64,000 nt of DNA from Coriobacteriia bacterium (GCA_963930185.1 CAWVLT010000047.1:2134-66133); one strand, 5' to 3'; positions 1-64,000 are shown, counted from the first letter of the stretch. The notes: generated by a model not told the origin, from the letters alone. Numbers and translations are program-made.

Positions 1-1
1 G

Positions 2-1519
2 ACGGCGGCGGGAACCTGGGTCGTGTGCTTTGGCGTCGCGCTGGGGCTGGTCGCCCTGCTCTTCGGGGAGATGCCGGGCAGCCTGCATGACCTCGCGCTG
101 GCCATCGTGCTCACCACCACGGCCTATGGCACGCTCGCCCCGATCCTCAAGGAGCGCGGCATTATGGGAACGCCGGTGGGCAAGGCTGTGGTCGCCCATG
201 GCGTGGTGGGCGAGCTGTTCCCGGTACTCGCCATCGCCATTCTGCTCTCCACGCGCGCCCGCTGGGAGGCGGTGCTCATCGTCCTTCTGTTCTTTGCCAT
301 CGCGGCCGTCCTGGCATTCGTCCCGGCACGTGCGCGCAAGATGGGCGCGGGGATCTATCGCGCCATCGAGAGCCTGCGCGAGACCAACGCCCAGACCATG
401 GTGCGCTTCACGATGGTGCTGCTGCTCGCGCTGGTTGCCCTGTCGGCGATATTCGACCTCGACGTGGTCCTCGGGGCGTTCGTCGCCGGCGTGGTGCTGC
501 ACTACATCATCCCCGAGGGGGACCATGCCCTGGAGCACAAGATAGAGTCGATGGGGTTCGGCCTGTTCATCCCGGTCTTCTTCGTGGTGTCGGGGGCGGG
601 CATCGACTTGGCCGCCGTCGCCGGTGACCCGCTGCTGCTTCTGGGCGCCGTCGCCGCGATCCTTGTGGCGCGCGGCGTGCCGGTGTTCGTCTCGACGTTC
701 GTGAGCAAGCAGACCAGGGACTTCGGCGTCATGCAGCGCCTGGAGGTCACGCTGTACAGCACCATGGCGCTGCCCCTCATCGTCGCCGTGTGCTCGATCG
801 CCGTCGACGGCGGCTTCATGCTGCCCGAGGTGTCGAGCACGCTCATCACGGCCGGCGCGCTGACCGTGCTCATCATCCCGGTGCTTGCGTCGCTCACGCG
901 CACGGTCGTCGACGCCCACCCGGTGGCCACCGTGCAGGACCTGGTGGCGTTCCCCGACAGGCGCGACGAGGTGCTGGCGATGTACCGCGCCGCCCGCCGC
1001 GACGCGCGCGAGCGCTATCGCGCGGTGCGCAAGAAGAGCGACGAGATGTTCCTGCCGGACCCCGATGCCTCCGAAGGCGTGCTCGCCGACTTCGCGCGTC
1101 GTCGTGCCGAGCTGCTCAACGAGCTGCGCTCCGAGGAGCTGCACCAGACCGTCATGGGGGCCCAGGCCGACCCGATCGCGTGGGAGCGCGCGATCGACGA
1201 GCGCCAGCGTCGTTGGGAGAAGATGAAGAGCGAGGGCGACGCCGCGTGGGAGCACATCAAGCAGCTGGGCGACAAGGAGATCTCGAGCCTGCGCCAGCAT
1301 GGCGTGCGGTATGCGCAGGAACGCCTCGCCTCCGTTCGCCATGCCAGCGAGCTGCTCGGCAAGATGGGGGAGGGACACGGTTCCTCCAAGGCGGCCGATC
1401 CCTTCGCACGGCAGATACGCAGGGTGCTCGCCCGTGAGCGCGAGCAGGGCGTGTCCCAGGCGCAAGGCGACGCTCCCGTGCCGACACGGGACGGCCGGGG
1501 TCAGGACGGTGACCGCTAG
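2..1519 (+). CDS. Cation:proton antiporter (Na+/H+ exchanger / Kef-type CPA family), 5' end cut by window edge, with ~170-aa charged helical C-terminal tail
   Basis: ORF 23..1519 stays open back to nt 2, so the N-terminus lies upstream of the window. Multi-helix hydrophobic core with GELFPVLAIAILLS and ESMGFGLFIPVFFVVSGAGIDL, which I associate with the Na_H exchanger family. The tail is R/E/K-rich; no RCK GxGxxG seen. Confidence 0.65.
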   Translation, partial: TAAGTWVVCFGVALGLVALLFGEMPGSLHDLALAIVLTTTAYGTLAPILKERGIMGTPVGKAVVAHGVVGELFPVLAIAILLSTRARWEAVLIVLLFFAIAAVLAFVPARARKMGAGIYRAIESLRETNAQTMVRFTMVLLLALVALSAIFDLDVVLGAFVAGVVLHYIIPEGDHALEHKIESMGFGLFIPVFFVVSGAGIDLAAVAGDPLLLLGAVAAILVARGVPVFVSTFVSKQTRDFGVMQRLEVTLYSTMALPLIVAVCSIAVDGGFMLPEVSSTLITAGALTVLIIPVLASLTRTVVDAHPVATVQDLVAFPDRRDEVLAMYRAARRDARERYRAVRKKSDEMFLPDPDASEGVLADFARRRAELLNELRSEELHQTVMGAQADPIAWERAIDERQRRWEKMKSEGDAAWEHIKQLGDKEISSLRQHGVRYAQERLASVRHASELLGKMGEGHGSSKAADPFARQIRRVLAREREQGVSQAQGDAPVPTRDGRGQDGDR

Positions 1520-1726
1520 GGCGGCCCACAATCTGGATTTTGGCTGGCAGGAGATTCGAATCACAACTCCTGCACCACATGGCCGCATGGCTTGGATACC
1601 GTTACGCATATTCTGATGAATGTGTCATCGGCCGCCCGCCGCTTCGGGGGAATGCGGGCGGGCCGGCCGATGTGATGGTTTGCGATGCACGTGCATGATG
1701 TGATGGGGCCTGTGGAGGGGAGACGT

Positions 1727-3001
1727 ATGCGAATAGCTCCTAAGCTGGCGCATGGGCTCATCTGTATGGCGCTCGGGGTTGTCTGCGTCGCCGGGGCGGG
1801 TGGCTGCGACCTGTCTGGCGACGGCTCGACATCCTCGAATGTCGACATCGTTGCGGACGCGGCGAGCAACGCCGGCGTCGCTCGGGAGGACGTGGCCATC
1901 GTCGTCGAGGGGACCGTCTTTACCCAGGATCAGGTCGATGAGTTCGTGATGCAGCTCAGGGCCACGAACGGCCTGTCTGATGAAGCCGACTACCAGGCGT
2001 ACCTCGAGGGGTCGGGACTGACCGAATGGGATGTCCGCAAGAGCGTCATGCGGCAGGTGATCCGCTCGGTGCTCATCCTCAAGGACGCGCAGGCGCAGGG
2101 GATAGCGGTCGACGACGACACGGTGCGCAGCCGCATCGACCAGCTCGAGTCCCGCTACCCCTCGCACGAGGCCTGGCTGCGGGCCCTATCTGCAAGCGGG
2201 TACACCGAGGAGAGCTACTACACCTCCGTGCTCGTGGACGTGGTGTCCCGCCAGTTGCAGGACAAGATGATCCCCGAGCCAAAGCTTACCGACGAGCAGA
2301 TCCAGCAGTACGCGGTGCTCGTGGCCCCGACGCTGGCAGGCCGGCGCTCGTCACACATCCTCTTCTCCAAGGACGACTACGCCACGGCGACCGAGGTGTA
2401 CCAGCGCCTTCTCGATGGCGAGGACTTTGCCGAGATGGCCCGCGAGTATTCCATCGACGGTACGGGGGCGAACGGCGGGGACATGGGCTGGGACAGCCAG
2501 GTTGCCCTGACGAGCGAGTACCAAGAGGCGCTGGACAAGCTCGAGCCCGGCGAGATGTCACCTATCGTGAAGAGCCAGTTCGGGTATCACATCATCCTGT
2601 GCACCGAGAAGTACGAGCCGACCTACCTCGAGGACGGCTCGATTGACCTGTCAACCATCCCCTCCGACCTCATGGAGATCATCCAGACGTCGATGAAAGA
2701 CAGCCTCTCGAACCAGATGTTCGAGACGTACGTCTCCAACCTGGAGGCGACCGCTGCGCTCGCCGTGTTCGACGAGGACGCAACCCAGGTGCCGCCCGAG
2801 GAGATCGGCCTTGCCACGCAGGTGGTTCCCATCGAGGAGGACTCGCAGATCGACGACGCCGTCGAGAACGCCGAGGACGCGGTGGACGCCATCGTCACCG
2901 AGCCGTCCCAATCGGACGACCAGACGGTACCGTCTCCCAGCACGATAGGAAGCGTGGTGGACGACGGCCTGCCCGCGGCGGAGAACTCCGGGCTGGAGTA
3001 G
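1727..3001 (+). CDS. Parvulin-type peptidyl-prolyl isomerase, PrsA/SurA-like secreted foldase (possible lipoprotein)
   Basis: ORF 1685..3001; start moved to ATG 1727 behind GGAGGGGAG. N-terminal hydrophobic signal ending VAGAGGC. Rotamase core GGDMGWDS...LEPGEMSPIVKSQFGYHIILCTEK. Confidence 0.75.
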   Translation: MRIAPKLAHGLICMALGVVCVAGAGGCDLSGDGSTSSNVDIVADAASNAGVAREDVAIVVEGTVFTQDQVDEFVMQLRATNGLSDEADYQAYLEGSGLTEWDVRKSVMRQVIRSVLILKDAQAQGIAVDDDTVRSRIDQLESRYPSHEAWLRALSASGYTEESYYTSVLVDVVSRQLQDKMIPEPKLTDEQIQQYAVLVAPTLAGRRSSHILFSKDDYATATEVYQRLLDGEDFAEMAREYSIDGTGANGGDMGWDSQVALTSEYQEALDKLEPGEMSPIVKSQFGYHIILCTEKYEPTYLEDGSIDLSTIPSDLMEIIQTSMKDSLSNQMFETYVSNLEATAALAVFDEDATQVPPEEIGLATQVVPIEEDSQIDDAVENAEDAVDAIVTEPSQSDDQTVPSPSTIGSVVDDGLPAAENSGLE

Positions 3002-3108
3002 GGCCGTGCGCCGCGCGGGCCGACACCCGCCGCTCGCCCGGTGCCCGCAGCTTGGCCGGCGCTCGCCGTTTGCTCGGCGCTCGCAGTCAGTCCGGCGTTC
3101 GTCTCTGC

Positions 3109-4062
3109 CTACTTCGTCTCGGTCCCCTGCCCTCTCGCCTGCCGCGAGGCATCCGCGTCAGGCTCGGGTTCGTCTTTCTGCGTGTCGCGCTGCTGGAGGG
3201 GGACGCCTGGCTTTGTGGGGAGCGTGGTGACGTTGACGCCGCTCCCGTCGATGCGGATCTCGCGGACCACGGCGCCTTCCTGCGAGTCGCGCCGGATGAC
3301 CCTCCATGCCTTTTTGAGCGGCTTGGTCACCTTGGGCGTTAGGTCTACCGGGACGGTCGTGCGCAGGTTGTAGCGCACGGACACGATGCGCAGCGCCATG
3401 GTGACGACGACGCACAGCACGGCGGCGATGGGCTTTATCACGTGCACGTCGACCAGGCCCATGTACACCACGGCGCCGGCGAGCGAGGCGATCGCGTAGA
3501 AGTTTCCCGCCCGGAAGATCGAGGGGACCTCGCCGAGGCAGATGTCGCGCAGCATGCCTCCGCCAACCGCGGTGATCACGCCCATGAGCACGCAGCTCAG
3601 AAAGCCGTAGTCCATGTCGAGGCGCAGGGCCTTGTCGGCGCCGCTGAAGGTGAACAGGGCCACCGACAGGATGTCGAAGATGAAGATGAGCGCCTTGAAG
3701 CGCCCGATTGCCGAGCGGAAGAAGAACACCAGCGTTGCCGCCAACGCCGCGACCACCATCGTCATGGGGTTGTCGATCATGTAGACGCTGTCGGTTGGCA
3801 GGATCATGTCGCGCAGCAGGCCGCCGCCCAGGCCGGTGACGATGGCGAGCACGACGACGCCCAGAATGTCGAGCTTGCGCTCGCAGGCGATCATTGCGCC
3901 CGAGAGCGCGCCCGAGACCACGGCGGCGTACTCGAGCACGCCGGGCATGGTGATGGTCGACACGTGCGGATCGACCGTGGTGGTTATGGTGTCTATCACC
4001 GCCGATATGAAGCTCCCCGAACCGTCGGCGACGGCGGACATGCAGAGAGTGAGCGGATCCAT
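3109..4062 (-). CDS. UPF0126/TRIC-family membrane protein (YadS/YicG-like)
   Basis: ORF 3109..4257 trimmed to ATG 4062 because the upstream extension runs through the tRNA-Ser at 4204..4294. Two internal repeats with GLGGGLLRDMIL and AVGGGMLRDICLGEVPSIF. Confidence 0.7.
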   Translation of the reverse strand: MDPLTLCMSAVADGSGSFISAVIDTITTTVDPHVSTITMPGVLEYAAVVSGALSGAMIACERKLDILGVVVLAIVTGLGGGLLRDMILPTDSVYMIDNPMTMVVAALAATLVFFFRSAIGRFKALIFIFDILSVALFTFSGADKALRLDMDYGFLSCVLMGVITAVGGGMLRDICLGEVPSIFRAGNFYAIASLAGAVVYMGLVDVHVIKPIAAVLCVVVTMALRIVSVRYNLRTTVPVDLTPKVTKPLKKAWRVIRRDSQEGAVVREIRIDGSGVNVTTLPTKPGVPLQQRDTQKDEPEPDADASRQARGQGTETK

Positions 4063-4203
4063 CGGTGCCTTTCGGTCGAGGGTACGGACGTCGAGGATGA
4101 TCTTAGCCTCGAGAATGCGATTGTAATATGCACGCCTCGTAGGTTTCCAAATTCTTTTTGCCATTGGGCGATTTTTCGCTATACTACTCCTGCTACTTGC
4201 TTT

Positions 4204-4294
4204 GGAGAGTTGTCCGAGTGGCCGAAGGAGCACGATTGGAAATCGTGTAGGCGGCAAAACCGTCTCCAGGGTTCAAATCCCTGACTCTCCGCCA
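4204..4294 (+). tRNA. tRNA-Ser (anticodon GGA)
   Basis: 91-nt cloverleaf. Acceptor GGAGAGT/ACTCTCC; anticodon stem CACGA/TCGTG with loop TTGGAAA; long variable arm; T-loop GGTTCAAATCC; encoded CCA. Confidence 0.9.
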
Positions 4295-4338
4295 GTGCAT
4301 TCCAGCGGCATGCGATGAGCATGCCGCTTTCACCCTAC

Positions 4339-4431
4339 GGAGGGGTGGCAGAGTGGTTGAATGCGGCGGTCTCGAAAACCGTTTAGCCGGTAACCCCGGC
4401 TACGAGGGTTCGAATCCCTCCTCCTCCGCCA
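4339..4431 (+). tRNA. tRNA-Ser (anticodon CGA)
   Basis: 93-nt cloverleaf. Acceptor GGAGGGG/CTCCTCC (one G-U pair); anticodon loop CTCGAAA; long variable arm; T-loop GGTTCGAATCC; encoded CCA. Confidence 0.9.
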
Positions 4432-4443
4432 GATAGACATTCA

Positions 4444-4485
4444 AAAGGCACCCGTTCGACGACTTCGAGCGGGTGCCTTTGCTTT
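4444..4485 (+). terminator. Hairpin terminator after the tRNA-Ser pair
   Basis: AAAGGCACCCG ... CGGGTGCCTTT stem followed by GCTTT. Confidence 0.5.
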
Positions 4486-4532
4486 GCAGTGGGTATCATG
4501 TGCGATGTTTGCCAACCGTCCGATTGGAGCAG

Positions 4533-5132
4533 ATGATGGAAGAGAAGACCCTGGAGATAACCGACAACGTGCGCCGTGCCATGGACTACGCCTTTGACGA
4601 GGCCCAGCGCCTGCTGAGCACCAACGGCGGCTTCATGCCCTTCACCGTGACGGTGGTTGACGAGGGTCTCGAGCTCAACGAGCACTCCGGCGAGACGCCC
4701 GACGACATTCGCGAGTCGGTGAAGATGCTGCTTGCTCAGGACATGCCCGAGGGGTACGCCCTGTGCTACGACGGCTACGTCGAGACTGACGAGGGAACGC
4801 GCGACGCCATCGTGGTGGAGGTGGCCTGCCGCGGGGCCGCAAGGGCGGACATTCTCGCCATGCTCTACATCCAGGACGCCGACGCGTACACCTTCGAGCC
4901 CAGCTATGCGTACGCGGGCGCCCAGGCGCAGCTCTACCCGGCGGGCACCAAGCCCATCGTGAGCGGCCTGGCCGCCCTGGAGACCGAGGAGTCGGCCCAG
5001 GACGAGGACGCCGAAGAGGCCGCGCCCGCCGCGACGGACGCCGATGAGGCCGACGCGGCCGGGCAGTCCTGCCCGAGCGCCCCGTCCGCAGACGACCAGC
5101 CCGACGGCGAGGGGACTGTGTCGCCTGCGTGA
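4533..5132 (+). CDS. Hypothetical acidic protein
   Basis: ORF 4473..5132, start moved to ATG 4533 (MMEEKTLEI). Long D/E/A-rich tail. No family recognised. Confidence 0.45.
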   Translation: MMEEKTLEITDNVRRAMDYAFDEAQRLLSTNGGFMPFTVTVVDEGLELNEHSGETPDDIRESVKMLLAQDMPEGYALCYDGYVETDEGTRDAIVVEVACRGAARADILAMLYIQDADAYTFEPSYAYAGAQAQLYPAGTKPIVSGLAALETEESAQDEDAEEAAPAATDADEADAAGQSCPSAPSADDQPDGEGTVSPA

Positions 5133-5433
5133 AGGCGGTAACGCCGAGAACAGCGCCATGTCAGCGTCGCGTAAGGCATGGTCACCGTAAGGTAATGCCT
5201 GCCCCGGCGGTCTTTCTGTCAGCCCCGAGCCTATCTATGCTGTGCAACGAAGTCCCCGACGGAGACTTCCCCCGGCATGGAGGCCGGGGCCGACATCAAG
5301 CGGGATGGGACGAATGACGGCAGGCAACTCAAACGCGACCCTGGAAGTGGCAGGGGTCGGGGGCGGCGGCCCCTCGCGTCACCCGGGCGGTGATGCGCCA
5401 CTCTATCAAGGCGAGTACGAAGTCAAGAGGATC

Positions 5434-6324
5434 ATGCCGAAGCGCCGCCTGGAGGCGATCGGCAAGACCGTCACCGGCATCTGCATCGCCCTCATGGTCA
5501 TCTTGGTGCTCTCGCTCATCTTCATGGTGGCCCAGCGCGGCCTGGCCACGTTTTTGACCGACGGCGTCTCCCTCGGGTCGTTCCTCGCGGGGACGCGATG
5601 GCAGCCGCACGTGCAGGACGACAGCGGCGCGTGGTATCTGGGTGCCCTGCCCATGATCGTGGGCTCGTTCTCCGTTTCGCTGCTCGCCACGGCGATCGCG
5701 CTGCCCATCTCGCTGTGCTGCGCCATCTTCGTGGCCGAGATCGCCCCCAACTTCGGGCGCAAGGTGTTCCAGCCCTTCATTGAGCTGCTCGTGGGCATTC
5801 CCTCGGTCGTCTACGGCCTCATCGGCCTCACGGTGATCGTCTCGTTCACGCGCAGCTGGGCGGGAGGCACGGGATACGGCATCTTCTCCGGCTCGCTGGT
5901 CCTCGCCATCATGATCATGCCCACCATAACCTCGCTGTCCATCGATGCGCTGGCCGCGGTTCCCCAGGAGTATCGCGAGGGCGCCTATGGTCTGGGGTCC
6001 ACGCGCTGGCAGACGATCTACCGAGTGGTGCTGCGCAGCGCCCTGCCCTCGCTCGCCACGGCGGTGATCCTAGGCCTCACGCGCGCCTTTGGCGAGGCGT
6101 TGGCCGTGCAGATGGTCATCGGCAACGCGGCGGTCATGCCCAAGGGTCTGTTCACGCCGGCTTCCACGCTCACGAGCGTGCTTACGATGGGCATGGGCAA
6201 CGAGGTGTCCGGCACGGTGCAGAGCGATGCGCTGTGGTCGCTCGCCCTGCTGCTCATGATCATGTCGCTGGTGTTCATCGCAATCATCCATCTCATCAGC
6301 CGCAAGGGCACGGTGAAGGCGTAA
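5434..6324 (+). CDS. pstC: Phosphate ABC transporter permease PstC
   Basis: ORF 5242..6324 trimmed to ATG 5434 behind AAGAGGA. Six-TM permease with EAA-type loop REGAYGLGSTRWQTIYRVVLRSALP. Confidence 0.85.
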   Translation: MPKRRLEAIGKTVTGICIALMVILVLSLIFMVAQRGLATFLTDGVSLGSFLAGTRWQPHVQDDSGAWYLGALPMIVGSFSVSLLATAIALPISLCCAIFVAEIAPNFGRKVFQPFIELLVGIPSVVYGLIGLTVIVSFTRSWAGGTGYGIFSGSLVLAIMIMPTITSLSIDALAAVPQEYREGAYGLGSTRWQTIYRVVLRSALPSLATAVILGLTRAFGEALAVQMVIGNAAVMPKGLFTPASTLTSVLTMGMGNEVSGTVQSDALWSLALLLMIMSLVFIAIIHLISRKGTVKA

Positions 6325-6326
6325 CC

Positions 6327-7331
6327 ATGGCTAAGAACAATCCTGACAAGAACCCTGGCATGAACGGCGACGCGGGCCCCGGTGCAACCGGCGGCGCGGA
6401 AAGACGTCTCTCCGAGTCCGCCCGTCAGCTCATGGCCGAGACCGCGTCGCAGATTCGCTCGGACAAGATCGCCACTGCGATCTTCGCCGTGGTGGTCGCC
6501 GCGGTGTGCCTGGTCGTCATCGTGCTCGTGGGCAGCATCCTAGTGCAGGGCATCCCGCACCTGAGCTGGAGCTTCCTGACGAGCGACCCCGAGCAGTTCA
6601 AGGAGGGTGGCGGCATCGGCCCGGAGATCTTCAACTCGTTCTACATGCTGGTGCTCACCTTGCTCATCAGCGTTCCGGTGTCTCTGGGCGCCGCGATCTA
6701 CCTGTCGGAGTACGCCCCCGACAACAAAGTGACCCATGTGGTGAAGACGCTGATCGAGGCCCTGTCCTCGCTGCCGTCCATCGTCGTGGGCCTGTTCGGC
6801 TTCCTGCTGTTCGTCATCTACTTCGGGTGGAGCTTCTCCATCCTGTCGGGCGTGGTGGCGCTCACGATGTTCAACCTGCCCATCCTGGTGCGCGTTATGC
6901 AGCAGTCCCTGGAGGCGGTCCCCGACGCGCAGCGCGAGGCGGGGCTTGCCCTGGGCCTGTCGCGGTGGGAGACCACCATCCGCATCGTGCTGCCGGCCGC
7001 CCTGCCTGGCATCATCACGGGCGTGATCCTGTCGGCGGGCCGCGTGTTCGGCGAGGCGGCGGCGCTCATCTACACCGCGGGCCAGTCGGCGCCGTCGCTG
7101 GACTTCACGAACTTCGACCTGTCCAGCCCGTCGTGCCCCTGGAACCTCATGCGCCCGGCTGAGACGCTGGCCGTGCACATCTGGAAGATCAACAGCGAGG
7201 GCGTCGTGCCCGACCTGGACGCGGTCTCCAACGGAACCGCGGCCGTGCTCATGGTCTGCGTGCTGGCCTTCAACCTGGGCGCGCGCTTCATCGGCCGCGC
7301 GGCCTCCCGCAAGCTCACCGCGGCGGACTAG
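6327..7331 (+). CDS. pstA: Phosphate ABC transporter permease PstA
   Basis: ATG 6327 lies 3 nt after the pstC stop. N-terminal anchor helix plus permease core with REAGLALGLSRWETTIRIVLPAALPGIITG. Confidence 0.85.
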   Translation: MAKNNPDKNPGMNGDAGPGATGGAERRLSESARQLMAETASQIRSDKIATAIFAVVVAAVCLVVIVLVGSILVQGIPHLSWSFLTSDPEQFKEGGGIGPEIFNSFYMLVLTLLISVPVSLGAAIYLSEYAPDNKVTHVVKTLIEALSSLPSIVVGLFGFLLFVIYFGWSFSILSGVVALTMFNLPILVRVMQQSLEAVPDAQREAGLALGLSRWETTIRIVLPAALPGIITGVILSAGRVFGEAAALIYTAGQSAPSLDFTNFDLSSPSCPWNLMRPAETLAVHIWKINSEGVVPDLDAVSNGTAAVLMVCVLAFNLGARFIGRAASRKLTAAD

Positions 7332-7384
7332 CGACCGGGATAGTTCACGGCCCTGCGAAATACGTCGACGCCGCGTTTCGGCAC

Positions 7385-7431
7385 GCCGGTAGCCTGCCAT
7401 GCCCTTGCGGCAGCGGGCTACCGGCGTTTTT
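7385..7431 (+). terminator. Rho-independent terminator after pstA
   Basis: Stem CGCCGGTAGCC ... GGCTACCGGCG followed by TTTTT, about 54 nt after the pstA stop. Confidence 0.7.
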
Positions 7432-8144
7432 GCTGGTGCGCGGGCATCGTCTGCTGGCGCATATGAGGCCGCACCGCGAGCGAGGTAGGGAGAGCCAGTG
7501 CCATGGGCCTCTGCGCGGGGCACCATTGCGTGGATCCGAGTCAAATTTGGCAAAAGAAGCCGAGGTTGTACGATCGGAGGCGCACAGGCGGCGTGCCCTG
7601 TTGGCAACCTTGTTGACGATCTGCGGAAAATAGCAGGTAATCAGGGGCGTGGGGAACAAGAAGAGTCATCAGCGACAACGTGCCTGCGCAAGAATCGGTG
7701 TGAAATCGTACAACCTGGGGGTTTTATGCCAGGGCCAGGCGTTTGGTGCGCAGGTTCGGGTGTGGTTGGCTTGCGATGACATGGCTGGCGATGGGCCAGA
7801 TCGATGGACGAGAACGCTGCGGCACCTGCGTCGACTTGTGTCGCTGATGCGCACAAAACGTAAGCTGCATGCATGGCCAGATCAGGCGCGGATGGAAAAG
7901 CAGCAGGTAGATGGGGTGAGACGCCCCGGCTCGTAACGCTGGGCGCAGGCAAGCGCAAGCGGAGTGTAAGCGCTGATTAGCGCAGCGTAACGTTCGGGCC
8001 ACGAGCATCCGCTCGGGCGCTTGAGCGACTATTCTTCGCAGTGAGCATGCCGCGGGGCCCGAAAAAGCGTCGCGGGAGGCTCGCACGAATTTACGCGCAT
8101 TGACGACCTTATGTGAAGTCACTCGAAAGAAAGGGACGTTTACC

Positions 8145-9122
8145 ATGCAGGTTATGTCTGAGTCCGTCTCGCGTCGCTCCTTCCTCGGCCTGGCCGCCGC
8201 CGGCGTGGCCGTTGCCGGCCTGGGTGTCATGAGCACCCGTGCGCTCGCCGAGGACGGCGAGGCCGCTGCCTCCTCCGCCAAGGACGCCTCCTCCGCCAGC
8301 GACACCGAGGCCTCCGCGCCCGAGTGGACGAAGACCGAGGTTGCCGAGGGCAGCATCGTCGCGGTTGGCTCCACTGCCCTGCAGCCCCTGGTCGAGGCTG
8401 CTGCCGAGCAGTACATGGAGCAGTACGGCAACGTGCAGATCAGCGTTCAGGGCGGCGGTTCGGGCCAGGGTCTCTCGCAGGTCTCCCAGGGTGCCGTCCA
8501 GATCGGCAACTCCGACCTGTTCGCCGAGGAGAAGGACATCGACCCCTCCAACCTCGTCGACAACAAGGTGTGCGTCGTGGGCATGGGCCCGGTCGTCAAC
8601 CCCGACTGTGGCGTGACCGACATCACCATGGAGGACCTCAAGGCCATCTTCCTGGGCAACATCACCAAGTGGAGCGACCTGGGCGGTGCCGACGAGGACA
8701 TCGTGGTGATCAACCGCGCCTCCGGTTCGGGTACCCGCGCCACCTTCGAGTCCGCCGTCCTTGACGGCGAGGCCGCCATGCCCTCGCAGGAGCAGGACTC
8801 CTCGGGCACCGTCGCCACCATGGTCGCCGAGACGCCCGGCGCTATCAGCTACCTGGCGTTCTCGTACTACGACGACACGATGTGCGCCCTGAAGGTCGAC
8901 GGCGTGGAGCCCACCGCGGAGAACGTCGAGACCAACGACTGGAAGATCTGGGCCTACGAGCACATGTACACCAGCGCCGACGCTGACCAGTGCACCAACG
9001 ACTTCATCGAGTACATGCTCTCCAACCAGGTGCAGGACGAGCTCGTGGAGCAGCTTGGCTACATCCCGGTGGCCGGCATGAAGGTGGAGAAGGACGCCGA
9101 GGGCAACGTCGTCGAGCTCTAG
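8145..9122 (+). CDS. pstS: Phosphate-binding protein PstS with twin-arginine-type signal peptide
   Basis: ORF 8100..9122 trimmed to ATG 8145. Signal SRRSFLGLAAAGVAVAG. Binding-protein core GSTALQPLVEAAAEQY, VQGGGSGQG, NRASGSGTRATFE. Confidence 0.85.
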   Translation: MQVMSESVSRRSFLGLAAAGVAVAGLGVMSTRALAEDGEAAASSAKDASSASDTEASAPEWTKTEVAEGSIVAVGSTALQPLVEAAAEQYMEQYGNVQISVQGGGSGQGLSQVSQGAVQIGNSDLFAEEKDIDPSNLVDNKVCVVGMGPVVNPDCGVTDITMEDLKAIFLGNITKWSDLGGADEDIVVINRASGSGTRATFESAVLDGEAAMPSQEQDSSGTVATMVAETPGAISYLAFSYYDDTMCALKVDGVEPTAENVETNDWKIWAYEHMYTSADADQCTNDFIEYMLSNQVQDELVEQLGYIPVAGMKVEKDAEGNVVEL

Positions 9123-9194
9123 GCGAGCAGCGCGCTAGGGGGGGATCCCCGGCGCTCCCGACCGCCCCGTCGCGCCCGAGCGGCGCACCGACAG

Positions 9195-9238
9195 ACCCCG
9201 ATCGCCCGAATGCCGGGCGGTCGGGGTTGTGCGTTTTC
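9195..9238 (+). terminator. Hairpin terminator after pstS
   Basis: Stem ACCCCGATCGCCCG / CGGGCGGTCGGGGT followed by TGTGCGTTTTCG. Confidence 0.5.
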
Positions 9239-9464
9239 GCGCCGTTGTGGGCATCGCGTGACCTTGAGCTTGGCGCGTTTTCAAATCGACGGTGCTGAGC
9301 AGCCTGTTTGCCGTCTGACGAGGTCGTGGTCGGGCCGTCGTCAGGGTCGAGGCAGACATAGGGCGCCCGGATGGCGTAGCCTGACCGTGCGGACGTGCGT
9401 CAAGGGAGAGGCGCGCCGGGGCGGGGCACTAGGTGTGGAAACGTCGTGGCACACAAAAACGTGC

Positions 9465-9493
9465 TTGTTTCCACGCAAGGGGCAGGGTAGAGT
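9465..9493 (+). promoter_or_regulatory. Candidate sigma-70-type promoter of the rpsF operon
   Basis: TTGTTT - 17 nt - TAGAGT, about 75 nt upstream of the rpsF ATG. Confidence 0.35.
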
Positions 9494-9568
9494 TAATCGG
9501 TCATTCCCTGCTCCGGGCGTATGCCTTCATGAGACCCGGAGCCACTTTAGCCCAGAGGAGGTGACATC

Positions 9569-9868
9569 ATGAAGGCTTACGAACTGCTGTTCTTTGTGAA
9601 CCCGTCCATCACCGACGAGGCTCGCGCTGGCGTTATGAAGAGGATCGACACCGCCATTACCGAGAACGGTGGCGTCATCGATGACGTCGATTCCTGGGGC
9701 AAGCGCAAGCTTGCTTTCCCGATCGACAAGCTCACCGAGGGCGACTACACCCTGATCAACTTCCACACCGAGCCGACTTCCATCGCCGAGCTGGACCGCA
9801 TCCTGCGCATTTCCGACGACGTGATCCGTCACATGATCGTTCGTCGCGACGACAAGGACGCGGCGTAA
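9569..9868 (+). CDS. rpsF: 30S ribosomal protein S6
   Basis: MKAYELLFFVNPS...DSWGKRKLAFPIDK..GDYTLINF. SD GAGGAGG upstream. Conserved rpsF-ssb-rpsR order. Confidence 0.95.
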   Translation: MKAYELLFFVNPSITDEARAGVMKRIDTAITENGGVIDDVDSWGKRKLAFPIDKLTEGDYTLINFHTEPTSIAELDRILRISDDVIRHMIVRRDDKDAA

Positions 9869-9917
9869 AGCACGCCGCGCCTTGTGCGCGGCAATGGCGT
9901 AAGGAGCTGTGGGACGA

Positions 9918-10406
9918 ATGAGCAACATCAACCGAGTCATCATAAGCGGACGTCTTACGCGCGACCCCGAGGTGCGCGCGACGGCTGGCGGCACCACGGT
10001 CATGGGCCTTGGCGTCGCCGTGAACGAGCGCCGTCGCAACCAGCAGACCGGCCAGTGGGAGGACTACACCAACTACATCGACTGCACCATGTTCGGGAAC
10101 AGGGCAGAGTCCCTGTCCCACATCCTCACCAAGGGGATGCTCGTGTGCATCGAGGGTCGTCTTCGCTGGTCGAGCTGGGAGAGCAACGGGCAGAAGCGCA
10201 GCAAGATCGAGGTCATCGTTGACGAGGTCGAATTGCCCTCGCGCCCGCAGGGCACGGCCCAGGGTGGCGGCTACGGGTATGGCGACCAGGGTGGCGCTCC
10301 CATGCAGGGAGGCTACGCCCCGCAGCCTGCGGCGCCCTCGTACGGCGCTGCGCCCGTGCAGCAGCCGCCCATCGATCAGACTTATGACGACGAGATTCCC
10401 TTCTAG
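9918..10406 (+). CDS. ssb: Single-stranded DNA-binding protein
   Basis: OB-fold N-terminus MSNINRVIISGRLTRDPE; G/Q/P-rich linker; acidic tip DDEIPF. Confidence 0.9.
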   Translation: MSNINRVIISGRLTRDPEVRATAGGTTVMGLGVAVNERRRNQQTGQWEDYTNYIDCTMFGNRAESLSHILTKGMLVCIEGRLRWSSWESNGQKRSKIEVIVDEVELPSRPQGTAQGGGYGYGDQGGAPMQGGYAPQPAAPSYGAAPVQQPPIDQTYDDEIPF

Positions 10407-10459
10407 GAGTCGCGTCGAACACCCAGTCCCGCAAACATGCGGAAGGAGGTTTGCACATC

Positions 10460-10720
10460 ATGGCTACAGAGTACGTACGTCAGCCTCACAAGAAGGCCTG
10501 CCAGCTCTGCAAGGACCACGTCGAGTTCATCGACTACAAGGACGTGCAGCTGCTGCGCAAGTACATGACTGATCGCGGCAAGATCAAGCCGCGTCGCGTG
10601 ACCGGCGCCTGCCGCCAGCACCAGCACGAGATGGCCATGGCCATCAAGCGCGCTCGCGAGATGGCTCTGGTTCCCTACACGGTGACCGTCGTGAGCGGCA
10701 GCCGCGAGCGTCGAGGCTAA
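10460..10720 (+). CDS. rpsR: 30S ribosomal protein S18
   Basis: ATG 10460 behind GGAAGGAGG. FIDYKDVQLLRKYMTDRGKIKPRRVTG...QHQHEMAMAIKRAREMALVPY. Confidence 0.95.
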   Translation: MATEYVRQPHKKACQLCKDHVEFIDYKDVQLLRKYMTDRGKIKPRRVTGACRQHQHEMAMAIKRAREMALVPYTVTVVSGSRERRG

Positions 10721-10729
10721 CGAAGGACC

Positions 10730-11740
10730 ATGAGCGAGGACTCGACAGACATCGAACTGCTTCGTGGCGAGGGGCGCAAGCCGGCCTGGCCGGCACGCCC
10801 GGCGCTCGAAGTCGCCCTGTGTGTCATAGGCTCGCTCCTTTCGGCCTTCATAGGGCCGCTTGGAACTGCGCTGATGGTTGCCGGCATCTACCTGCTGGGT
10901 AGGCCCGAGGAGAACAAGGCGTGGCTCGGGGCGCTGGGATGCGTCATCCCCTGCGCGATCCTGTCCATCGTGTCTTGGGTCAACCTCGGCTCGCTGGCAC
11001 TGCCCCCCGTCATCTGCGCCGTGGTCATGGGGCTGTTCCTGCCAGGGCATGTCGGCATCAGCACGGTGTGCGCTTGCATCGTGGGGACATGCGCCATGAC
11101 GATGGGCATCGACGCGGCGCTGCTCGCCGCGTGGGGGTCCAACTTGCTGGACTACGTGATGAGCGTGTTCGACGAGATGGGCCAGCAGATGTCGCTGGTG
11201 GCCGGGCAGCCGGGGGGAGTCGTCCTCTCGGCCGCCATGGAGCAGAGCATCGAGCTCATGAGGACCATCTGGCCGCTGATCTACCTAGGTCAGGCGGCGG
11301 TGACGGTCATCGCGGGGCTCGTTGCGCTGGCCATCGCACGGCGCGAGTCGCCGCGTCGTCTCTACGAGGCGTTCGTGCGCTACGACATGCCCCTGTGGGG
11401 CATGGTTCTCATCGTGGCGTGCGCGGCTTGTTGGGCGGCGGCGCAGTACCTCCCCTCGTGGTCGGCCGCTCTTATGAGCGCCGCCACCTGCCTGTTCATG
11501 TGCCTGCGGGTGCTGTACTTTCTGCAGGGCCTCGCAGTGGCGATGAGCCTGATGGACGCGCATGGGTTCGGACCCGTCGCGCGGATTCTCATCATCGTGC
11601 TGCTGCTCATGCTCGAAAGCGCGCTGTACGTGGTGTGCGTGATCGGCGCCGTGGACGTCTTCGCGAACTTCCGGAGGCTTCCAAGGCATACCAAGGTGGT
11701 GCAGGCAACGGCCATCGACGACGGGGAGTCGAAGCAGTAG
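10730..11740 (+). CDS. Polytopic membrane protein, YybS/DUF2232-like
   Basis: About 8 hydrophobic helices. It occupies the slot between rpsR and rplI where DUF2232 (yybS) genes sit in many Gram-positives. The family call rests on position and topology only. Confidence 0.5.
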   Translation: MSEDSTDIELLRGEGRKPAWPARPALEVALCVIGSLLSAFIGPLGTALMVAGIYLLGRPEENKAWLGALGCVIPCAILSIVSWVNLGSLALPPVICAVVMGLFLPGHVGISTVCACIVGTCAMTMGIDAALLAAWGSNLLDYVMSVFDEMGQQMSLVAGQPGGVVLSAAMEQSIELMRTIWPLIYLGQAAVTVIAGLVALAIARRESPRRLYEAFVRYDMPLWGMVLIVACAACWAAAQYLPSWSAALMSAATCLFMCLRVLYFLQGLAVAMSLMDAHGFGPVARILIIVLLLMLESALYVVCVIGAVDVFANFRRLPRHTKVVQATAIDDGESKQ

Positions 11741-11793
11741 ACGATGTCGGTCGGGGAGACTCGGCCATGATCTCCAAGTGAGGAGTGTCAACA

Positions 11794-12342
11794 ATGAAGG
11801 TCATTCTCTTGGACGAGCTGAGGGGGAAGGGCGGCGAAGGCGACGTCATCGAGGTCGCCGACGGCTTTGCCAACAACTGGCTCTTCCCTCAGAAGATCGC
11901 CATTCGCGCGACGGAGGGCAACCTCAAGCAGCTTGAGCAGCGCCGTCGCAGCATTCAGAAGCGCGAGGAGGTGCGTCTGGCCAACGCCAACGCCCTCAAG
12001 GAGCAGATCGACGGCAAGTCCGTGCGCATCGAGTCCAAGGTGGGCGACGAGGGCCAGCTCTTCGGCTCCGTCACCAGCGTCATGGTCGCCGATGCCGTCA
12101 TGGCCCAGCTGAACGTCGAGATCGATCGCAAGCGCGTCGTCCTCAACCAGCCCATCAAGACGGTGGGCGCCCACATCGTGCCCGTGTCGCTGTACCGCGA
12201 CATCGTGGCCAACGTCGTGGTCGAGGTCAATGACGCCGCTGGCTTCGCCGCCATCGACGCCGCCAGCGCTCCTGCCGAGGAGGAGGCCGCCGAGGAGGCG
12301 CCTGCTACCGAGGAGGCCGCTGCCGAGGAGGACGCCGAGTAG
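11794..12342 (+). CDS. rplI: 50S ribosomal protein L9 with acidic Ala/Glu C-terminal extension
   Basis: MKVILLDELRGKGGEGDVIEVADGFANNWLFPQKIA. ATG 11794 behind GAGGAG. Confidence 0.95.
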   Translation: MKVILLDELRGKGGEGDVIEVADGFANNWLFPQKIAIRATEGNLKQLEQRRRSIQKREEVRLANANALKEQIDGKSVRIESKVGDEGQLFGSVTSVMVADAVMAQLNVEIDRKRVVLNQPIKTVGAHIVPVSLYRDIVANVVVEVNDAAGFAAIDAASAPAEEEAAEEAPATEEAAAEEDAE

Positions 12343-12382
12343 GCGCAAGATCCGACGCACGTCGTGATCGAGGCTGTGATCG

Positions 12383-12412
12383 AGGGCCCGGGAGCAATCC
12401 CGGGCCCTTTTT
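12383..12412 (+). terminator. Rho-independent terminator after rplI
   Basis: GGGCCCGGG agcaat CCCGGGCCC followed by TTTTTG. Confidence 0.8.
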
Positions 12413-12549
12413 GTGTCATGGCCCGCCTCGTGCTTCGGTTTCTGCGATTGTCTGTCAGAAAGCCGACAGGTGTCCGATGACCCTGATTTTGTCAGGCATA
12501 GGCGATAGAATGGCGGGGCAACGAGCACGTCACGAAAGGAAGGCCGCAC

Positions 12550-13932
12550 ATGGACATGAACGAGCCGGATCCTCGCCTCACGGGCGGCAACCCGCTGCCC
12601 CAGAACACCGACGCCGAGGCGGCGGTGCTCGCCGCGGCCATCCTCTCCTCGGAGGTCGTACCCGAGATCGCCTCCATGCTCGTGCCCGATGACTTCTACC
12701 GGCCGGCGCATCGCACGGTCTACGCGGCCATCGTCGAGCTGTTCCGCCGCGACATCCCCATCGACCAGCTGTCTCTGGCTGACTACCTGGAGCGCTCCGG
12801 CGAGATCCAGCTCGTGGGCGGCAAGGGGTTCATCATCGACCTCGCCAACAACTCGTTTGCCCTGGTGAACTGGCGCCAGCACGCACGCATCGTCAAGCGC
12901 TGCTCCACGCTGCGTGCCATCATTGCAGCCTCGACGGGCATCACCGCCCTAGCCTTTGACGCACCGCCCGACGACATCGAGAGCATCGTGGAGCGCTCCG
13001 AGGCCATGCTTTTGTCGGTCACCGACAAAGAGGTGGAGAGCGCCTCGCGCCCGCTGGGCGACTTCGTGATGGAGGCGTTCAACGAGATCGAGTCCATCGC
13101 CAAGGGCGGGGCCCACATCGCCGGCATCGCAACCGGCTTCACCGAGCTCGACAAGATCTTGCTGGGCCTGCGCCCCGGCACCATGCACATCATCGGTGCC
13201 CGACCCGGCGTGGGCAAGACGGCGTTTGCCCTCTCGCTTGCGCTCAACGTGGCCAAGGCCGGCTCGCCGGTGGTCTTCTTCTCCCTGGAGATGTCGGGTT
13301 CGGAGATCGCGACGCGCCTTCTGTGCGGCGAGGCGGGCATCTCGAGCGAGGACGTGCGTTCGGGCAACATCATGCCAGAGATGTGGCCCGCGCTCATCGA
13401 GGCGAGCGACACACTGGCGTCTCTGGACTTCACGGTGGACGACACCGCAGGCACCAACGTCATCGAGATCCGCACCAAGGCACGCCGCCTTCTGCATGGT
13501 AAGACCGGCGGCCTCATCATCGTGGACTACCTGCAGCTCATCAACCCGGTGAGCACCGGCCGTGAGAAGAACCGCACCAACGAGGTCGGCGAGATGTCGC
13601 GCGCCCTGAAGGTCTTGGCCAAAGATCTGGGCGTGCCGGTCATCGCCCTGTCGCAGCTCTCCCGCGAGGTCGACCGCCGCCCTGACAAGCGCCCCGTGCT
13701 GGCTGACCTGCGTGAGTCGGGCTCCATCGAGCAGGACGCCGACACCGTCATGTTCATTGACCGCTCCCTCACCGAGGACGAGGCCAACGACGAGAAGCAC
13801 GACCGCCCCCCGCTGGGCACGGCCAACATCATCGTGGCCAAGAACCGTGCGGGCCGCTCGGGCGTGGACGTGCCGCTGGTGTTCCTGGCCGACCGCACGG
13901 CCTTCCGCAACATGTCGCGCAGCGAGGGGTAG
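12550..13932 (+). CDS. dnaB: Replicative DNA helicase DnaB
   Basis: N-terminal PQNTDAEAAVLAAAILS; Walker A GARPGVGKT; IIVDYLQL; SQLSREVDRR; ADLRESGSIEQDAD. 460 aa, no intein-sized insert. Confidence 0.95.
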   Translation: MDMNEPDPRLTGGNPLPQNTDAEAAVLAAAILSSEVVPEIASMLVPDDFYRPAHRTVYAAIVELFRRDIPIDQLSLADYLERSGEIQLVGGKGFIIDLANNSFALVNWRQHARIVKRCSTLRAIIAASTGITALAFDAPPDDIESIVERSEAMLLSVTDKEVESASRPLGDFVMEAFNEIESIAKGGAHIAGIATGFTELDKILLGLRPGTMHIIGARPGVGKTAFALSLALNVAKAGSPVVFFSLEMSGSEIATRLLCGEAGISSEDVRSGNIMPEMWPALIEASDTLASLDFTVDDTAGTNVIEIRTKARRLLHGKTGGLIIVDYLQLINPVSTGREKNRTNEVGEMSRALKVLAKDLGVPVIALSQLSREVDRRPDKRPVLADLRESGSIEQDADTVMFIDRSLTEDEANDEKHDRPPLGTANIIVAKNRAGRSGVDVPLVFLADRTAFRNMSRSEG

Positions 13933-13993
13933 GGCTTTCTCTGTCAGACTGCTTGCGTCCACGACGTGGGGGTATCAAAACGATACGGGAATG

Positions 13994-14002
13994 TGATATG
14001 AT
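13994..14002 (+). promoter_or_regulatory. Candidate extended -10 promoter element (TGaTATGAT) for the Panacea-domain gene
   Basis: TGATATGAT lies about 43 nt upstream of ATG 14045, inside an imperfect inverted repeat (CGATACGGGAAT / ATCCCCAGTATCG). Confidence 0.35.
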
Positions 14003-14044
14003 ATCCCCAGTATCGTACATTTGTTCGATCGTAGGAGGTGCTTC

Positions 14045-14578
14045 ATGCCTCGCGCAGTCGATGTTGCGTCATACATATTGAACGAACGGGGCAGGTTCGG
14101 CGGCTATCAGCTGCAGAAGCTTCTCTATTATTGCCAAGCATGGTGTCTGGTTACGCAGGACCGCCCTTTGTTCCCGGAGGAGATTCGCGCATGGGACCAC
14201 GGGCCTGTCGTGTTCGAGGTTGCGCGCGCACATCGTGGGCGCAGGTCGGTGGTGGCAGCTGACATTGACGGCGATCCCCAGGCCCTGGCTGCCGAGGATG
14301 AGGTGCTCGTAGACGCTGTCCTCGAGTCATATGCGGTTCTGAGCGGTGACGAGCTCGCCCAGCTCTCCCATAGTGAAGATCCTTGGGCTCATGCATACAA
14401 TGGAGAGTCGGGGATAGTCTCTGCCACAATCCCCTTGGAAGACATCCAAGTATACTATGCAGGTCTTATGGCCGGTGACGCCGCCATTGCCCGGCAGCAC
14501 CATGTTCCACACTTTTCTGTGGCGCCACGCATCATCGTGAGCGATGAGGACTTCTCCGTTCTCTCGGACATGCTTTAG
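14045..14578 (+). CDS. Panacea (DUF4065, SocA/PanA-type) antitoxin-domain protein
   Basis: ORF 14021..14578 trimmed to ATG 14045 behind GTAGGAGGTG. N-terminal VDVASYILNERGRFGGYQLQKLLYYCQAWCLVTQDRPLFPEEIRAWDHGPVVFEV matches my memory of the DUF4065 core. Confidence 0.7.
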   Translation: MPRAVDVASYILNERGRFGGYQLQKLLYYCQAWCLVTQDRPLFPEEIRAWDHGPVVFEVARAHRGRRSVVAADIDGDPQALAAEDEVLVDAVLESYAVLSGDELAQLSHSEDPWAHAYNGESGIVSATIPLEDIQVYYAGLMAGDAAIARQHHVPHFSVAPRIIVSDEDFSVLSDML

Positions 14579-14942
14579 GCTCGCTATGTGTGAAAACTCC
14601 CAGAGCCATCAGGACTTGCGTCTTGGTATGCGCGTCATGAGTTTCGCCCGCTCAAAGATAATCCCCTGCGCATGGTGCTGCCAATGAAAGACGCCCGCGC
14701 ACTGGTGAAACGACTGGGAGAAGACTACTTCAAATTCTAAAGCCGGACGATGTATGGATGTCACATGCTCGCGCGGGACGAGCATGGGTGCCCCTCTGGG
14801 TTCCTCCGCTTATTTTGTTGCGAGCGATGCAAACGCCGGGCGCCGCCCCGTGCCCCGAGGCGTCCGGGTATACTGTGAGAGTAACTGTCACTTGGGGCGG
14901 GTCGCGCAGCATCTCGCCTCATGCGAGAGAGAAGAGCGCAAC

Positions 14943-16226
14943 ATGCCCGCTACGATACTTGTCGGCGCACAGTGGGGCGACGAAGGCAAGGGCAAGATTA
15001 CCGACCTCATCTCTGACAAGTACGACTTTGTCGTGCGCTATCAGGGCGGTAACAACGCCGGCCACACGGTTATCACCCCCAAGCACAAGCTCGCCCTGCA
15101 CCTCATTCCCTCGGGCGTCATGTACCCCACCATCACGCCGGTCATCGGCAACGGGTGCGTCATCGATCCCAAGGTGCTGCTCGAGGAGATGGACATCCTC
15201 GAGGGCGAGGGCATCTCGTGCGAGCGCCTGAAGATCTCGGGTAACGCCCACATCATCATGCCCTACCATCGTGACCTCGACGGCGCGAGCGAGCGCCGCC
15301 TGGGCAACAACCTCATCGGCACCACGCGCCGCGGCATCGGCCCGGCCTACCAGGACAAGGCCAGCCGCATGGGCCTGCGCATGCAGGACATGCTGGACAA
15401 GGACATCTTCCGCGAGAAGGTGGCCGCGGCCCTGCAGGAGAAGAACGACATCCTCGAGAAGGTGTACGGCCTGCCCACCTACACGGTTGAGCAGATTTGC
15501 GAGGAGTTCTTCGCCTATGCCGACCGCCTGGCCCCCTACATCACCGAGACGACGAGCCTGCTGCACGACGCCATCGAGCAGGACAAGAACGTGCTGTTCG
15601 AAGGCGCCCAGGGCACGCTGCTCGACATCGACTTCGGCACCTACCCGTTCGTGACCTCCTCGAGCTGCTCGGCCGGCGGCGCCATCACCGGCTCGGGCGT
15701 GGGGATCAAGAGCATCGACCGCATCCTGGGCATCGCCAAGGCCTACATCACGCGCGTGGGCTCGGGCCCGTTCCCCACGGAGATCCCCGAGAGCGACCCT
15801 GCGGGCGAGACCCTGTGCCAGGTGGGCAGCGAGTTCGGCGTGACCACGGGTCGCCGCCGCCGCTGCGGCTGGTTCGACGCCGTCATCGCCAAGTACTCCG
15901 CCCAGGTCAACGGTCTCACCGACCTGGCCATCACCAAGCTCGACGTGCTCTCGTCGCTCGACACCATCAAGGTGTGCACGGCCTACGAGTGCGACGGCCA
16001 GGTGTATCGCACGGTGCCCCAGCACCAGACGCTGTTCCATCACGCCAAGCCAATCTACGAGGAGCTTCCCGGCTGGCGCGAGGACATCTCCATGTGCCGC
16101 AGCTTCTACGAGCTGCCGCGCGCGGCCAAGGACTACATCGACTACATCGAGGACCTTTCTGGCGTGAAGGTGTCCATCATCGCGGTGGGCCCGTCGCGCG
16201 AGCAGACCATCATGCGTCACTGGTAA
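14943..16226 (+). CDS. purA: Adenylosuccinate synthase
   Basis: ORF 14754..16226 trimmed to ATG 14943. QWGDEGKGK, GGNNAGHT, GTTRRGIGPAY, TKLDVL. Confidence 0.95.
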   Translation: MPATILVGAQWGDEGKGKITDLISDKYDFVVRYQGGNNAGHTVITPKHKLALHLIPSGVMYPTITPVIGNGCVIDPKVLLEEMDILEGEGISCERLKISGNAHIIMPYHRDLDGASERRLGNNLIGTTRRGIGPAYQDKASRMGLRMQDMLDKDIFREKVAAALQEKNDILEKVYGLPTYTVEQICEEFFAYADRLAPYITETTSLLHDAIEQDKNVLFEGAQGTLLDIDFGTYPFVTSSSCSAGGAITGSGVGIKSIDRILGIAKAYITRVGSGPFPTEIPESDPAGETLCQVGSEFGVTTGRRRRCGWFDAVIAKYSAQVNGLTDLAITKLDVLSSLDTIKVCTAYECDGQVYRTVPQHQTLFHHAKPIYEELPGWREDISMCRSFYELPRAAKDYIDYIEDLSGVKVSIIAVGPSREQTIMRHW

Positions 16227-16243
16227 GGTAGGGGGAGTCACAC

Positions 16244-17542
16244 ATGGATATCCTGCTGCTCGGTAGCGGCGGCCGCGAGCATGCGATCGCCGTGTCCCTC
16301 AAGCGCTCTTCTTCGTGCGGAAAGCTGTACGTGGCACCCGGCAACGGCGGGACGGCGTCCATCGCCACCAACGTCGCACTGGACATCGAAGACGGCGCCG
16401 CCGTCGTGGCGTTTGCGCGCGAGCATAACGTGGGCCTGGTCGTGATCGGGCCCGAGGCCCCGCTGGTGGCCGGCGTGGCCGACGCGGTGCGCGAGGCGGG
16501 CATCGCCTGCTTCGGCCCGGGCGCGCAGGGCGCCCGCCTGGAGGGCAGCAAGCACTTCTCCAAGGAGTTCATGACCCGTCATGGCATCCCCACGGCGCCC
16601 TACCGCGCGTTTAACGCCGTCGAGCCGGCGTGCGACTACGTGCGCGAGCGCTTCGCCTCGGGCTGCGGCGTGCTCGTGGTGAAGGCCGACGGTCTGGCGG
16701 CGGGCAAGGGCGTGGTGGTCGCCAAGGACGAGCCCGAGGCCATCTCGGCCGTCGAGGCCTGCTTTGCCGGGCAGTTTGGCCAGGCCGGCTCCACCGTGGT
16801 CATCGAGGAGGGTCTGACCGGCCCGGAGTGCTCGTATCTGATCTTCACCGACGGCAAGGTCATGCGCCCCATGGCCACCGCCCAGGACCACAAGCGCGCC
16901 TACGAGGGCGACCGCGGGCCCAACACGGGCGGCATGGGGTGCTACTCTCCGGTGCCCATCGTCACCGACGAGGAGATGGAGCAGATGACCGCCATCATGC
17001 AGAAGGCGGTCGACGGCATGGCGGCCGACGGCATCGACTACCGCGGCGTGCTCTACGGCGGCTTCATGCTGACGCCCGAGGGGCCGCAGGTCCTCGAGTT
17101 CAACGCGCGCTTCGGTGACCCCGAGACCCAGGTCATCCTGCCGCGCCTGCGTACCGACCTGGTCGACGTCATGATGGCGTGCGCCGAGTGCCGCCTGGGC
17201 GAGCTCGAGCTTTCGTGGCGCCCCGAGTGGGCGGTGACCGTGGTGCTGGCCTCGCAGGGCTATCCCATGAGCTACAAGAAGGGCTTTGCCATTACCGACG
17301 TGGAGGCGGCCGAGAAGTTGCCCGGGGTGACGATCTACCACGCGGGCACGGCCCTGGACGCCGAGGGCACCCTGCGCACCTCCGGCGGGCGCGTCCTGGA
17401 CGTCACCGCTCTGGGGGCCACCTTCGCCGAGGCTCGTGAGCGCGCCTACGAGGCCGCCGAGCTCATCTCCTTCGACGGCAAGCAGATGCGCATGGACATC
17501 GGCCTGCGTGCCCTGAGCGGCCGCGAGGCCTGGGAGGCATAG
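16244..17542 (+). CDS. purD: Phosphoribosylamine-glycine ligase
   Basis: MDILLLGSGGREHAI...; ATP-grasp core; GPNTGGMG; EFNARFGDPETQ. Confidence 0.95.
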   Translation: MDILLLGSGGREHAIAVSLKRSSSCGKLYVAPGNGGTASIATNVALDIEDGAAVVAFAREHNVGLVVIGPEAPLVAGVADAVREAGIACFGPGAQGARLEGSKHFSKEFMTRHGIPTAPYRAFNAVEPACDYVRERFASGCGVLVVKADGLAAGKGVVVAKDEPEAISAVEACFAGQFGQAGSTVVIEEGLTGPECSYLIFTDGKVMRPMATAQDHKRAYEGDRGPNTGGMGCYSPVPIVTDEEMEQMTAIMQKAVDGMAADGIDYRGVLYGGFMLTPEGPQVLEFNARFGDPETQVILPRLRTDLVDVMMACAECRLGELELSWRPEWAVTVVLASQGYPMSYKKGFAITDVEAAEKLPGVTIYHAGTALDAEGTLRTSGGRVLDVTALGATFAEARERAYEAAELISFDGKQMRMDIGLRALSGREAWEA

Positions 17543-17546
17543 GGCC

Positions 17547-18119
17547 ATGGGCGAGGTGGACGAGCGCGTGTCCGACGATGGGCTGAGCGAGGTCATCGAG
17601 AGCAGCGTTGCGCAGTGGAGCGGGTCGTTCCTCACGGCCGAGGAGGTGACGGTGCGCCTGCCCGACGGCCGACGTGCCACGCGCGACGTGATCCGCCATC
17701 CCGGCGCCGTTGCCGTCATCGCGCTGACCGACGACGGCAAGATCGTGCTTGTCCACCAGTATCGCACCGCCCTTGAGTGCGTGACCCTCGAGATCCCCGC
17801 CGGCAAGCTGGACGTGGGCGAGGATCCCGAACACGCCGCCCGCCGCGAGCTGGAGGAGGAGACTGGCTACGTCGCCGACCGCATGGCGTTTCTCGGCGAC
17901 ATAGCTCCCGCGGTGGGGTACTCCGACGAGATCTTGCACCTCTACATGGCCATGGGCCTGCACTTTGCCGGCGCCTCGCCCGACGAGGACGAATTCATCC
18001 ACGTCGACCTGGTCGATCTGGGGGAGATGGTGGATCGCGTGCTCGACGGGCGGATCGTTGACTCCAAGACCGTCGCGGCCGTCCTTTTGTGCGATGCGAT
18101 CTCGCGAAGGATGGAGTAG
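17547..18119 (+). CDS. NUDIX hydrolase (ADP-ribose pyrophosphatase-like)
   Basis: Nudix box GKLDVGEDPEHAARRELEEETGY. Starts 4 nt after purD. Confidence 0.85.
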   Translation: MGEVDERVSDDGLSEVIESSVAQWSGSFLTAEEVTVRLPDGRRATRDVIRHPGAVAVIALTDDGKIVLVHQYRTALECVTLEIPAGKLDVGEDPEHAARRELEEETGYVADRMAFLGDIAPAVGYSDEILHLYMAMGLHFAGASPDEDEFIHVDLVDLGEMVDRVLDGRIVDSKTVAAVLLCDAISRRME

Positions 18120-18271
18120 AATCAGGGGGCGCGCCTGACGGGCGGCGCACCCGGTGCATACGCGCCCGACGGGCGCTGACAGACCGACCGAGACACACGC
18201 ACGGTGGCTCTTCTGCACGGGGTGGGACAAAGTCCTGCCCCGTGTTAGGTTTTTGGCCCGAAAGGGGAAGC

Positions 18272-20143
18272 ATGAGCGAAGCAAAGCCTAAGAACTCTAC
18301 GTCCGACGCACGTTCCGGCGCACGTTCTGCCGCCACCTCGGGCAGCTCTGGGGAACAGGCGAAGTCCGGACGCGCCCCGCAGGCGGGCGAACGGCGCCAC
18401 ATGGGGCCGTTTCGTCGCTTCCTCTCCTACTACGGGCCGCAGAAGAAGCTCTTCTGGATCGACATGGCGTGCGCCCTACTCGTGGCCGCCATCGACCTGG
18501 CCTTTCCGCAGATCTTGCGCAATCTGACCAATGGCCTCTTCCAGGGGCCGGCGGGCGAGATCTACTCGGCCCTGGTGCTTCTGCTCGTGGGCTTGGTGGT
18601 CATGTACGCGGTGCGCTTCGCCTGCCGCTACTTCGTGGCGGCCTGGGGCCACATCATGGGTGCGCGCATGGAGAACCGCATGCGCGCCGACCTGTTCGAC
18701 CAGTACGAGCGCTTCTCGTTCTCGTGGTACGATCGCGTCAAGACCGGCGACATGATGAGCCGCGTGGTGAGCGATCTGTTTGACATCTCCGAGGCGGCAC
18801 ACCACGGCCCGGAGAACATCGTCATCAGCAGCATCGAGATCGTGGGCATGCTCGTCATCATGTCCATCATCAACTGGCAGCTCGCGCTGGCCCTCACGCT
18901 GGTGACCGCCATCGCGGTCGTCTACCTCATCCGGCGCAACAAGACGCTGCAGGCCACCTTCCGCGACAACCGCATCAAGATCTCGGGCATCAACTCCCAG
19001 CTCGAGGACTCGCTGTCGGGCATCCGCGTGGTCAAGTCGTTTGCGGCCGAGGACTACGAGCGCGCCAAGTTCCGCACGGCCAACGAGGCATACCTGGCCT
19101 CCAAGGAGAACACCTACCGCAACATGGGCGTGTTCAGCGCCGTGAGCTCCACGATCTCGGGCATGCTCTACACGGTGGTCATCGTGCTGGGCGGCTACCT
19201 GGTGGCGGCGGGGCAGCTCGCGGCGTCCGACCTCGCCATCTTCGCCCTGTATATCGGCATCCTGAGCACCCCCATCGAGACGCTCGTGAACTTCACCGAG
19301 GTGTTCCAGAAGGCAGCGGCGGGCTTCAAGCGCTTCTGCGAGATCCTGGACACCAAGCCCGACATCGTCGACAGGCCCGACGCGCCCGATATCCGCGTGA
19401 CCCAGGGACGCATCGACTTCGACGACGTGTGCTTCTCCTACGACGGCACGGTCGACGTGCTCGACCACCTCGACCTGCACGTGGAGCCGGGGCAGACCGT
19501 GGCGCTGGTGGGCCCCTCGGGCGGCGGCAAGACCACGACGTGCTCGATGGTGCCGCGCTTCTACGACGTGCGCAGCGGCTCGGTACGCATCGACGGCGTC
19601 GACGTGCGCGACGTCACCCAGGACAGCCTGCGGCGCAGCATCGGCCTGGTGCAGCAGGACATCTACCTGTTCGACGGCACCATCGGTGAGAACATCGCCT
19701 ACGGCCGGCCCGACGCTACGCTCGACGAGATTGTCGAGGCCGCGAAGTCGGCCAACATCCACGACTTCGTGATGACGCTGCCCCTGGGGTACGACACGCT
19801 GGTGGGCGAGCGCGGGGCGCGACTCTCGGGCGGGCAGAAGCAGCGTATCTCCATGGCGCGCGTGTTCCTCAAGAACCCGCCCATCATCATCCTCGACGAG
19901 GCGACGAGCGCCCTGGATAACGAGAGCGAGCGGGCAGTGCAGGCCTCGCTCGCCAAGCTCTCGCAGGGACGCACCACGCTGGTGATCGCGCATCGGCTGT
20001 CGACCATCCGCAGCGCCACGCGCATCGTGGCCATGCAGGACGGCCGCGTGGCCGAGAGCGGCACGCACGAGGAGCTGCTCGCCAAGGACGGCATCTACGC
20101 TCGGTATTACCGCATGCAGTTCCAGGGGATCATCGAGGACTAG
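18272..20143 (+). CDS. ABC exporter, fused permease/ATPase (MsbA/MdlB-like); no C39 peptidase domain
   Basis: ORF 18089..20143 trimmed to ATG 18272. Six-TM exporter domain. Walker [10 protein letters not shown], signature LSGGQKQR, Walker [10 protein letters not shown]. Confidence 0.9.
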
Positions 20144-20319
20144 GCGAGCGGCCCGCGTTTTGTGGGCGCTTTGGGCACAAAGCGGCGAATCCGCCGACCA
20201 GCGGCCCTTTTCTGCCCGCCATGGTTGTCCAGTTGAAAGCAATTGCGTATAGTCCTCAATACTGGTGTATCCTTGCAAGGATGCATGTACTGTTCTGCGC
20301 AGGAGAGAGGGCAGGCTTC

Positions 20320-21036
20320 ATGGAGGGCAAAGACAGCTCCCGGACGGAGGAGTCGTCCATGCACGACGAGCGTCCGCACGGGTACACGCTGGCCGATGAG
20401 GAGCTTGAGCGCGTGCACGAGAAGAGTATGTCGGGTGACGTGCTCGACCCCATAGCCCTGGACGACCCGACCGGCACCTCGGTTGAGCGCGTCGTGCTGC
20501 GCGTGGGTATCACCGTCGTGGCCATCCTGGTCGCTGGCATTCTCCTTGCCCAGGTTGCCTGCAAGAACATCCGCCTGTCCATGGTGACCGACCTGGGCGA
20601 GGGCATCACGCAGGAGAGCGTGGGCTCCGCTCTGTCGAGCGGCATCCTGTGGGGAGGGGAGATCGTGGGCTTCCCCGCCGACTCCGAGGTGAACTCGTTC
20701 GACGCGGCGACGGGAACGCTCGAGGTCACGATGGCAGACGACTCCTCGCGTTCCGTCGAGCAGCTGCTCTCCGCCTTCCAGGGCAGGGCCATGACCCTGG
20801 CCATGAGCGCCTTCGAGGACGAGGCCGTGCGCACGGTGATCGTGCACGTGACGGGGCACGTCTCTGCGGAGGACGGCTCATTCACTGGCAAGGCCTCCGA
20901 TCCCATGGGCGAGGCCGTGACGTTCACCTGGACGCGCAGCGACGCCGACCCCACCTCGTTCACCATGACGATGACGGGCTATGACCCGGTGGCCGCGGCC
21001 TCTGCGAGCGCGCTGGGGGACGAGGCGCAGGGCTAG
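20320..21036 (+). CDS. Hypothetical single-pass membrane protein
   Basis: ORF 20221..21036; the start at ATG 20320 is uncertain. One TM (VVLRVGITVVAILVAGILLA). No family recognised. Confidence 0.45.
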   Translation: MEGKDSSRTEESSMHDERPHGYTLADEELERVHEKSMSGDVLDPIALDDPTGTSVERVVLRVGITVVAILVAGILLAQVACKNIRLSMVTDLGEGITQESVGSALSSGILWGGEIVGFPADSEVNSFDAATGTLEVTMADDSSRSVEQLLSAFQGRAMTLAMSAFEDEAVRTVIVHVTGHVSAEDGSFTGKASDPMGEAVTFTWTRSDADPTSFTMTMTGYDPVAAASASALGDEAQG

Positions 21037-21836
21037 CGTTCCTGCCGAGGCTCCTTCTTCACGGGAAAGTCCGCTGGGTCGAGCGTCTCGACTGCCGAGG
21101 TGTCAACAAGGTCTGCGGCCCATGAGAGGGCTTCGCGCGCGACCTGCGCCGCCGCCCGGTAGAGCCCGCTCTTTGCCTGGCGCTTGACGTTGCCCAGGTA
21201 GATGGGGGCAAACACCAGCAGGTGTTCGGAGAGAAACGCCCGCAGCTCTGCGGTGGCGCCCTGGCGGATGACGTCGCCGCTGGGCTTATCGGAGTCGCTG
21301 CCATCGCCGTTGCTTGGTTCGGCCGTCTCCTGCCCTTGCTCGCTTGCCGCAGCCCCTGCCTCGGCGACCTTTGAGACGTACAGGCACTCCAGGCCAAAGT
21401 GGTCGCACGGCTCGTTGCGGCCGGTTGCCAGCGACAGGCCGTGACGCTCGTAGTCGCGCTTCACCTGCAGAGTGGTGGGGCCAAACAGCGTGCGGTCGTC
21501 GGTGCGGTACACCGACTCGTAGGGGGAGGTTCTGCTAAAGCTCACCTGATAGAAGAGAAACGCGCGGTCCTGCCTGAACCGCGACGTCGCCGCCTGGGGG
21601 TCGGCCGCGGTCGCATATCCGTCAAGCACGTCCCTGAGCTCTCCCGCGCCGGGGCAGGCGGAGGCGAAGGGCTTCTCGGCCAGCAGGTCGCGCATGCGCG
21701 CCAGGTCGTCCACGACGCCCGCCTCGGGGTCCTCCCAGAACAGCCTCCCCACGACCCCAAAGACGATCGAGATGGCGCGTAGCTGCTCTGCGCTCAGGGT
21801 TTTGCGTGCGCTGTCGTGCATGGCGGTGCTCATCAT
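21033..21836 (-). CDS. TorD/DmsD-family redox-enzyme maturation chaperone
   Basis: Lies downstream of dmsAB-like genes. LFWEDPE..., FLFYQVSF..., EPCDHFGLECLYVS resemble TorD-family motifs. Carries an acidic insert. Confidence 0.6.
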   Translation of the reverse strand: MMSTAMHDSARKTLSAEQLRAISIVFGVVGRLFWEDPEAGVVDDLARMRDLLAEKPFASACPGAGELRDVLDGYATAADPQAATSRFRQDRAFLFYQVSFSRTSPYESVYRTDDRTLFGPTTLQVKRDYERHGLSLATGRNEPCDHFGLECLYVSKVAEAGAAASEQGQETAEPSNGDGSDSDKPSGDVIRQGATAELRAFLSEHLLVFAPIYLGNVKRQAKSGLYRAAAQVAREALSWAADLVDTSAVETLDPADFPVKKEPRQER

Positions 21837-21906
21837 GGCTGGCGCAACCTTTCTGAGAAATGGGCCGCGCGCCGCGAGGCTTTCTGCGACGCGCGGCCCG
21901 GGTGGA

Positions 21907-22536
21907 CTAACGGTGCTCGAGCGTGGCCTGGCCTATCTCGGCCAGGTTCATGATCTCCCCGCCCTTGTCGGAGTCGCGATGCGGGTTGATCACGACGTTG
22001 GGCTTGGTCTCATCACCGAACAGCGCGATGGTGCACGTGTCGCCGTAGCGCTCGCGTAGCTCGTCGATCGGCCCGAACTCAAGGGCGCGCACGGGGCATG
22101 CGGTGGCGCAGGCGGGGTGGGGCACGCCGTCCTCACTTGCCTCGTCGGTGCACAGCGTGCATTTGATCGACTTGTTGATCGTCTTGCTCACGAACGGGTG
22201 GCCGTAGGGGCAGGCCAGCGCGCAGGCGCCGCACCCGATGCACACCTCGTGGTCGGAGCGGACGATGCCGTCGGCATACTTCTGCATGGCGCCGGTGGGG
22301 CAGTTGGCCACGCAGGCCGGGTTGTCGCACTGCTGGCAGGTCAGCGAGACGTAGTAGGCAAACGCCGTGCTGGAAAAGGCCCCGTTCTCGTCGGTCGTGT
22401 AGCTGCCGCCGGCGAACTCGTAGACCTTGCGGATCTTCTCGTCGTCCTCCAGGTTGTTGCGGTCCATGCACGCCGTCATGCAGGCCTTGCAGCCGGTGCA
22501 GATCTCGGTGTTCACGTAGAATCCGTACTGGGACAT
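21907..22536 (-). CDS. 4Fe-4S ferredoxin subunit, DmsB-like
   Basis: Four Cys clusters: CTGCKACMTAC, CQQCDNPACVANCP, CIGCGACALACP, CTLC...ACATACP. Confidence 0.9.
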   Translation of the reverse strand: MSQYGFYVNTEICTGCKACMTACMDRNNLEDDEKIRKVYEFAGGSYTTDENGAFSSTAFAYYVSLTCQQCDNPACVANCPTGAMQKYADGIVRSDHEVCIGCGACALACPYGHPFVSKTINKSIKCTLCTDEASEDGVPHPACATACPVRALEFGPIDELRERYGDTCTIALFGDETKPNVVINPHRDSDKGGEIMNLAEIGQATLEHR

Positions 22537-22567
22537 CTCAGGTCCTCCTCTCCTGTCGTCCGGGCCG

Positions 22568-25231
22568 CTAGAGCTTGGTCACGGCCACGTGGTTGGTGTG
22601 CACGCCGTTGCCCTTGCTGATGGGCGTGGGGCGCACCGACGTGAGGACCGAGACGCATCCGCCGTGGTCGACGTTGTCGTAGCTGCCCACCATCTCGGCG
22701 TCGGTGCTCTCGGGCTCGTACCAGGCGCCCTGCGGCAGGCTCAGCACGCCGGGCATGATGCGCGGGGTGACCTTCGCGGTGATCTGCACGCGGCCGCGTG
22801 CGTTGTAGACCTCGACCATGTCGCCGTTGGCGATGCCCAGCGCCTCGGCGTCCTGCGTGTTGATCCACAGCTGCTGCGGGGCAACCTGCTTCATCCAGTC
22901 CACGTTGCCGTAGCTAGAGTGGACGCGCGTCTTCTGGTGCTGGCCGATGAGCTGGAACGGGTACTTGTCGGCGTCGGTCTCGTCGCCCACGCCCTCGGGC
23001 GCGACGTAGTACTGGGGCAGCGCGTAGATCTCGCCCATGCCGTCGTCGGGCAGGTAGCCGCCACCGGTGACGTCCCACTGTTTGGAGATGTTGTACGCCT
23101 GCTTGGAGAAGACCTCCCACTTGCCCGAGGGGGTCGCCAGTTTCTCGGGCTTCTCGTAGACGGCGGGCGTGTGGTCGTCGGTCTGCTTGAAGAGCCCCTG
23201 GGCCTTGAACTCCTCGAAGGTGGCGGGCAGGTCGGCGCCGGCCTCGATGGCCTGGTCGTAGAGCCACTCGACCCAGCCCTCCTGCGTGCGGCCCTCGGTG
23301 AACTCGTCATAGACGCCGAGCTTCTCGGCGAGCAGGCAGCAGATCTCGTAGACGGGCTTGCTCTCGAACAGCGGGGCGACTGCCGGGGACTCGCACAGCA
23401 CGAACCCCGTCCAGGCGCTGCCGCCGGTGCAGACGTCCAGCTCCTCGAAGCTGGTGGTGCCCGGCAGGATGATGTCACTGATCATGGCGGTGGGCGTCAT
23501 GTACACGTCGTCGGTCACGATCATGGTGAGGCCCGAGTCGTCCTCGTCGGGCAGGTTGTAGAGACGCAGCATCTCGTTGATGTCGCCGTGCTGGCCCATC
23601 ATGACGTTGGAGGCGTAGTTCCAGACGAACTTGATGGGGGCCTTGAGCGCGACGGTCCCCGGCTCCTCGGCGTAGGTTATGGTACCGGTGTTGTCGATGT
23701 TGCGCACGCCCCACGTGGCGTCGTTCATGGACTTGTAGTCCTCGATGGCGTGGTACCAGTCAAAGAAGCTCACGCAGGTGGTGACGGTGTTCTTCTCCAC
23801 CAGGTTGGGGATGGATGAGGGGATGGGATACCCCACGCCGCCGGTTGCCTCGCGCGCGCCGGTGCCGCCGCCGGAGATGCCGACGTTTTTGGTGAGCGCC
23901 GCGATCATGCCGATGGCGCGGGCGCTGTAGCCGCCGGCCATGTGGCGCTGCGGGCCCCAGCCCTGGATCGTGGCGGTGGGGCCGTCCAGGTACAGCTCGG
24001 CCAGCTCCACGATGGTGGCGGCGGGCACGCCGGTGATGGAGGCGGCCCACTCGGGGGTCTTCTCGCCCGTGCCCTCGAAGGCGCCGGTGCCCATGAGGTA
24101 GGCCTCGTAGGACATGTCCTCCTCGACGGTGAGGGTGCCGGTCTTGTCAAAGCCAAAGAACGTGTTATCCGGCGGCTCGCCCTGCTTGACCTGCTCGAGG
24201 AAGGTGTCGCTGTAGAAGCCGATGAAGTTCTCCTCGATGAAGTCGCGGTCGAGCTTGTCGTTGGTCATGAGATAGTGGACCATGCCGGCGACCAGCGCCA
24301 TGTCGGTGCCCGGCCTCACGGGGATCCACTGGTTGGCCACGCCCACCGCGGTGTCGGACAGGATGGGATCGATGACCACGATCTTGGCATCGGGGTTCTG
24401 CAGGCGCACCTGGGTGATGAGATACTGCATCGCCGAGCCGCTCATGCGGGTGTTGGCGGGGTTGTTGCCCCACAGGACGATGTTCTTGGAGTTGACCAGG
24501 TCGGTGACCTCGTTGTTGCTGTAGGCGTCGCCGTTGAACAGCGGTAGCTCCCAGTTGATCTGGCCGGTGGAGTAGTCGCAGTAGTGGCGCAGGTATCCGC
24601 CGAAGCAGTTGAGCAGGCGGGCGAACATGGTGTTGTCCGGTGCCCAGGACTTACTCACGGTACCGCCCAGCTGGCCGGTGCCGTACTGGATGTAGAACGC
24701 GTCGTTGCCGTACTTCTCCTTGATCGAGATCATGGCGCTGGCGATCTCGTCGATGGCCTCGTCCCAGGTGATGGCCTCGAACTTGCCCTCGCCACGCTTG
24801 GTTCCGGGCACGCGGCGCAGCGGGGTCTGGATGCGCGAGTCGTTGTAGAGGCGCTGGCGGTTGGTGCGGCCGCGCACGCAGGAGCGCATCTGGTAGATCT
24901 CGCCCGGCCCGAAGATGTCGCCCCCATCATCGTCGACACCCACGCGCACGACGGTGTCGTCCTTCACGTACATCTTGAGCGGGCAGCGGCTTCCGCAGTT
25001 CACGTGGCAGCCACCCCAGGCCATGCTGTCATACTCGAACGGCTCGGCGGCCGGCGGCTGCGGGGCGTCCGCAGCATCGGCGCCAGCGCTGGCGTCACTT
25101 GCCAGTGCGCTTGTCGACACGACGCCCGTCAGGGCAGCGGTGCCGCCCATGACGGCGGCCCACTCGAGAAACGTGCGACGGCTCATCGTGGCGTCTGTCC
25201 TCTGGGGTAGCTTCTCGTCGGTCATTGGCAT
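22568..25231 (-). CDS. Molybdopterin oxidoreductase catalytic subunit, DMSO-reductase family (DmsA-like), Tat-exported; substrate unknown
   Basis: ORF 22568..25276 trimmed to ATG 25231 behind GAGAGGAGAGGGG. Tat signal SRRTFLEWAAVMGG. FeS motif CHVNCGSRCP. 887 aa, continuous frame with no in-frame stop. Confidence 0.9.
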   Translation of the reverse strand: MPMTDEKLPQRTDATMSRRTFLEWAAVMGGTAALTGVVSTSALASDASAGADAADAPQPPAAEPFEYDSMAWGGCHVNCGSRCPLKMYVKDDTVVRVGVDDDGGDIFGPGEIYQMRSCVRGRTNRQRLYNDSRIQTPLRRVPGTKRGEGKFEAITWDEAIDEIASAMISIKEKYGNDAFYIQYGTGQLGGTVSKSWAPDNTMFARLLNCFGGYLRHYCDYSTGQINWELPLFNGDAYSNNEVTDLVNSKNIVLWGNNPANTRMSGSAMQYLITQVRLQNPDAKIVVIDPILSDTAVGVANQWIPVRPGTDMALVAGMVHYLMTNDKLDRDFIEENFIGFYSDTFLEQVKQGEPPDNTFFGFDKTGTLTVEEDMSYEAYLMGTGAFEGTGEKTPEWAASITGVPAATIVELAELYLDGPTATIQGWGPQRHMAGGYSARAIGMIAALTKNVGISGGGTGAREATGGVGYPIPSSIPNLVEKNTVTTCVSFFDWYHAIEDYKSMNDATWGVRNIDNTGTITYAEEPGTVALKAPIKFVWNYASNVMMGQHGDINEMLRLYNLPDEDDSGLTMIVTDDVYMTPTAMISDIILPGTTSFEELDVCTGGSAWTGFVLCESPAVAPLFESKPVYEICCLLAEKLGVYDEFTEGRTQEGWVEWLYDQAIEAGADLPATFEEFKAQGLFKQTDDHTPAVYEKPEKLATPSGKWEVFSKQAYNISKQWDVTGGGYLPDDGMGEIYALPQYYVAPEGVGDETDADKYPFQLIGQHQKTRVHSSYGNVDWMKQVAPQQLWINTQDAEALGIANGDMVEVYNARGRVQITAKVTPRIMPGVLSLPQGAWYEPESTDAEMVGSYDNVDHGGCVSVLTSVRPTPISKGNGVHTNHVAVTKL

Positions 25232-25534
25232 TCCCCTCTCCTCTCGTCCAAAGCTCCTCGAACGATCCTTCGGCACGGGATGAGGGGCGTGCGGCTACTT
25301 GATACCACGCATGGCCGTGGCCCTAACCCGTGTCGTCATGTTCCATTGAAACTCTCGCGCGGCACCCCCTTGTCACATGCGGTATGTGACATGCGACGAA
25401 ATGCCTGCTCACCGACATGCTCGATTTTTCTGCTCGCCGCGTTGCACTCTGGCTCGGTATACTCTTGGTGGAGGTCCGTGTTCCCGATTGGGGCCGAGAT
25501 GACCGGAGCCCCTCTTCAAGGAGGTCGTTCGTCT

Positions 25535-27475
25535 ATGGCGCTTCAGCTTCTCTTCGGCGACGACGTCGATGTCTCCTTCCTCGACAGGCTGGTCGAGGTT
25601 GACCACGCATGCTACGAGCCCGAGTACTGGGGTGATCCGCGCAACACACAGGCCCGCTATCTCAAGAACAGACGATCGTTTGTCTTCGTGCTCGACGCCG
25701 GAAGCGATCGCCTGGCCGGCTACCTTAACTTTTTCCCCTGTGAACGTGGCCTATATCTAGACAACCTGTCTCGCAGCCCCGTCATCCGCGACGATGACAT
25801 CACGCCCGACGAGGTCGCTGACTACCGAACTGACGAAAACCATCTGTTTATCATCTCGATGGCGATACATCCTGACTACCAAGGCGGCGAGGCCGTCAGG
25901 CTGCTGACCAATGGGTTCATCGACTATCTTGGCAGGTTACGCGCGCAAGGCTATCCCATTACGGACATCATGGGGACGGCGGTCTCGGCCCATGGGCGCA
26001 AGGCCATGGGAAATCTCCTCTTTCGCAGGCATCGTGAGCTGGATGACGGGAACACGGTCTATGTCTGCGATGGCTCACGCCTCGACAAGCTCCTTGCCAA
26101 CGACCTGTACTTCAAGACGTATCAAGATGACCTGTGGATACTCCTGCCGCTCGCGGAGCACAAGGCGAATCTGCGCATAGCCAACCTCTTCTCTGATCTC
26201 GATGGGAAGGATTGGGAAGGCGGGCCCGGGGCGAGGTGTCGCCCACCGGTCGCGCCTGAGGGCGATCCTTCTGGCGAGCCTGCCGGGTTCGGGCGTCACG
26301 ACGAGGTTGGTCGCTCGGTCGCACGCCGCGTAATCGACGCTCTGCGCGAATGCTTTGCCTACGAGTGCAGCAACGAGGTCGTGCGCGACCTCGAGTTCGC
26401 GTACCTGGGGAGCTACGATTTTCTCCATACTACTGACGAGTACGAGGGGCGGCACTCGGGAAATGAGGTGGTGATGGGTCTGCCGCACGGCCACGCCATA
26501 CTCGTTGCGCATCGACGAACGCACATGTTTGTGGTCGCACTCGTGCTGCCTTCCTACCCTCACTCCACCACCCAGATGGAGGATCAGGTCTCCTATGACT
26601 ACCTCAAGATCAGGGACCCGCAGAGTGGCTCGTTCATCCCGTTCTACAGTTATTTGCTGAAGACATACGGCCTGCATCGCTGCGGGCCGGCGAAGTGCCT
26701 GCTTTACCTTGCCGGCAAGCCTCACGATGAGCGCGAGCTGCAGGACATGCTCGCCGCCGAGTCATATGACAACTACGGGCGCGAATACCGCATGGCAAGC
26801 CCCGAGCTCGCGCTGGCGGCTACGCAGAACCGCGCCGTATATGACTATTATGAGGTGTATCTTTCGAGCAGGGCGATCGTCTACGTCGCCAAGGAATACT
26901 CCGACGAGATGGAGGATCGCATCTTTGATTTTGCGAACTATCTGTTCGTGGTCATGCTCGTCCTCTTCCAGAACACGGCGCTTGCCAAGGTGAACATGCG
27001 CGTCACAGATGTACTCGAGACAAATCGCGACATCTCGCCCAAGGCGAAGCTCGCGATCGATCGGGAGTATGGGCAGACCATTCGCTTCTGGGAGGTGCAG
27101 AACTTCAAATACTTGTCGACGCAGATAGAGGGCACCTATGTTCGTGAGGCGTTCCTCAACAAGGAGCTGTCAGAAATATACAGCGAGCATCAGGGATTCC
27201 TCGAACATCTGGTCTCGGTAAAGAGCGCTATCGCCGAGGGTCGCACGGGTATGGTCATCAACGTTGTGGCTGTCATCCTTGCTGCAATCCAGCTTGAGCC
27301 CGTGTTCACGGATCTGCTCATGAGACTATACTCCTTCTTGGGGATAGAGGCCGCCTATGCGACGGGCGCCACGTATCGTGGACTGTTCGGCGGGATCGCG
27401 CTCATCGTCGTCGTGGTGGTTGCCAATTATTGGAGACGCTATCGGCCACACCATAACGACACGGGCGGGAGGTGA
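25535..27475 (+). CDS. GNAT-like N-acetyltransferase domain fused to a ~450-aa unknown region ending in 2-3 hydrophobic helices
   Basis: ORF 25280..27475 trimmed to ATG 25535 behind CAAGGAGG. N-terminal ~190 aa look GNAT-like (HLFIISMAIHPDYQGGEAVRLL). C-terminal helices are YLFVVMLVLFQNTAL, MVINVVAVILAAIQL and GLFGGIALIVVVVVANYW. The middle region is not recognised. Confidence 0.5.
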   Translation: MALQLLFGDDVDVSFLDRLVEVDHACYEPEYWGDPRNTQARYLKNRRSFVFVLDAGSDRLAGYLNFFPCERGLYLDNLSRSPVIRDDDITPDEVADYRTDENHLFIISMAIHPDYQGGEAVRLLTNGFIDYLGRLRAQGYPITDIMGTAVSAHGRKAMGNLLFRRHRELDDGNTVYVCDGSRLDKLLANDLYFKTYQDDLWILLPLAEHKANLRIANLFSDLDGKDWEGGPGARCRPPVAPEGDPSGEPAGFGRHDEVGRSVARRVIDALRECFAYECSNEVVRDLEFAYLGSYDFLHTTDEYEGRHSGNEVVMGLPHGHAILVAHRRTHMFVVALVLPSYPHSTTQMEDQVSYDYLKIRDPQSGSFIPFYSYLLKTYGLHRCGPAKCLLYLAGKPHDERELQDMLAAESYDNYGREYRMASPELALAATQNRAVYDYYEVYLSSRAIVYVAKEYSDEMEDRIFDFANYLFVVMLVLFQNTALAKVNMRVTDVLETNRDISPKAKLAIDREYGQTIRFWEVQNFKYLSTQIEGTYVREAFLNKELSEIYSEHQGFLEHLVSVKSAIAEGRTGMVINVVAVILAAIQLEPVFTDLLMRLYSFLGIEAAYATGATYRGLFGGIALIVVVVVANYWRRYRPHHNDTGGR

Positions 27476-27481
27476 GGGGGC

Positions 27482-28141
27482 GTGACAACGAGGGGGAAAC
27501 GCCGGCAGTACCGTCGAGGGCGCTGGGATTGGATATGGGGCAACCGGATGGCCTGGACGGCGCTGCTTCTCGTCATCGCGGCCCTGCTCTCGGCCGTTCG
27601 CTTTGTCACGTTGAGCCAAGGGGGAGCCGTCACGTTTTTGAGCCTGCTGCCCTTGTGGCTCGTGACTTTCTTTTACGGACCTCGCCATGGCCTGGCTGCC
27701 GGCTTTGTATATGGATTCGTGAGACTGGCGGTGATTGGGGTGACGGGGGAGTGGGTTAACTACGCCCCTGGGGCTATCATCCTGGAATATCCGATTGCGT
27801 GCGGTGTGTTCGCGCTGGGCGGGTTGCTGTGCGATAGGCGCGTGGGTGTCGGGGAGGACGGCGTGCCTCGTGATGCGTTTGGGCTGCGGGCGGGGTACCT
27901 GGTCGGCCTGCTTTTGATGGGCGCGTGCTATGTGACCTCCGCCTTGCTTTTCTATCCGCCCGATGCAGAGGGGATCCTCGCAAATCTGGTCTCATGCATT
28001 GTCTATGATATGAGCTATCTGCTTATCGAGGGACTGCTTACCGAACTTCTGCTGTGCGTCCCCGCGGTGGTCGAGGCGGTGCACTACCTGCGCGAGATCG
28101 CGACCACCCCGATGGAGGATCCTACCTTGGAGTCATTCTAG
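27482..28141 (+). CDS. ThiT-like / ECF S-component-like membrane protein
   Basis: Six hydrophobic helices. LPLWLVTFFYGPRHGLAAGFVYGFV and IILEYPIACGVFALGGLL resemble ThiT (Thia_YuaJ) segments. The start is uncertain (GTG 27482 or ATG 27548). Confidence 0.45.
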   Translation: MTTRGKRRQYRRGRWDWIWGNRMAWTALLLVIAALLSAVRFVTLSQGGAVTFLSLLPLWLVTFFYGPRHGLAAGFVYGFVRLAVIGVTGEWVNYAPGAIILEYPIACGVFALGGLLCDRRVGVGEDGVPRDAFGLRAGYLVGLLLMGACYVTSALLFYPPDAEGILANLVSCIVYDMSYLLIEGLLTELLLCVPAVVEAVHYLREIATTPMEDPTLESF

Positions 28142-28223
28142 ACCCTGCCTGCATGCGCAAGTAGAATAGGTGCGTTGTCGAGCTTGCGGTTTCACGTGAG
28201 GCGTTGTGCGAGGTTAACTGGGG

Positions 28224-29243
28224 GTGTGGCTGGCAATGGGAGGCGCGGCCTTTGCCTGGTCGGTCATAGAGCTCGTCGTCTTCACGGCGCTGGCGCCGCC
28301 GGCTGCGGTCGCCTTCTCGCTCGTGGCGGCGCGCTGCGCGTTCGAGCGCCTGCCCGCTTCGCTGCTGCGCGCCTACACGTCGCTTCTCATGGTTCCCCTG
28401 GCAATCGTGACCGTGGGGTTCGTGGTGTCCGCCACGCATTTGGGCAATCCGGGCAACGCGCTCTACGTATTCACGCGCGTGGGCTCCTCGGGCCTGTCGA
28501 ACGAGGTCCTCGCGACGGCGCTGTTTCTCGGGGCGTCGGGCTTGCTGTGGGTCGCGAGCCTGCTCGCGAACCTTCCCTTTGCCGTGAGGCGCGCGTGGCT
28601 GATCGCGTGCATCGCGCTTGCGGGGGTCTACCTGGTCTTGACGTCAAGGACGTACTGCATGCCCACGATCCCCACCTGGAGCATGCCGGCGTCGCAGGCG
28701 CTGCTCGTCATCCTGGCCTTTGCCGGCGGCTCGGTCATGGGCCAGCTGCTCCTTGGGGCGGGCGAGCGGATGACCGCCTCCCGTGACGGGCGGCCTGCTG
28801 TGGGCGCGGGCGTAGATGGCGGCCGGGCCGTGGTCCCCGCCGATGGGCAGCCGGTCGCAGATGGCGAGCGGGACGGCGTTGCCCCGAGGTCTGCGCGGGC
28901 ATTGGGAAGGCTGCCTCTGGTGCTCGCAGGGATCTGCACGGCCGTGACGTGCGCCGTCATGGTCGTGCAGTGGGCACAGCTGCACGGCATGGCAAACTCC
29001 TACGGGCATGCGGTCGATCTCGTGCCCCGGTATCCGCTTGTGATCGCCGTCTATGCGGCCTGCCTCGCGGCGGCGATCACGCTGGCCTGGCGCACCTCCG
29101 GCCGACTCGTGGAGACGCCGGTGGGTTTTGGGCCGCGCGCGGCGCTGCGCCTCTGGGCGCCGGCGGTGGCCGCCGTCATCTTGATGTATGGTGCCACGTT
29201 TCTCGTCAGGTTCCAGTTCTACTGCATGTATCTGCCGCTCTGA
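28224..29243 (+). CDS. DmsC-family membrane anchor subunit
   Basis: About 8 TM helices. HLGNPGNALYVFTRVGSSGLSNEV resembles the DmsC-family signature. Contains a G/D/R-rich loop insert. Confidence 0.6.
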   Translation: MWLAMGGAAFAWSVIELVVFTALAPPAAVAFSLVAARCAFERLPASLLRAYTSLLMVPLAIVTVGFVVSATHLGNPGNALYVFTRVGSSGLSNEVLATALFLGASGLLWVASLLANLPFAVRRAWLIACIALAGVYLVLTSRTYCMPTIPTWSMPASQALLVILAFAGGSVMGQLLLGAGERMTASRDGRPAVGAGVDGGRAVVPADGQPVADGERDGVAPRSARALGRLPLVLAGICTAVTCAVMVVQWAQLHGMANSYGHAVDLVPRYPLVIAVYAACLAAAITLAWRTSGRLVETPVGFGPRAALRLWAPAVAAVILMYGATFLVRFQFYCMYLPL

Positions 29244-29264
29244 GGGGTTCGAGGAGGCTTGTCG

Positions 29265-30854
29265 ATGGGACTCTCGCAGCTGGCGCAGCCCTTCTCGGCG
29301 CTCTGCGGCTTTGCGCTGTTCCTCGTCGTGAACGCGACCTCGGTGTGGGGCGGCGTCTTTCCGTTTTTGCCCGCGGAATTCCAGACTATGGGCGTCACGG
29401 TGTCGTTCTTTGTCGCCCAGACCATTGCCAGCGCCCTGAGCTTCGCCCTGGTCGTTGTCTGCTCGTTTCTTGCCCCGGGTGTCGTGCGGAGGGTGATGCC
29501 CTGGCTTGGCGTGCCCTGCATGCTCGCGGGGTCTTGCGCGCTCATTGCCGCCATGTACGTGGACGTCGCCTCACTTGCGTTCGTGGTTGTCTCAGGTGTG
29601 CTGCTGGGTGTGGGAAGCACGTGCGCGATGCTGCTGTGGCAACGGGTGATTGCGCACAGGGATGCAGACCACGGCACAATGCTCGTCATCGCGGGGACGG
29701 GCCTGTCGGCCGTCATGTATTTCGTGCTGTGCCTGTGCCCCCTGTCCGTGACGGCCTTTCTTGTCCCCCTCGTCTTTCTGCCGCTGTGCGGCACGTCGCT
29801 GGCACTTGCCCTGCGGGCGGAATTGTCGGATGGGATGGGCGCGCGGTCCAGCGGGCCTGGCGGCCAGACGGCCGGGGAGGTCGAGGATGATCCGGCGGGG
29901 CAGCGTCGGGTCTACGCGGGCGTCATCAGGGACTACTGGCGCAGCGCCCTTGCCGTGGGCGCTCTGGGCTTCGTGGCCGGCGTCATACGCGCCATCGCCC
30001 TAGGTAGCGAGGAGGTCGGAAACGTGGTGAACGTCACCTCGATGTTCGGGGCCCTCGTCTCGTCGGCCATTCTCGTCATCCTCTGGCGCATGACGTCGTT
30101 TCGGTTCAGCCCCACGCGCGCGTTCGGGGCGATCTTTCCCCTCCTGATCTGCGCGATGGGGCTCCTGCCGTTTCTGACGCTGTCCTATCTCGACGTCTTT
30201 GCTGGGTTCGTTCACATGCTCTTTGCGTTTGCCCAGATGATCCTCATCGTGCAGTGTGCGCAGGCCTCGCGTGACCGCGGCGCGGACCCCGTCATCGTGT
30301 TTGGCCTGTGCGGGGGCATCGCCACCGTGATGCAGTGCCTGGGACTCATCTGCGGATGGGAGACGGGGGCGGTCCAGAGCGCAGGCCAGGGGATCGGCAG
30401 GCTCGAGACGGCACTGACCGCCATCCTGTGCATGTGGGCGCTCGGGATCGCGTACTACCTGTGCCAGCGCAAGGGGACCGGCCATCCCGTTCCCGCCGAC
30501 TCGATCGAGTTCATATCCCTCTCGCCCGACCCCCGCGCCACCGCCGCGCTGGCGAGTCAGGCGCGCGGGGCGGGGGAGGACGCGTCGGTGGGCGGGGCAC
30601 GCCACGTGCTCGACCGTATCTCGAAGCAGTGCGAGTCCCTGCGCCTGCACTATCGCCTCTCGAGCCGCGAGGCCGAGGTTATGGAGCGCATCGTGCGCGG
30701 GGACACGGTGCCTAGGATCGCGGGGGATCTGGATATTTCTGAGAACACGGTGCGCACGCATGCCAAGCGCATCTACACCAAGCTCGGCGTCCACTCAAAG
30801 CAGGAGCTCAGTGACCTGCTGGCGCAGTTCAGCCCCGCGAACATGGACGGGTAG
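29265..30854 (+). CDS. Membrane-anchored LuxR-family transcriptional regulator
   Basis: ATG 29265 behind GAGGAGG. About 10 TM helices, then the C-terminal HTH LSSREAEVMERIVRGDTVPRIAGDLDISENTVRTHAKRIYTKLGVHSKQEL. Confidence 0.85.
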   Translation: MGLSQLAQPFSALCGFALFLVVNATSVWGGVFPFLPAEFQTMGVTVSFFVAQTIASALSFALVVVCSFLAPGVVRRVMPWLGVPCMLAGSCALIAAMYVDVASLAFVVVSGVLLGVGSTCAMLLWQRVIAHRDADHGTMLVIAGTGLSAVMYFVLCLCPLSVTAFLVPLVFLPLCGTSLALALRAELSDGMGARSSGPGGQTAGEVEDDPAGQRRVYAGVIRDYWRSALAVGALGFVAGVIRAIALGSEEVGNVVNVTSMFGALVSSAILVILWRMTSFRFSPTRAFGAIFPLLICAMGLLPFLTLSYLDVFAGFVHMLFAFAQMILIVQCAQASRDRGADPVIVFGLCGGIATVMQCLGLICGWETGAVQSAGQGIGRLETALTAILCMWALGIAYYLCQRKGTGHPVPADSIEFISLSPDPRATAALASQARGAGEDASVGGARHVLDRISKQCESLRLHYRLSSREAEVMERIVRGDTVPRIAGDLDISENTVRTHAKRIYTKLGVHSKQELSDLLAQFSPANMDG

Positions 30855-30920
30855 GGCCGGCGGATCATGATGGGGTGCGTGGTTGCAGCTGGCGCATGGC
30901 ACAGTCAACAGAGCGCGGTC

Positions 30921-32504
30921 TCAGTTGCCCGTATCCCTCTCGATCAGGCACGTGTGCTTTTTCGTCTTGGGGTTATAGGCAATGCCGACCAGCAGCACTG
31001 CGCCATAGTCTTCTCGCAGCGCGTGGGCATAGTCTCGCTCTCGAATTTGGTCCATGGCCTGTCGCGCGCTTCCGCCATACTTGAGCTCGATGACAATCGC
31101 CGGCTCCGACTTTCCCGCCCGCGGCACGAGAACGAGATCGGCAAATCCCTTGCCGGCTGGCATCTCGCGATGTAGGCTGTACGTGCGTCGTGCGGCATAC
31201 AATGCGAGCGACAAGGCGCATGACAGGGAATTTTCGTCGTTATAGGTGAGAATTGATGCGGCGCCTTGATGTGCTTGCTCCACGAGGGAAGCCACGGTCT
31301 GCTCGTCGTTTGCAAGCAGGGCCGCGACAAGTGCCTCTGACTCTTCAATGGACCGGGCGACGGGTTCCCAGCCGCCGTCTTCGATGCAGTTGACGAACTC
31401 CTGTGTCACCTCGCTGTTGGGGATCCAGACCCAGCCTTTTCCCGGTATCTCTCCGTCAGAATATGTCAGATATCCCATGTGCACCAGCAAAGTCAGCACG
31501 TCATCCGAACTGCCAAACGTGGTCATGTCGTTCTGGAACTTCTCGGTGTTCACCGCAACGCGCTCGCCAGCTATCAGGCAGGTGACTTTTTCGCGCAACC
31601 CGTCTATGCCCATGTTTATGTAGCCGCGCAGGGCCTCGAAGGTCTCCGTCTGGGCCCAGTAGCTACGAAGCCTGCGGCCTGTCATGGCCCTGACAACGGA
31701 CTGGGGGTTAAATGCCCGAATCGCGCCGAGGGCGTATCCGTCGTACCAGTAGCTAACCTGGTCGTAGGGCATATCATACCGTTCGCAGAGACCGCGCACT
31801 TCGGCCTGCGTGAATCCCGTGTACGGCGCATAGTCACGCGGGTCGATCATAGAGACCTCGGTGAACATATTGAGGGCAGAGTGCTGACCGTACTTCTTGA
31901 TGGGAAGGATGCCGGTCATATACGCCAGTCCCACGTAAGCCTTGTCCTTGAGTAGCAGACGCAGCCAGTCGAGGTAGGTGACCTGGGCATCGTGGTCGTT
32001 CTTGTGAACACGGAAAATGCAGTCCCATTCATCAATGACGAAGACGAAAGGACTCCTATGCAGGGAGAAGACGCTTGAGAGGTGCTCGCTTAGTCCGCCT
32101 CTGCCCGGAAGGGGAACTTCGGGGTATGCGGCCGCGAGCTCTGCTTCCACCGATTCCTCGATGAACGCGACCATGTCTTTTGTGCTTGTGCTTTGCGAGA
32201 GAAAGTCCTGGATGTTGAGATGGATGACATCGTAGCGATTGAGATGGCTTCTGTAGCTTGGCGATTGGGCGATCTCAAGACCGGCGAACTGGATGGACGA
32301 ATCACATGACCGGTCATAGTATGCAACCAGCATGTCGGCGGTGGTCGACTTGCCAAAGCGCCTCGGCCGGCTCACGCAGACGTAGCGGTCACCTGTACTC
32401 ACTACCTTGTTCGTGCAGTCGATGAGCCCGCTTTTGTCGACATAGATCTCAGAGTTGAGACTGATCTGGAACAAGTAGTTACCTGGGTTGAGAAACCTGC
32501 CCAT
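30921..32504 (-). CDS. AAA-ATPase_like + PD-(D/E)XK (PDDEXK_9-type) protein of unknown function
   Basis: ORF trimmed to ATG 32504. FLNPGNYLFQ...YVDKSGLI...YVCVSRPRRFGKST (P-loop). C-terminal GKGFADLVLVP...IVIELKYG nuclease-like motif. AT-richer than its flanks by eye. Confidence 0.7.
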   Translation of the reverse strand: MGRFLNPGNYLFQISLNSEIYVDKSGLIDCTNKVVSTGDRYVCVSRPRRFGKSTTADMLVAYYDRSCDSSIQFAGLEIAQSPSYRSHLNRYDVIHLNIQDFLSQSTSTKDMVAFIEESVEAELAAAYPEVPLPGRGGLSEHLSSVFSLHRSPFVFVIDEWDCIFRVHKNDHDAQVTYLDWLRLLLKDKAYVGLAYMTGILPIKKYGQHSALNMFTEVSMIDPRDYAPYTGFTQAEVRGLCERYDMPYDQVSYWYDGYALGAIRAFNPQSVVRAMTGRRLRSYWAQTETFEALRGYINMGIDGLREKVTCLIAGERVAVNTEKFQNDMTTFGSSDDVLTLLVHMGYLTYSDGEIPGKGWVWIPNSEVTQEFVNCIEDGGWEPVARSIEESEALVAALLANDEQTVASLVEQAHQGAASILTYNDENSLSCALSLALYAARRTYSLHREMPAGKGFADLVLVPRAGKSEPAIVIELKYGGSARQAMDQIRERDYAHALREDYGAVLLVGIAYNPKTKKHTCLIERDTGN

Positions 32505-32628
32505 CGCGATTTTCACCTCCGGCCGGTGTTTGTTGACATTGTACAACGCAAAGGCGCTCCGACTGTTAAGGCAGTCATCTGGCATCTCGATTGCTTTAAC
32601 GACAACATGCAAAACCTGCCGCGAGCTC

Positions 32629-33723
32629 TTACTCAACCCCGATCGTGCACAGAAGCGCCTGGTGGTCGGTACCCTCAACGGTGACGGTCTGCATCTGGGC
32701 CGCGAGCACCCCCTCGTCCAGGATCACGTGGTCGATTGAGATGAGCTGCGGCACGCTCACGCCGCCTAGGCTCGCCGGCCAGGTGAAGTCAATCCCCGCC
32801 CCCGAGCTGCGCGCGGCGTCGGAGAACCTGTCCCCGAGCATCTCGCGGAACACCCGGTGGTCGTAGGTGGCGTTGAAGTCGCCCATGAGCACGTAGCGCG
32901 GCTCGCCCTGCCGGTAGGGCTCGTCGGCGAGCGTACCGACGAGCTCGATGCTGCTGGCCCACTGGGCGCCCCAGGTGCGCACGGGCGCCGTGGTGTGCAC
33001 CGCCACGAAGCGCAGCTCCTCGTCGCCCACGCGCACCGTGGCCGCGCACATGGGCGAGACCCTGAAGCCCACCTCGTCGGCCGCCTCGTCGTAGAGCGGC
33101 AGGCTCGACCAGATCTGCTGGCCGGTGCTCCCGCCCACGCGGTAGGGGAGCAGCCCCGGCAGCGCCGACGCGTCGAGGCGCGCGGTCATCTCGGCGGTGA
33201 CCTCCTCCAACGCGAGCACGTCGACGCCCTGCTGCTCGACCAGCCGCACGATCTGCTCGACGTCGGCCTGCCCGAAGTAGGCGTTGAGGGTCATGACGCG
33301 CAGGGTCGAGCCGCCCCGCTCGCCCTGCTCGACGGCGGCCTGCGGCAGGCGATGACTCGTGTCCAGGTAGAAGGGGGCCTGCCAGGCGGCCTGGAGCACC
33401 AGGCACGCCGCCATGAGCAGGGCCACGACCCAGCGCCGGCCTACCAGGGCGAGCACCAGGGCGAGCAGGGCCGGGATGACGAGCCAGGGTATGGCCGATA
33501 CCAGCGCGGGGATGGGGATCACGTGGTCCAGCGGTGCCGGCAGGAAGCGCAGCGCCATGATCAGCAGCGTGGGGACGCCGAGGACGTAGGCGAGCACGGC
33601 GCAGGCGGGGTGCCGGCGCGGATATCTTGTTGCCTTGGTAGCGGCCCTCGTTGGCGCGGCGATATCGGCTGTGCCAGACACTGCAGACAAGAAGTTCTCC
33701 CTCGCGATGACGCGGATGCGCAT
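32629..33723 (-). CDS. Endonuclease/exonuclease/phosphatase (EEP) family protein with N-terminal TM helices
   Basis: VMTLNAYFG...VDVLALEEVT, MGDFNATYDH, IDHVILDEG. Confidence 0.75.
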   Translation of the reverse strand: MRIRVIARENFLSAVSGTADIAAPTRAATKATRYPRRHPACAVLAYVLGVPTLLIMALRFLPAPLDHVIPIPALVSAIPWLVIPALLALVLALVGRRWVVALLMAACLVLQAAWQAPFYLDTSHRLPQAAVEQGERGGSTLRVMTLNAYFGQADVEQIVRLVEQQGVDVLALEEVTAEMTARLDASALPGLLPYRVGGSTGQQIWSSLPLYDEAADEVGFRVSPMCAATVRVGDEELRFVAVHTTAPVRTWGAQWASSIELVGTLADEPYRQGEPRYVLMGDFNATYDHRVFREMLGDRFSDAARSSGAGIDFTWPASLGGVSVPQLISIDHVILDEGVLAAQMQTVTVEGTDHQALLCTIGVE

Positions 33724-33830
33724 GTAGGGGCATCGTATCGCATGGTCATGGGGAGGGCGTGCAGCATGTACTGTAGGCGCGCACTTTCAAAAGATCTGCG
33801 GGGTTCCTACCGAGTCTCCTTTGTAACTCG

Positions 33831-33872
33831 CATGGGGTCCTCCCCTCGTCTTGACGAGGGGAGGACCCCATG
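33831..33872 (-). terminator. 20-bp perfect palindrome between the flavoprotein gene and the EEP gene (likely U-tract-less terminator)
   Basis: CATGGGGTCCTCCCCTCGTC tt GACGAGGGGAGGACCCCATG, 41 nt after the stop at 33913. Confidence 0.45.
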
Positions 33873-33912
33873 GGCGTGGCCTCAACGGCGTTGCGCCGCT
33901 ATAAGGAACTTG

Positions 33913-35493
33913 TTACTCGGCACATGCGTTTTCGGCGGCAATATACCCAAAGGTAATGGCACGCGAGACGGACAGTCCCGCGATGTCCATCGGGTAGTCA
34001 ACGCCTCCGAAGAAGGGACCAGAGCAGTTGCCGGCTGCGTAAAGACCGGGAATGGGGTTGAGATCGTTGTCGAGCACCTGAGCCTTGGGGTTGATCATCA
34101 GACCCGAAGTGATTGCGGAGACCTGATACCTACGCTGAATGGCGTAGAACGGCGGCTTCTCGATGGGGAACAGGAAGTTCGAGGGCTTGCCGAAGTCCTC
34201 GTCGTATCCCATCAAGCATAGCTCGTTATAGCGGTTGACGGTGGCCTCTAGGGTGTCCGCCGGGACACCCATGGCATCTGCCAGGTCGGTGATCGTATCG
34301 GCCTTGAACAGGCCCTCGCCATCGCCCACGGTATCGAGATCCTCGATCGACGTTGGCTTGTCCCCCATCTCGGTTGCCTGGGACTCGCAATCGGCATCAA
34401 AGATGCTGATCCAAACGTTTTCGGGCTGCCTCACAACGGCGTTGTTTCGGATGTTGAAGTCGATGTCCTCAGCGGTGAAGCGCTCGCCGTTGAGGTTTAC
34501 CGCGAGGAAGGGCGTGTTCTGATAGAACTTCTTGCTTTTTTCCGAGCCACGGTGAATCATCTTGGTGTGACCGATGCTCTGCATCTTGGCACCGATCATC
34601 ATACCCATAAGGTGCCCGTCACCCGTCTTGTTGAACTGCTTCTTGACGAAGGGAAGGGCGTCAGGCAGATACTTCTCCACCATGGCATCGTTGTTCTCGT
34701 AGTCGCCCGTCGCAAGGATGACGCCCTTGTTCGCGTTGACGCGGAGGACGGAGCCGTCCTCCGCCTTGGCAAAGACGCCGACAACCCTGTCATTCTCCTT
34801 GATGAGTTGGACGCCGGGGCAGCTGTAGTGAATGGTGAACTGGTCGGCAAAATGTCCGGCGATGACATTGATGGGGGTATACATGCCGTTCTCAAAGCTA
34901 TACATGCGTGTCTGGACGACGCCCTCGGGGAACTCGAAGTCATTCGTGCCCTCGGTGTTGAAGTCCTCACCTTCAACCATGCCGGACTCGACGGCTTTCT
35001 CAACGAACCACGTCATGGCTTCTTCGCTCTTGTTCACCCAGGTCATGTTGAGGTCGACATCGGACCTGTGCGAGCACACCTCCCACAGCAAGTGCATTAG
35101 GTGTGCCTTGCCTGCAGGATCGGTAGTGCCCTCGCTGTTGAAGCTGCAACCGCCGTTGCCTTGGCTGATAGGGGTCGGCTCCTTCTGGAGAAGGCAGACG
35201 CTTACTCCAAGCTCGTGGGCCCTGACAGCGGCGGGGACGCCTGCCGTGCCGGCGCCTACGACCACGATGTCATACGACTCTTCGCTATCCCACTCAGTAA
35301 TGGGCTCGGGCACGGCAGCGGACGCTTCGAACTCAGACAGTGACAGGCGTCCGGGTATGTCATACTGAGGGTAGGTGGATGACTGGTTCGTACCTGTCTC
35401 TTCGGCGTTGGCAGTGACGGAAGAGGCCGCCAGAGCACCGGCGCAGGCTGCTCCGATAACAAAACTTCTTCTGCTGATAGTGTCAGTCTTCAT
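33913..35493 (-). CDS. Tat-exported FAD-dependent reductase (fumarate reductase / FAD_binding_2 flavoprotein family); substrate unknown
   Basis: ORF trimmed to ATG 35493 behind GGAGGAAGAC. Tat signal ISRRSFVIGAACAGALAA. Dinucleotide fold YDIVVVGAGTAGVPAAVRA. C-terminal PIPGLYAAGNCSG. Confidence 0.85.
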   Translation of the reverse strand: MKTDTISRRSFVIGAACAGALAASSVTANAEETGTNQSSTYPQYDIPGRLSLSEFEASAAVPEPITEWDSEESYDIVVVGAGTAGVPAAVRAHELGVSVCLLQKEPTPISQGNGGCSFNSEGTTDPAGKAHLMHLLWEVCSHRSDVDLNMTWVNKSEEAMTWFVEKAVESGMVEGEDFNTEGTNDFEFPEGVVQTRMYSFENGMYTPINVIAGHFADQFTIHYSCPGVQLIKENDRVVGVFAKAEDGSVLRVNANKGVILATGDYENNDAMVEKYLPDALPFVKKQFNKTGDGHLMGMMIGAKMQSIGHTKMIHRGSEKSKKFYQNTPFLAVNLNGERFTAEDIDFNIRNNAVVRQPENVWISIFDADCESQATEMGDKPTSIEDLDTVGDGEGLFKADTITDLADAMGVPADTLEATVNRYNELCLMGYDEDFGKPSNFLFPIEKPPFYAIQRRYQVSAITSGLMINPKAQVLDNDLNPIPGLYAAGNCSGPFFGGVDYPMDIAGLSVSRAITFGYIAAENACAE

Positions 35494-35947
35494 GTCTTCC
35501 TCCAGGGTTGATGTGGAAAATGCCAGGTCAGCGATTTGGATGCCGCGCGATTGAAAGGGAACGCGGGGCAAGCCACCTTTACTGGCTGCGGCCGTTGCCG
35601 TTGGCAGCGAACGCTATTCACCAAAATAGAATCGCCCTGGTTTGACGCGCATCGCACGATGGGGCCGAGCGGCGCTCCGCGAATCGGCCGTTGAGGGTGA
35701 TTTGGCCTGCTTTCGCATCGGCCCGGGGAAACCGGCATGAAGGTCAACCGCGGTGGCCCCTTCTAAGGCGGGCTCTTCCGGTGGGGTTCGAAGCGAAGCC
35801 TGTGCCGTTTTGCTTTTAACGTCGTCAAATCATATGTGCTATCATGCTGCCGTGGGCTTGTCTGCCTACCCGGTTGCTCGCGCCGGCGGTGGCTCGTAAA
35901 TCAGAACGACCAAGTAGGCTGTGTGCGGCGAGGGTGGGGATAGGGGG

Positions 35948-37447
35948 ATGGGGATGTCCAAGCCCGACTTTGGCGGTATAACGTGGATTCATTGCTGCTA
36001 TTTCGGTGCAGCCCTTTTGCACCCATGGGTCGCATTGGCTGGCTCGTTGGCCATGGGCCCTCATACGAAGTCGCTCTGGTCTGCCATAACGCCTCTTGTC
36101 ATAGCGCTGCTGTGGCGACGTATCAGCGAGCGGGGAATCAAGGGCATGTCCGTCGCTTCGGCAATGGTTGGCTTTTTCGCTGTCATACTGATGGGGGAGT
36201 ATGTGGACGGATCTCTTTCTGAATGGATAGGGAGCTCGTTGCGCCCGGTTTGTTCGGCGACTCTGCTCCTCTTATGGTGTGATGTCTACCGCAGATTTCC
36301 CCTTCGCCGCGCCATCGTTATTCTGGCCTTTGTCCAGTTGATAAGCATGCTGCTTGATATGGGGATCAAACTGATCCCCACCCAATACTATGCGGGCCTC
36401 GCGCTGCTTTTGCCGTTGATATCGTCCCTCATGCTCTGCATGTCTTTGAATCGAGCTCCTGACGTGGTGGCCTCACCCAAGGCGAACTTCTGCTTGCGTT
36501 CCGAGGTTAAGCAGCGTTGGCGTTTTCTTGCAACGGCGACGTTGTTCTCGTTCATTTATGGTTTGAACCAGGTAAATATCGGGGGGCGGTGGATAAACGT
36601 CGTCGCCTACGGCCTTTCAGGCCTGATCCTGCTGGTCTGCTGCTTTGCGTTGAGACGCCGTATGAGCGTGCACAGAATTCTCAATATCGGCTTTCTGGTA
36701 GTTGGAATAGGCATGATGGCGTGCATGCCGCTGGAGATAGAAGCCCCATCCCTCTTCTCGATACTCCCCAGCATCGGATTTGGTCTCTCGAGCGTTCTGT
36801 TCCTTGCTCTGGCAACAGACAGGTCCTACAGATTTGGCATACCCGTTCTGTGCTCTGCGGGGGTCGTAAAGGCCTGTAGCTCACTCGGCTCGTTCTTGGG
36901 AATGAATCTGGAGAGCATCGGCGTGATGCTCCCCATCCCTGTTTTCCAAGAGAGCACCATGATGTATGCGGTGACGCTGGTGGCCATTGCCATCTCCGCA
37001 GTCGTCTGGGCAAAAGATCTTTCGCCTGACATGAACGTTCTGTTGGCAAAGACGGATGCGTGCAAAAGATCCACTCTGGCCGAATGTGACGATTCATGTC
37101 CAGGGGGTGACGGGCTCAGGCAACGAGAAACTGGAGCAAAAGGTCAGGGCAATGCTCAGGGCGGGTTGCCAGACTCAGGTGTTGTAGATACGATGCTCGC
37201 CCAGATTGCGCTGCGGTGCAGGCAAATAGGTGACGAGTATCTGCTGACCGCGCGGGAATGCGAGATACTCAACTACCTGATTATGGGATGGAGCATCCCG
37301 CGAATAGAGGAGGAGCTGTCTATTTCGAACAGCACAGCTAAAACCCATGTCCGGCATATCTATACAAAAACGGGTGTTCATTCACGCGACGAGTTGAAGG
37401 CGCTCGTGGGGGTTGACATCCCGTTTGGTTCATCAAAATCCAGATGA
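35948..37447 (+). CDS. Membrane-anchored LuxR-family transcriptional regulator
   Basis: ORF 35921..37447; the start is uncertain (35921/35948/35954). Multi-TM N-domain. HTH LTARECEILNYLIMGWSIPRIEEELSISNSTAKTHVRHIYTKTGVHSRDEL. Divergent from the flavoprotein gene. Confidence 0.85.
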   Translation: MGMSKPDFGGITWIHCCYFGAALLHPWVALAGSLAMGPHTKSLWSAITPLVIALLWRRISERGIKGMSVASAMVGFFAVILMGEYVDGSLSEWIGSSLRPVCSATLLLLWCDVYRRFPLRRAIVILAFVQLISMLLDMGIKLIPTQYYAGLALLLPLISSLMLCMSLNRAPDVVASPKANFCLRSEVKQRWRFLATATLFSFIYGLNQVNIGGRWINVVAYGLSGLILLVCCFALRRRMSVHRILNIGFLVVGIGMMACMPLEIEAPSLFSILPSIGFGLSSVLFLALATDRSYRFGIPVLCSAGVVKACSSLGSFLGMNLESIGVMLPIPVFQESTMMYAVTLVAIAISAVVWAKDLSPDMNVLLAKTDACKRSTLAECDDSCPGGDGLRQRETGAKGQGNAQGGLPDSGVVDTMLAQIALRCRQIGDEYLLTARECEILNYLIMGWSIPRIEEELSISNSTAKTHVRHIYTKTGVHSRDELKALVGVDIPFGSSKSR

Positions 37448-37590
37448 TCACAGCACCGGTCCAGGTACCCAGGCAGATTTTCCCGTCGATATGTGACAAC
37501 AGGGTTGAGCACTACCCTTGGTTGCGTTATTGCATGCTGTTCTGGTAGCTCTGCAACCGGGCGGAGGGCCTACCTGTTTATGCCGGGAAC

Positions 37591-37632
37591 ATAGGGGGTC
37601 GGGCGTCAAAGCTTCCCGAAGACAACGGGAGC
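37591..37632. terminator. 17-bp hairpin between convergent LuxR and pyridoxal kinase genes
   Basis: GGGCGTCAAAGCTTCCCG aagacaa CGGGAGCTTTGACGCCC. No clear U-tract on either strand. Confidence 0.45.
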
Positions 37633-37659
37633 TTTGACGCCCGATCTGCATGCCGTGCC

Positions 37660-38559
37660 CTACAGCAGCGCGGCCACCTCGCCCAGCACCGGCTCGAACG
37701 ACACGCCGCGCATCTGGTAGTCGGGCTGGTAGCGGGTGATCTCCATGGCGTGGCGCACGAACTCGCCGGCGAAGCGCACGGCCTCGACCAGGTCCTTGCC
37801 CGCCATGATGGCGGCCGTGAGGCCCGAGGCGTACAGGTCGCCCGTCCCGTGCAGCATGTAGGGCAGCTTGTCGTGGGCCACGCAGGTCATGTCCAGATTG
37901 GCGCCGGCCACGTAGTTGCGCAGCTTGCCGTCGCCGCGATCGATGCCCTTGAGCACCACGTTCTTGGCGCCCATGGCAAGCAGCCTGTCGACGATGGCGC
38001 GCACGGTGTCATCGTCGATGCCCTGGCCGGGGTACTCGGTGCCGGTAAGGATGCTCGCCTCGGTGATGTTGGGCGTAAGCACGTCGGCGCCGTCGGTGAG
38101 CCCGCCCATGGCCTGGCAGAGCTCGGGGGTGTAGGTGGGGTAGATCTTGCCGGCGTCGCCCATCACGGGATCAACCACGCGCAGGGCGCCGGGGTACTCG
38201 GCGTACAGCCGCTGGATGATGGCGACCTGCTCGGCCGAGCCGAGGAATCCCGAGTACACGGCGTCAAGCTCCACGCCGATGGCTTTCCAGGCGTCGAGGT
38301 AGCCGGCCAGGATGTCGGTGGTGTCGTGCATCGTGAAGGTGGGGTAGAGCGTGTGCGACGAAAAGAGCGACGTGGGGACAGGGCACACGTCGCATCCTCC
38401 GGCCGACAGGACCGGGATGGCAACGGTGAGTGAGCACTTGCCATACCCGCACATGTCGTGCACGGCGGCGACGCGGGGGATGTAGTGCTCGGGGCGTTCG
38501 TACAGGATGACCGCGGGGCGATCGCAGGTCTCGCGGGTGTTTTCGGCCGAATCGCTCAT
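37660..38559 (-). CDS. pdxK: Pyridoxal/pyridoxamine kinase (ribokinase-like PdxK/PdxY family)
   Basis: ORF trimmed to ATG 38559 behind AAGGAGAGAG. VAAVHDMCGYGKCSLTVAIPVLSA, VDPVMGDAGKIY, HGTGDLYAS. Confidence 0.7.
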   Translation of the reverse strand: MSDSAENTRETCDRPAVILYERPEHYIPRVAAVHDMCGYGKCSLTVAIPVLSAGGCDVCPVPTSLFSSHTLYPTFTMHDTTDILAGYLDAWKAIGVELDAVYSGFLGSAEQVAIIQRLYAEYPGALRVVDPVMGDAGKIYPTYTPELCQAMGGLTDGADVLTPNITEASILTGTEYPGQGIDDDTVRAIVDRLLAMGAKNVVLKGIDRGDGKLRNYVAGANLDMTCVAHDKLPYMLHGTGDLYASGLTAAIMAGKDLVEAVRFAGEFVRHAMEITRYQPDYQMRGVSFEPVLGEVAALL

Positions 38560-38930
38560 GATCTCTCTCCTTAGTCGTGCGTTCGGACGGTGCTTTGGCC
38601 GGGGCATGGCCCAAGGTGGGCCGTGCGGCTTGCGAGTTGCGCCCGAGACGCTGGAACAGTGAGCACACCGTGCCATCCTAGGCTGCAAGTGTTTCGCGCG
38701 GTCGCTCGTTGCGCGCAAAGCTCCGAAAACACGAATGCGCCACGTTGTGAGAGTCGCGCTGCGAGCCGCTGTCTTGTTGGTCGCCGTGCTGGGCCGCCGC
38801 GCCGCCGGGCGCCATGCCGGGGCCGTCGGGACGGGGCGGTTTGCGTGACACGTCCTGCCCGCAACGGGTACACTGCATCTTGCGGCGCGGGCGCGCGCCT
38901 GGTCATCTACAAGCGAGGATAGGAGCTCCC

Positions 38931-39140
38931 ATGAGCAACAAGGGCAAGAGGGTCAAGGTCCACTACGTCGGCACGCTCGACGACGGCACCCAGTTCGACA
39001 GCTCCCGCGATCGCGGCGAGCCCATCGAGTTCACCTGCATGGCGCGGCAGATGATCCCCGGCTTCGACCGCGCGGTCGAGGAGATGCAGGTTGGCGAGGT
39101 CCGCGACATCCACCTGGAGCCCAAGGACGCCTACGGCGAG
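38931..39140 (+). repeat. Direct repeat copy 1 (FKBP 5' half)
   Basis: Hand alignment with 41728..: 105 of the first 120 nt are identical. Confidence 0.8.
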
Positions 39141-39452
39141 CGCGACCCCAAGAAGACCGTGCGCGTGGACACGGGCGAGTACCTCTACTTCTACGACGAG
39201 AACGACAAGCCCATCTCCATGACCCTCAAGACGGCCGAGCACGGCAAGGCGCATTTCATCGGCACCAAGGACCCCGGGCGCGTGATCGACGTCGCGGTGG
39301 GGGAGGTCCACAAGATCATCGCCCGCACGCACGGCAAGGCCGAGGTGCCGGTGATCGCCGCCAAGAACGGCAAGGTCGACTTCGACGTGAACCGTCGCCT
39401 TGCCGGCAAGGCGCTGAACTTCAACATCGAGCTTCTCGAGGTGGAGGAGTAG
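38931..39452 (+). CDS. FKBP-type peptidyl-prolyl isomerase, SlyD-like, divergent paralogue with enlarged insert-in-flap region
   Basis: ORF trimmed to ATG 38931. KVHYVGTLDDGTQFDSSRDRGEPIEFTCMARQMIPGFDRAVEEMQVGE; C-terminus LAGKALNFNIELLEVEE. Confidence 0.85.
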   Translation: MSNKGKRVKVHYVGTLDDGTQFDSSRDRGEPIEFTCMARQMIPGFDRAVEEMQVGEVRDIHLEPKDAYGERDPKKTVRVDTGEYLYFYDENDKPISMTLKTAEHGKAHFIGTKDPGRVIDVAVGEVHKIIARTHGKAEVPVIAAKNGKVDFDVNRRLAGKALNFNIELLEVEE

Positions 39453-39556
39453 AAGGGCGAGCTGGTGGGCTGCCTGACTGGGGCGGCGAGTCACTTGGCG
39501 ATCAGCCAGACAGGCGGGCGCCACGCGGCGTGAGGGCATGACGGGAGGTCGACAGC

Positions 39557-41563
39557 ATGGCCGAGATCATCACTAGGCGCCTTAGGAAGGCCAGGGGTGC
39601 GGCCGCGCGCTGGGCCCTGTATGCCGCGAAGGCCGCCCTTCTGGTTGGGGTCTTATATGCCCTGGGGCATTATGCCGGCACGCTGCCGCCGGCCGTCATC
39701 GCCGTGGCATGGGCCGTGCTGAGCGCCGCCTCGATGCTGGGCATGGCCTACCACCACGTGGTGAGAAAGACGCTCAAGCAGTACGCCTACGAGGCTGACG
39801 GCCGCCTCTCGAAGCTCAACAACGGCCGCTCGGTGTGCCTCATCGTGGCGTTTCTCGTCTCGGCGGTCTTCGTCGCGAGTCTTATGCTCGAAGTCCCGAA
39901 ATGGGGCGCGCTCGAATGGGGCATCACCGGTGCGGGTGCGCTGGCGTACCCGCTCGTGTTCCTGCTCGCCCGTCGGCTCCTGAGGGGCGAGTATCGGCCG
40001 GCGTTTCGCGCCTCGAAGGCGGTGTGGTGGAGCACCCTAGTCGTGGGGGCCCTTCTCTGCGCCGCCTATCTGGCGACCTGTCTCACCCAGCCAGCGGGGG
40101 AGTTCGACAGCGCGGCGGAGGCCTTCGACTCGGTCGCGCGGCCCTTTGAGGGCTCCCCGTCGGCGCTCATGCGCGAGGCCGACCTGCTTACGGCGTTCGG
40201 CGACGGCCTCGTGGCCTTTGGCATCTCGAAGGCCGCCGAGACGTCGGGCGCGCTGTATGTCGTGCTGAGGGTCGCGCTGGGCGCCTCCGCGTTTTTCGGT
40301 GTCGCGAGTCTGCTGGGCGTGTGCGCCCTTGGGTGGCCCGAGCTCAGGCGCGTATTCCTTCCGCTTGAGTCGGGCGTGGACGATGGCGAGGGGCTGTCGG
40401 CGCAGGCGGCGGGCGTTGACGCGGGCGAGCGTGTTGACGCGGGCGAGCGCGCTGACGCGGGTGCGGGCGCGGACACTGGTGCGGGCGCCGATGGGGACGT
40501 GCGCGCCGATGTGGGTACCGCCGGCGCCGGCCGCGCCCTCCTGAAGGGCAGCGTGGCCCTTGTCGTCGCGCTGCCCGTCGTGCTGGCCGCGTCATTTCTG
40601 GTCGCGGACGCCACTGCCGCCAGGCTCGAGCAGGCCGAGGAGTACACTGTCGCCGAGCGCTTCGTGCGCGACCAGGTGGGCCTGGCCGTGTTCGTCCTCG
40701 ACGGCAAATACTACGACCAGGCGGCGGCCGAGGCCCTGCTCGCCGAGGCGCAGGAGGAGTCGGCGGCCCTCGCCGAGGAGGCCACCGCGACGCTCGCCCC
40801 GCTTATCAACGCGTCCTTTGACGCCCGCCTGGCCAACGTGGACGGGTATCTGGACTGGTACTACAGCCTTTTCGCCGACTACGAGCGGCTTCTCACCATG
40901 ATCACCGGCACGGTCGAGGACTACATGGCCGACCAGTTCGTCGCGAACATCGAGAAGGGCGTTGACGACACGGCGCTCGAGAGTGCGCTCCAGGGCTATG
41001 TCGAGCAGGCCGCCGCACTCAAGGAGGACGTGACGCAGCGCCTCGCCCAGCTCGAGATAACGGGCGTTCCCGAATGGCTTCTCACCGAGCAGGCCCCGCT
41101 CGATGCGGACTTCATGACCACGACCCTCGAGCCGAGCGAGCGCATCCTGAGCACGGGCGAGCGCTTTGGCATCAGCGCAGGCGCCGGTGCCGCTGCGGGC
41201 GTTGCGACCAAGCACCTCACAGGCACCGTTACCAATCGCTTCGCGAGTGCCGTTAGCGAGCGTCTCGAATCCAAGGCTGTCGAGAAGGAGTTCTTTAAGA
41301 AGTTCGTCTCAAAGGTGGCGGGCATTGTGGGCGGCCGCGCGGCGGGGACGGCCGTGGGCGGCGCCGTGGGGACGATCGCCGGCCCACTCGGGACAGCCGT
41401 GGGCGCCGTCGCGGGAACCGCCATCGGGGTGGGGGTCGATTACGGCATGCTCAAGTTCGACGAGTGGCGCAACCGCGAGTCGTACCGGGAGGAGATCGTC
41501 CAGACGATCGAGGACGAACGTGCGGAGATGCTCGCCGCGGTGCAGGGAGAGCAGACGCAGTAG
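39557..41563 (+). CDS. Hypothetical membrane protein: N-terminal TM bundle, low-complexity repeats, coiled-coil region, C-terminal glycine-zipper
   Basis: 5-6 N-terminal helices. VDAGER/ADAGAG hexapeptide repeats. Ala/Glu-rich helical stretch. GRAAGTAVGGAVGTIAGPLGTAVGAVAGTAIGVGV near the C-terminus. Confidence 0.6.
   Translation: MAEIITRRLRKARGAAARWALYAAKAALLVGVLYALGHYAGTLPPAVIAVAWAVLSAASMLGMAYHHVVRKTLKQYAYEADGRLSKLNNGRSVCLIVAFLVSAVFVASLMLEVPKWGALEWGITGAGALAYPLVFLLARRLLRGEYRPAFRASKAVWWSTLVVGALLCAAYLATCLTQPAGEFDSAAEAFDSVARPFEGSPSALMREADLLTAFGDGLVAFGISKAAETSGALYVVLRVALGASAFFGVASLLGVCALGWPELRRVFLPLESGVDDGEGLSAQAAGVDAGERVDAGERADAGAGADTGAGADGDVRADVGTAGAGRALLKGSVALVVALPVVLAASFLVADATAARLEQAEEYTVAERFVRDQVGLAVFVLDGKYYDQAAAEALLAEAQEESAALAEEATATLAPLINASFDARLANVDGYLDWYYSLFADYERLLTMITGTVEDYMADQFVANIEKGVDDTALESALQGYVEQAAALKEDVTQRLAQLEITGVPEWLLTEQAPLDADFMTTTLEPSERILSTGERFGISAGAGAAAGVATKHLTGTVTNRFASAVSERLESKAVEKEFFKKFVSKVAGIVGGRAAGTAVGGAVGTIAGPLGTAVGAVAGTAIGVGVDYGMLKFDEWRNRESYREEIVQTIEDERAEMLAAVQGEQTQ
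40415..40522 (+). repeat. Imperfect 18-nt tandem repeat (about 6 units) inside the CDS
   Basis: GTTGACGCGGGCGAGCGT / GTTGACGCGGGCGAGCGC / GCTGACGCGGGTGCGGGC / GCGGACACTGGTGCGGGC ... Confidence 0.75.
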
Positions 41564-41727
41564 GCCCGGTGGGCGGCGGGCCTGCGGAGGAGGCACGCGC
41601 CTTCGCATCGCCATTTCGCGCGCCGCCTCGCCAAAACCTGCCGAAGAGCGCTACACTTGTGCGCCGACGCACGACAGGCGCGCTGGCGCCAGACCCTATC
41701 AGCGTATTCGCGACGAAAGGACGCATC

Positions 41728-41937
41728 GTGAGCAACAAGGGCAAGAAGGTCAAGGTCCACTACACTGGCACGCTCGACGACGGCACCAAGTTCGACAGCT
41801 CCCGCGACCGTGGCAAGCCGATCGAGTTCACCTGTGGGGCTGGGCAGATGATCCCCGGCTTCGACCGAGCGGTGGACGAGATGCAGGTCGGCGAGGTGCG
41901 CGACGTGCACCTGGAGCCCAAGGACGCCTACGGCGAG
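41728..41937 (+). repeat. Direct repeat copy 2 (FKBP 5' half)
   Basis: See copy 1. The last ~50 nt of both genes are also near-identical. Confidence 0.8.
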
Positions 41938-42123
41938 CCCAACCCCGCCATGATGCTCAACGCCAAGGTGGGCCAGAAGCTCTACGTGTTCATGGGCAAT
42001 CGCCCTGTGCCGGTGACCATCACCAAGGCCGAGGGCGGCGAGGTCACCCTCGACGCCAACCACGAGCTCGCCGGCAAGGCGCTCAACTTCAACATCGAGC
42101 TCGTCGAGGTGGAGGGCGAGTAG
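41728..42123 (+). CDS. FKBP-type peptidyl-prolyl isomerase, compact SlyD-like
   Basis: GTG 41728. KVHYTGTLDDGTKFDSSRDRGKPIEFTCGAGQMIPGFDRAVDEMQVGE ... LAGKALNFNIELVEVEGE. Confidence 0.85.
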   Translation: MSNKGKKVKVHYTGTLDDGTKFDSSRDRGKPIEFTCGAGQMIPGFDRAVDEMQVGEVRDVHLEPKDAYGEPNPAMMLNAKVGQKLYVFMGNRPVPVTITKAEGGEVTLDANHELAGKALNFNIELVEVEGE

Positions 42124-42350
42124 CCGCTCGCCAGTCGGGGATACCCGTCGCTCGGAATCGCTCGCTGTTTGGGCCGTCAGGCGTGCCGTTTGCGTCGGAC
42201 GGTCCTTTTCGTATGCACCGTGCGCTATGCTTGCACCGAAGGGTTGCGCTGCGAACGCACCGCCTGCGTGAAAGGAAGTGTGCCATGTTTGGCAAGACAA
42301 AGGGCAACAGGACGCACAGTGACGTTCAGGCATACGAAGAGGAGGCCTTT

Positions 42351-42590
42351 ATGCTGCATGATGACGATCTCGGTGCAGTTTCTGGTGGAATTTCCCAGGG
42401 CGGGAGCGAGAAGTGCCCCCAGTGCGGGCAGCCGCTGCTGTTCAGCGGCGACCCCAACGGCTCGTGGCTCAAGCGCTGCATGGCGTGCGGGTACACGTGG
42501 AACTCCTTCCAGGAGGAGGAGAAGAACGCGAGCACGCCGTCGACCTCCGGAGATGCGTCCTTCTGGTATGACTTGGCTGGCCGGTTGTGA
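42351..42590 (+). CDS. Small Cys-rich peptide with double-glycine-type leader and CxxC...CxxC zinc-ribbon core (79 aa; alternative start 42295 gives 98 aa)
   Basis: ATG 42351 lies 5 nt after AAGAGGAGG. MLHDDDLGAVSGG then ISQGGSEKCPQCGQ...KRCMACGYTW. A terminator lies downstream at 42671..42732. Confidence 0.55.
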   Translation: MLHDDDLGAVSGGISQGGSEKCPQCGQPLLFSGDPNGSWLKRCMACGYTWNSFQEEEKNASTPSTSGDASFWYDLAGRL

Positions 42591-42670
42591 TCTAACCGGG
42601 CGTGCTCTGGCCAGGTGCGACGTGCGGTAGGTGCGGCTTCGTGCTCGCCCTTGCTTGCACTTTTTAAGGG

Positions 42671-42732
42671 CCGTGCCCTTTCGGATGCCTGAGGTGAGCG
42701 GCAGCACCTCGTCCGGAAGGGCACGGTTTTTT
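42671..42732 (+). terminator. Rho-independent terminator after the small peptide gene
   Basis: CCGTGCCCTTTCGG ... CCGGAAGGGCACGG, with an inner GAGGTG/CACCTC stem, followed by TTTTTTGTTT. Confidence 0.7.
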
Positions 42733-42887
42733 GTTTGGATGATATCGCGGATTCTGCACCTATTTCGCCTATTGAATATCACAAATTTTGTACCTATACT
42801 GCTTGTTAGATATCGCGGATTTTGGACAAACTTGCTGGTTATAGTAATAGTTTTAGAAGATTCGCAAATTATGGGTACGGTGGGCGT

Positions 42888-44258
42888 ATGTTTAGACGTA
42901 AGTGCTATGACAGATTGCTCGAGTGGAAACGTCTCTCTCATGGAACGAGCGCCATGCTCATAGAGGGTGCTCGTCGTGTGGGCAAGACCACGCTCGTGCG
43001 CGAGTTCGCGAAGAACGAATACGCCGACTTCCTTTATATAGACTTCTCCATGGTTGGAAACGACACCCTCGAGCTGTTCCGCAGCCAAAGGGAAGACATA
43101 GACACATTCCTGCGCATGCTTCAGCTTGCGTATGGGAAACGGCTTGAGGAGCGCAACAGCGTCGTCATCTTCGACGAGGTGCAGCGCTTCCCCCTTGCCC
43201 GCGAGTACGTGAAGCATCTCGTTGCCGATGGCCGGTTCGACTACATCGAAACGGGGTCGCTCATATCGATCAGGAAGAATGTTGAGGACATCGTGATTCC
43301 ATCTGAGGAGGACCGTCTCCCCCTTAATCCGATGGACTTCGAGGAATACCTCTGGGCGTGCGGGCAGGATGTGTATGCCGATGCCATACGCCAGGCATAC
43401 GAGGATCTGATGCCCTTGCCTGATGGCGTGCATGCAAAGGTCATGCGCCTGTTCGACGAGTACATGCTTGTGGGGGGAATGCCCCAATCGGTTGAGGCGT
43501 TCATCGAGACGAAAGACTTTGTCGCATGCGACAGGGCGAAGCGGAGGATTCTCAACCTATATCTTGACGACATGGTCAAATTCGGCGGGAGCGAGGCGCG
43601 CCGCGCGCGTGCTATCTTTCAGGCGATTCCAGGTCAGCTCTCGGCCGTATCCAAGAGATTCAAGTTCTCTGCTCTTGAGGCGGCCGAACGCTTTGAGGAT
43701 AACAAGACGGCCCTTGACTGGCTCGAAGATGCGCACATGGCAAACGTGTGCCGACTATGCACGGATCCAAACGTGGGACTACGCCTCGGCGAAGAGGTCA
43801 GCTCACTGAAATGCTACATGGCCGACACCGGGCTGTTGGTTTCTCATGCGTTCGCCGATGGGCCCCGGGCAATGGAGGTGCATCGCGACATCCAGTTTGG
43901 CAGGGTGTCCGTGAACAGGGGTATGCTGGTCGAAAACGTCGTTGCTCAGCAGCTAAAGGCCACAGGCCATTCTCTGTTCTACCACTCGTGGAATGAGGAC
44001 GGAGAGTCGCCCGGTGCCCGGCCACGTCCACGAGAGATCGACTTCCTGATTACGAGGGGCTTCTCGGGTGCGGCGGGGAAATTGAGGATTTGCCCAATCG
44101 AGGTGAAGTCCTCCAAGAGCTACCGGACCGTGTCGCTTGATGACTTCGGAAGGCGTTTTTTCAGACGTGTCGGAGACGAGGTCGTTCTCCATCCCAAGCA
44201 GCTCAGGGTGGAAGGATCGCGCCGATATCTGCCGCTTTACATGGCGCACTGCTTGTGA
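42888..44258 (+). CDS. AAA (AAA_14) + DUF4143-type ATPase of unknown function
   Basis: ORF 42822..44258 trimmed to ATG 42888. MLIEGARRVGKTTL P-loop; VVIFDEVQ Walker B; C-terminal REIDFLI..KLRICPIEVKSS. Confidence 0.75.
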   Translation: MFRRKCYDRLLEWKRLSHGTSAMLIEGARRVGKTTLVREFAKNEYADFLYIDFSMVGNDTLELFRSQREDIDTFLRMLQLAYGKRLEERNSVVIFDEVQRFPLAREYVKHLVADGRFDYIETGSLISIRKNVEDIVIPSEEDRLPLNPMDFEEYLWACGQDVYADAIRQAYEDLMPLPDGVHAKVMRLFDEYMLVGGMPQSVEAFIETKDFVACDRAKRRILNLYLDDMVKFGGSEARRARAIFQAIPGQLSAVSKRFKFSALEAAERFEDNKTALDWLEDAHMANVCRLCTDPNVGLRLGEEVSSLKCYMADTGLLVSHAFADGPRAMEVHRDIQFGRVSVNRGMLVENVVAQQLKATGHSLFYHSWNEDGESPGARPRPREIDFLITRGFSGAAGKLRICPIEVKSSKSYRTVSLDDFGRRFFRRVGDEVVLHPKQLRVEGSRRYLPLYMAHCL

Positions 44259-44480
44259 GGCGCGTCGGGGCGGTGACCGCCCTCGTCGTCCCAAATCCGA
44301 GTGCTTTCGCGGAGTTCTCTCGCGCCTCGCGTCCCGCGCGAACCGCTGGGCCTGCGTCTTGCTATCATCGTGCGCGTGCCCGTTCGTGCGCCGCGCGTCT
44401 CGTCGTGCCGCGCGCGGGCGGGTGCTCGACTGGCTGCCGCCCCGCTTGGGGACGCCGAGAGGAAGAGGATTCGAGGCCCC

Positions 44481-45821
44481 ATGATCGCACAGCGCATGCT
44501 TTCCACCGTGGTGCAGCTGCTCGGCAACAAGTACTTCAAGCTCGAGCCGACCGCCGACGCGCGCATCCCCGGCCCCCAGCCCGGCCACAAGTACATGCTC
44601 TACATGCACGTGCCGTTCTGCGAGGTGCTGTGCCCGTACTGCTCGTTCAACCGCTTCCCCTTCAGCTCCGAGCGCGCCGTGCCCTACTTCGAGCACATGC
44701 GCGAGGAGATGCGCATGCTGGCCGACATGGGCTACGAGTTCCACGAGGTCTACGTGGGCGGCGGCACCCCCACGGTCATGATGGACGAGCTTGCCAAGAC
44801 CATCGGCCTGGCCCGCGAGCTCTTTCCCATGATCGGTGACGTGTCAAGCGAGACCAACCCCAACCACCTGGTGCCTGGCTATCTCGAGGATCTCTCGAGC
44901 CTGGTGCAGCGCCTGTCGGTGGGCGTGCAGAGCTTCGACAACGGCCTGCTCAAGAAGATGGCGCGCTACAACAAGTACGGCAGCGCCGAGCAGATCATGG
45001 AGCGCATTCAGTCGGTGGCGCAGGCAAAGCTCTTTAAGTCGCTCAACGTGGACATGATCTTCAACTTCCCCGGCCAGACGCCCGAGATGATCGAGCACGA
45101 CATCGCCTGCGTCAAGGCGAGCGGTGCCAACCAGACCACGTTCTACCCGCTCATGGTCTCCCCGGCCAGCCGCGCCAGCATCGAGAAGACCGTGGGCAAG
45201 GTTGACTACAAAAACGAGGAGCGCTTCTATCACCAGATCTATGACGGCTTCTGCGGGGGCGACAACCCCGAGTTCCGGCCGAGCAGCTGCTACACGTTCA
45301 GCCGCGAGGAAGGCCAGATGATCGATGAGTACGTCGTGAACTACGAGGAGTACCCGGCCATCGGGTCGGGCGGCATCAGCTACCTGGACGGCACACTCTA
45401 CATCAACAGCTTCAGCCTGCGCGACTACGCGCGGCGCATCGACGAGGGCCACACCAGCGCCATGGCGCGCACGGTGTTCCCCAAGCGCGACGTGATGCGC
45501 TACCGCTTCATGATGGACCTGTTTGGCCTGTCCATCGACAAGCGCGCCTGGAAGGAGCGCTTTGGCTGCTCGGTCGCGGCCGGCCTGCCCGTGGAGTACG
45601 CGTTCATGAAGGTGAACGGCGCCTTCGACCGCGACGATGACGAGATGCTGACCCTCACGCCGCGCGGCCGCTACCTCATGGTGGTCATGATGCGGCAGTT
45701 CTTCATCGGCGTGAACAGCGTGCGCGACCAGGCCCGCGCCGCGCTTCCGGGCGACGAGCACGCGTTGATCTTCGGGGAGTGTCCCAGCGCTGACGGCTGT
45801 CCCGCCGGCGCGCGGCAGTAG
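44481..45821 (+). CDS. Radical SAM enzyme, HemN/HemW-like (coproporphyrinogen III oxidase family)
   Basis: ORF 44301..45821 trimmed to ATG 44481. CEVLCPYC (CxxxCxxC) cluster motif in MLYMHVPFCEVLCPYCSFNRF; VYVGGGTPT; ETNPNHL. No SPASM-like Cys cluster at the C-terminus. Confidence 0.8.
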   Translation: MIAQRMLSTVVQLLGNKYFKLEPTADARIPGPQPGHKYMLYMHVPFCEVLCPYCSFNRFPFSSERAVPYFEHMREEMRMLADMGYEFHEVYVGGGTPTVMMDELAKTIGLARELFPMIGDVSSETNPNHLVPGYLEDLSSLVQRLSVGVQSFDNGLLKKMARYNKYGSAEQIMERIQSVAQAKLFKSLNVDMIFNFPGQTPEMIEHDIACVKASGANQTTFYPLMVSPASRASIEKTVGKVDYKNEERFYHQIYDGFCGGDNPEFRPSSCYTFSREEGQMIDEYVVNYEEYPAIGSGGISYLDGTLYINSFSLRDYARRIDEGHTSAMARTVFPKRDVMRYRFMMDLFGLSIDKRAWKERFGCSVAAGLPVEYAFMKVNGAFDRDDDEMLTLTPRGRYLMVVMMRQFFIGVNSVRDQARAALPGDEHALIFGECPSADGCPAGARQ

Positions 45822-45875
45822 GCTCGCGCAAGCGGGGCGAGGGGCGGCGCAGGGGGCGCGAACGGGGGCGATGCG

Positions 45876-47156
45876 ATGTACGAGACGCTCGAGCGGCTTG
45901 TCAGGGCGCTTGCGGGCGGCAGCAGGAACGGCACGCTGAACTACCAGCCGGTCGAGGCGTGGGACGTGGGCGACGATCCGCTGCGAGTGACCTCGGGAGC
46001 GCTGTTCGCCGCGATGTTTCCCGAGCTGAGCGGCCGTGGCCGCCATCCAGCGCAGCTCTATCGCAACTATCCTCACGACCGCAGCCGCTTGTGCGTGGAG
46101 TTCGCCCGCCAGCAGGGGCTCAACGACTGGGAGAGCCCCTCGCCCATGCGCATCGCGCGCGTCGTGTACGAGATCGTTCTCTCCGCCGCCCCGCCCACGT
46201 TCTGGGCGAGCTGCAACGGGCTTGACCGGAGGGGCGACCCGTGGGCCTGCCAGCTGGTCACCTCCGAGCTCATCGAGGAGATGGCCGACGCGTTTCTCGC
46301 CCAGGGGGACGCCAAGGTGCGGGTGGAGTCGTTCAAGGCAAGTGCGACCGACCTGCGCGCGAAGGCCGCGGTTGAGATCGACGCGTGGTGCCGGGAACGC
46401 GCCCGCGTGCTTGGGGGCGCGCCCGCCGCGTCTGGCAAGACGTGGGAGAGCATGTGGGACCAGGTGGTGCGCGACAGCCGGCGCTGGCGGGAGATCGCGG
46501 GCGACATGGTGGCGCACCTGCTGCTGAGCTGCCTGTGCGGGCCCGATGCATACCGCACCGAGCTCGTCTCGGCGTCCCGGGCGTGCGGCCGCGCCGGCGA
46601 CGCGCTGGCAGCGCTGCGCACGCGCGCCCCCTCGGCAGACGCGGCCTGCCCTCTCTCGGGGGCACGGGCGGATGCGGACGCAGCGCCTGCGGGCCGCTGG
46701 TCACTCGAGGTCGTGCACTTCGACCGGGGCGTCTGCGGGTACTCGACCGAGGGCATGTCGTATGGGTACGCCGCCGGCGACTGCGTGTGGGTGGGGCGCG
46801 ACGTCGAGGTGTACGGCGAGGGTGGGGTCGCCAACATCGTGACGAGCAACGCCTGGGTGAGCAAGCGCCATGCCCGGATCGCGAGCGGTTCCGCCCCGGG
46901 CGGGGGCGTGGCGTGCGTGCTGGACGACGTTTCCAGCGGCGGCACGCTCATCCTCAGAAACCTCGGCTCGCTGGATGGCTCGCCCTGCGAGGCGCTGCCG
47001 GTGGGGGAGCGCTTCTCGGGGCCGGGGGATGGGGCCGTGCGGTCGCTTCCGCTCCAATCGGGCGACGTCATTGTGTTCGGGCCGCGCGTCGAGACGCGGG
47101 AGGTTCGCTTCATCCCGACCGGTCTGGAGTTCGCCCTGAGGTTCGTGGCGCGCTAA
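45876..47156 (+). CDS. FHA-domain protein with ~300-aa unrecognised N-terminal domain
   Basis: C-terminal VWVGRDVEV...NAWVSKRHARI...LDDVSSGGTLILRN...LQSGDVIVFG fits the FHA pattern (GR...SR.HA...NGT..N). Confidence 0.7.
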   Translation: MYETLERLVRALAGGSRNGTLNYQPVEAWDVGDDPLRVTSGALFAAMFPELSGRGRHPAQLYRNYPHDRSRLCVEFARQQGLNDWESPSPMRIARVVYEIVLSAAPPTFWASCNGLDRRGDPWACQLVTSELIEEMADAFLAQGDAKVRVESFKASATDLRAKAAVEIDAWCRERARVLGGAPAASGKTWESMWDQVVRDSRRWREIAGDMVAHLLLSCLCGPDAYRTELVSASRACGRAGDALAALRTRAPSADAACPLSGARADADAAPAGRWSLEVVHFDRGVCGYSTEGMSYGYAAGDCVWVGRDVEVYGEGGVANIVTSNAWVSKRHARIASGSAPGGGVACVLDDVSSGGTLILRNLGSLDGSPCEALPVGERFSGPGDGAVRSLPLQSGDVIVFGPRVETREVRFIPTGLEFALRFVAR

Positions 47157-47245
47157 ACTGTCACGTGCGGCGCGTGCGCCTCGCACGGGCGCGGCGCATG
47201 TCGATGGGAGGGCGCGGCAGGCCGGCGTGCCGGGGAGGGAGTGCC

Positions 47246-48790
47246 ATGCAGGGGACGTACATCGTCGAATCGGCCGAGTGCGCCGAGGCGCGGCCGGGCG
47301 GGCGCTATGAGCTGGGGCGGCCCGTCGGCGAGGGCAGCTGTGGAAGGACGTTCGAGGTCGTCGGGACGGGCGAGCCCTACGTGGTCAAGCTATTCGTCGG
47401 CGCGCCTGCCGGCCTGTTGCCCGTGGCCGCGCAGGGCGACGCGCGCGCCCTGCGCGACAACGAGGTGCGCAAGCTCATGCCCCTGCGGGAGCAGGCCATC
47501 GGGGCCGCCGACGCCGCACACTTCCCCCAGCTCCACTCGACGGGCGTGGTGGTCTCGGGCGACGCGGCGGGGATGCCGGCGTTCATGATGAGCAGGATGC
47601 GCGGCCGCGCCCTGTCGGGGTGCGTCGACGAGCTGTCAGGGGCCATCGGCGGCGTGCCCACCGCCCAGGCGCTGCTCGCGCTGCTGCGCTGCGCCCTGCG
47701 CCCGCTGGCGGTTCTCGAACGCGTGGGCATCGTCCACGGCGACTTGAACCTGGGAAACGTCTTCGTCGAGCTGGCCGAGGGCCCCGACGGCGCCGCGCAG
47801 CCCGTCTGGGTCGGACTCGTGGACCTGGGGGCGGCGCGGGGCGCGGGGCTGCTCACGACGCGCACGGGCGTGCCGAGCGTGCATGGGGCGGCCGCGTTCA
47901 CCGCCCCGGAGATACTCGATCCAGAAAGCGAGTACCACGAGGCGTACCACAAGGACCCCCGCGCCAACGTGTGGGCGCTGGCGTCTCTCGTCTACTATCT
48001 CAGGACCAGGCGGCCCTACATCGCCCACACGAGGCTGCGCCTGGGCGAGGCGAAAGGTGACGAGCCGGCGGCGCGCGCCCTGCTGGCCGAGGCCCTGACG
48101 ACGTGCCTGAGCGTTGATCCTCGCCGGCGCATGGGGGCGCGCGAGCTCATGGGGTATGTCGAGGCGCGCCATCCGCGCCCCACCTCGCCCGAGTCGCTGG
48201 CCACCGCACCCGCTACGCCTGCTCCCGACTCGCGGGACGAGGGGCGGCGCGTACCGATGGCGCAGGCCGGCGCCGCCCTGTACTCGGACGGGACGCTCGT
48301 GCTGGGTGGCGCCGACCTTGCCTCCTGCCGTGACGGCGCGACGCTCGAGAGGGCGTGGGACCTCTCCGCGCTCGAGGCCGACCCGGCTGCCGTGCCGTGG
48401 GGCTCGCACGCCCACGGGGTGCGCCGAGTGGTCTGCGAGGCTCCGGTTGCGCCCACGAGCACGCGGGGCTGGTTTGCGAACATGGACGGCTGCGAGTCGA
48501 TGGACCTGTCACGCCTGGACTTCTCGCGCGTGTACGACGCAACGCGCATGTTCTCCGGGTGCGGCGCCCTGAGCGAGCTCGCGGGGCTCGACGCCTGGGA
48601 CACGTCCTCCCTGGAGTGCGCCGACCACATGTTCGCCGGCTGTCTGAGGCTGCCCCGCTCCGTCGTCTCCGACCTCGAACGCTGGGACGTCGGGCGGCTC
48701 AAGAGCAGCCTGGGCATGTTCACCGGCGCCGCCGCCTCGCTCGAGAAACCCCGGTTCTGGAGCACGAAGTACGGACGCTCCTTCATCTGA
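47246..48790 (+). CDS. Hanks-type Ser/Thr protein kinase fused to C-terminal DUF285/BspA-like leucine-rich repeats
   Basis: Part of ORF 46385..48790; start set at ATG 47246 behind GGGGAGGGA (47198 also possible). GEGSCGRTFEV..YVVKLF, IVHGDLNLGNVFV, VDLGAA, FTAPE. C-terminus MFSGCGALSELAGLDAWDTSSLECADHMFAGCLRL. Confidence 0.8.
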   Translation: MQGTYIVESAECAEARPGGRYELGRPVGEGSCGRTFEVVGTGEPYVVKLFVGAPAGLLPVAAQGDARALRDNEVRKLMPLREQAIGAADAAHFPQLHSTGVVVSGDAAGMPAFMMSRMRGRALSGCVDELSGAIGGVPTAQALLALLRCALRPLAVLERVGIVHGDLNLGNVFVELAEGPDGAAQPVWVGLVDLGAARGAGLLTTRTGVPSVHGAAAFTAPEILDPESEYHEAYHKDPRANVWALASLVYYLRTRRPYIAHTRLRLGEAKGDEPAARALLAEALTTCLSVDPRRRMGARELMGYVEARHPRPTSPESLATAPATPAPDSRDEGRRVPMAQAGAALYSDGTLVLGGADLASCRDGATLERAWDLSALEADPAAVPWGSHAHGVRRVVCEAPVAPTSTRGWFANMDGCESMDLSRLDFSRVYDATRMFSGCGALSELAGLDAWDTSSLECADHMFAGCLRLPRSVVSDLERWDVGRLKSSLGMFTGAAASLEKPRFWSTKYGRSFI

Positions 48791-49885
48791 GGTCGTCGGG
48801 CGGGGCGTGGCGTCCCCAGGTGCGCTGGCCGTGCCGTCGCTTTCGCCTGCGTCGGCGCACCCATCGGTCGCGGGGGCCTCCTCGCCCTGCTCGCCTGGCT
48901 CCTGCACCATGGATGGGTAGGCCCTAGCGTCCCACTTGCGCTTGAGGCGACCCCAGTCCGGCTCGGCCAGCGTCCACGCCCGCGGCGCGGCGAGAGCCGC
49001 GTCGGCGTTGACGATGGCGGCCACGGAGCGGTCGTCGTACACGTCGCGCAGCAGGCTGTAGGCCCAGCCGTTGCGGATGACGCCGTCGAGCAGCTCGTCG
49101 GCGAGGGGGCCCGCCCCAAGGCGTTGCTCGTACACGCGGCGCAGGCGCGACCAGAACGCATCGGGCGAGAAGGTGGCGGGGCTGTCGAGCAGCGCCACCG
49201 CGCCCCTCGCGTCATCCTCGGTGAACGCTGCCGGGTCGGCGAGCCACAGGGCCAGCGGTGTGTAGACGGTCTCGCTCTCGTCGGGGAGGGGATCCCCGCA
49301 GCGCAGCAGGTAGGGCCTGAGAGCGGCGAGCACGCCGTCGGTCGCGAGCAGCACGCCTACCAGGGGCGTCTTGCACACGCCGATTTCCCAGGTGTCGCAG
49401 CCAAAGCGCAGAGGGATGACCGAGGTCCCATCCTCGCCGTGGTGCGCGACCGTCACGGGGATCGTCGCGCCGTCGGCCGTGATGCCAACGATGCCGGAGT
49501 CACCGGCGTGACCGTAGTACAGGCGCCGCTCCTGCGCGTCGTAGAGGCCGAGCGTCAGCGTGGTGTCGTACGTCTCGAGGGGCTCCCCGCTGTGCCGCGC
49601 CTCGCGGGCAACGGCCCCCAGCGCGTGCTCGAACGCGAGCATGATGAGCGAGCACAGCGCGACGGGCCTGCGCTCGTGGGGCAGGTGCTCCCTGCAGAAG
49701 CCCAGCGCGGCCGACCCGGCGATGCGCGACCCTGCCGCCGAGTTGGGGGCGCTGCCCACGCCGTCGCTGACCACGGCGAGGTACCAGCGCTCGTCAATCC
49801 CCTCGGTGCCGCTCCAGTCCTGGCATTCCGTCCCGTTCACGGCATGCAGGGTTCCTCGGACGCTACGACAATACGTGTGGATCAT
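48509..49885 (-). CDS. PP2C-family Ser/Thr protein phosphatase
   Basis: NGTECQDW...YLAVVSDGVGSAPNS, GHAGDSGIVG, VLLATDGV. The last ~93 codons are antisense to the kinase gene's 3' end; no stop occurs before 48509. Confidence 0.8.
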   Translation of the reverse strand: MIHTYCRSVRGTLHAVNGTECQDWSGTEGIDERWYLAVVSDGVGSAPNSAAGSRIAGSAALGFCREHLPHERRPVALCSLIMLAFEHALGAVAREARHSGEPLETYDTTLTLGLYDAQERRLYYGHAGDSGIVGITADGATIPVTVAHHGEDGTSVIPLRFGCDTWEIGVCKTPLVGVLLATDGVLAALRPYLLRCGDPLPDESETVYTPLALWLADPAAFTEDDARGAVALLDSPATFSPDAFWSRLRRVYEQRLGAGPLADELLDGVIRNGWAYSLLRDVYDDRSVAAIVNADAALAAPRAWTLAEPDWGRLKRKWDARAYPSMVQEPGEQGEEAPATDGCADAGESDGTASAPGDATPRPTTSDEGASVLRAPEPGFLERGGGAGEHAQAALEPPDVPAFEVGDDGAGQPQTAGEHVVGALQGGRVPGVEPRELAQGAAPGEHARCVVHAREVQA

Positions 49886-49894
49886 CGTGACTCC

Positions 49895-50659
49895 CTAGAG
49901 GTTGGCGTACCAGGCATTGGGGATGGGGCGCTCCACGACCTCGAGCGCCTCGGGCAGCGGGGCGACCTGCGGCGTGGTGCCGGTGTGCGTGACGCTGATG
50001 ACCTTGGTGTTCTGCGCCAGCCACTTGAAGAACTCCGAGTAGTCGTGGTTGGCGAGCCTGAGCACGCGCGGGGTCAGGTCGAGGGCGACCGTCTCGGAGA
50101 AGCCGGGCGTGCCGATGAACCACGTGGCAAGACGGCCGTCCGCCTCGCGCTGGTGCGCCAGGGCGAACGCCTCCTTGTACTCGTCGGTGGGGGCGCCGTC
50201 GGAGATGACGACGACCCAGGGCGTGTGCTTGGGCGTGCCCATGTCGTCGTACATGTGCCCGCGCTCGATCGTCATGGTCACGGCCTTCTTCACGCCCGCC
50301 CCCATGGGCGTGCAGCCGCTGGCCTGCAGACGCGGCGCCTCGGACTGGCACACGGGGCGGAAGTCCTGCACGGTCTTGACCTCGTCGGAGCCGCCGAAGG
50401 TCACGATGGCCAGATCGGCGCGCCGGCGGGCGTACTGGTCGGATTTGACCGCGTCGATGAACTCGCCGACGGCGACGTTGATGTCGTCGATGTGAGCCGA
50501 GACCGACGAGGACACGTCGACGAGCAGAAGGATGGCGAAGTGCGTCTCGGTGGGGCTCACGGGCGGCAGCGCCAGGCCTGCGGTGCGCGGCGAGATCCCC
50601 TCGGGATAGGCGTCCTCGTAGATGGGGGTGACTTCGTAGGAATCGTAGGCGTTGCTCAT
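49895..50659 (-). CDS. von Willebrand factor A (vWA) domain protein, TerY-like
   Basis: ORF trimmed to ATG 50659 behind GAAAGGAAG. MIDAS LLLVDVSSSVS; AIVTFGGS; VVVISDGAPTD. The stop lies 9 nt before the PP2C start. Confidence 0.8.
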   Translation of the reverse strand: MSNAYDSYEVTPIYEDAYPEGISPRTAGLALPPVSPTETHFAILLLVDVSSSVSAHIDDINVAVGEFIDAVKSDQYARRRADLAIVTFGGSDEVKTVQDFRPVCQSEAPRLQASGCTPMGAGVKKAVTMTIERGHMYDDMGTPKHTPWVVVISDGAPTDEYKEAFALAHQREADGRLATWFIGTPGFSETVALDLTPRVLRLANHDYSEFFKWLAQNTKVISVTHTGTTPQVAPLPEALEVVERPIPNAWYANL

Positions 50660-50923
50660 GGTGCGCTTCCTTTCGCGTCGTGCCGCGGGGCCTTGCCCGC
50701 CGGCGTCCTTGCGTGCTTGGTACGACACGGATGGTAGGCGCGGGCGAGTGTTCGCGTAAAAGGGCGCTGTGCGCAAAGCGCCGCGTGACGAGTGCCACCG
50801 CCACGTCTAGGCTGCATGGCAGGTTGGCCCCGTCGCGCGCCGGCCGGCCTGCCATGCGGATGCCCGGCGCGTGGGGGCGATATGAGGAAGGCCACGCGTT
50901 GAGCCATATGGTCTGGAGGCGCC

Positions 50924-52342
50924 ATGTCCGCAACGAGCGGGTTCGTGAGATACAGGGGTGCGAGCGGGCGTTCGTACGAGCTTGCGGCGAAGCCCTTCAA
51001 CAGCGGTGCGGAGGCCGAGGTGCTTGACGTGCGCGGCAGGCCCGACCTCGTCGCCAAGGTGTACTTCAAGCCGCTCGGCGCGCGCAGGCGCAAGGTCGAG
51101 GCCATGGTGCGCTCGGTGCCTGACAAGGACATGCAGGCCCACCTTGCTTGGCCGCTCGACGCGCTGTATCGCCCGGACGGCGCGTTTGCGGGATTTGTCA
51201 TGAGGCGCTGCGCGGCCAACGGGATCGAGCTGGGCATGCTCTACGAACCCGCCGACGCCCGCGCCCATGGGTTTGACTTTGGCAAGCAGCTGGGAGTCGC
51301 CGGCATGCTGAGCGACATCACCGCGTGCCTGCATGCGCGTGGCGTGTGCATCGGCGACTTCAACCCCCGCAACGTGTTGGTATTCCTGGAGGCGCGGGGC
51401 CTTGACCTCGCCGTCATCGACAACGACTCGTTTGCCTTTGCCGACGCGGGCGGCTGCTCCTACCCGTGCCTGGGGTGGACGCCCGAGTTTTCCGCGCCCG
51501 AGGTGCATGCCGCGGCGGCGGGCGGGGCGAGAGACTTTGGCCACAGCATCGAGGGCGACAGGTTCGCGCTTGCCGTGCACGTCTTCAAGCTCCTGATGGC
51601 GGGCTGCCACCCGTTCGACACCCGGCTCGTGGATCGGTCGGCCAAACGTCCCAGCACGGAGGAGGCCATCAGGCAGGGCGTCTTCGTGTACGAGCGCCCT
51701 GTGCGCGGGCTCGCCGCCCCGCTGCATGCCCCCGAGTACGGTTATCTGCCCAAGGACGTTCGTCGGCTGTTCGCCCGTGCCTTCCTTGGAAAGCCGCACG
51801 AGCGCCCGACGGCGCGCGAGTGGTGCCAGGCGCTGGAGCGCATGGCGGCGGGCGGCCTTTCGAGCTGCCCGCGGGGACATCGCTACCCCAGCTCGGCCGC
51901 CACATGCCCATGGTGTGACCTGGAGGCGCGCAGGGCGAAGGCGATGGGCAGGTACGTCGCCGCCACGGCAACGAAGGCGAGTCGCGCTGGTGCGCGTGGC
52001 GGGGCGGGCTCTCGCGGAAGTACCCGCGCCGCAGGTACCTCGTCGGGCCCGGCCCGTGCGACGGGCATGCCCTCGTCCGGTGGAAGGGCCGCCGCCAGAC
52101 CGGGGACACGCCGCCGCCTGATCGCCTGGTGCCTCGGCATCCTGCTGGTGCTCGGGACACTCAACAGCTGCGTGTCGGGGATGTCGGTGGACCTGCACGC
52201 CCCCTCGCAGGACGGCGCGGATGTCGGCGCGCAGCAGGGGGCGATAGCAGGTCAGCCGTCACCTGATCAGGCAGACCAGGCAACGGCCGACGCGGGTCAC
52301 GCACGGACTGTCATCGAGACGATCATCACGCCAAGCGGGTGA
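50924..52342 (+). CDS. Atypical Ser/Thr kinase (YegI-like) with zinc-ribbon-like motif, low-complexity linker and one C-terminal TM helix
   Basis: ATG behind TGGAGG. LVAKVYF, CIGDFNPRNVLV, VIDNDSF, FSAPEV, DRFALAVHVFKLLM. CPRGH...CPWC. TM LIAWCLGILLVLGTL. Confidence 0.7.
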   Translation: MSATSGFVRYRGASGRSYELAAKPFNSGAEAEVLDVRGRPDLVAKVYFKPLGARRRKVEAMVRSVPDKDMQAHLAWPLDALYRPDGAFAGFVMRRCAANGIELGMLYEPADARAHGFDFGKQLGVAGMLSDITACLHARGVCIGDFNPRNVLVFLEARGLDLAVIDNDSFAFADAGGCSYPCLGWTPEFSAPEVHAAAAGGARDFGHSIEGDRFALAVHVFKLLMAGCHPFDTRLVDRSAKRPSTEEAIRQGVFVYERPVRGLAAPLHAPEYGYLPKDVRRLFARAFLGKPHERPTAREWCQALERMAAGGLSSCPRGHRYPSSAATCPWCDLEARRAKAMGRYVAATATKASRAGARGGAGSRGSTRAAGTSSGPARATGMPSSGGRAAARPGTRRRLIAWCLGILLVLGTLNSCVSGMSVDLHAPSQDGADVGAQQGAIAGQPSPDQADQATADAGHARTVIETIITPSG

Positions 52343-52350
52343 CGGCGCTG

Positions 52351-53382
52351 CTACTCCTCGGGCATCTCGCGCTGCAGCTTGCGCTGGCGCTCCACGTGGG
52401 CGAGGTCCTCGGCCTCGATGAAGATGCGTGTGGTCTGGGGGAAGCGTGCTGAAAGCGCCGCCTCGATGCGGTCGACGGCTGCGAGCACCTCGTCGCCGGA
52501 GAGGCCCGGCTTGAACTTGGCGTCCACGGTCATGAGCATGCTCTCCGGGCCGAAGTACATCGTGAGCACCCGTCCGGTCTCGGCAACCGCATCCTCGGCC
52601 TCGACGATGCCGCGGGCCTCCACAAGCTCGGCGCGCGTCATGCCCTCGCCCACGAGCAGGCCCTTGGACTCGCGCAGCATCACCACGGCCACGCACATCA
52701 GCAGAAGGCCGATGAGGATCGAGGCGATGCCGTCGAGGTAGGGGTTGCCCGTGAGATGCCCCAGGAACAGGCCGAGCAGGGCGAACACCAGGCCGAGCTC
52801 GGCGGCGCTGTCCTCGAGCAGCACGGTGTAGAGGCTGGGGTCCTTGCAGTCCTTGATGAACTGCATGGGGCTCTTCTCGCCGCGCGCGGCGTTGAACTGC
52901 TTCACGGCCACGGCCAGCGAGGTGCCCTCGATGATCATGGCGGCGATGAGCACGATGTAGCTCATGGTGGGGTCGCCCAGCTCGACGGTGCCGGCCGCCG
53001 CGTCGCGCACCGCCTGGATGCCCTTCATGAGCGAGACGCCGCCGCCCAGCGCGAACACCGAGACGGACACCACGAGCGTCCAGAAGTAAAGCTCCTTGCC
53101 AAAGCCAAAGGGGTGCTCGATGGTGGGCTTCTTCTTGGAGGAGCGCAGGCCCCACAGCACCAGCATGCCGTTGCCCGAGTCCACGATGGAGTGGATGCCC
53201 TCGGAGATCATGGCCGCCGATCCGGAGATGCCCGCGGCGATGAACTTGACGATGCCCACCAGGATGTTCGCGGCGATTGCGGCGAACACCGAGGCGGTCG
53301 ATCCGTGCCCGCCGTTCTTGGCGGGCTGGCTATCGCCCGAGGCGGGCGCTGCTGTGGTTGTCATTGGTGCTGGCTCGGCCAT
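52351..53382 (-). CDS. Cation diffusion facilitator (CDF) family metal efflux transporter
   Basis: Six TM helices. SAAMISEGIHSIVDSGN and ELGLVFALLG segments. Cytoplasmic C-terminal domain. Confidence 0.85.
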   Translation of the reverse strand: MAEPAPMTTTAAPASGDSQPAKNGGHGSTASVFAAIAANILVGIVKFIAAGISGSAAMISEGIHSIVDSGNGMLVLWGLRSSKKKPTIEHPFGFGKELYFWTLVVSVSVFALGGGVSLMKGIQAVRDAAAGTVELGDPTMSYIVLIAAMIIEGTSLAVAVKQFNAARGEKSPMQFIKDCKDPSLYTVLLEDSAAELGLVFALLGLFLGHLTGNPYLDGIASILIGLLLMCVAVVMLRESKGLLVGEGMTRAELVEARGIVEAEDAVAETGRVLTMYFGPESMLMTVDAKFKPGLSGDEVLAAVDRIEAALSARFPQTTRIFIEAEDLAHVERQRKLQREMPEE

Positions 53383-53605
53383 GGTCTACCTTTCCTGCTC
53401 CTTCGTCTGCGCCTCCTCCCGTTGGTGTCCGGGAGGAGGCGGCGAGTTCAAAACGTGCAGACGAATGGTACTCCTTTTGGCATTGGCGTCGCCCGCACCG
53501 ACCCCGCCTAATGTGTTTTTCATGCCAAATAACAAAACGTGAGGTCGGGATCGACGATCTAGCCATGTTTATTGAACTTCTGATTGAAGCAGAGACGAAA
53601 AGCGA

Positions 53606-54871
53606 CTAATCCTCTTCGATAAAGTAGGAGTTCGTAAGGGGATAGGCCGTTCCGTCGGTCAGGTGGAACGTGATGAAGAAGTGCGCCTCGCCCGCCTCCA
53701 GCGGCGTGTAGGTCACCGTGCCGCTCTCGGTCAGCTCGGTTGTCGAGATCTCGCAGATCTCGGGGTCGGAGGGAGAGATGACGACCTTCTCGACGTTGTC
53801 ATCGAGCAGGAATTCCTCGGTGAACGTCTCGCCGACTGTGACGTGGCCGTCGGGGTCGCTGACCTCCCCCAGTCCATAGCCGTAGGTCTCGATCTGCCAC
53901 ATGCCCTCGGTCATGTCGCTCGACGTGGTCAGATCGCCAAAGACGAAGGTGCCCTTGTCGAAGCATACGCCGTAGGTCTCGCCGGGTGCGAGCGGCTCGC
54001 TGAGCAGCACGGTGAGAAACGTCCCCGACTTGAGGTTGTACGCCCCGATGACCTCCTCGGCCGCCTCGGAGACGAAGACACGCTCGGGATCGGTCACGTC
54101 GATCTCGTCGATCACGAAGCCCTCGGAGTCCGTGACGGTGATGACGCCCTCGCCGGGTTGGACGCCCTCGCGCGCAAAGACGATGCTTAGGTTCGGCCAG
54201 CCGGCCATGTTGGGGCCGATGGGGGTGGGCCAGTAGCTGCCGATCACGTCCTCGGGCAGGGGCTCGTTGGTCGTCATGACGTTGGGCTCGTACCAGTCGC
54301 AGTAATTGGACAGATAGAACGAGAAGTCACCGTCCTCGATCTCGATGGGCCCGCCGTCGGGTGCGGAGAAGTGCACGGTGGCGCAGGGAGTGTTGTGCAG
54401 GATTGTCATCGCGATGCTGTTGAGCACGGTGTAGACGAGGTCCTCGCGGTTTTCGCCCGAGTAGGCGGCGTCAACGCCGCTGACATCGCCCGTAAAGACG
54501 ACGTTGTCCTCCCCCAGGGGCACGATGACCGACTGGGTGTCGTCGTCGAGGACTATGTCGCCTGCCAGCGCGAGGTTCCAGCCGGTCTGCTCCGCAAGCG
54601 CCGCGACGAGGTCGGCGGGGGTCGTCTCGGCCTGGCAGGAAACCTCGACTTCGGCCCCGTCCCGGCCGATGAAGAGGGTCGGCTGCTCCGCGGCCTCGCC
54701 GGACGCGGAGGCCGCGGCGGACGTGTCGGCCGCCGACGACTCGGCCGCGAGGGCTGTCGAGGTTGCGGGCACTGCCGATATCAGCCCTGCCGAAAGCGCG
54801 ATCCCCAGTCCCGCGCAGGCGAGCGTGCGTTCGAGATGTGTGAGCGGCCGGTGTGTGGAGCTGCTACTCAT
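53606..54871 (-). CDS. Hypothetical secreted protein
   Basis: ORF trimmed to ATG 54871 behind AAGGAGG. Signal peptide ...GLISAVPATSTALAAES. Acidic, beta-rich-looking body. No family recognised. Confidence 0.55.
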   Translation of the reverse strand: MSSSSTHRPLTHLERTLACAGLGIALSAGLISAVPATSTALAAESSAADTSAAASASGEAAEQPTLFIGRDGAEVEVSCQAETTPADLVAALAEQTGWNLALAGDIVLDDDTQSVIVPLGEDNVVFTGDVSGVDAAYSGENREDLVYTVLNSIAMTILHNTPCATVHFSAPDGGPIEIEDGDFSFYLSNYCDWYEPNVMTTNEPLPEDVIGSYWPTPIGPNMAGWPNLSIVFAREGVQPGEGVITVTDSEGFVIDEIDVTDPERVFVSEAAEEVIGAYNLKSGTFLTVLLSEPLAPGETYGVCFDKGTFVFGDLTTSSDMTEGMWQIETYGYGLGEVSDPDGHVTVGETFTEEFLLDDNVEKVVISPSDPEICEISTTELTESGTVTYTPLEAGEAHFFITFHLTDGTAYPLTNSYFIEED

Positions 54872-55208
54872 GGTCGTCCTCCTTAAACGGATGGTGTCTC
54901 CTTCGCCTTGATGGCAGAGGGCCAATGTGGCGCGGACGTGCTATGCAGCCCAATCATACCAACCGGTGCGGCGTCGTATGCTTTCGGGAGCGAACGACGT
55001 CCACGTGGCGCGAACGGTCGTTTTAGATGTATGCTTATCCCCATGTGATGGCGCTGACGCCCTGGCGGGAGGGCCCCGGGCATCGTGCTGAGAGGCGTAT
55101 CTGCATGGGGTCTCGCGGATTGCGAGGCCTGCCGGCGGGGAATGGCCTTCGGTGGCATGGGTGTGTCGATGGTCCTGCGGTGTGGAAGACGGGAGGTGAA
55201 GCGTCTCC

Positions 55209-55487
55209 ATGATAGGCGGCGTGCGTGGCGAGGTGGGACGTCCCCTGACGTTCGAGGGCTATGCGAACGACTACGACAAGCGCATCCGGGCGGTGCAGTT
55301 CTCGCTCGATGACGGGGAGACGTGGACGTCCTACGACACCCCCGACACGGTCGCGGACAAGAACCTCTACTGGAAGTTTGAGTACACGCCCCAGGAGCCG
55401 GGTATGTATCAGCTGCTCATTCGTTCGGTCAACGAGGACGGGGTGGCGAGCCCCATTCCCGCGCGCGTTGACTTCTGGGTGGAGTAA
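55209..55487 (+). CDS. Stand-alone Ig-like domain resembling the C-terminal domain of molybdopterin (sulfite-oxidase-type) oxidoreductases; possibly a gene remnant
   Basis: IRAVQFSLDDGETWTSYD...WKFEYTPQEPGMYQLLIRSVNEDG fits the pattern V.VS.DGG.TW......W...W.P...G.Y.L..RA.D..G. No catalytic domain lies upstream. Confidence 0.4.
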   Translation: MIGGVRGEVGRPLTFEGYANDYDKRIRAVQFSLDDGETWTSYDTPDTVADKNLYWKFEYTPQEPGMYQLLIRSVNEDGVASPIPARVDFWVE

Positions 55488-55503
55488 GGCCGGTGAGGGG
55501 CGA

Positions 55504-56163
55504 TTGAAGGACATCTATCTCGTCAGCACGGTGCGCATCAGCATTCCCGAGAACGCCTCCGAGCGTCTCGAGCAGGTGCTCGCATTCATGTCGCAGCACT
55601 GCGCGGACGCCACGCTCTCGAGCGTTGCCGCCCACTTCAGCTTCCACCCCAACACGGTGTCGGGCCTGATCAAGCGTGAGACGGGCAAGTCGTTCGGTGA
55701 GATTCTGCGCGAGATCCGCATGCAGCGGGCCATCAGCCTGCTCGATGCGCGCGTGATTCCCGTGGCGCAGGTCGCCCGCCTGTGCGGCTACGAGAACCCG
55801 AGCAACTTCTACCGGGTGTTCAAGGAGACGTTTGGACTCACGCCGCGCGCGTACGTGCAGCAACATGGCGGGGAGGTCCTGGACGACGATGAGTTTGGCG
55901 AGGTGTTCGTCGAGCCTGTGGGCGAAGAGGGCGTGGCGTGCAGGCCGCGCGCGGGTGCCGGGGGCGACCCTGCGCCCGACGGCCCGGTTGCGGGCGTGCC
56001 GGTCGCAGGGGAGGATGTGCCGCGTGCCACCGCGTCGCGTGCCGATGCGCCACATGATGGGTCTTCGGGCGCCGCGTTGCCTCGGCGCAAGGTCAGGGCC
56101 GGACGGGACAGTGGAATGAACGCCTCTGTCGGAGGGGCTTCCAAGGGGGAGGTGCGCGCGTGA
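55504..56163 (+). CDS. AraC-family HTH domain protein lacking the usual N-terminal sensor domain, with disordered tail
   Basis: Frame of ORF 55261..56163; the first plausible start is TTG 55504. LSSVAAHFSFHPNTVSGLIKRETGKSFGEILREIRMQRAISLL...VAQVARLCGYENPSNFYRVFKETFGLTPRAY. Confidence 0.5.
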   Translation: MKDIYLVSTVRISIPENASERLEQVLAFMSQHCADATLSSVAAHFSFHPNTVSGLIKRETGKSFGEILREIRMQRAISLLDARVIPVAQVARLCGYENPSNFYRVFKETFGLTPRAYVQQHGGEVLDDDEFGEVFVEPVGEEGVACRPRAGAGGDPAPDGPVAGVPVAGEDVPRATASRADAPHDGSSGAALPRRKVRAGRDSGMNASVGGASKGEVRA

Positions 56164-57047
56164 GGTCCATGGGCTCCGGTGCGGGCATTGACATCTGCGG
56201 GGTCGACTGGGAACGGGCGTGGCATGCGTATCAGGATGCGCGCACGGCTCCCAACGACGCCTCCCACTGGGACAGGCGCTCCGTCACCTATGGCAAGCAT
56301 GCGGGCCGCGCCGCCGCAGACGAGCGGCACGACGTGGGGGAGTACGAGCGTGCGTTCATTGAGCGCTCGGGCATCGAGCCGGGGGAGAGCGTGCTCGACA
56401 TGGGCTGTGGCGTGGGCATTCTCGCCGTGCCGCTTGCCAAGATGGGCTGCCATGTGGTGTGCGCCGACTTCTCCGAGGGCATGCTGGGCCGCCTGCGCGA
56501 GCGCGCCGAGGCGGCCGGCGTGCTCGACAGGATCGAGATCCGCAAGCTTGCCTGGGACGACGACTGGCGCGGGGCCGGCGTGGGGCCCGACTCGGTCGAC
56601 GTGGCCATCGCCTCGCGCTCGCTTGCGACGTACAACCTCACCGACGCCTTGGTGAAGCTCGACACGACCGCGCGCCGGCGCGTCTGCGCGACGATCGCGG
56701 CCGGGCGCTCTCCCATGAAGGACGAGCGGGCCTTCGAGGCGGTGGGGCGTCCCCGCACGCCGGTGGCCGACGCGGCGTACGTGATCAACATCCTGCTCGC
56801 GCACGGGGTGTTCCCCGACGTGTCCTATATCGTGACGCATGGCCTGCCGGGGTTTGCCAGCCATGATGACGCGTTCGAGAAGCTTTCTGCCATGCTGGGG
56901 GGCGACCTGACGGCTGACGAGAAGGGGCGCCTCCATGCCTTTCTCGACGAGCACTACCGGGTGAATCCGGAGGCCGACCCCAGCCGCGCCTTTGAGTCCG
57001 ACAGGCGCCGCGAGGTGCGCTGGGCTTTCATCGCGTGGGGCGAGTAA
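56160..57047 (+). CDS. Class I SAM-dependent methyltransferase
   Basis: SAM motif I VLDMGCGVGILAVPLAKMGCHVVCADFSEGML. The start is uncertain (GTG 56160 / ATG 56169). Confidence 0.75.
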   Translation: MRSMGSGAGIDICGVDWERAWHAYQDARTAPNDASHWDRRSVTYGKHAGRAAADERHDVGEYERAFIERSGIEPGESVLDMGCGVGILAVPLAKMGCHVVCADFSEGMLGRLRERAEAAGVLDRIEIRKLAWDDDWRGAGVGPDSVDVAIASRSLATYNLTDALVKLDTTARRRVCATIAAGRSPMKDERAFEAVGRPRTPVADAAYVINILLAHGVFPDVSYIVTHGLPGFASHDDAFEKLSAMLGGDLTADEKGRLHAFLDEHYRVNPEADPSRAFESDRRREVRWAFIAWGE

Positions 57048-57131
57048 ACGAGAGACGGGGGACGGGCGGGATCCTTCGGGCGCGAGTGGGGTGCGAGGTG
57101 GCGCACGACCCTTTATTCGCTTCCATGTCCC

Positions 57132-58208
57132 CTACATCCGCCCGAGCACCTCGGCCTTCTTGGCGTCGTAGTCAGCGGGCTCGATGAGACCCAGGTCGAG
57201 CATCTTCTTGAGCTGGGAGAGCGTTGCCACGGGGTCGTCGGCCGTGTTGTCTGCGGAATCACCTGCCATCGCCTGTCGCGTCATAGCCGCGAACGGCTCT
57301 GCCGCCGCCATGCCGAGCGCGATTCCTGCCAGGTCGGCTGCCCCGCCGCCCGCACCAGGGTTGGATGCCATCGCCTTCATGATGTCGGCCGAGGTGACGC
57401 GCTCCCAGTCGTCGCCTAGGATTCCGAGTACGGCCTTGTCACCCTGTGCACCGCGGATCTTCTCGATGTTGTCCATGCCGATCTGGTCGTAGCGGCGGCG
57501 TTGCTCGTCATCGGCGATGTTGAGCGCCGCGATGCTGAAGGCAACCAAGCCCAGGCCATACTCCTTGAGCGCCTCGGCGATGGAGGGGGCGACCTGGTCG
57601 GAGAACTCTTCCAGACGCGCCTCTATGCCGATCAGCTCGGCGTCAAGTGCGTTTAGACGTGCGGTGAGCAGTGACTTCACGGTGCTCTGGAACTGCATGG
57701 CAAACGTGCGCGTCATGTCGTCGGGCCTCACTGCGGTGACATTGTTGCCCACGCACGACTGCAGGAACTTTGCCGGGTCGGTCACGCGCACGCGGTACGA
57801 GCCGTGCGCCCGCACCTCGGTGGCGATGCCGAGCAGCTTGTCGCGCACCTGCAGCGGAGTGTCGGTGCCCCAGCGAATTTCCACCGTGGTGGTGGTGCGC
57901 ACGAAACAGACCACGCAGTTGAAGGTGCTCACACCGCCGGACATCATGTTGTGTAACCGGCTGACGAAGGGGTAGTTCTGCGTCGAGAGCTTGTAGGTGC
58001 CGCTGTCGAAGACCCCCTCGACAATGCCGCCGTTGATGAAGACCGCCTGCTCGCCGGGCATCACGACCAGCGTGGAATTCGTGTTGAAGTCCTCCTCGGG
58101 CTGGCGCCACACGAGCAGATCACCTGTCCCCGAGTTCTTGATGACGTCGGTGAGGTGCTTGCGTCCACCCACGAACGCGGATTCGTTGGCGTTTCTGAAG
58201 ATACCCAT
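57132..58208 (-). CDS. SPFH/Band-7-like protein with C-terminal SHOCT domain (YdjI-like)
   Basis: MGIFRN...LLVWRQPEEDFNTNSTLVVMPGEQAVFINGG... resembles B. subtilis YdjI-type proteins. C-terminal LSQLKKMLDLGLIEPADYDAKKAEVL is SHOCT-like. Confidence 0.7.
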   Translation of the reverse strand: MGIFRNANESAFVGGRKHLTDVIKNSGTGDLLVWRQPEEDFNTNSTLVVMPGEQAVFINGGIVEGVFDSGTYKLSTQNYPFVSRLHNMMSGGVSTFNCVVCFVRTTTTVEIRWGTDTPLQVRDKLLGIATEVRAHGSYRVRVTDPAKFLQSCVGNNVTAVRPDDMTRTFAMQFQSTVKSLLTARLNALDAELIGIEARLEEFSDQVAPSIAEALKEYGLGLVAFSIAALNIADDEQRRRYDQIGMDNIEKIRGAQGDKAVLGILGDDWERVTSADIMKAMASNPGAGGGAADLAGIALGMAAAEPFAAMTRQAMAGDSADNTADDPVATLSQLKKMLDLGLIEPADYDAKKAEVLGRM

Positions 58209-58302
58209 GGTCGGCCTTTCTCGTGTGCGCGCGGGGACGTGGTTTGGGCGCGGTTTTAGGGTCTGCCGAGTTCAAGTCAGGAGAGTCGGCAACTGCGGCT
58301 CG

Positions 58303-59301
58303 CTAGATCTTGGTCTTCCACCAAAAGAGGGGCATATTCTCATAGAAGAGAATATCGCTTATATCGCGCTGCTGCTCGAAACTTATCGTGCGCTTGTCCT
58401 GCCACTTCTCTTCATGTTCCGCCCAGCGCCGCTTCGCGATCAGATCGCGCTCCACTGTGGAGAGCTCGGCCTTATTCGACGAGAGCTTTGCGCGGATTTT
58501 GCCGATTTTGGCCTGCTCGACAAGCAGCATCAGCACGCTCAGTGCGAGGGCGGCACCCGTGATGAGGGTAAAGATGCCTGGGGTCGCGCCATTGATGACG
58601 CTGAAAATGATCGAGCAGACGAACAGCACGCCGGCAACGACGATGAAAAAGATGCTCCGGGAGCGCTCGATCCCAACGGCTGTCGACTCTTGGAGCTCAA
58701 GGTTCTTTTGTTCCTTTTTGATCTTTTCATATCGGACGATGAGTTCTCTGCTCGACAGCCTGCTAATGCGTTGCCAGTCGTCACCGATGACCTCGTGCAG
58801 CTCATCATGCCTGACTTTGGCGAGCTCTTTCTTAAACGTGTCAAGCGTCTTCTGCAGGCGCGGCCTCTCGTCGGTCGGGGCAAGCTGGATGGCGTGCTCG
58901 GCGCACTCCTCCACTTCGCCGAGGTCGGGCTGGTGCAGGTTCATGGCGTTTTTGAATTCGTTGGACTTCGCTCGCGCCATGCCCCACCATGCCCGCCACT
59001 CGTCGGCCCGGTCGTGGGCGAGGGCCTTGAAGGAACGGTATGCCTCGTCCTTGAGGTCCAGTGTGCTCAGCTGGGCCTCGGCGCTCTTAAGGCGAGACTC
59101 CACCGAGCGCGAGTCATCGACATGCAAGTGCTCCACGTGCTCGACCTTGCCGATGGTGGTGTTGTTGGTGACGTTGTAGTTGTTGATGGCCTTCTCCACC
59201 ACGAACGGCGTGTTGCAAAATGGGCAGACCGCCGCGTCTTGGGAGGGGTCGATGGTAAGTGTCGCACCGCACTGGGTGCACTTTGCGGGGACGAGGGGCA
59301 T
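58303..59301 (-). CDS. Zinc-ribbon protein with coiled coil and two TM helices (YdjG/YdjH-like)
   Basis: ORF trimmed to ATG 59301 behind GAAAGGAAG. CTQCGATL...CPFCNTPF. TM pair IFFIVVAGVLFVCSIIFSVI / IFTLITGAALALSVLMLLV. AT-richer by eye. Confidence 0.6.
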   Translation of the reverse strand: MPLVPAKCTQCGATLTIDPSQDAAVCPFCNTPFVVEKAINNYNVTNNTTIGKVEHVEHLHVDDSRSVESRLKSAEAQLSTLDLKDEAYRSFKALAHDRADEWRAWWGMARAKSNEFKNAMNLHQPDLGEVEECAEHAIQLAPTDERPRLQKTLDTFKKELAKVRHDELHEVIGDDWQRISRLSSRELIVRYEKIKKEQKNLELQESTAVGIERSRSIFFIVVAGVLFVCSIIFSVINGATPGIFTLITGAALALSVLMLLVEQAKIGKIRAKLSSNKAELSTVERDLIAKRRWAEHEEKWQDKRTISFEQQRDISDILFYENMPLFWWKTKI

Positions 59302-59510
59302 GGCGGGCTTCCTTTCTGGGCAGTATGAGCAGCCGGGCGGGCGTCCGATGCTTTCAGGCGACAGTATAGCGCTGCGGGCCAATATCACGTTTGTGCAAGC
59401 GATGCGTTGCGCGGAGGCAGGGACGGCGGGGTGGTGAGTACGCCGGCCTGGATGGTGACTGCGTTCATTTCGGCGGCTTCGGGTTACTCCAAATTGCAGA
59501 ACTTTTCGCG

Positions 59511-59552
59511 CACAAAAATGACCGCCTAGCCCGACTGTCGGGTTAGGCGGTC
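59511..59552 (-). terminator. Bidirectional-looking hairpin terminator overlapping the stop of the flavodoxin-like gene
   Basis: GACCGCCTAGCCCG actgt CGGGTTAGGCGGTC. On the plus strand it is flanked by AAAAATG upstream and by CATTTTTT three nt downstream, giving a T-run after the stem on both strands. Confidence 0.6.
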
Positions 59553-60210
59553 GTCCATTTTTTGAGATAGTTGGGGTTGGTGCCAGTGCAGGTCAGCATG
59601 ACGGCGGTGCGCTTGGCGGGGCCCCACACGTAGTCGGGGTTCTTCCATGCCATGGCCCACAGACGGGTGAGCATGAGCATCATGCGAGAGTCGATGTTGT
59701 TGTAGTAGGTCGGGGCGATGCCGATGACGACGTTGGCGCGGTGCAGTGCCTCCAGGATCGGCACCATACCATCTTTCTGACCGTCAACCTGGTCAACGGG
59801 CAGGGTGCCGTTCAGCGTCATGAGCGGGGTGATCGAGTAGTCGCGCAGGTGAATGACTTCGATGTCGGCGGCATACCGATCTCGTCAACGACGGTCTGGG
59901 CGATGTGGTCGCCGTTGCCGCCGATCGCCGCGGAGGAGGTGATGACCAGCACGTGGTCACGCTCGGACTGCGTCTCGAACTCGGCGATGTAGCTCCAGCT
60001 ATAGTTGAAACAGCTGTCAACAAGCTCGCCGAATGGGGTGTCGAGCACCTCCTGATCGACCTCGGTGTCGCCCCAGCCGGCGTTGAAGCCGGGCTCACCG
60101 ACGCGCTCGCTGGCGGCAAGGGCGGGCTTGGCCGCTATGCCGGCCGCAGCCAGGCCAGCGACTGCAAGGGCGCTGCCGGCAATCATGTTCCTGCGAGTGA
60201 GCTCTGCCAT
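59543..60210 (-). pseudogene. Tat-signal flavodoxin-like / NAD(P)H-dependent FMN reductase-like gene split by a frameshift
   Basis: ORFs 59818..60363 and 59543..59821 read as one protein if 1 nt is added or removed near 59876..59893: ...HVLVITSSAAIGGNGDHIAQTVVDEI | AADIEVIHLRDYSITPLMTLNG...IGIAPTYYNN. N-terminus MAELTRRNMIAGSALAVAGLAAAG. Confidence 0.6.
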
Positions 60211-60504
60211 GATGAATCCCCTTTCTATGTGTCCGGCTTCCTTTCCGGGCACGATCGACTTGTCGGAGCGACCGGAGCCGCTCTTTGCGGCAAGCGCATC
60301 ATCGGGCCGAGGATGCGCATTCCTATTTTCGTCACTGCCTTCCGGTGAAAAGGCGGGAGACATGAGACTCTAGCAAGGTTGTTGCATGGGGCGATGCGGG
60401 ATTGGCGTAGGATCCGATTGACCGGTAATCCTGCCTCTGGTGCGCTTGCTTGCGCGTTACTATTGTGCGTGAAGAGTACGGACGCGATAAATAAGGAGCC
60501 ACCA

Positions 60505-60966
60505 ATGGATCAGCAGCCAGTCGTCGGCATCATCATGGGCTCGCAGAGCGACATGCCCACCATGGAGGGATGCACCAAGGAGCTCGAGGAACTGGGCGTT
60601 CCCTACGAGCTGGTCATCGCCAGCGCACACCGCAAGCCCAATGTGGTGCATGAGTGGGCCGAGACCGCGGCCGATCGCGGCATCAAGGTCATCATCGCTG
60701 CCGCCGGCAAGGCCGCGCACCTCGGTGGTGTGGTGGCCGCCTTCACCCCGCTGCCCGTGATCGCCGTCCCCATGAAGACCAGCGACCTGGGCGGTCTGGA
60801 CTCGCTGCTCTCCATGGTGCAGATGCCCAGCGGCGTGCCGGTGGCCACCGTGGCGATCAACGGTGCCAAGAACGCCGCCATCCTGGCCTGCCAGATCCTG
60901 GGAACGAGCCTGCCTGAGTACCGCGAGAAGATCGTGGAGCTCAAGCGCCAGATGGCCGAGGCGTAG
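60505..60966 (+). CDS. purE: 5-(carboxyamino)imidazole ribonucleotide mutase
   Basis: ORF trimmed to ATG 60505 behind [21 protein letters not shown]..., [26 protein letters not shown]. Confidence 0.95.
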
Positions 60967-61109
60967 GCGGCACTGGGAGAGGAGGGCGGCCTTCGGGCTG
61001 CCTGAATCCTGCGGATTGTCAAGGGCGGACGATGCGGCCGGCGGTGCAGGGTGGTTCGAATGGCCCCTGCGGCGCCGGCTCAGGTATGGGTGCCGTTCTT
61101 AGGCGCAAT

Positions 61110-61334
61110 GTGTTTATGACACAATGCACGTTCTGGGGTTTCCAGATATCGGTAAATATCTCTCTTAGCAAGCAGGCTTTGGGGATAGCCGGCGTGCAAA
61201 CGACGTGCTTTCCATGGTCGAGCGTGACTCCCGGGTCGAAGGCGCAGGTCGATCTTGTCATCGAGCGCAAGGACGGCATCGCTGATCTCTGAGAGATGAA
61301 GCGTTGTTTCGCGCGGCGTTTTGTAACGGAGTGA
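61110..61334 (+). pseudogene. C-terminal fragment of an orphan ATP-binding/PD-(D/E)XK-type protein with in-frame TGA
   Basis: LSKQALGIAGVQTT...SKAQVDLVIERKDGIADL*EMKRCF matches the tail pattern ALGI.GV...W....QIDL.I.R.D...LCEMKF that I recall from a gut-anaerobe ATPase family. No ATPase domain lies upstream. Confidence 0.4.
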
Positions 61335-61452
61335 TTCTAGGAATCCCCCAGCATGATAGAACGTGTCGACGTCGAGGAACAGCCAGCTTACTGGTCAGCC
61401 TGATAGAATAGCGGCGTATGTTCTAGATAGCGGGCAACGTTCGGGGGTTTGC

Positions 61453-62256
61453 ATGATGACGCCGGGTGATGACAGCGCTGGGGCTCTCTTAGGCCCATCT
61501 GTTCTCGATGCGCTCTACCGGCGCTTTGGCCTTCGGCTTGCCTGCAGAAGCGCGCATGGCACCCCGATCTGGCGCTCGCGCGTTCTCGCGGATGCGTCTG
61601 CCGACGACCTGCACATGCTCGCGGAGCTCGATCTTGCCGACGTGTGGGATCTGCGCACCGATGATGAGCGCCTGCGCGCCCCGGTTTCGCCGTCACCCGG
61701 CACATGCGTCCATGTGATGCCGGGCCGTCTGTATCCCCCCAACCCCGACAGCGTGCACGGCGCGGACGTGCCTGACATCCCTGGCACTCCCGGACGGGCC
61801 GGGGATGTTCTTGCTGAGCAGATTGGGCGGGGTGACGTCGGGCGCGGCCTTCCTGGCGAGCGCATGAGTGTGATCTACCGTAACCTTGGTGAGAACGCGA
61901 GCATGCTCGTGCCGGTCATCCGTTCGCTGCTTGTTGCCACGCGCCCCACGCTCGTGTGCTGCACGTCGGGCAAAGACCGCACCGGCGTGGTGTGCTTTTG
62001 CGCGCAGCGTGCGCTGGGCGTCTCCCATGAGGATGCGCTTGCCGGCTACCTTGCCACGAACGTCGCAAACGCCGAGGTGAACGCCGCCGATCTTCGCGCC
62101 CTGGCGAGGCGGGGCATATCCCCGCAACGCCTTGAGGTGGCGCGCTCGCTGTTTTGCGCTCGGGAGGAGTATCTCGACGCGTTCCTGGGGGCCGTCGTGC
62201 AGGCTTGGGGGTCGTTCGAGGCGTATCTCAATGAATGCCGACGTGGACTGATCTAA
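61453..62256 (+). CDS. Protein-tyrosine phosphatase (Y_phosphatase3-like)
   Basis: ORF 61363..62256; the start is uncertain (61363 or ATG 61453). CX5R active site VCCTSGKDRTGVV. Confidence 0.7.
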   Translation: MMTPGDDSAGALLGPSVLDALYRRFGLRLACRSAHGTPIWRSRVLADASADDLHMLAELDLADVWDLRTDDERLRAPVSPSPGTCVHVMPGRLYPPNPDSVHGADVPDIPGTPGRAGDVLAEQIGRGDVGRGLPGERMSVIYRNLGENASMLVPVIRSLLVATRPTLVCCTSGKDRTGVVCFCAQRALGVSHEDALAGYLATNVANAEVNAADLRALARRGISPQRLEVARSLFCAREEYLDAFLGAVVQAWGSFEAYLNECRRGLI

Positions 62257-62291
62257 AAGGTCCGACTAGGAAGCGATGCCGCCGTCGGCAT

Positions 62292-62684
62292 CTAGATGTC
62301 GCTCTTTCGTGCGTCCGTGACGTACATGCCCACGCGCACCTGATTGTAGGGGGCGGCCGAAGGGTCGACCTGCTGAACGCGCAGCTCGAAGACGTCGGCA
62401 TGTCCGTAGAACGCCAGAAGGGCCGGAAGCTCGTTGTCGGTGCGTGGAACAAAGCCGAGCTTGACGGAGCCGCGATAGATCGCGAGGGCGTTGGGGTCGT
62501 GCGGGTTATCGGGCTCGGGAACAAGGGTTAGCCTCTCGCCGGGCTTGAGCTCGGTGAGCACCATGGCCCCATCCCAATGCTTGAAACCTGCGACGTAGAA
62601 CGAAGTGATGAGACGCGACGGCTCGTACACGAGATCCCCTTTCTGCCGGCGGCGCCTTCGGTGGCTCGCGTTCGCGGCGCTCAT
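62292..62684 (-). CDS. Stand-alone HIRAN-domain protein
   Basis: ORF trimmed to ATG 62684. FYVAGFKHWDG...LKPGERLTLVPEPDNPHDPNALAIY...LGFVPR fits the HIRAN pattern. Confidence 0.7.
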   Translation of the reverse strand: MSAANASHRRRRRQKGDLVYEPSRLITSFYVAGFKHWDGAMVLTELKPGERLTLVPEPDNPHDPNALAIYRGSVKLGFVPRTDNELPALLAFYGHADVFELRVQQVDPSAAPYNQVRVGMYVTDARKSDI

Positions 62685-62841
62685 GTCTGAGCACCTAGGC
62701 GCGGCCGCAACCGAAGGGCTTGGTTGACGTTGCCAACAAGATAGCAAGGGGGCCGGACAGAAACGGGGCGATTACGGCAAGACGATTTGGCGGGATGTCG
62801 CAATGCCCTTTGGATTGCGCTGGGCCATCGAGATGGAATGG

Positions 62842-64000
62842 CTATTCCTCGGACTCGTGCTGTGCGACCAGCCGGGCGAGCTCTTGGCGACTGTGGGTGC
62901 CCAGCTTCCTGTACACGGACTGTATCTGAGCGCGGACTGTATTCTGGGAGACGAAGAGTCTTTGTGCCGTCTCTCCCGCTGACAGGCCGGATACGATGAG
63001 CTGAAGCACCTCTGTCTCTCGCTGCGTAAGCTCGTGCTGACTGGCAAGGGCTGCACATGCAGATGCGATGTCATGCTGAGACTCGCTCGGCATCTCCTTT
63101 GATGGCGGCTCCTGGCGTGAGGCGACGAACGCATCTCGCTCGATGCCGGGGTCCGCCCACTCTCCCACGACGACGAGGACCATAGCGACGAGCAGACAGG
63201 ACATGACGATAACGCAGAGCAGAAGCGGCTCGAGTGGCCATGCTTGGGCGAGGTGCGTTACGGAGTAGAACGCCGCCATGTACAGGGCGAGCCAGCCGCA
63301 AACCGCCTTGCCTGCGCCCTTGTCGCCGAGAAGCCCGTATCGGCAGCCTATGACCATAGTGAGAAACATCGTTGCCGAGTAGCTGAGCGTTCTGGAGAAC
63401 GACGTGAATGCGGGGCCAAAGCCCGAAGCGATGGAGGGAATCACCATGGCAAACTGCAAAAGCAAAGTGATGCAGACCAAGACTTTGAACAGGGGCGTAT
63501 GCCTAAAGAAGTGCCGGCAAACCGTCGCGAGCAGAAACATGACCAACGGTCCAAGCGTCCATATCGTCGTGTTGTCGCCAGGTAGGCAGAATAGCAACGC
63601 GTGGGCGGCGCAGCAAAGGAAGATGGTCATGGCGGTAAGCGCGATGGCCAGCGTGCCAACGCCTTTCTTGTCGTGTGATTCAGGCGGCGTGGTGTGCGCC
63701 GTTTCGGCGCTCTCGCCAACAAGTGAGAACCCCATTAGGACGGGAAGCAGAGCGGTGAGTATCGTGCGCATTTCGACAGGCAATACGATGAGACATGAGT
63801 ACACAATGTACTGAACGAGAAAGGAGAGTCCCACAACAGCGACAATGCCTTCAATTCGCCTAGGGGTGCAGTCTTCTCCCCATAGCCTGAATATAAACGC
63901 AATGTATAGATCTGTAAGCAGAGTGCATGCCAAAGAGAGCACGGCCGGAAGATCGGGAATGCAGCCAAGCGAATAGACCATAGTCGCGACTGCGCAGACG
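62842..64000 (-). CDS. Membrane-anchored LuxR-family transcriptional regulator, 5' end probably beyond the window
   Basis: The frame stays open from ATG 63981 to nt 63997. Multi-TM domain. HTH LTQRETEVLQLIVSGLSAGETAQRLFVSQNTVRAQIQSVYRKLGTHSRQEL. Confidence 0.8.
   Translation of the reverse strand, partial: VCAVATMVYSLGCIPDLPAVLSLACTLLTDLYIAFIFRLWGEDCTPRRIEGIVAVVGLSFLVQYIVYSCLIVLPVEMRTILTALLPVLMGFSLVGESAETAHTTPPESHDKKGVGTLAIALTAMTIFLCCAAHALLFCLPGDNTTIWTLGPLVMFLLATVCRHFFRHTPLFKVLVCITLLLQFAMVIPSIASGFGPAFTSFSRTLSYSATMFLTMVIGCRYGLLGDKGAGKAVCGWLALYMAAFYSVTHLAQAWPLEPLLLCVIVMSCLLVAMVLVVVGEWADPGIERDAFVASRQEPPSKEMPSESQHDIASACAALASQHELTQRETEVLQLIVSGLSAGETAQRLFVSQNTVRAQIQSVYRKLGTHSRQELARLVAQHESEE

Follow-up and report, generated by a model that had tools for sequence, protein, structure and literature searches.

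Five contiguous genes spanning about 6.5 kb (positions 45,876 to 52,342) of the window, i.e., the whole analyzed stretch of 64,000 nucleotides from a Coriobacteriia bacterium, each encode parts of Ser/Thr signalling (Table 1). In our preferred reading, to which we give a probability of about one half, these genes make up one horizontally acquired island of 6.5 kb that fuses two Ser/Thr phospho-signalling modules and would act as a threonine switch built from two kinases, one phosphatase, and an FHA adaptor, probably related to conflict. Module A would be a TerY-P trio, consisting of a vWA protein of the YegL type whose MIDAS is intact, a PphC-type PP2C phosphatase, and a membrane-anchored YegI-type zinc-ribbon kinase (kinase 2) in inverted orientation. 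Module B would be a pair that is rarely found: a DUF285-bearing soluble Hanks kinase (kinase 1) and a protein in which a novel, probably helical N-domain is followed by a C-terminal FHA reader of phospho-threonine. All five genes, named in a preliminary description of this DNA, were found at the same positions, and all of their domains were recovered by Pfam searches, with the VWA domain and the kinase domain of kinase 2 scoring below the gathering thresholds.

Table 1. Features of the five-gene island; positions are counted from the first nucleotide of the window.
Feature	Position	Strand	Basis or remark
Whole accessory island	45822..52350		Five genes, from the stop codon of the HemN-like gene (45821) to the stop codon of the cation-efflux gene (52351)
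FHA protein, 426 aa	45876..47156	+	N-domain without a family, C-terminal FHA domain
N-domain of the FHA protein, probably helical	residues ~1-275, nt 45876-46700	+	Family not recognized
FHA domain	residues 305-402, nt 46788-47081	+	Pfam FHA, E=1.2e-4
Kinase 1, 514 aa, soluble Hanks-type Ser/Thr kinase with C-terminal DUF285	47246..48790	+	Pkinase E=2.3e-9, DUF285 E=9.5e-9
DUF285 repeat domain of kinase 1	residues 407-500, nt 48464-48745	+	DUF285 alone, E=1.4e-9
PP2C/kinase-1 convergent overlap, 282 nt	48509..48790	both	The 3' end of kinase 1, which encodes DUF285, is antisense to the last 93 PP2C codons
PP2C_2-type phosphatase, 458 aa	48509..49885	-	PF13672 (PP2C_2), E=1.6e-23
TerY/YegL-type vWA protein, 254 aa	49895..50659	-	36% identity to YegL, E=3e-28
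Divergent vWA/kinase 2 spacer, 264 nt	50660..50923		Sequence read directly
Kinase 2, 472 aa, YegI-type atypical Ser/Thr kinase	50924..52342	+	29% identity to YegI over 326 aa, E=3e-30
Kinase domain of kinase 2	residues ~10-310	+	Pkinase weak, E=3.8e-4, below gathering
CHCC zinc ribbon of kinase 2	residues 315-331, nt 51866-51916	+	Included in the YegI alignment
Single TM segment of kinase 2	residues ~399-421, nt 52118-52186	+	Hydropathy

The five genes wholly occupy the interval between a HemN-like gene and a gene for a cation-efflux (CDF) transporter. Nucleotide homology to the loci L006, L015, L016, L008, and L018 stops at 45758-45814 on the upstream edge, and homology to L006 and L015 picks up again at 52351-52361 on the downstream edge. 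Relative to L015, where the HemN-like and CDF genes are adjacent without the island, the five genes constitute the whole indel. The preliminary description had raised the question of a variable genomic context, and such a context was found: in related Coriobacteriales the slot either lacks the island or contains different cargo, which in L006 is a PIN_3/DUF6364 toxin-antitoxin pair together with a Schlafen-like (AlbA_2-HTH) gene. The island is therefore accessory, being absent from close relatives. Its GC content is 69-73%, raised across all five genes, vs. about 65% in the flanks. Thus, the five adjacent phospho-signalling genes behave as one insertion and not as a chance cluster. The CDF transporter gene ends 8 nt from the gene for kinase 2; because the HemN-CDF adjacency exists without the island in L015, this proximity is a result of the insertion site and not a conserved partnership.

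The genes surrounding the island encode an FKBP, a membrane protein, an AAA_14/DUF4143 protein, a radical SAM protein, the CDF transporter, a methyltransferase, and an SPFH protein. No tRNA gene or Rfam match was found close to the island, the flanks showed neither direct repeats nor att-like sites, and scans for promoter and terminator consensus sequences yielded nothing useful. No known defence gene was found in the window within 10 kb of the island, and no recognizable effector domain (nuclease, pore-former, NADase, or similar) was found within it; both results count against our preferred reading. Besides the window, all five genes together were found only in the near-identical contig L087, and the fragments L086, L088, and L089 of the same lineage each hold part of the island. 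Accordingly, the five-gene combination is documented only in one lineage of uncultured gut Coriobacteriaceae.

Judged by homology to YegL, PphC, and YegI, the vWA protein, the PP2C, and kinase 2 form a bona fide TerY-P (YegL-PphC-YegI) trio, as had been proposed from the sequence. The MIDAS motif of the vWA protein (DVSSS...T...D) is present. Both Pfam models, VWA and VWA_2, matched this protein with E about 1e-4, slightly under their gathering scores; it also matches phrog_28389 (E=1e-27), and its relatives carry the JGI name YegL. The closest vWA homologues, which are metagenomic, all lie in vWA-PP2C-kinase trios. A scan of GTDB genomes for close relatives of the vWA protein yielded nothing, and the phage collection contained three weak matches only, in unannotated faecal "Bacteriophage sp." contigs. 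The vWA gene is located 9 nt upstream of the PP2C gene and is separated from the divergent kinase 2 gene by 264 nt, and both distances agree exactly with those given previously. This spacer contains a 10-bp inverted repeat (50814-50823 / 50848-50857) and no match to a sigma-70-type consensus.

Kinase 2 is similar to the trio kinase of L001 (E=4e-35) and matches phrog_37888 (E=2e-26). The catalytic residues K45, D145, D166, and D168 as well as C315, H319, C328, and C331 are invariant in an alignment of four sequences, the last four of them agreeing with the zinc ribbon reported for this kinase, as does its single hydrophobic segment with the reported TM helix. A Ser/Thr/Arg-rich linker lies between the zinc ribbon and the TM segment, and an acidic tail of 54 aa follows the latter. 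In the PP2C, the conserved core comprises residues 1 to ~338, which are 38% identical to the trio PP2C of L094, and the last ~120 aa form a lineage-specific tail that is acidic and rich in Ala, Gly, and Pro. The identity to E. coli PphC is 27% (E=0.005 pairwise, same Pfam family).

TerY-P trios are widespread, with one in E. coli K-12. YegI-type kinase loci were found in GTDB species representatives at least 533 times, and of 80 sampled loci encoding such a kinase, 58 had a complete trio of vWA, PP2C, and kinase. In each of these 58, which come from other genomes, the three genes run in the same direction, whereas kinase 2 of the island is divergent from the vWA and PP2C genes. Other trios are adjoined by integrases, resolvases, and some defence genes (MzaA, DRT reverse transcriptase, methyltransferases), and some carry nuclease toxins inserted within. 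PADLOC yielded no TerY-P match for the vWA protein or the PP2C and only generic kinase models for kinase 2. Since E. coli YegL, PphC, and YegI as well as two metagenomic trios were equally negative, this result excludes close kinship only and is weak evidence.

The FHA domain (PF00498) scored over its gathering score (22.9 bits vs. a cutoff of 20.7), and a PDB profile search gave a weak match to 1uht (E=0.043). Of the phospho-Thr-binding residues, G307-R308 and S329-x-x-H332 are present in the window protein, and GG stands in place of the NG motif. The canonical FHA Arg is not kept in the relative P0016 (33% identical), which counts against our preferred reading; the motifs of the N-domain are conserved in this relative. 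The N-domain represents a very rare protein family, for which no match was found in Pfam (even at E<=10), NCBIfam, PADLOC, or PHROGs, and no meaningful one among PDB sequences. Only two relatives of the FHA protein were found among 1.84 billion representative proteins; profile scans with this family yielded nothing in GTDB genomes or JGI metagenome contigs, and no match was found in the plasmid collection. The AF2 models of the FHA protein are of low confidence (pLDDT 34 from the single sequence, 49 from a four-sequence alignment) and unusable, and the failure to model the N-domain again weighs against the preferred reading. A Foldseek search of the PDB with such a model gave nothing below E=0.26.

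The sequence of kinase 1 contains the motifs GEGSCG, VVK, HGDLNLGN, DLG, and APE, and its start at 47246 is preceded by the ribosome-binding site GGGGAGGGAG. Hydropathy revealed no hydrophobic segment in this kinase, and it has no similarity to YegI. The repeat domain that had been assigned to the second kinase is the DUF285 domain of kinase 1; it is likely a protein-binding or sensor domain. Because the PP2C frame has no stop before 48509, the 3' 282 nt of the PP2C gene overlap the 3' end of the kinase 1 gene. The antisense frame is also open in L088 (80% nucleotide identity), being 20 codons longer there, and the substitution counts by codon position in the overlap, window vs. L088, are 28/19/32, which does not discriminate between a PP2C tail under selection and one that is not.

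Together, the FHA protein and kinase 1 make up a module of their own, which is extremely rare. This pair also recurs in L088, and the sole full-length relative of the FHA protein adjoins a kinase-1-like kinase and its own PP2C. In the distant contig L091, a kinase-1-like kinase, a PP2C, and an FHA-N-domain protein were found at 25-35% identity; a vWA gene is not visible beside them, which is a further point against our preferred reading. Because the pair occurs with its own PP2C in L091, the island is a fusion of two modules rather than an "expanded triad". That earlier view holds insofar as both members of the pair are additions, since neither an FHA-N-domain nor a kinase-1 homologue was found adjoining or inside the 58 sampled trios.

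If the two modules are coupled, the switch might work as follows. Both kinases would autophosphorylate on Thr, with the Ser/Thr-rich juxtamembrane linker as the likely site in kinase 2, and the single PP2C would hold both of them off, much as PphC dephosphorylates YegI in E. coli. On a trigger, phospho-Thr would build up and the FHA protein would be recruited. The output could then lie in the N-domain of the FHA protein or in the phosphorylation of cellular or phage targets by the kinases, while the MIDAS site of the vWA protein may provide a metal-dependent protein contact within the complex. Argued by analogy, an anti-phage or conflict role would be the most likely one for the island, given the anti-phage activity of the trio's relatives and the accessory nature of the island.

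We infer the coupling of the two modules from their co-insertion, the PP2C/kinase-1 overlap, and the single phosphatase, and the shortness of this list counts against the preferred reading. It is possible, if doubtful, that two independent modules adjoin in a variable slot, a self-standing FHA/kinase-1 pair and a TerY-P trio alone, with no functional coupling. The composition of L091 fits such an arrangement, as do the absence of both module B families from the 58 trios and the cargo of L006, which indicates that unrelated genes collect in the HemN-CDF slot; moreover, neither FHA nor Pkinase recurs among 150 trio neighbours or 16 intra-trio inserts. However, the raised GC is common to all five genes, which are the entire indel vs. 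L015, two kinases share one phosphatase in the island, and the 282-nt overlap, which persists at 80% nucleotide identity, physically interlocks both modules.

An unlikely alternative places the island outside phage defence, as a physiological stress or metal-sensing switch in which the MIDAS of the vWA protein senses metal status. As far as the summary of Anantharaman et al. (2012) in PMC11090510 goes, TerY-P was first put forward as a phosphorylation switch that senses metals and is associated with tellurite resistance. The intact MIDAS, the nearby CDF gene, the lack of an effector or defence neighbour, and a similar operon of Deinococcus tied to stress signalling (see below) are in line with this proposal, but the HemN-CDF adjacency in L015, the close relatives without the island, and the phage protection conferred by the tested TerY-P variants (PMC7699616; 10.1101/2022.08.12.503731) speak against it. 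It is very improbable that the island is a decaying remnant, i.e., a rearranged and non-functional cassette. Kinase 2, with 472 aa vs. about 550-870 aa in most trio kinases, has neither their second TM segment nor their coiled-coil C-terminal region; its divergent orientation is unmatched in the 58 trios, and the PP2C reads into kinase 1 without a stop. Short kinases of 352-453 aa nevertheless occur in other trios too (e.g., L092, L095, L114, and L156), and each of the five ORFs is intact and keeps its catalytic, MIDAS, zinc-ribbon, or FHA motifs. The high GC3 of these ORFs argues for coding, and the arrangement is retained without disruptions in contigs that are 94% and 80% identical in nucleotide sequence.

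A bolder version of the preferred reading, which we regard as improbable, is that the FHA protein would supply the missing output in an immune switch of the TerY-P type, with its ~275-aa N-domain being a new effector or adaptor recruited by kinase phospho-Thr and the DUF285 domain of kinase 1 a direct sensor of phage or foreign protein. If true, the island would be a natural two-input TerY-P, exposing how the trio signals. More generally, the addition of a phospho-threonine reader and a sensor-bearing second kinase suggests that phospho-Thr-dependent recruitment may belong to TerY-P logic, and the island names concrete candidate partners, namely the FHA protein with the kinases and the PP2C with both kinases. 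The value is moderate, as the island is known from a single lineage of uncultured gut Coriobacteriaceae and all functional statements are inferred.

Among known systems, the E. coli yegL-pphC(yegK)...yegI locus encodes homologues of all three module A proteins, and the likeness of the kinases includes the C..H..CPWC zinc ribbon. As in the island, the E. coli gene for the YegL-type vWA protein (COG4245) lies directly upstream of the PP2C gene. In contrast to the island with its divergent kinase 2, the E. coli genes are on one strand with yegJ intervening, and an FHA protein and a second kinase are missing from the locus. YegI, with 648 aa, spans the membrane twice and includes a long C-terminal region; kinase 2 has 472 aa and one TM segment. 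Biochemically, the kinase activity of YegI and its dephosphorylation by PphC have been described (bioRxiv 10.1101/819920, 10.1101/303594).

According to the preliminary description, no physiological role was established for the trio. This statement is outdated, because TerY-P-like trios defend E. coli and P. aeruginosa against T7-like phages, Autographiviridae (PMC7699616; PMC11090510; bioRxiv 10.1101/2022.08.12.503731). The validated systems (Gao et al., 2020; P. aeruginosa variant, Costa et al.) comprise a TerY-like vWA protein, a PP2C, and a Ser/Thr kinase, as does the island, and are likewise accessory or mobile cassettes. Unlike the island, they have not been described with an FHA protein or a second kinase. 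In the validated variants, the kinase is reportedly fused to an OB fold (PMC11090510), whereas kinase 2 has a zinc ribbon instead, a difference that counts against our preferred reading. A trio kinase fused to a zinc ribbon, as in the island, is embedded in the McrBC-related CoCoNuT systems of Type II and III-A (PMC11090510). Membership in these systems was rejected, as the partners that define them are missing: the surrounding 20 kb contain no gene for a CnuB/C GTPase, CnuH helicase, or HEPN CnuE, and no McrB-like GTPase or McrC-like nuclease was found among the flanking genes.

The actinobacterial FhaA/FhaB-PstP-RodA-PbpA-PknA/PknB cluster also combines FHA proteins, a PP2C, and Hanks kinases. 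The island does not belong to it, since RodA/FtsW and PBP genes are missing. Elsewhere in L016, a cluster of a PknB-like kinase, an FtsW/PBP-sized gene, and a PP2C was seen when ORF sequences were read, with neither a vWA protein nor a YegI-type kinase.

The threonine-phosphorylation pathway of Type VI secretion comprises the PpkA kinase with a vWA domain, the PP2C PppA, and Fha1, and forms a reversible phospho-Thr switch in which the FHA protein docks on a phosphorylated partner and triggers assembly. This pathway has its four domain types (Hanks kinase, PP2C, FHA reader, and vWA) in common with the island, which is an analogy only, as the sequence relationship is limited to the shared domains. 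The vWA of the secretion pathway is a periplasmic domain of the kinase, whereas that of the island is a separate cytoplasmic YegL-type protein, and membership was rejected because the defining T6SS genes are absent.

By gene content, as described, the island can be likened to the DRA0331-DRA0334 operon of Deinococcus radiodurans, which encodes a vWA protein, a Ser/Thr kinase, an FHA protein, and a KI-FHA-PP2C together. The operon has been tied to DNA-damage and oxidative-stress signalling and works as a push-pull system, in which kinase phosphorylation is enhanced by the FHA protein and counteracted by the PP2C (bioRxiv 10.64898/2026.01.23.701218). It differs from the island in its phosphatase, a classical 11-motif PPM enzyme that carries a KI-FHA domain of its own, in its FHA protein, which is FraH-like, and in having one kinase with three TM helices. 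The island is a known signalling cassette in an unusual form and not a new kind of system.

Five genes for Ser/Thr phospho-signalling, claimed in the preliminary description as an expanded TerY-P island, are located between a HemN-like radical-SAM gene and a cation-diffusion-facilitator (CDF) gene. All five genes and their claimed domains (positions 45876-52342) were confirmed by a GC3-guided ORF reading of the window and by Pfam searches, and the 9-nt gap between the vWA and PP2C genes and the 264-nt spacer between the divergent vWA and kinase 2 genes are both exact. The weak Pfam calls for the vWA protein and kinase 2 are rescued by homology to Escherichia coli YegL (36% identity, E=3e-28) and YegI (29% identity over 326 residues, E=3e-30), respectively. 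An inverted repeat inside the divergent spacer could serve as an operator or form a hairpin in the 5' UTR.

Features of the island, its flanks, and two compared contigs (window positions unless a contig is named)
Feature	Position	Strand	Description
tRNA-Ser genes	4204-4431	+	two adjacent genes, anticodons GGA and CGA
FKBP/membrane protein region	38814-42123		two FKBP-type isomerase paralogues around a 668-aa multi-pass membrane protein
FKBP paralogues	38814-39452, 41464-42123
Repeat in FKBP paralogues	38932-39149, 41729-41946		218 nt, 89% identity
79-aa ORF	42351-42590	+	preceded by RBS GAGGAGG; product begins MLHDDDLGAVSGG
AAA_14/DUF4143 ATPase gene	42822-44258	+	low-GC patch (~57% vs 65%)
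End of homology to relatives	45758-45814		3' end of HemN-like gene
FHA protein	45876-47156	+	426 aa; Pfam FHA at residues 305-402, E=1.2e-4, exceeds gathering score
Kinase 1	47246-48790	+	514 aa; Pfam Pkinase E=2.3e-9, DUF285 E=9.5e-9; RBS GGGGAGGGAG
PP2C/kinase 1 overlap	48509-48790		last 282 nt of PP2C, convergent with and antisense to the DUF285-coding end of kinase 1 (stop 48790)
PP2C	49885-48509	-	458 aa; Pfam PP2C_2 E=1.6e-23
vWA	50659-49895	-	254 aa; Pfam VWA and VWA_2 E ~1e-4, slightly under gathering scores; RBS GAAAGGAAG
Inverted repeat	50814-50857		10-bp arms GCATGGCAGG / CCTGCCATGC, 24-nt loop
Kinase 2	50924-52342	+	472 aa; weak Pfam Pkinase match, E=3.8e-4
Restart of homology to L006 and L015	52351-52361		exactly at CDF stop
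HemN-CDF slot of L006	1616-9776		other cargo
Kinase, phosphatase, and FHA-N-domain genes of L091	2-2934		order as listed

The closest relatives of the vWA protein (31-37% identity) all belong to co-directional trios of vWA, PP2C_2, and Pkinase genes, and the kinases of these trios are matched by kinase 2 (E=4e-35), not by kinase 1. The claimed TerY-P membership of the vWA and PP2C genes was borne out, with kinase 2 as their kinase partner. Scanning the GTDB species representatives with a profile gave at least 533 loci with YegI-type kinases, 80 of which were fetched. The vWA, PP2C, and kinase genes were found together in 58 of the 80 loci, always on a single strand and in nearly all cases in the order vWA, PP2C, kinase. 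None of these 58 trios has a divergent kinase, as the island does. Given the YegL/YegI-type homology and the absence of this arrangement from the sampled trios, the trio of the island is genuine but rearranged.

Among the 150 genes flanking the 58 trios, recurrent types are integrases, resolvases, and T4SS coupling proteins; a few defence genes (MzaA, a DRT reverse transcriptase, methyltransferases) also adjoin trios. Sixteen genes are inserted inside trios, and the families listed for them include TPR proteins, a Tox-HNH-HHH nuclease with a SUKH-2 immunity protein, Uma2 (endonuclease-like), and transglutaminase-like proteins. Matches to PHROG families (vWA, E=1e-27; kinase 2, E=2e-26) indicate that such genes are also present in phage or prophage genomes. 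In some of the loci L092-L171, e.g., L099, L106, L114, L119, and L125, the inserts sit between PP2C and kinase. Neither vWA nor PP2C lies near about 20 of the YegI-type kinases in this set, most of them cyanobacterial.

In an alignment of kinase 2 with YegI and two metagenomic trio kinases, all four sequences share, without variation, the catalytic Lys (VAK) and Asp (GD.N), the IDxDS motif, and the zinc-ribbon ligands C315, H319, C328, and C331. The zinc ribbon of kinase 2 is followed by a Ser/Thr/Arg-rich linker, one hydrophobic segment (residues ~399-421), and a 54-aa acidic tail. This kinase is at the short end of its family, most members of which have 550-870 aa; the second TM segment and the C-terminal coiled coil present in YegI-like proteins are missing from it (YegI topology: bioRxiv 10.1101/819920). 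Kinase 1 has neither similarity to YegI nor a hydrophobic segment.

A search of 1.84 billion representative proteins gave only two matches to the FHA protein, one a fragment with 82% identity, the other P0016 (428 aa, 33% identity), with conserved motifs along the N-domain. The latter, the only full-length homologue, is encoded on a distant high-GC contig of 4.2 kb (L091), where a kinase-1-like Hanks kinase is followed by a 254-aa PP2C_2/SpoIIE-type phosphatase and then by the FHA-N-domain protein. The L091 kinase has 35% identity to kinase 1 in the C-lobe and lacks DUF285; after the FHA-N-domain gene, this contig encodes an 88-aa protein with weak similarity to DUF6987. For kinase 1, a single non-self relative was found (68% identity), on the same-lineage contig L088, where the order is FHA, kinase 1, and then the PP2C tail. 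No homologue of the FHA N-domain or of kinase 1 was found in the 80 YegI-type loci. Neither FHA nor Pkinase is among the recurrent Pfam families of the 150 flanking genes, so each accounts for at most two of these genes, and neither is among the matches listed (first 25 of 35 families) for the 16 inserts. The FHA protein and kinase 1 are a rare module of their own. The N-domain itself has no Pfam match at E<=10, none in NCBIfam, PADLOC, or PHROG, and no meaningful sequence match in PDB; the FHA part weakly matches 1uht (E=0.043). Structure models of the FHA protein are of low confidence (pLDDT 34 and 49), and Foldseek gave no significant match for them.

The two parts of the island share coding DNA, a feature absent from the preliminary description. 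The PP2C frame is stop-free until its end inside kinase 1, and the overlap is real. Since the identity to the trio PP2C of locus L094 (38%) covers residues 1-338, the conserved core ends near residue 338; the remaining ~120 aa form an acidic tail with much Ala, Gly, and Pro. In L088, with 80% nucleotide identity to the window, the open antisense frame is kept and extends 20 codons beyond. The two frames have codon position 2 in common, and such an antisense frame is the easiest to stay open in high-GC DNA. Since the overlap leaves no space for terminators, the transcripts from the two strands are expected to overlap in antisense.

The HemN-like protein is up to 90% identical to proteins of uncultured gut Coriobacteriales/Coriobacteriaceae, which places the window in this group. 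Upstream of the island are genes for FKBP isomerases, a 668-aa membrane protein, an AAA_14/DUF4143 ATPase, and the HemN-like protein; downstream are the CDF gene, an unknown gene, a methyltransferase, and an SPFH protein. The five genes were found beside HemN in none of the 80 HemN-related loci. The HemN gene is directly followed by the CDF gene in L015 and by the methyltransferase gene in L008-L013 and L018. In L006 (HemN 90% identical), the slot contains a PIN_3/DUF6364 toxin-antitoxin pair, a Schlafen AlbA_2-HTH protein, a LuxR regulator, and a TAT-signal protein. The HemN-CDF site is a variable hot spot. Nucleotide homology breaks at the HemN 3' end and at the CDF stop, so the indel comprises exactly the five genes. 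Their GC content is 0.69-0.73, against ~0.65 in the surroundings, and no integrase, tRNA gene, or flanking repeat marks the island. It was also found in same-lineage contigs with 99% (L087), 94% (L086 and L089), and 80% (L088) nucleotide identity.

Further features were observed upstream. The ATPase gene, immediately before the HemN-like gene, is probably a separate insertion; the gene calls of L086 and L087 split it into fragments. The product of the 79-aa ORF, also a called gene in these two same-species contigs, starts with a segment resembling a double-glycine bacteriocin or RiPP leader, followed by a CxxC...CxxC core. The membrane protein between the FKBP paralogues has no Pfam family. 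Apart from the two tRNA-Ser genes, no RNA gene was detected in the window.

The best-supported reading is that of a hybrid island, in which a rearranged TerY-P trio interlocked with a rare Hanks-kinase/FHA pair was acquired as one block; confidence is high for the architecture and modest for the function. The preliminary interpretation of a TerY-P trio with added FHA and kinase genes is partly supported, with the refinement, from L091, that the pair is its own rare module. Two uncoupled modules side by side are a less likely alternative: pair homologues are missing from the sampled trio loci, and L091 has a phosphatase with the pair, while in the island the pair and the trio overlap within a single indel. 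A decaying remnant, to which the short kinase 2 might point, is highly improbable; the invariant catalytic and zinc-binding residues and the arrangement kept in contigs with 94% and 80% nucleotide identity stand on the other side. Under the hybrid reading, a single PP2C would serve two kinases in a reversible phospho-Thr switch. The kinases would autophosphorylate, PP2C would keep both off, and accumulated phospho-Thr would be read by the FHA protein, with the output delivered by its N-domain or by target phosphorylation by the kinases. Candidates for an input or contact surface are the DUF285 domain of kinase 1 and the MIDAS site in the vWA protein.

TerY-P, the combination of a TerY-like vWA with PP2C and a Ser/Thr kinase, goes back to Anantharaman et al. 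(2012), who defined it and proposed a metal-sensing phospho-switch (both as cited in PMC11090510). A stress or metal switch would agree with this proposal and is an unlikely role for the island. An anti-phage or conflict role is the most likely function, given the precedent within the family and the position of the island as accessory DNA in a hot spot; however, no recognisable effector domain was found in the island and no defence gene nearby in the window. [quoted passage not shown] A Pseudomonas aeruginosa variant protects against Autographiviridae, and the majority of cells survive infection (bioRxiv 10.1101/2022.08.12.503731). In E. coli, YegI crosses the membrane twice, is active as a kinase and autophosphorylates, and is dephosphorylated by PphC (bioRxiv 10.1101/819920, 10.1101/303594). 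Because of this defence and YegI/PphC work, the earlier statement that no physiological role is established for TerY-P is outdated.

The island is a lineage-restricted variant of a known cassette that gives concrete handles on TerY-P signalling, and it revealed a very rare N-domain matched in no library searched. The validated anti-phage variants belong to a different branch from the trio of the island. A functional analogue of the island is the Deinococcus operon of vWA, STPK, FHA protein, and PP2C, in which the FHA protein and the phosphatase act in push-pull on kinases (10.64898/2026.01.23.701218).
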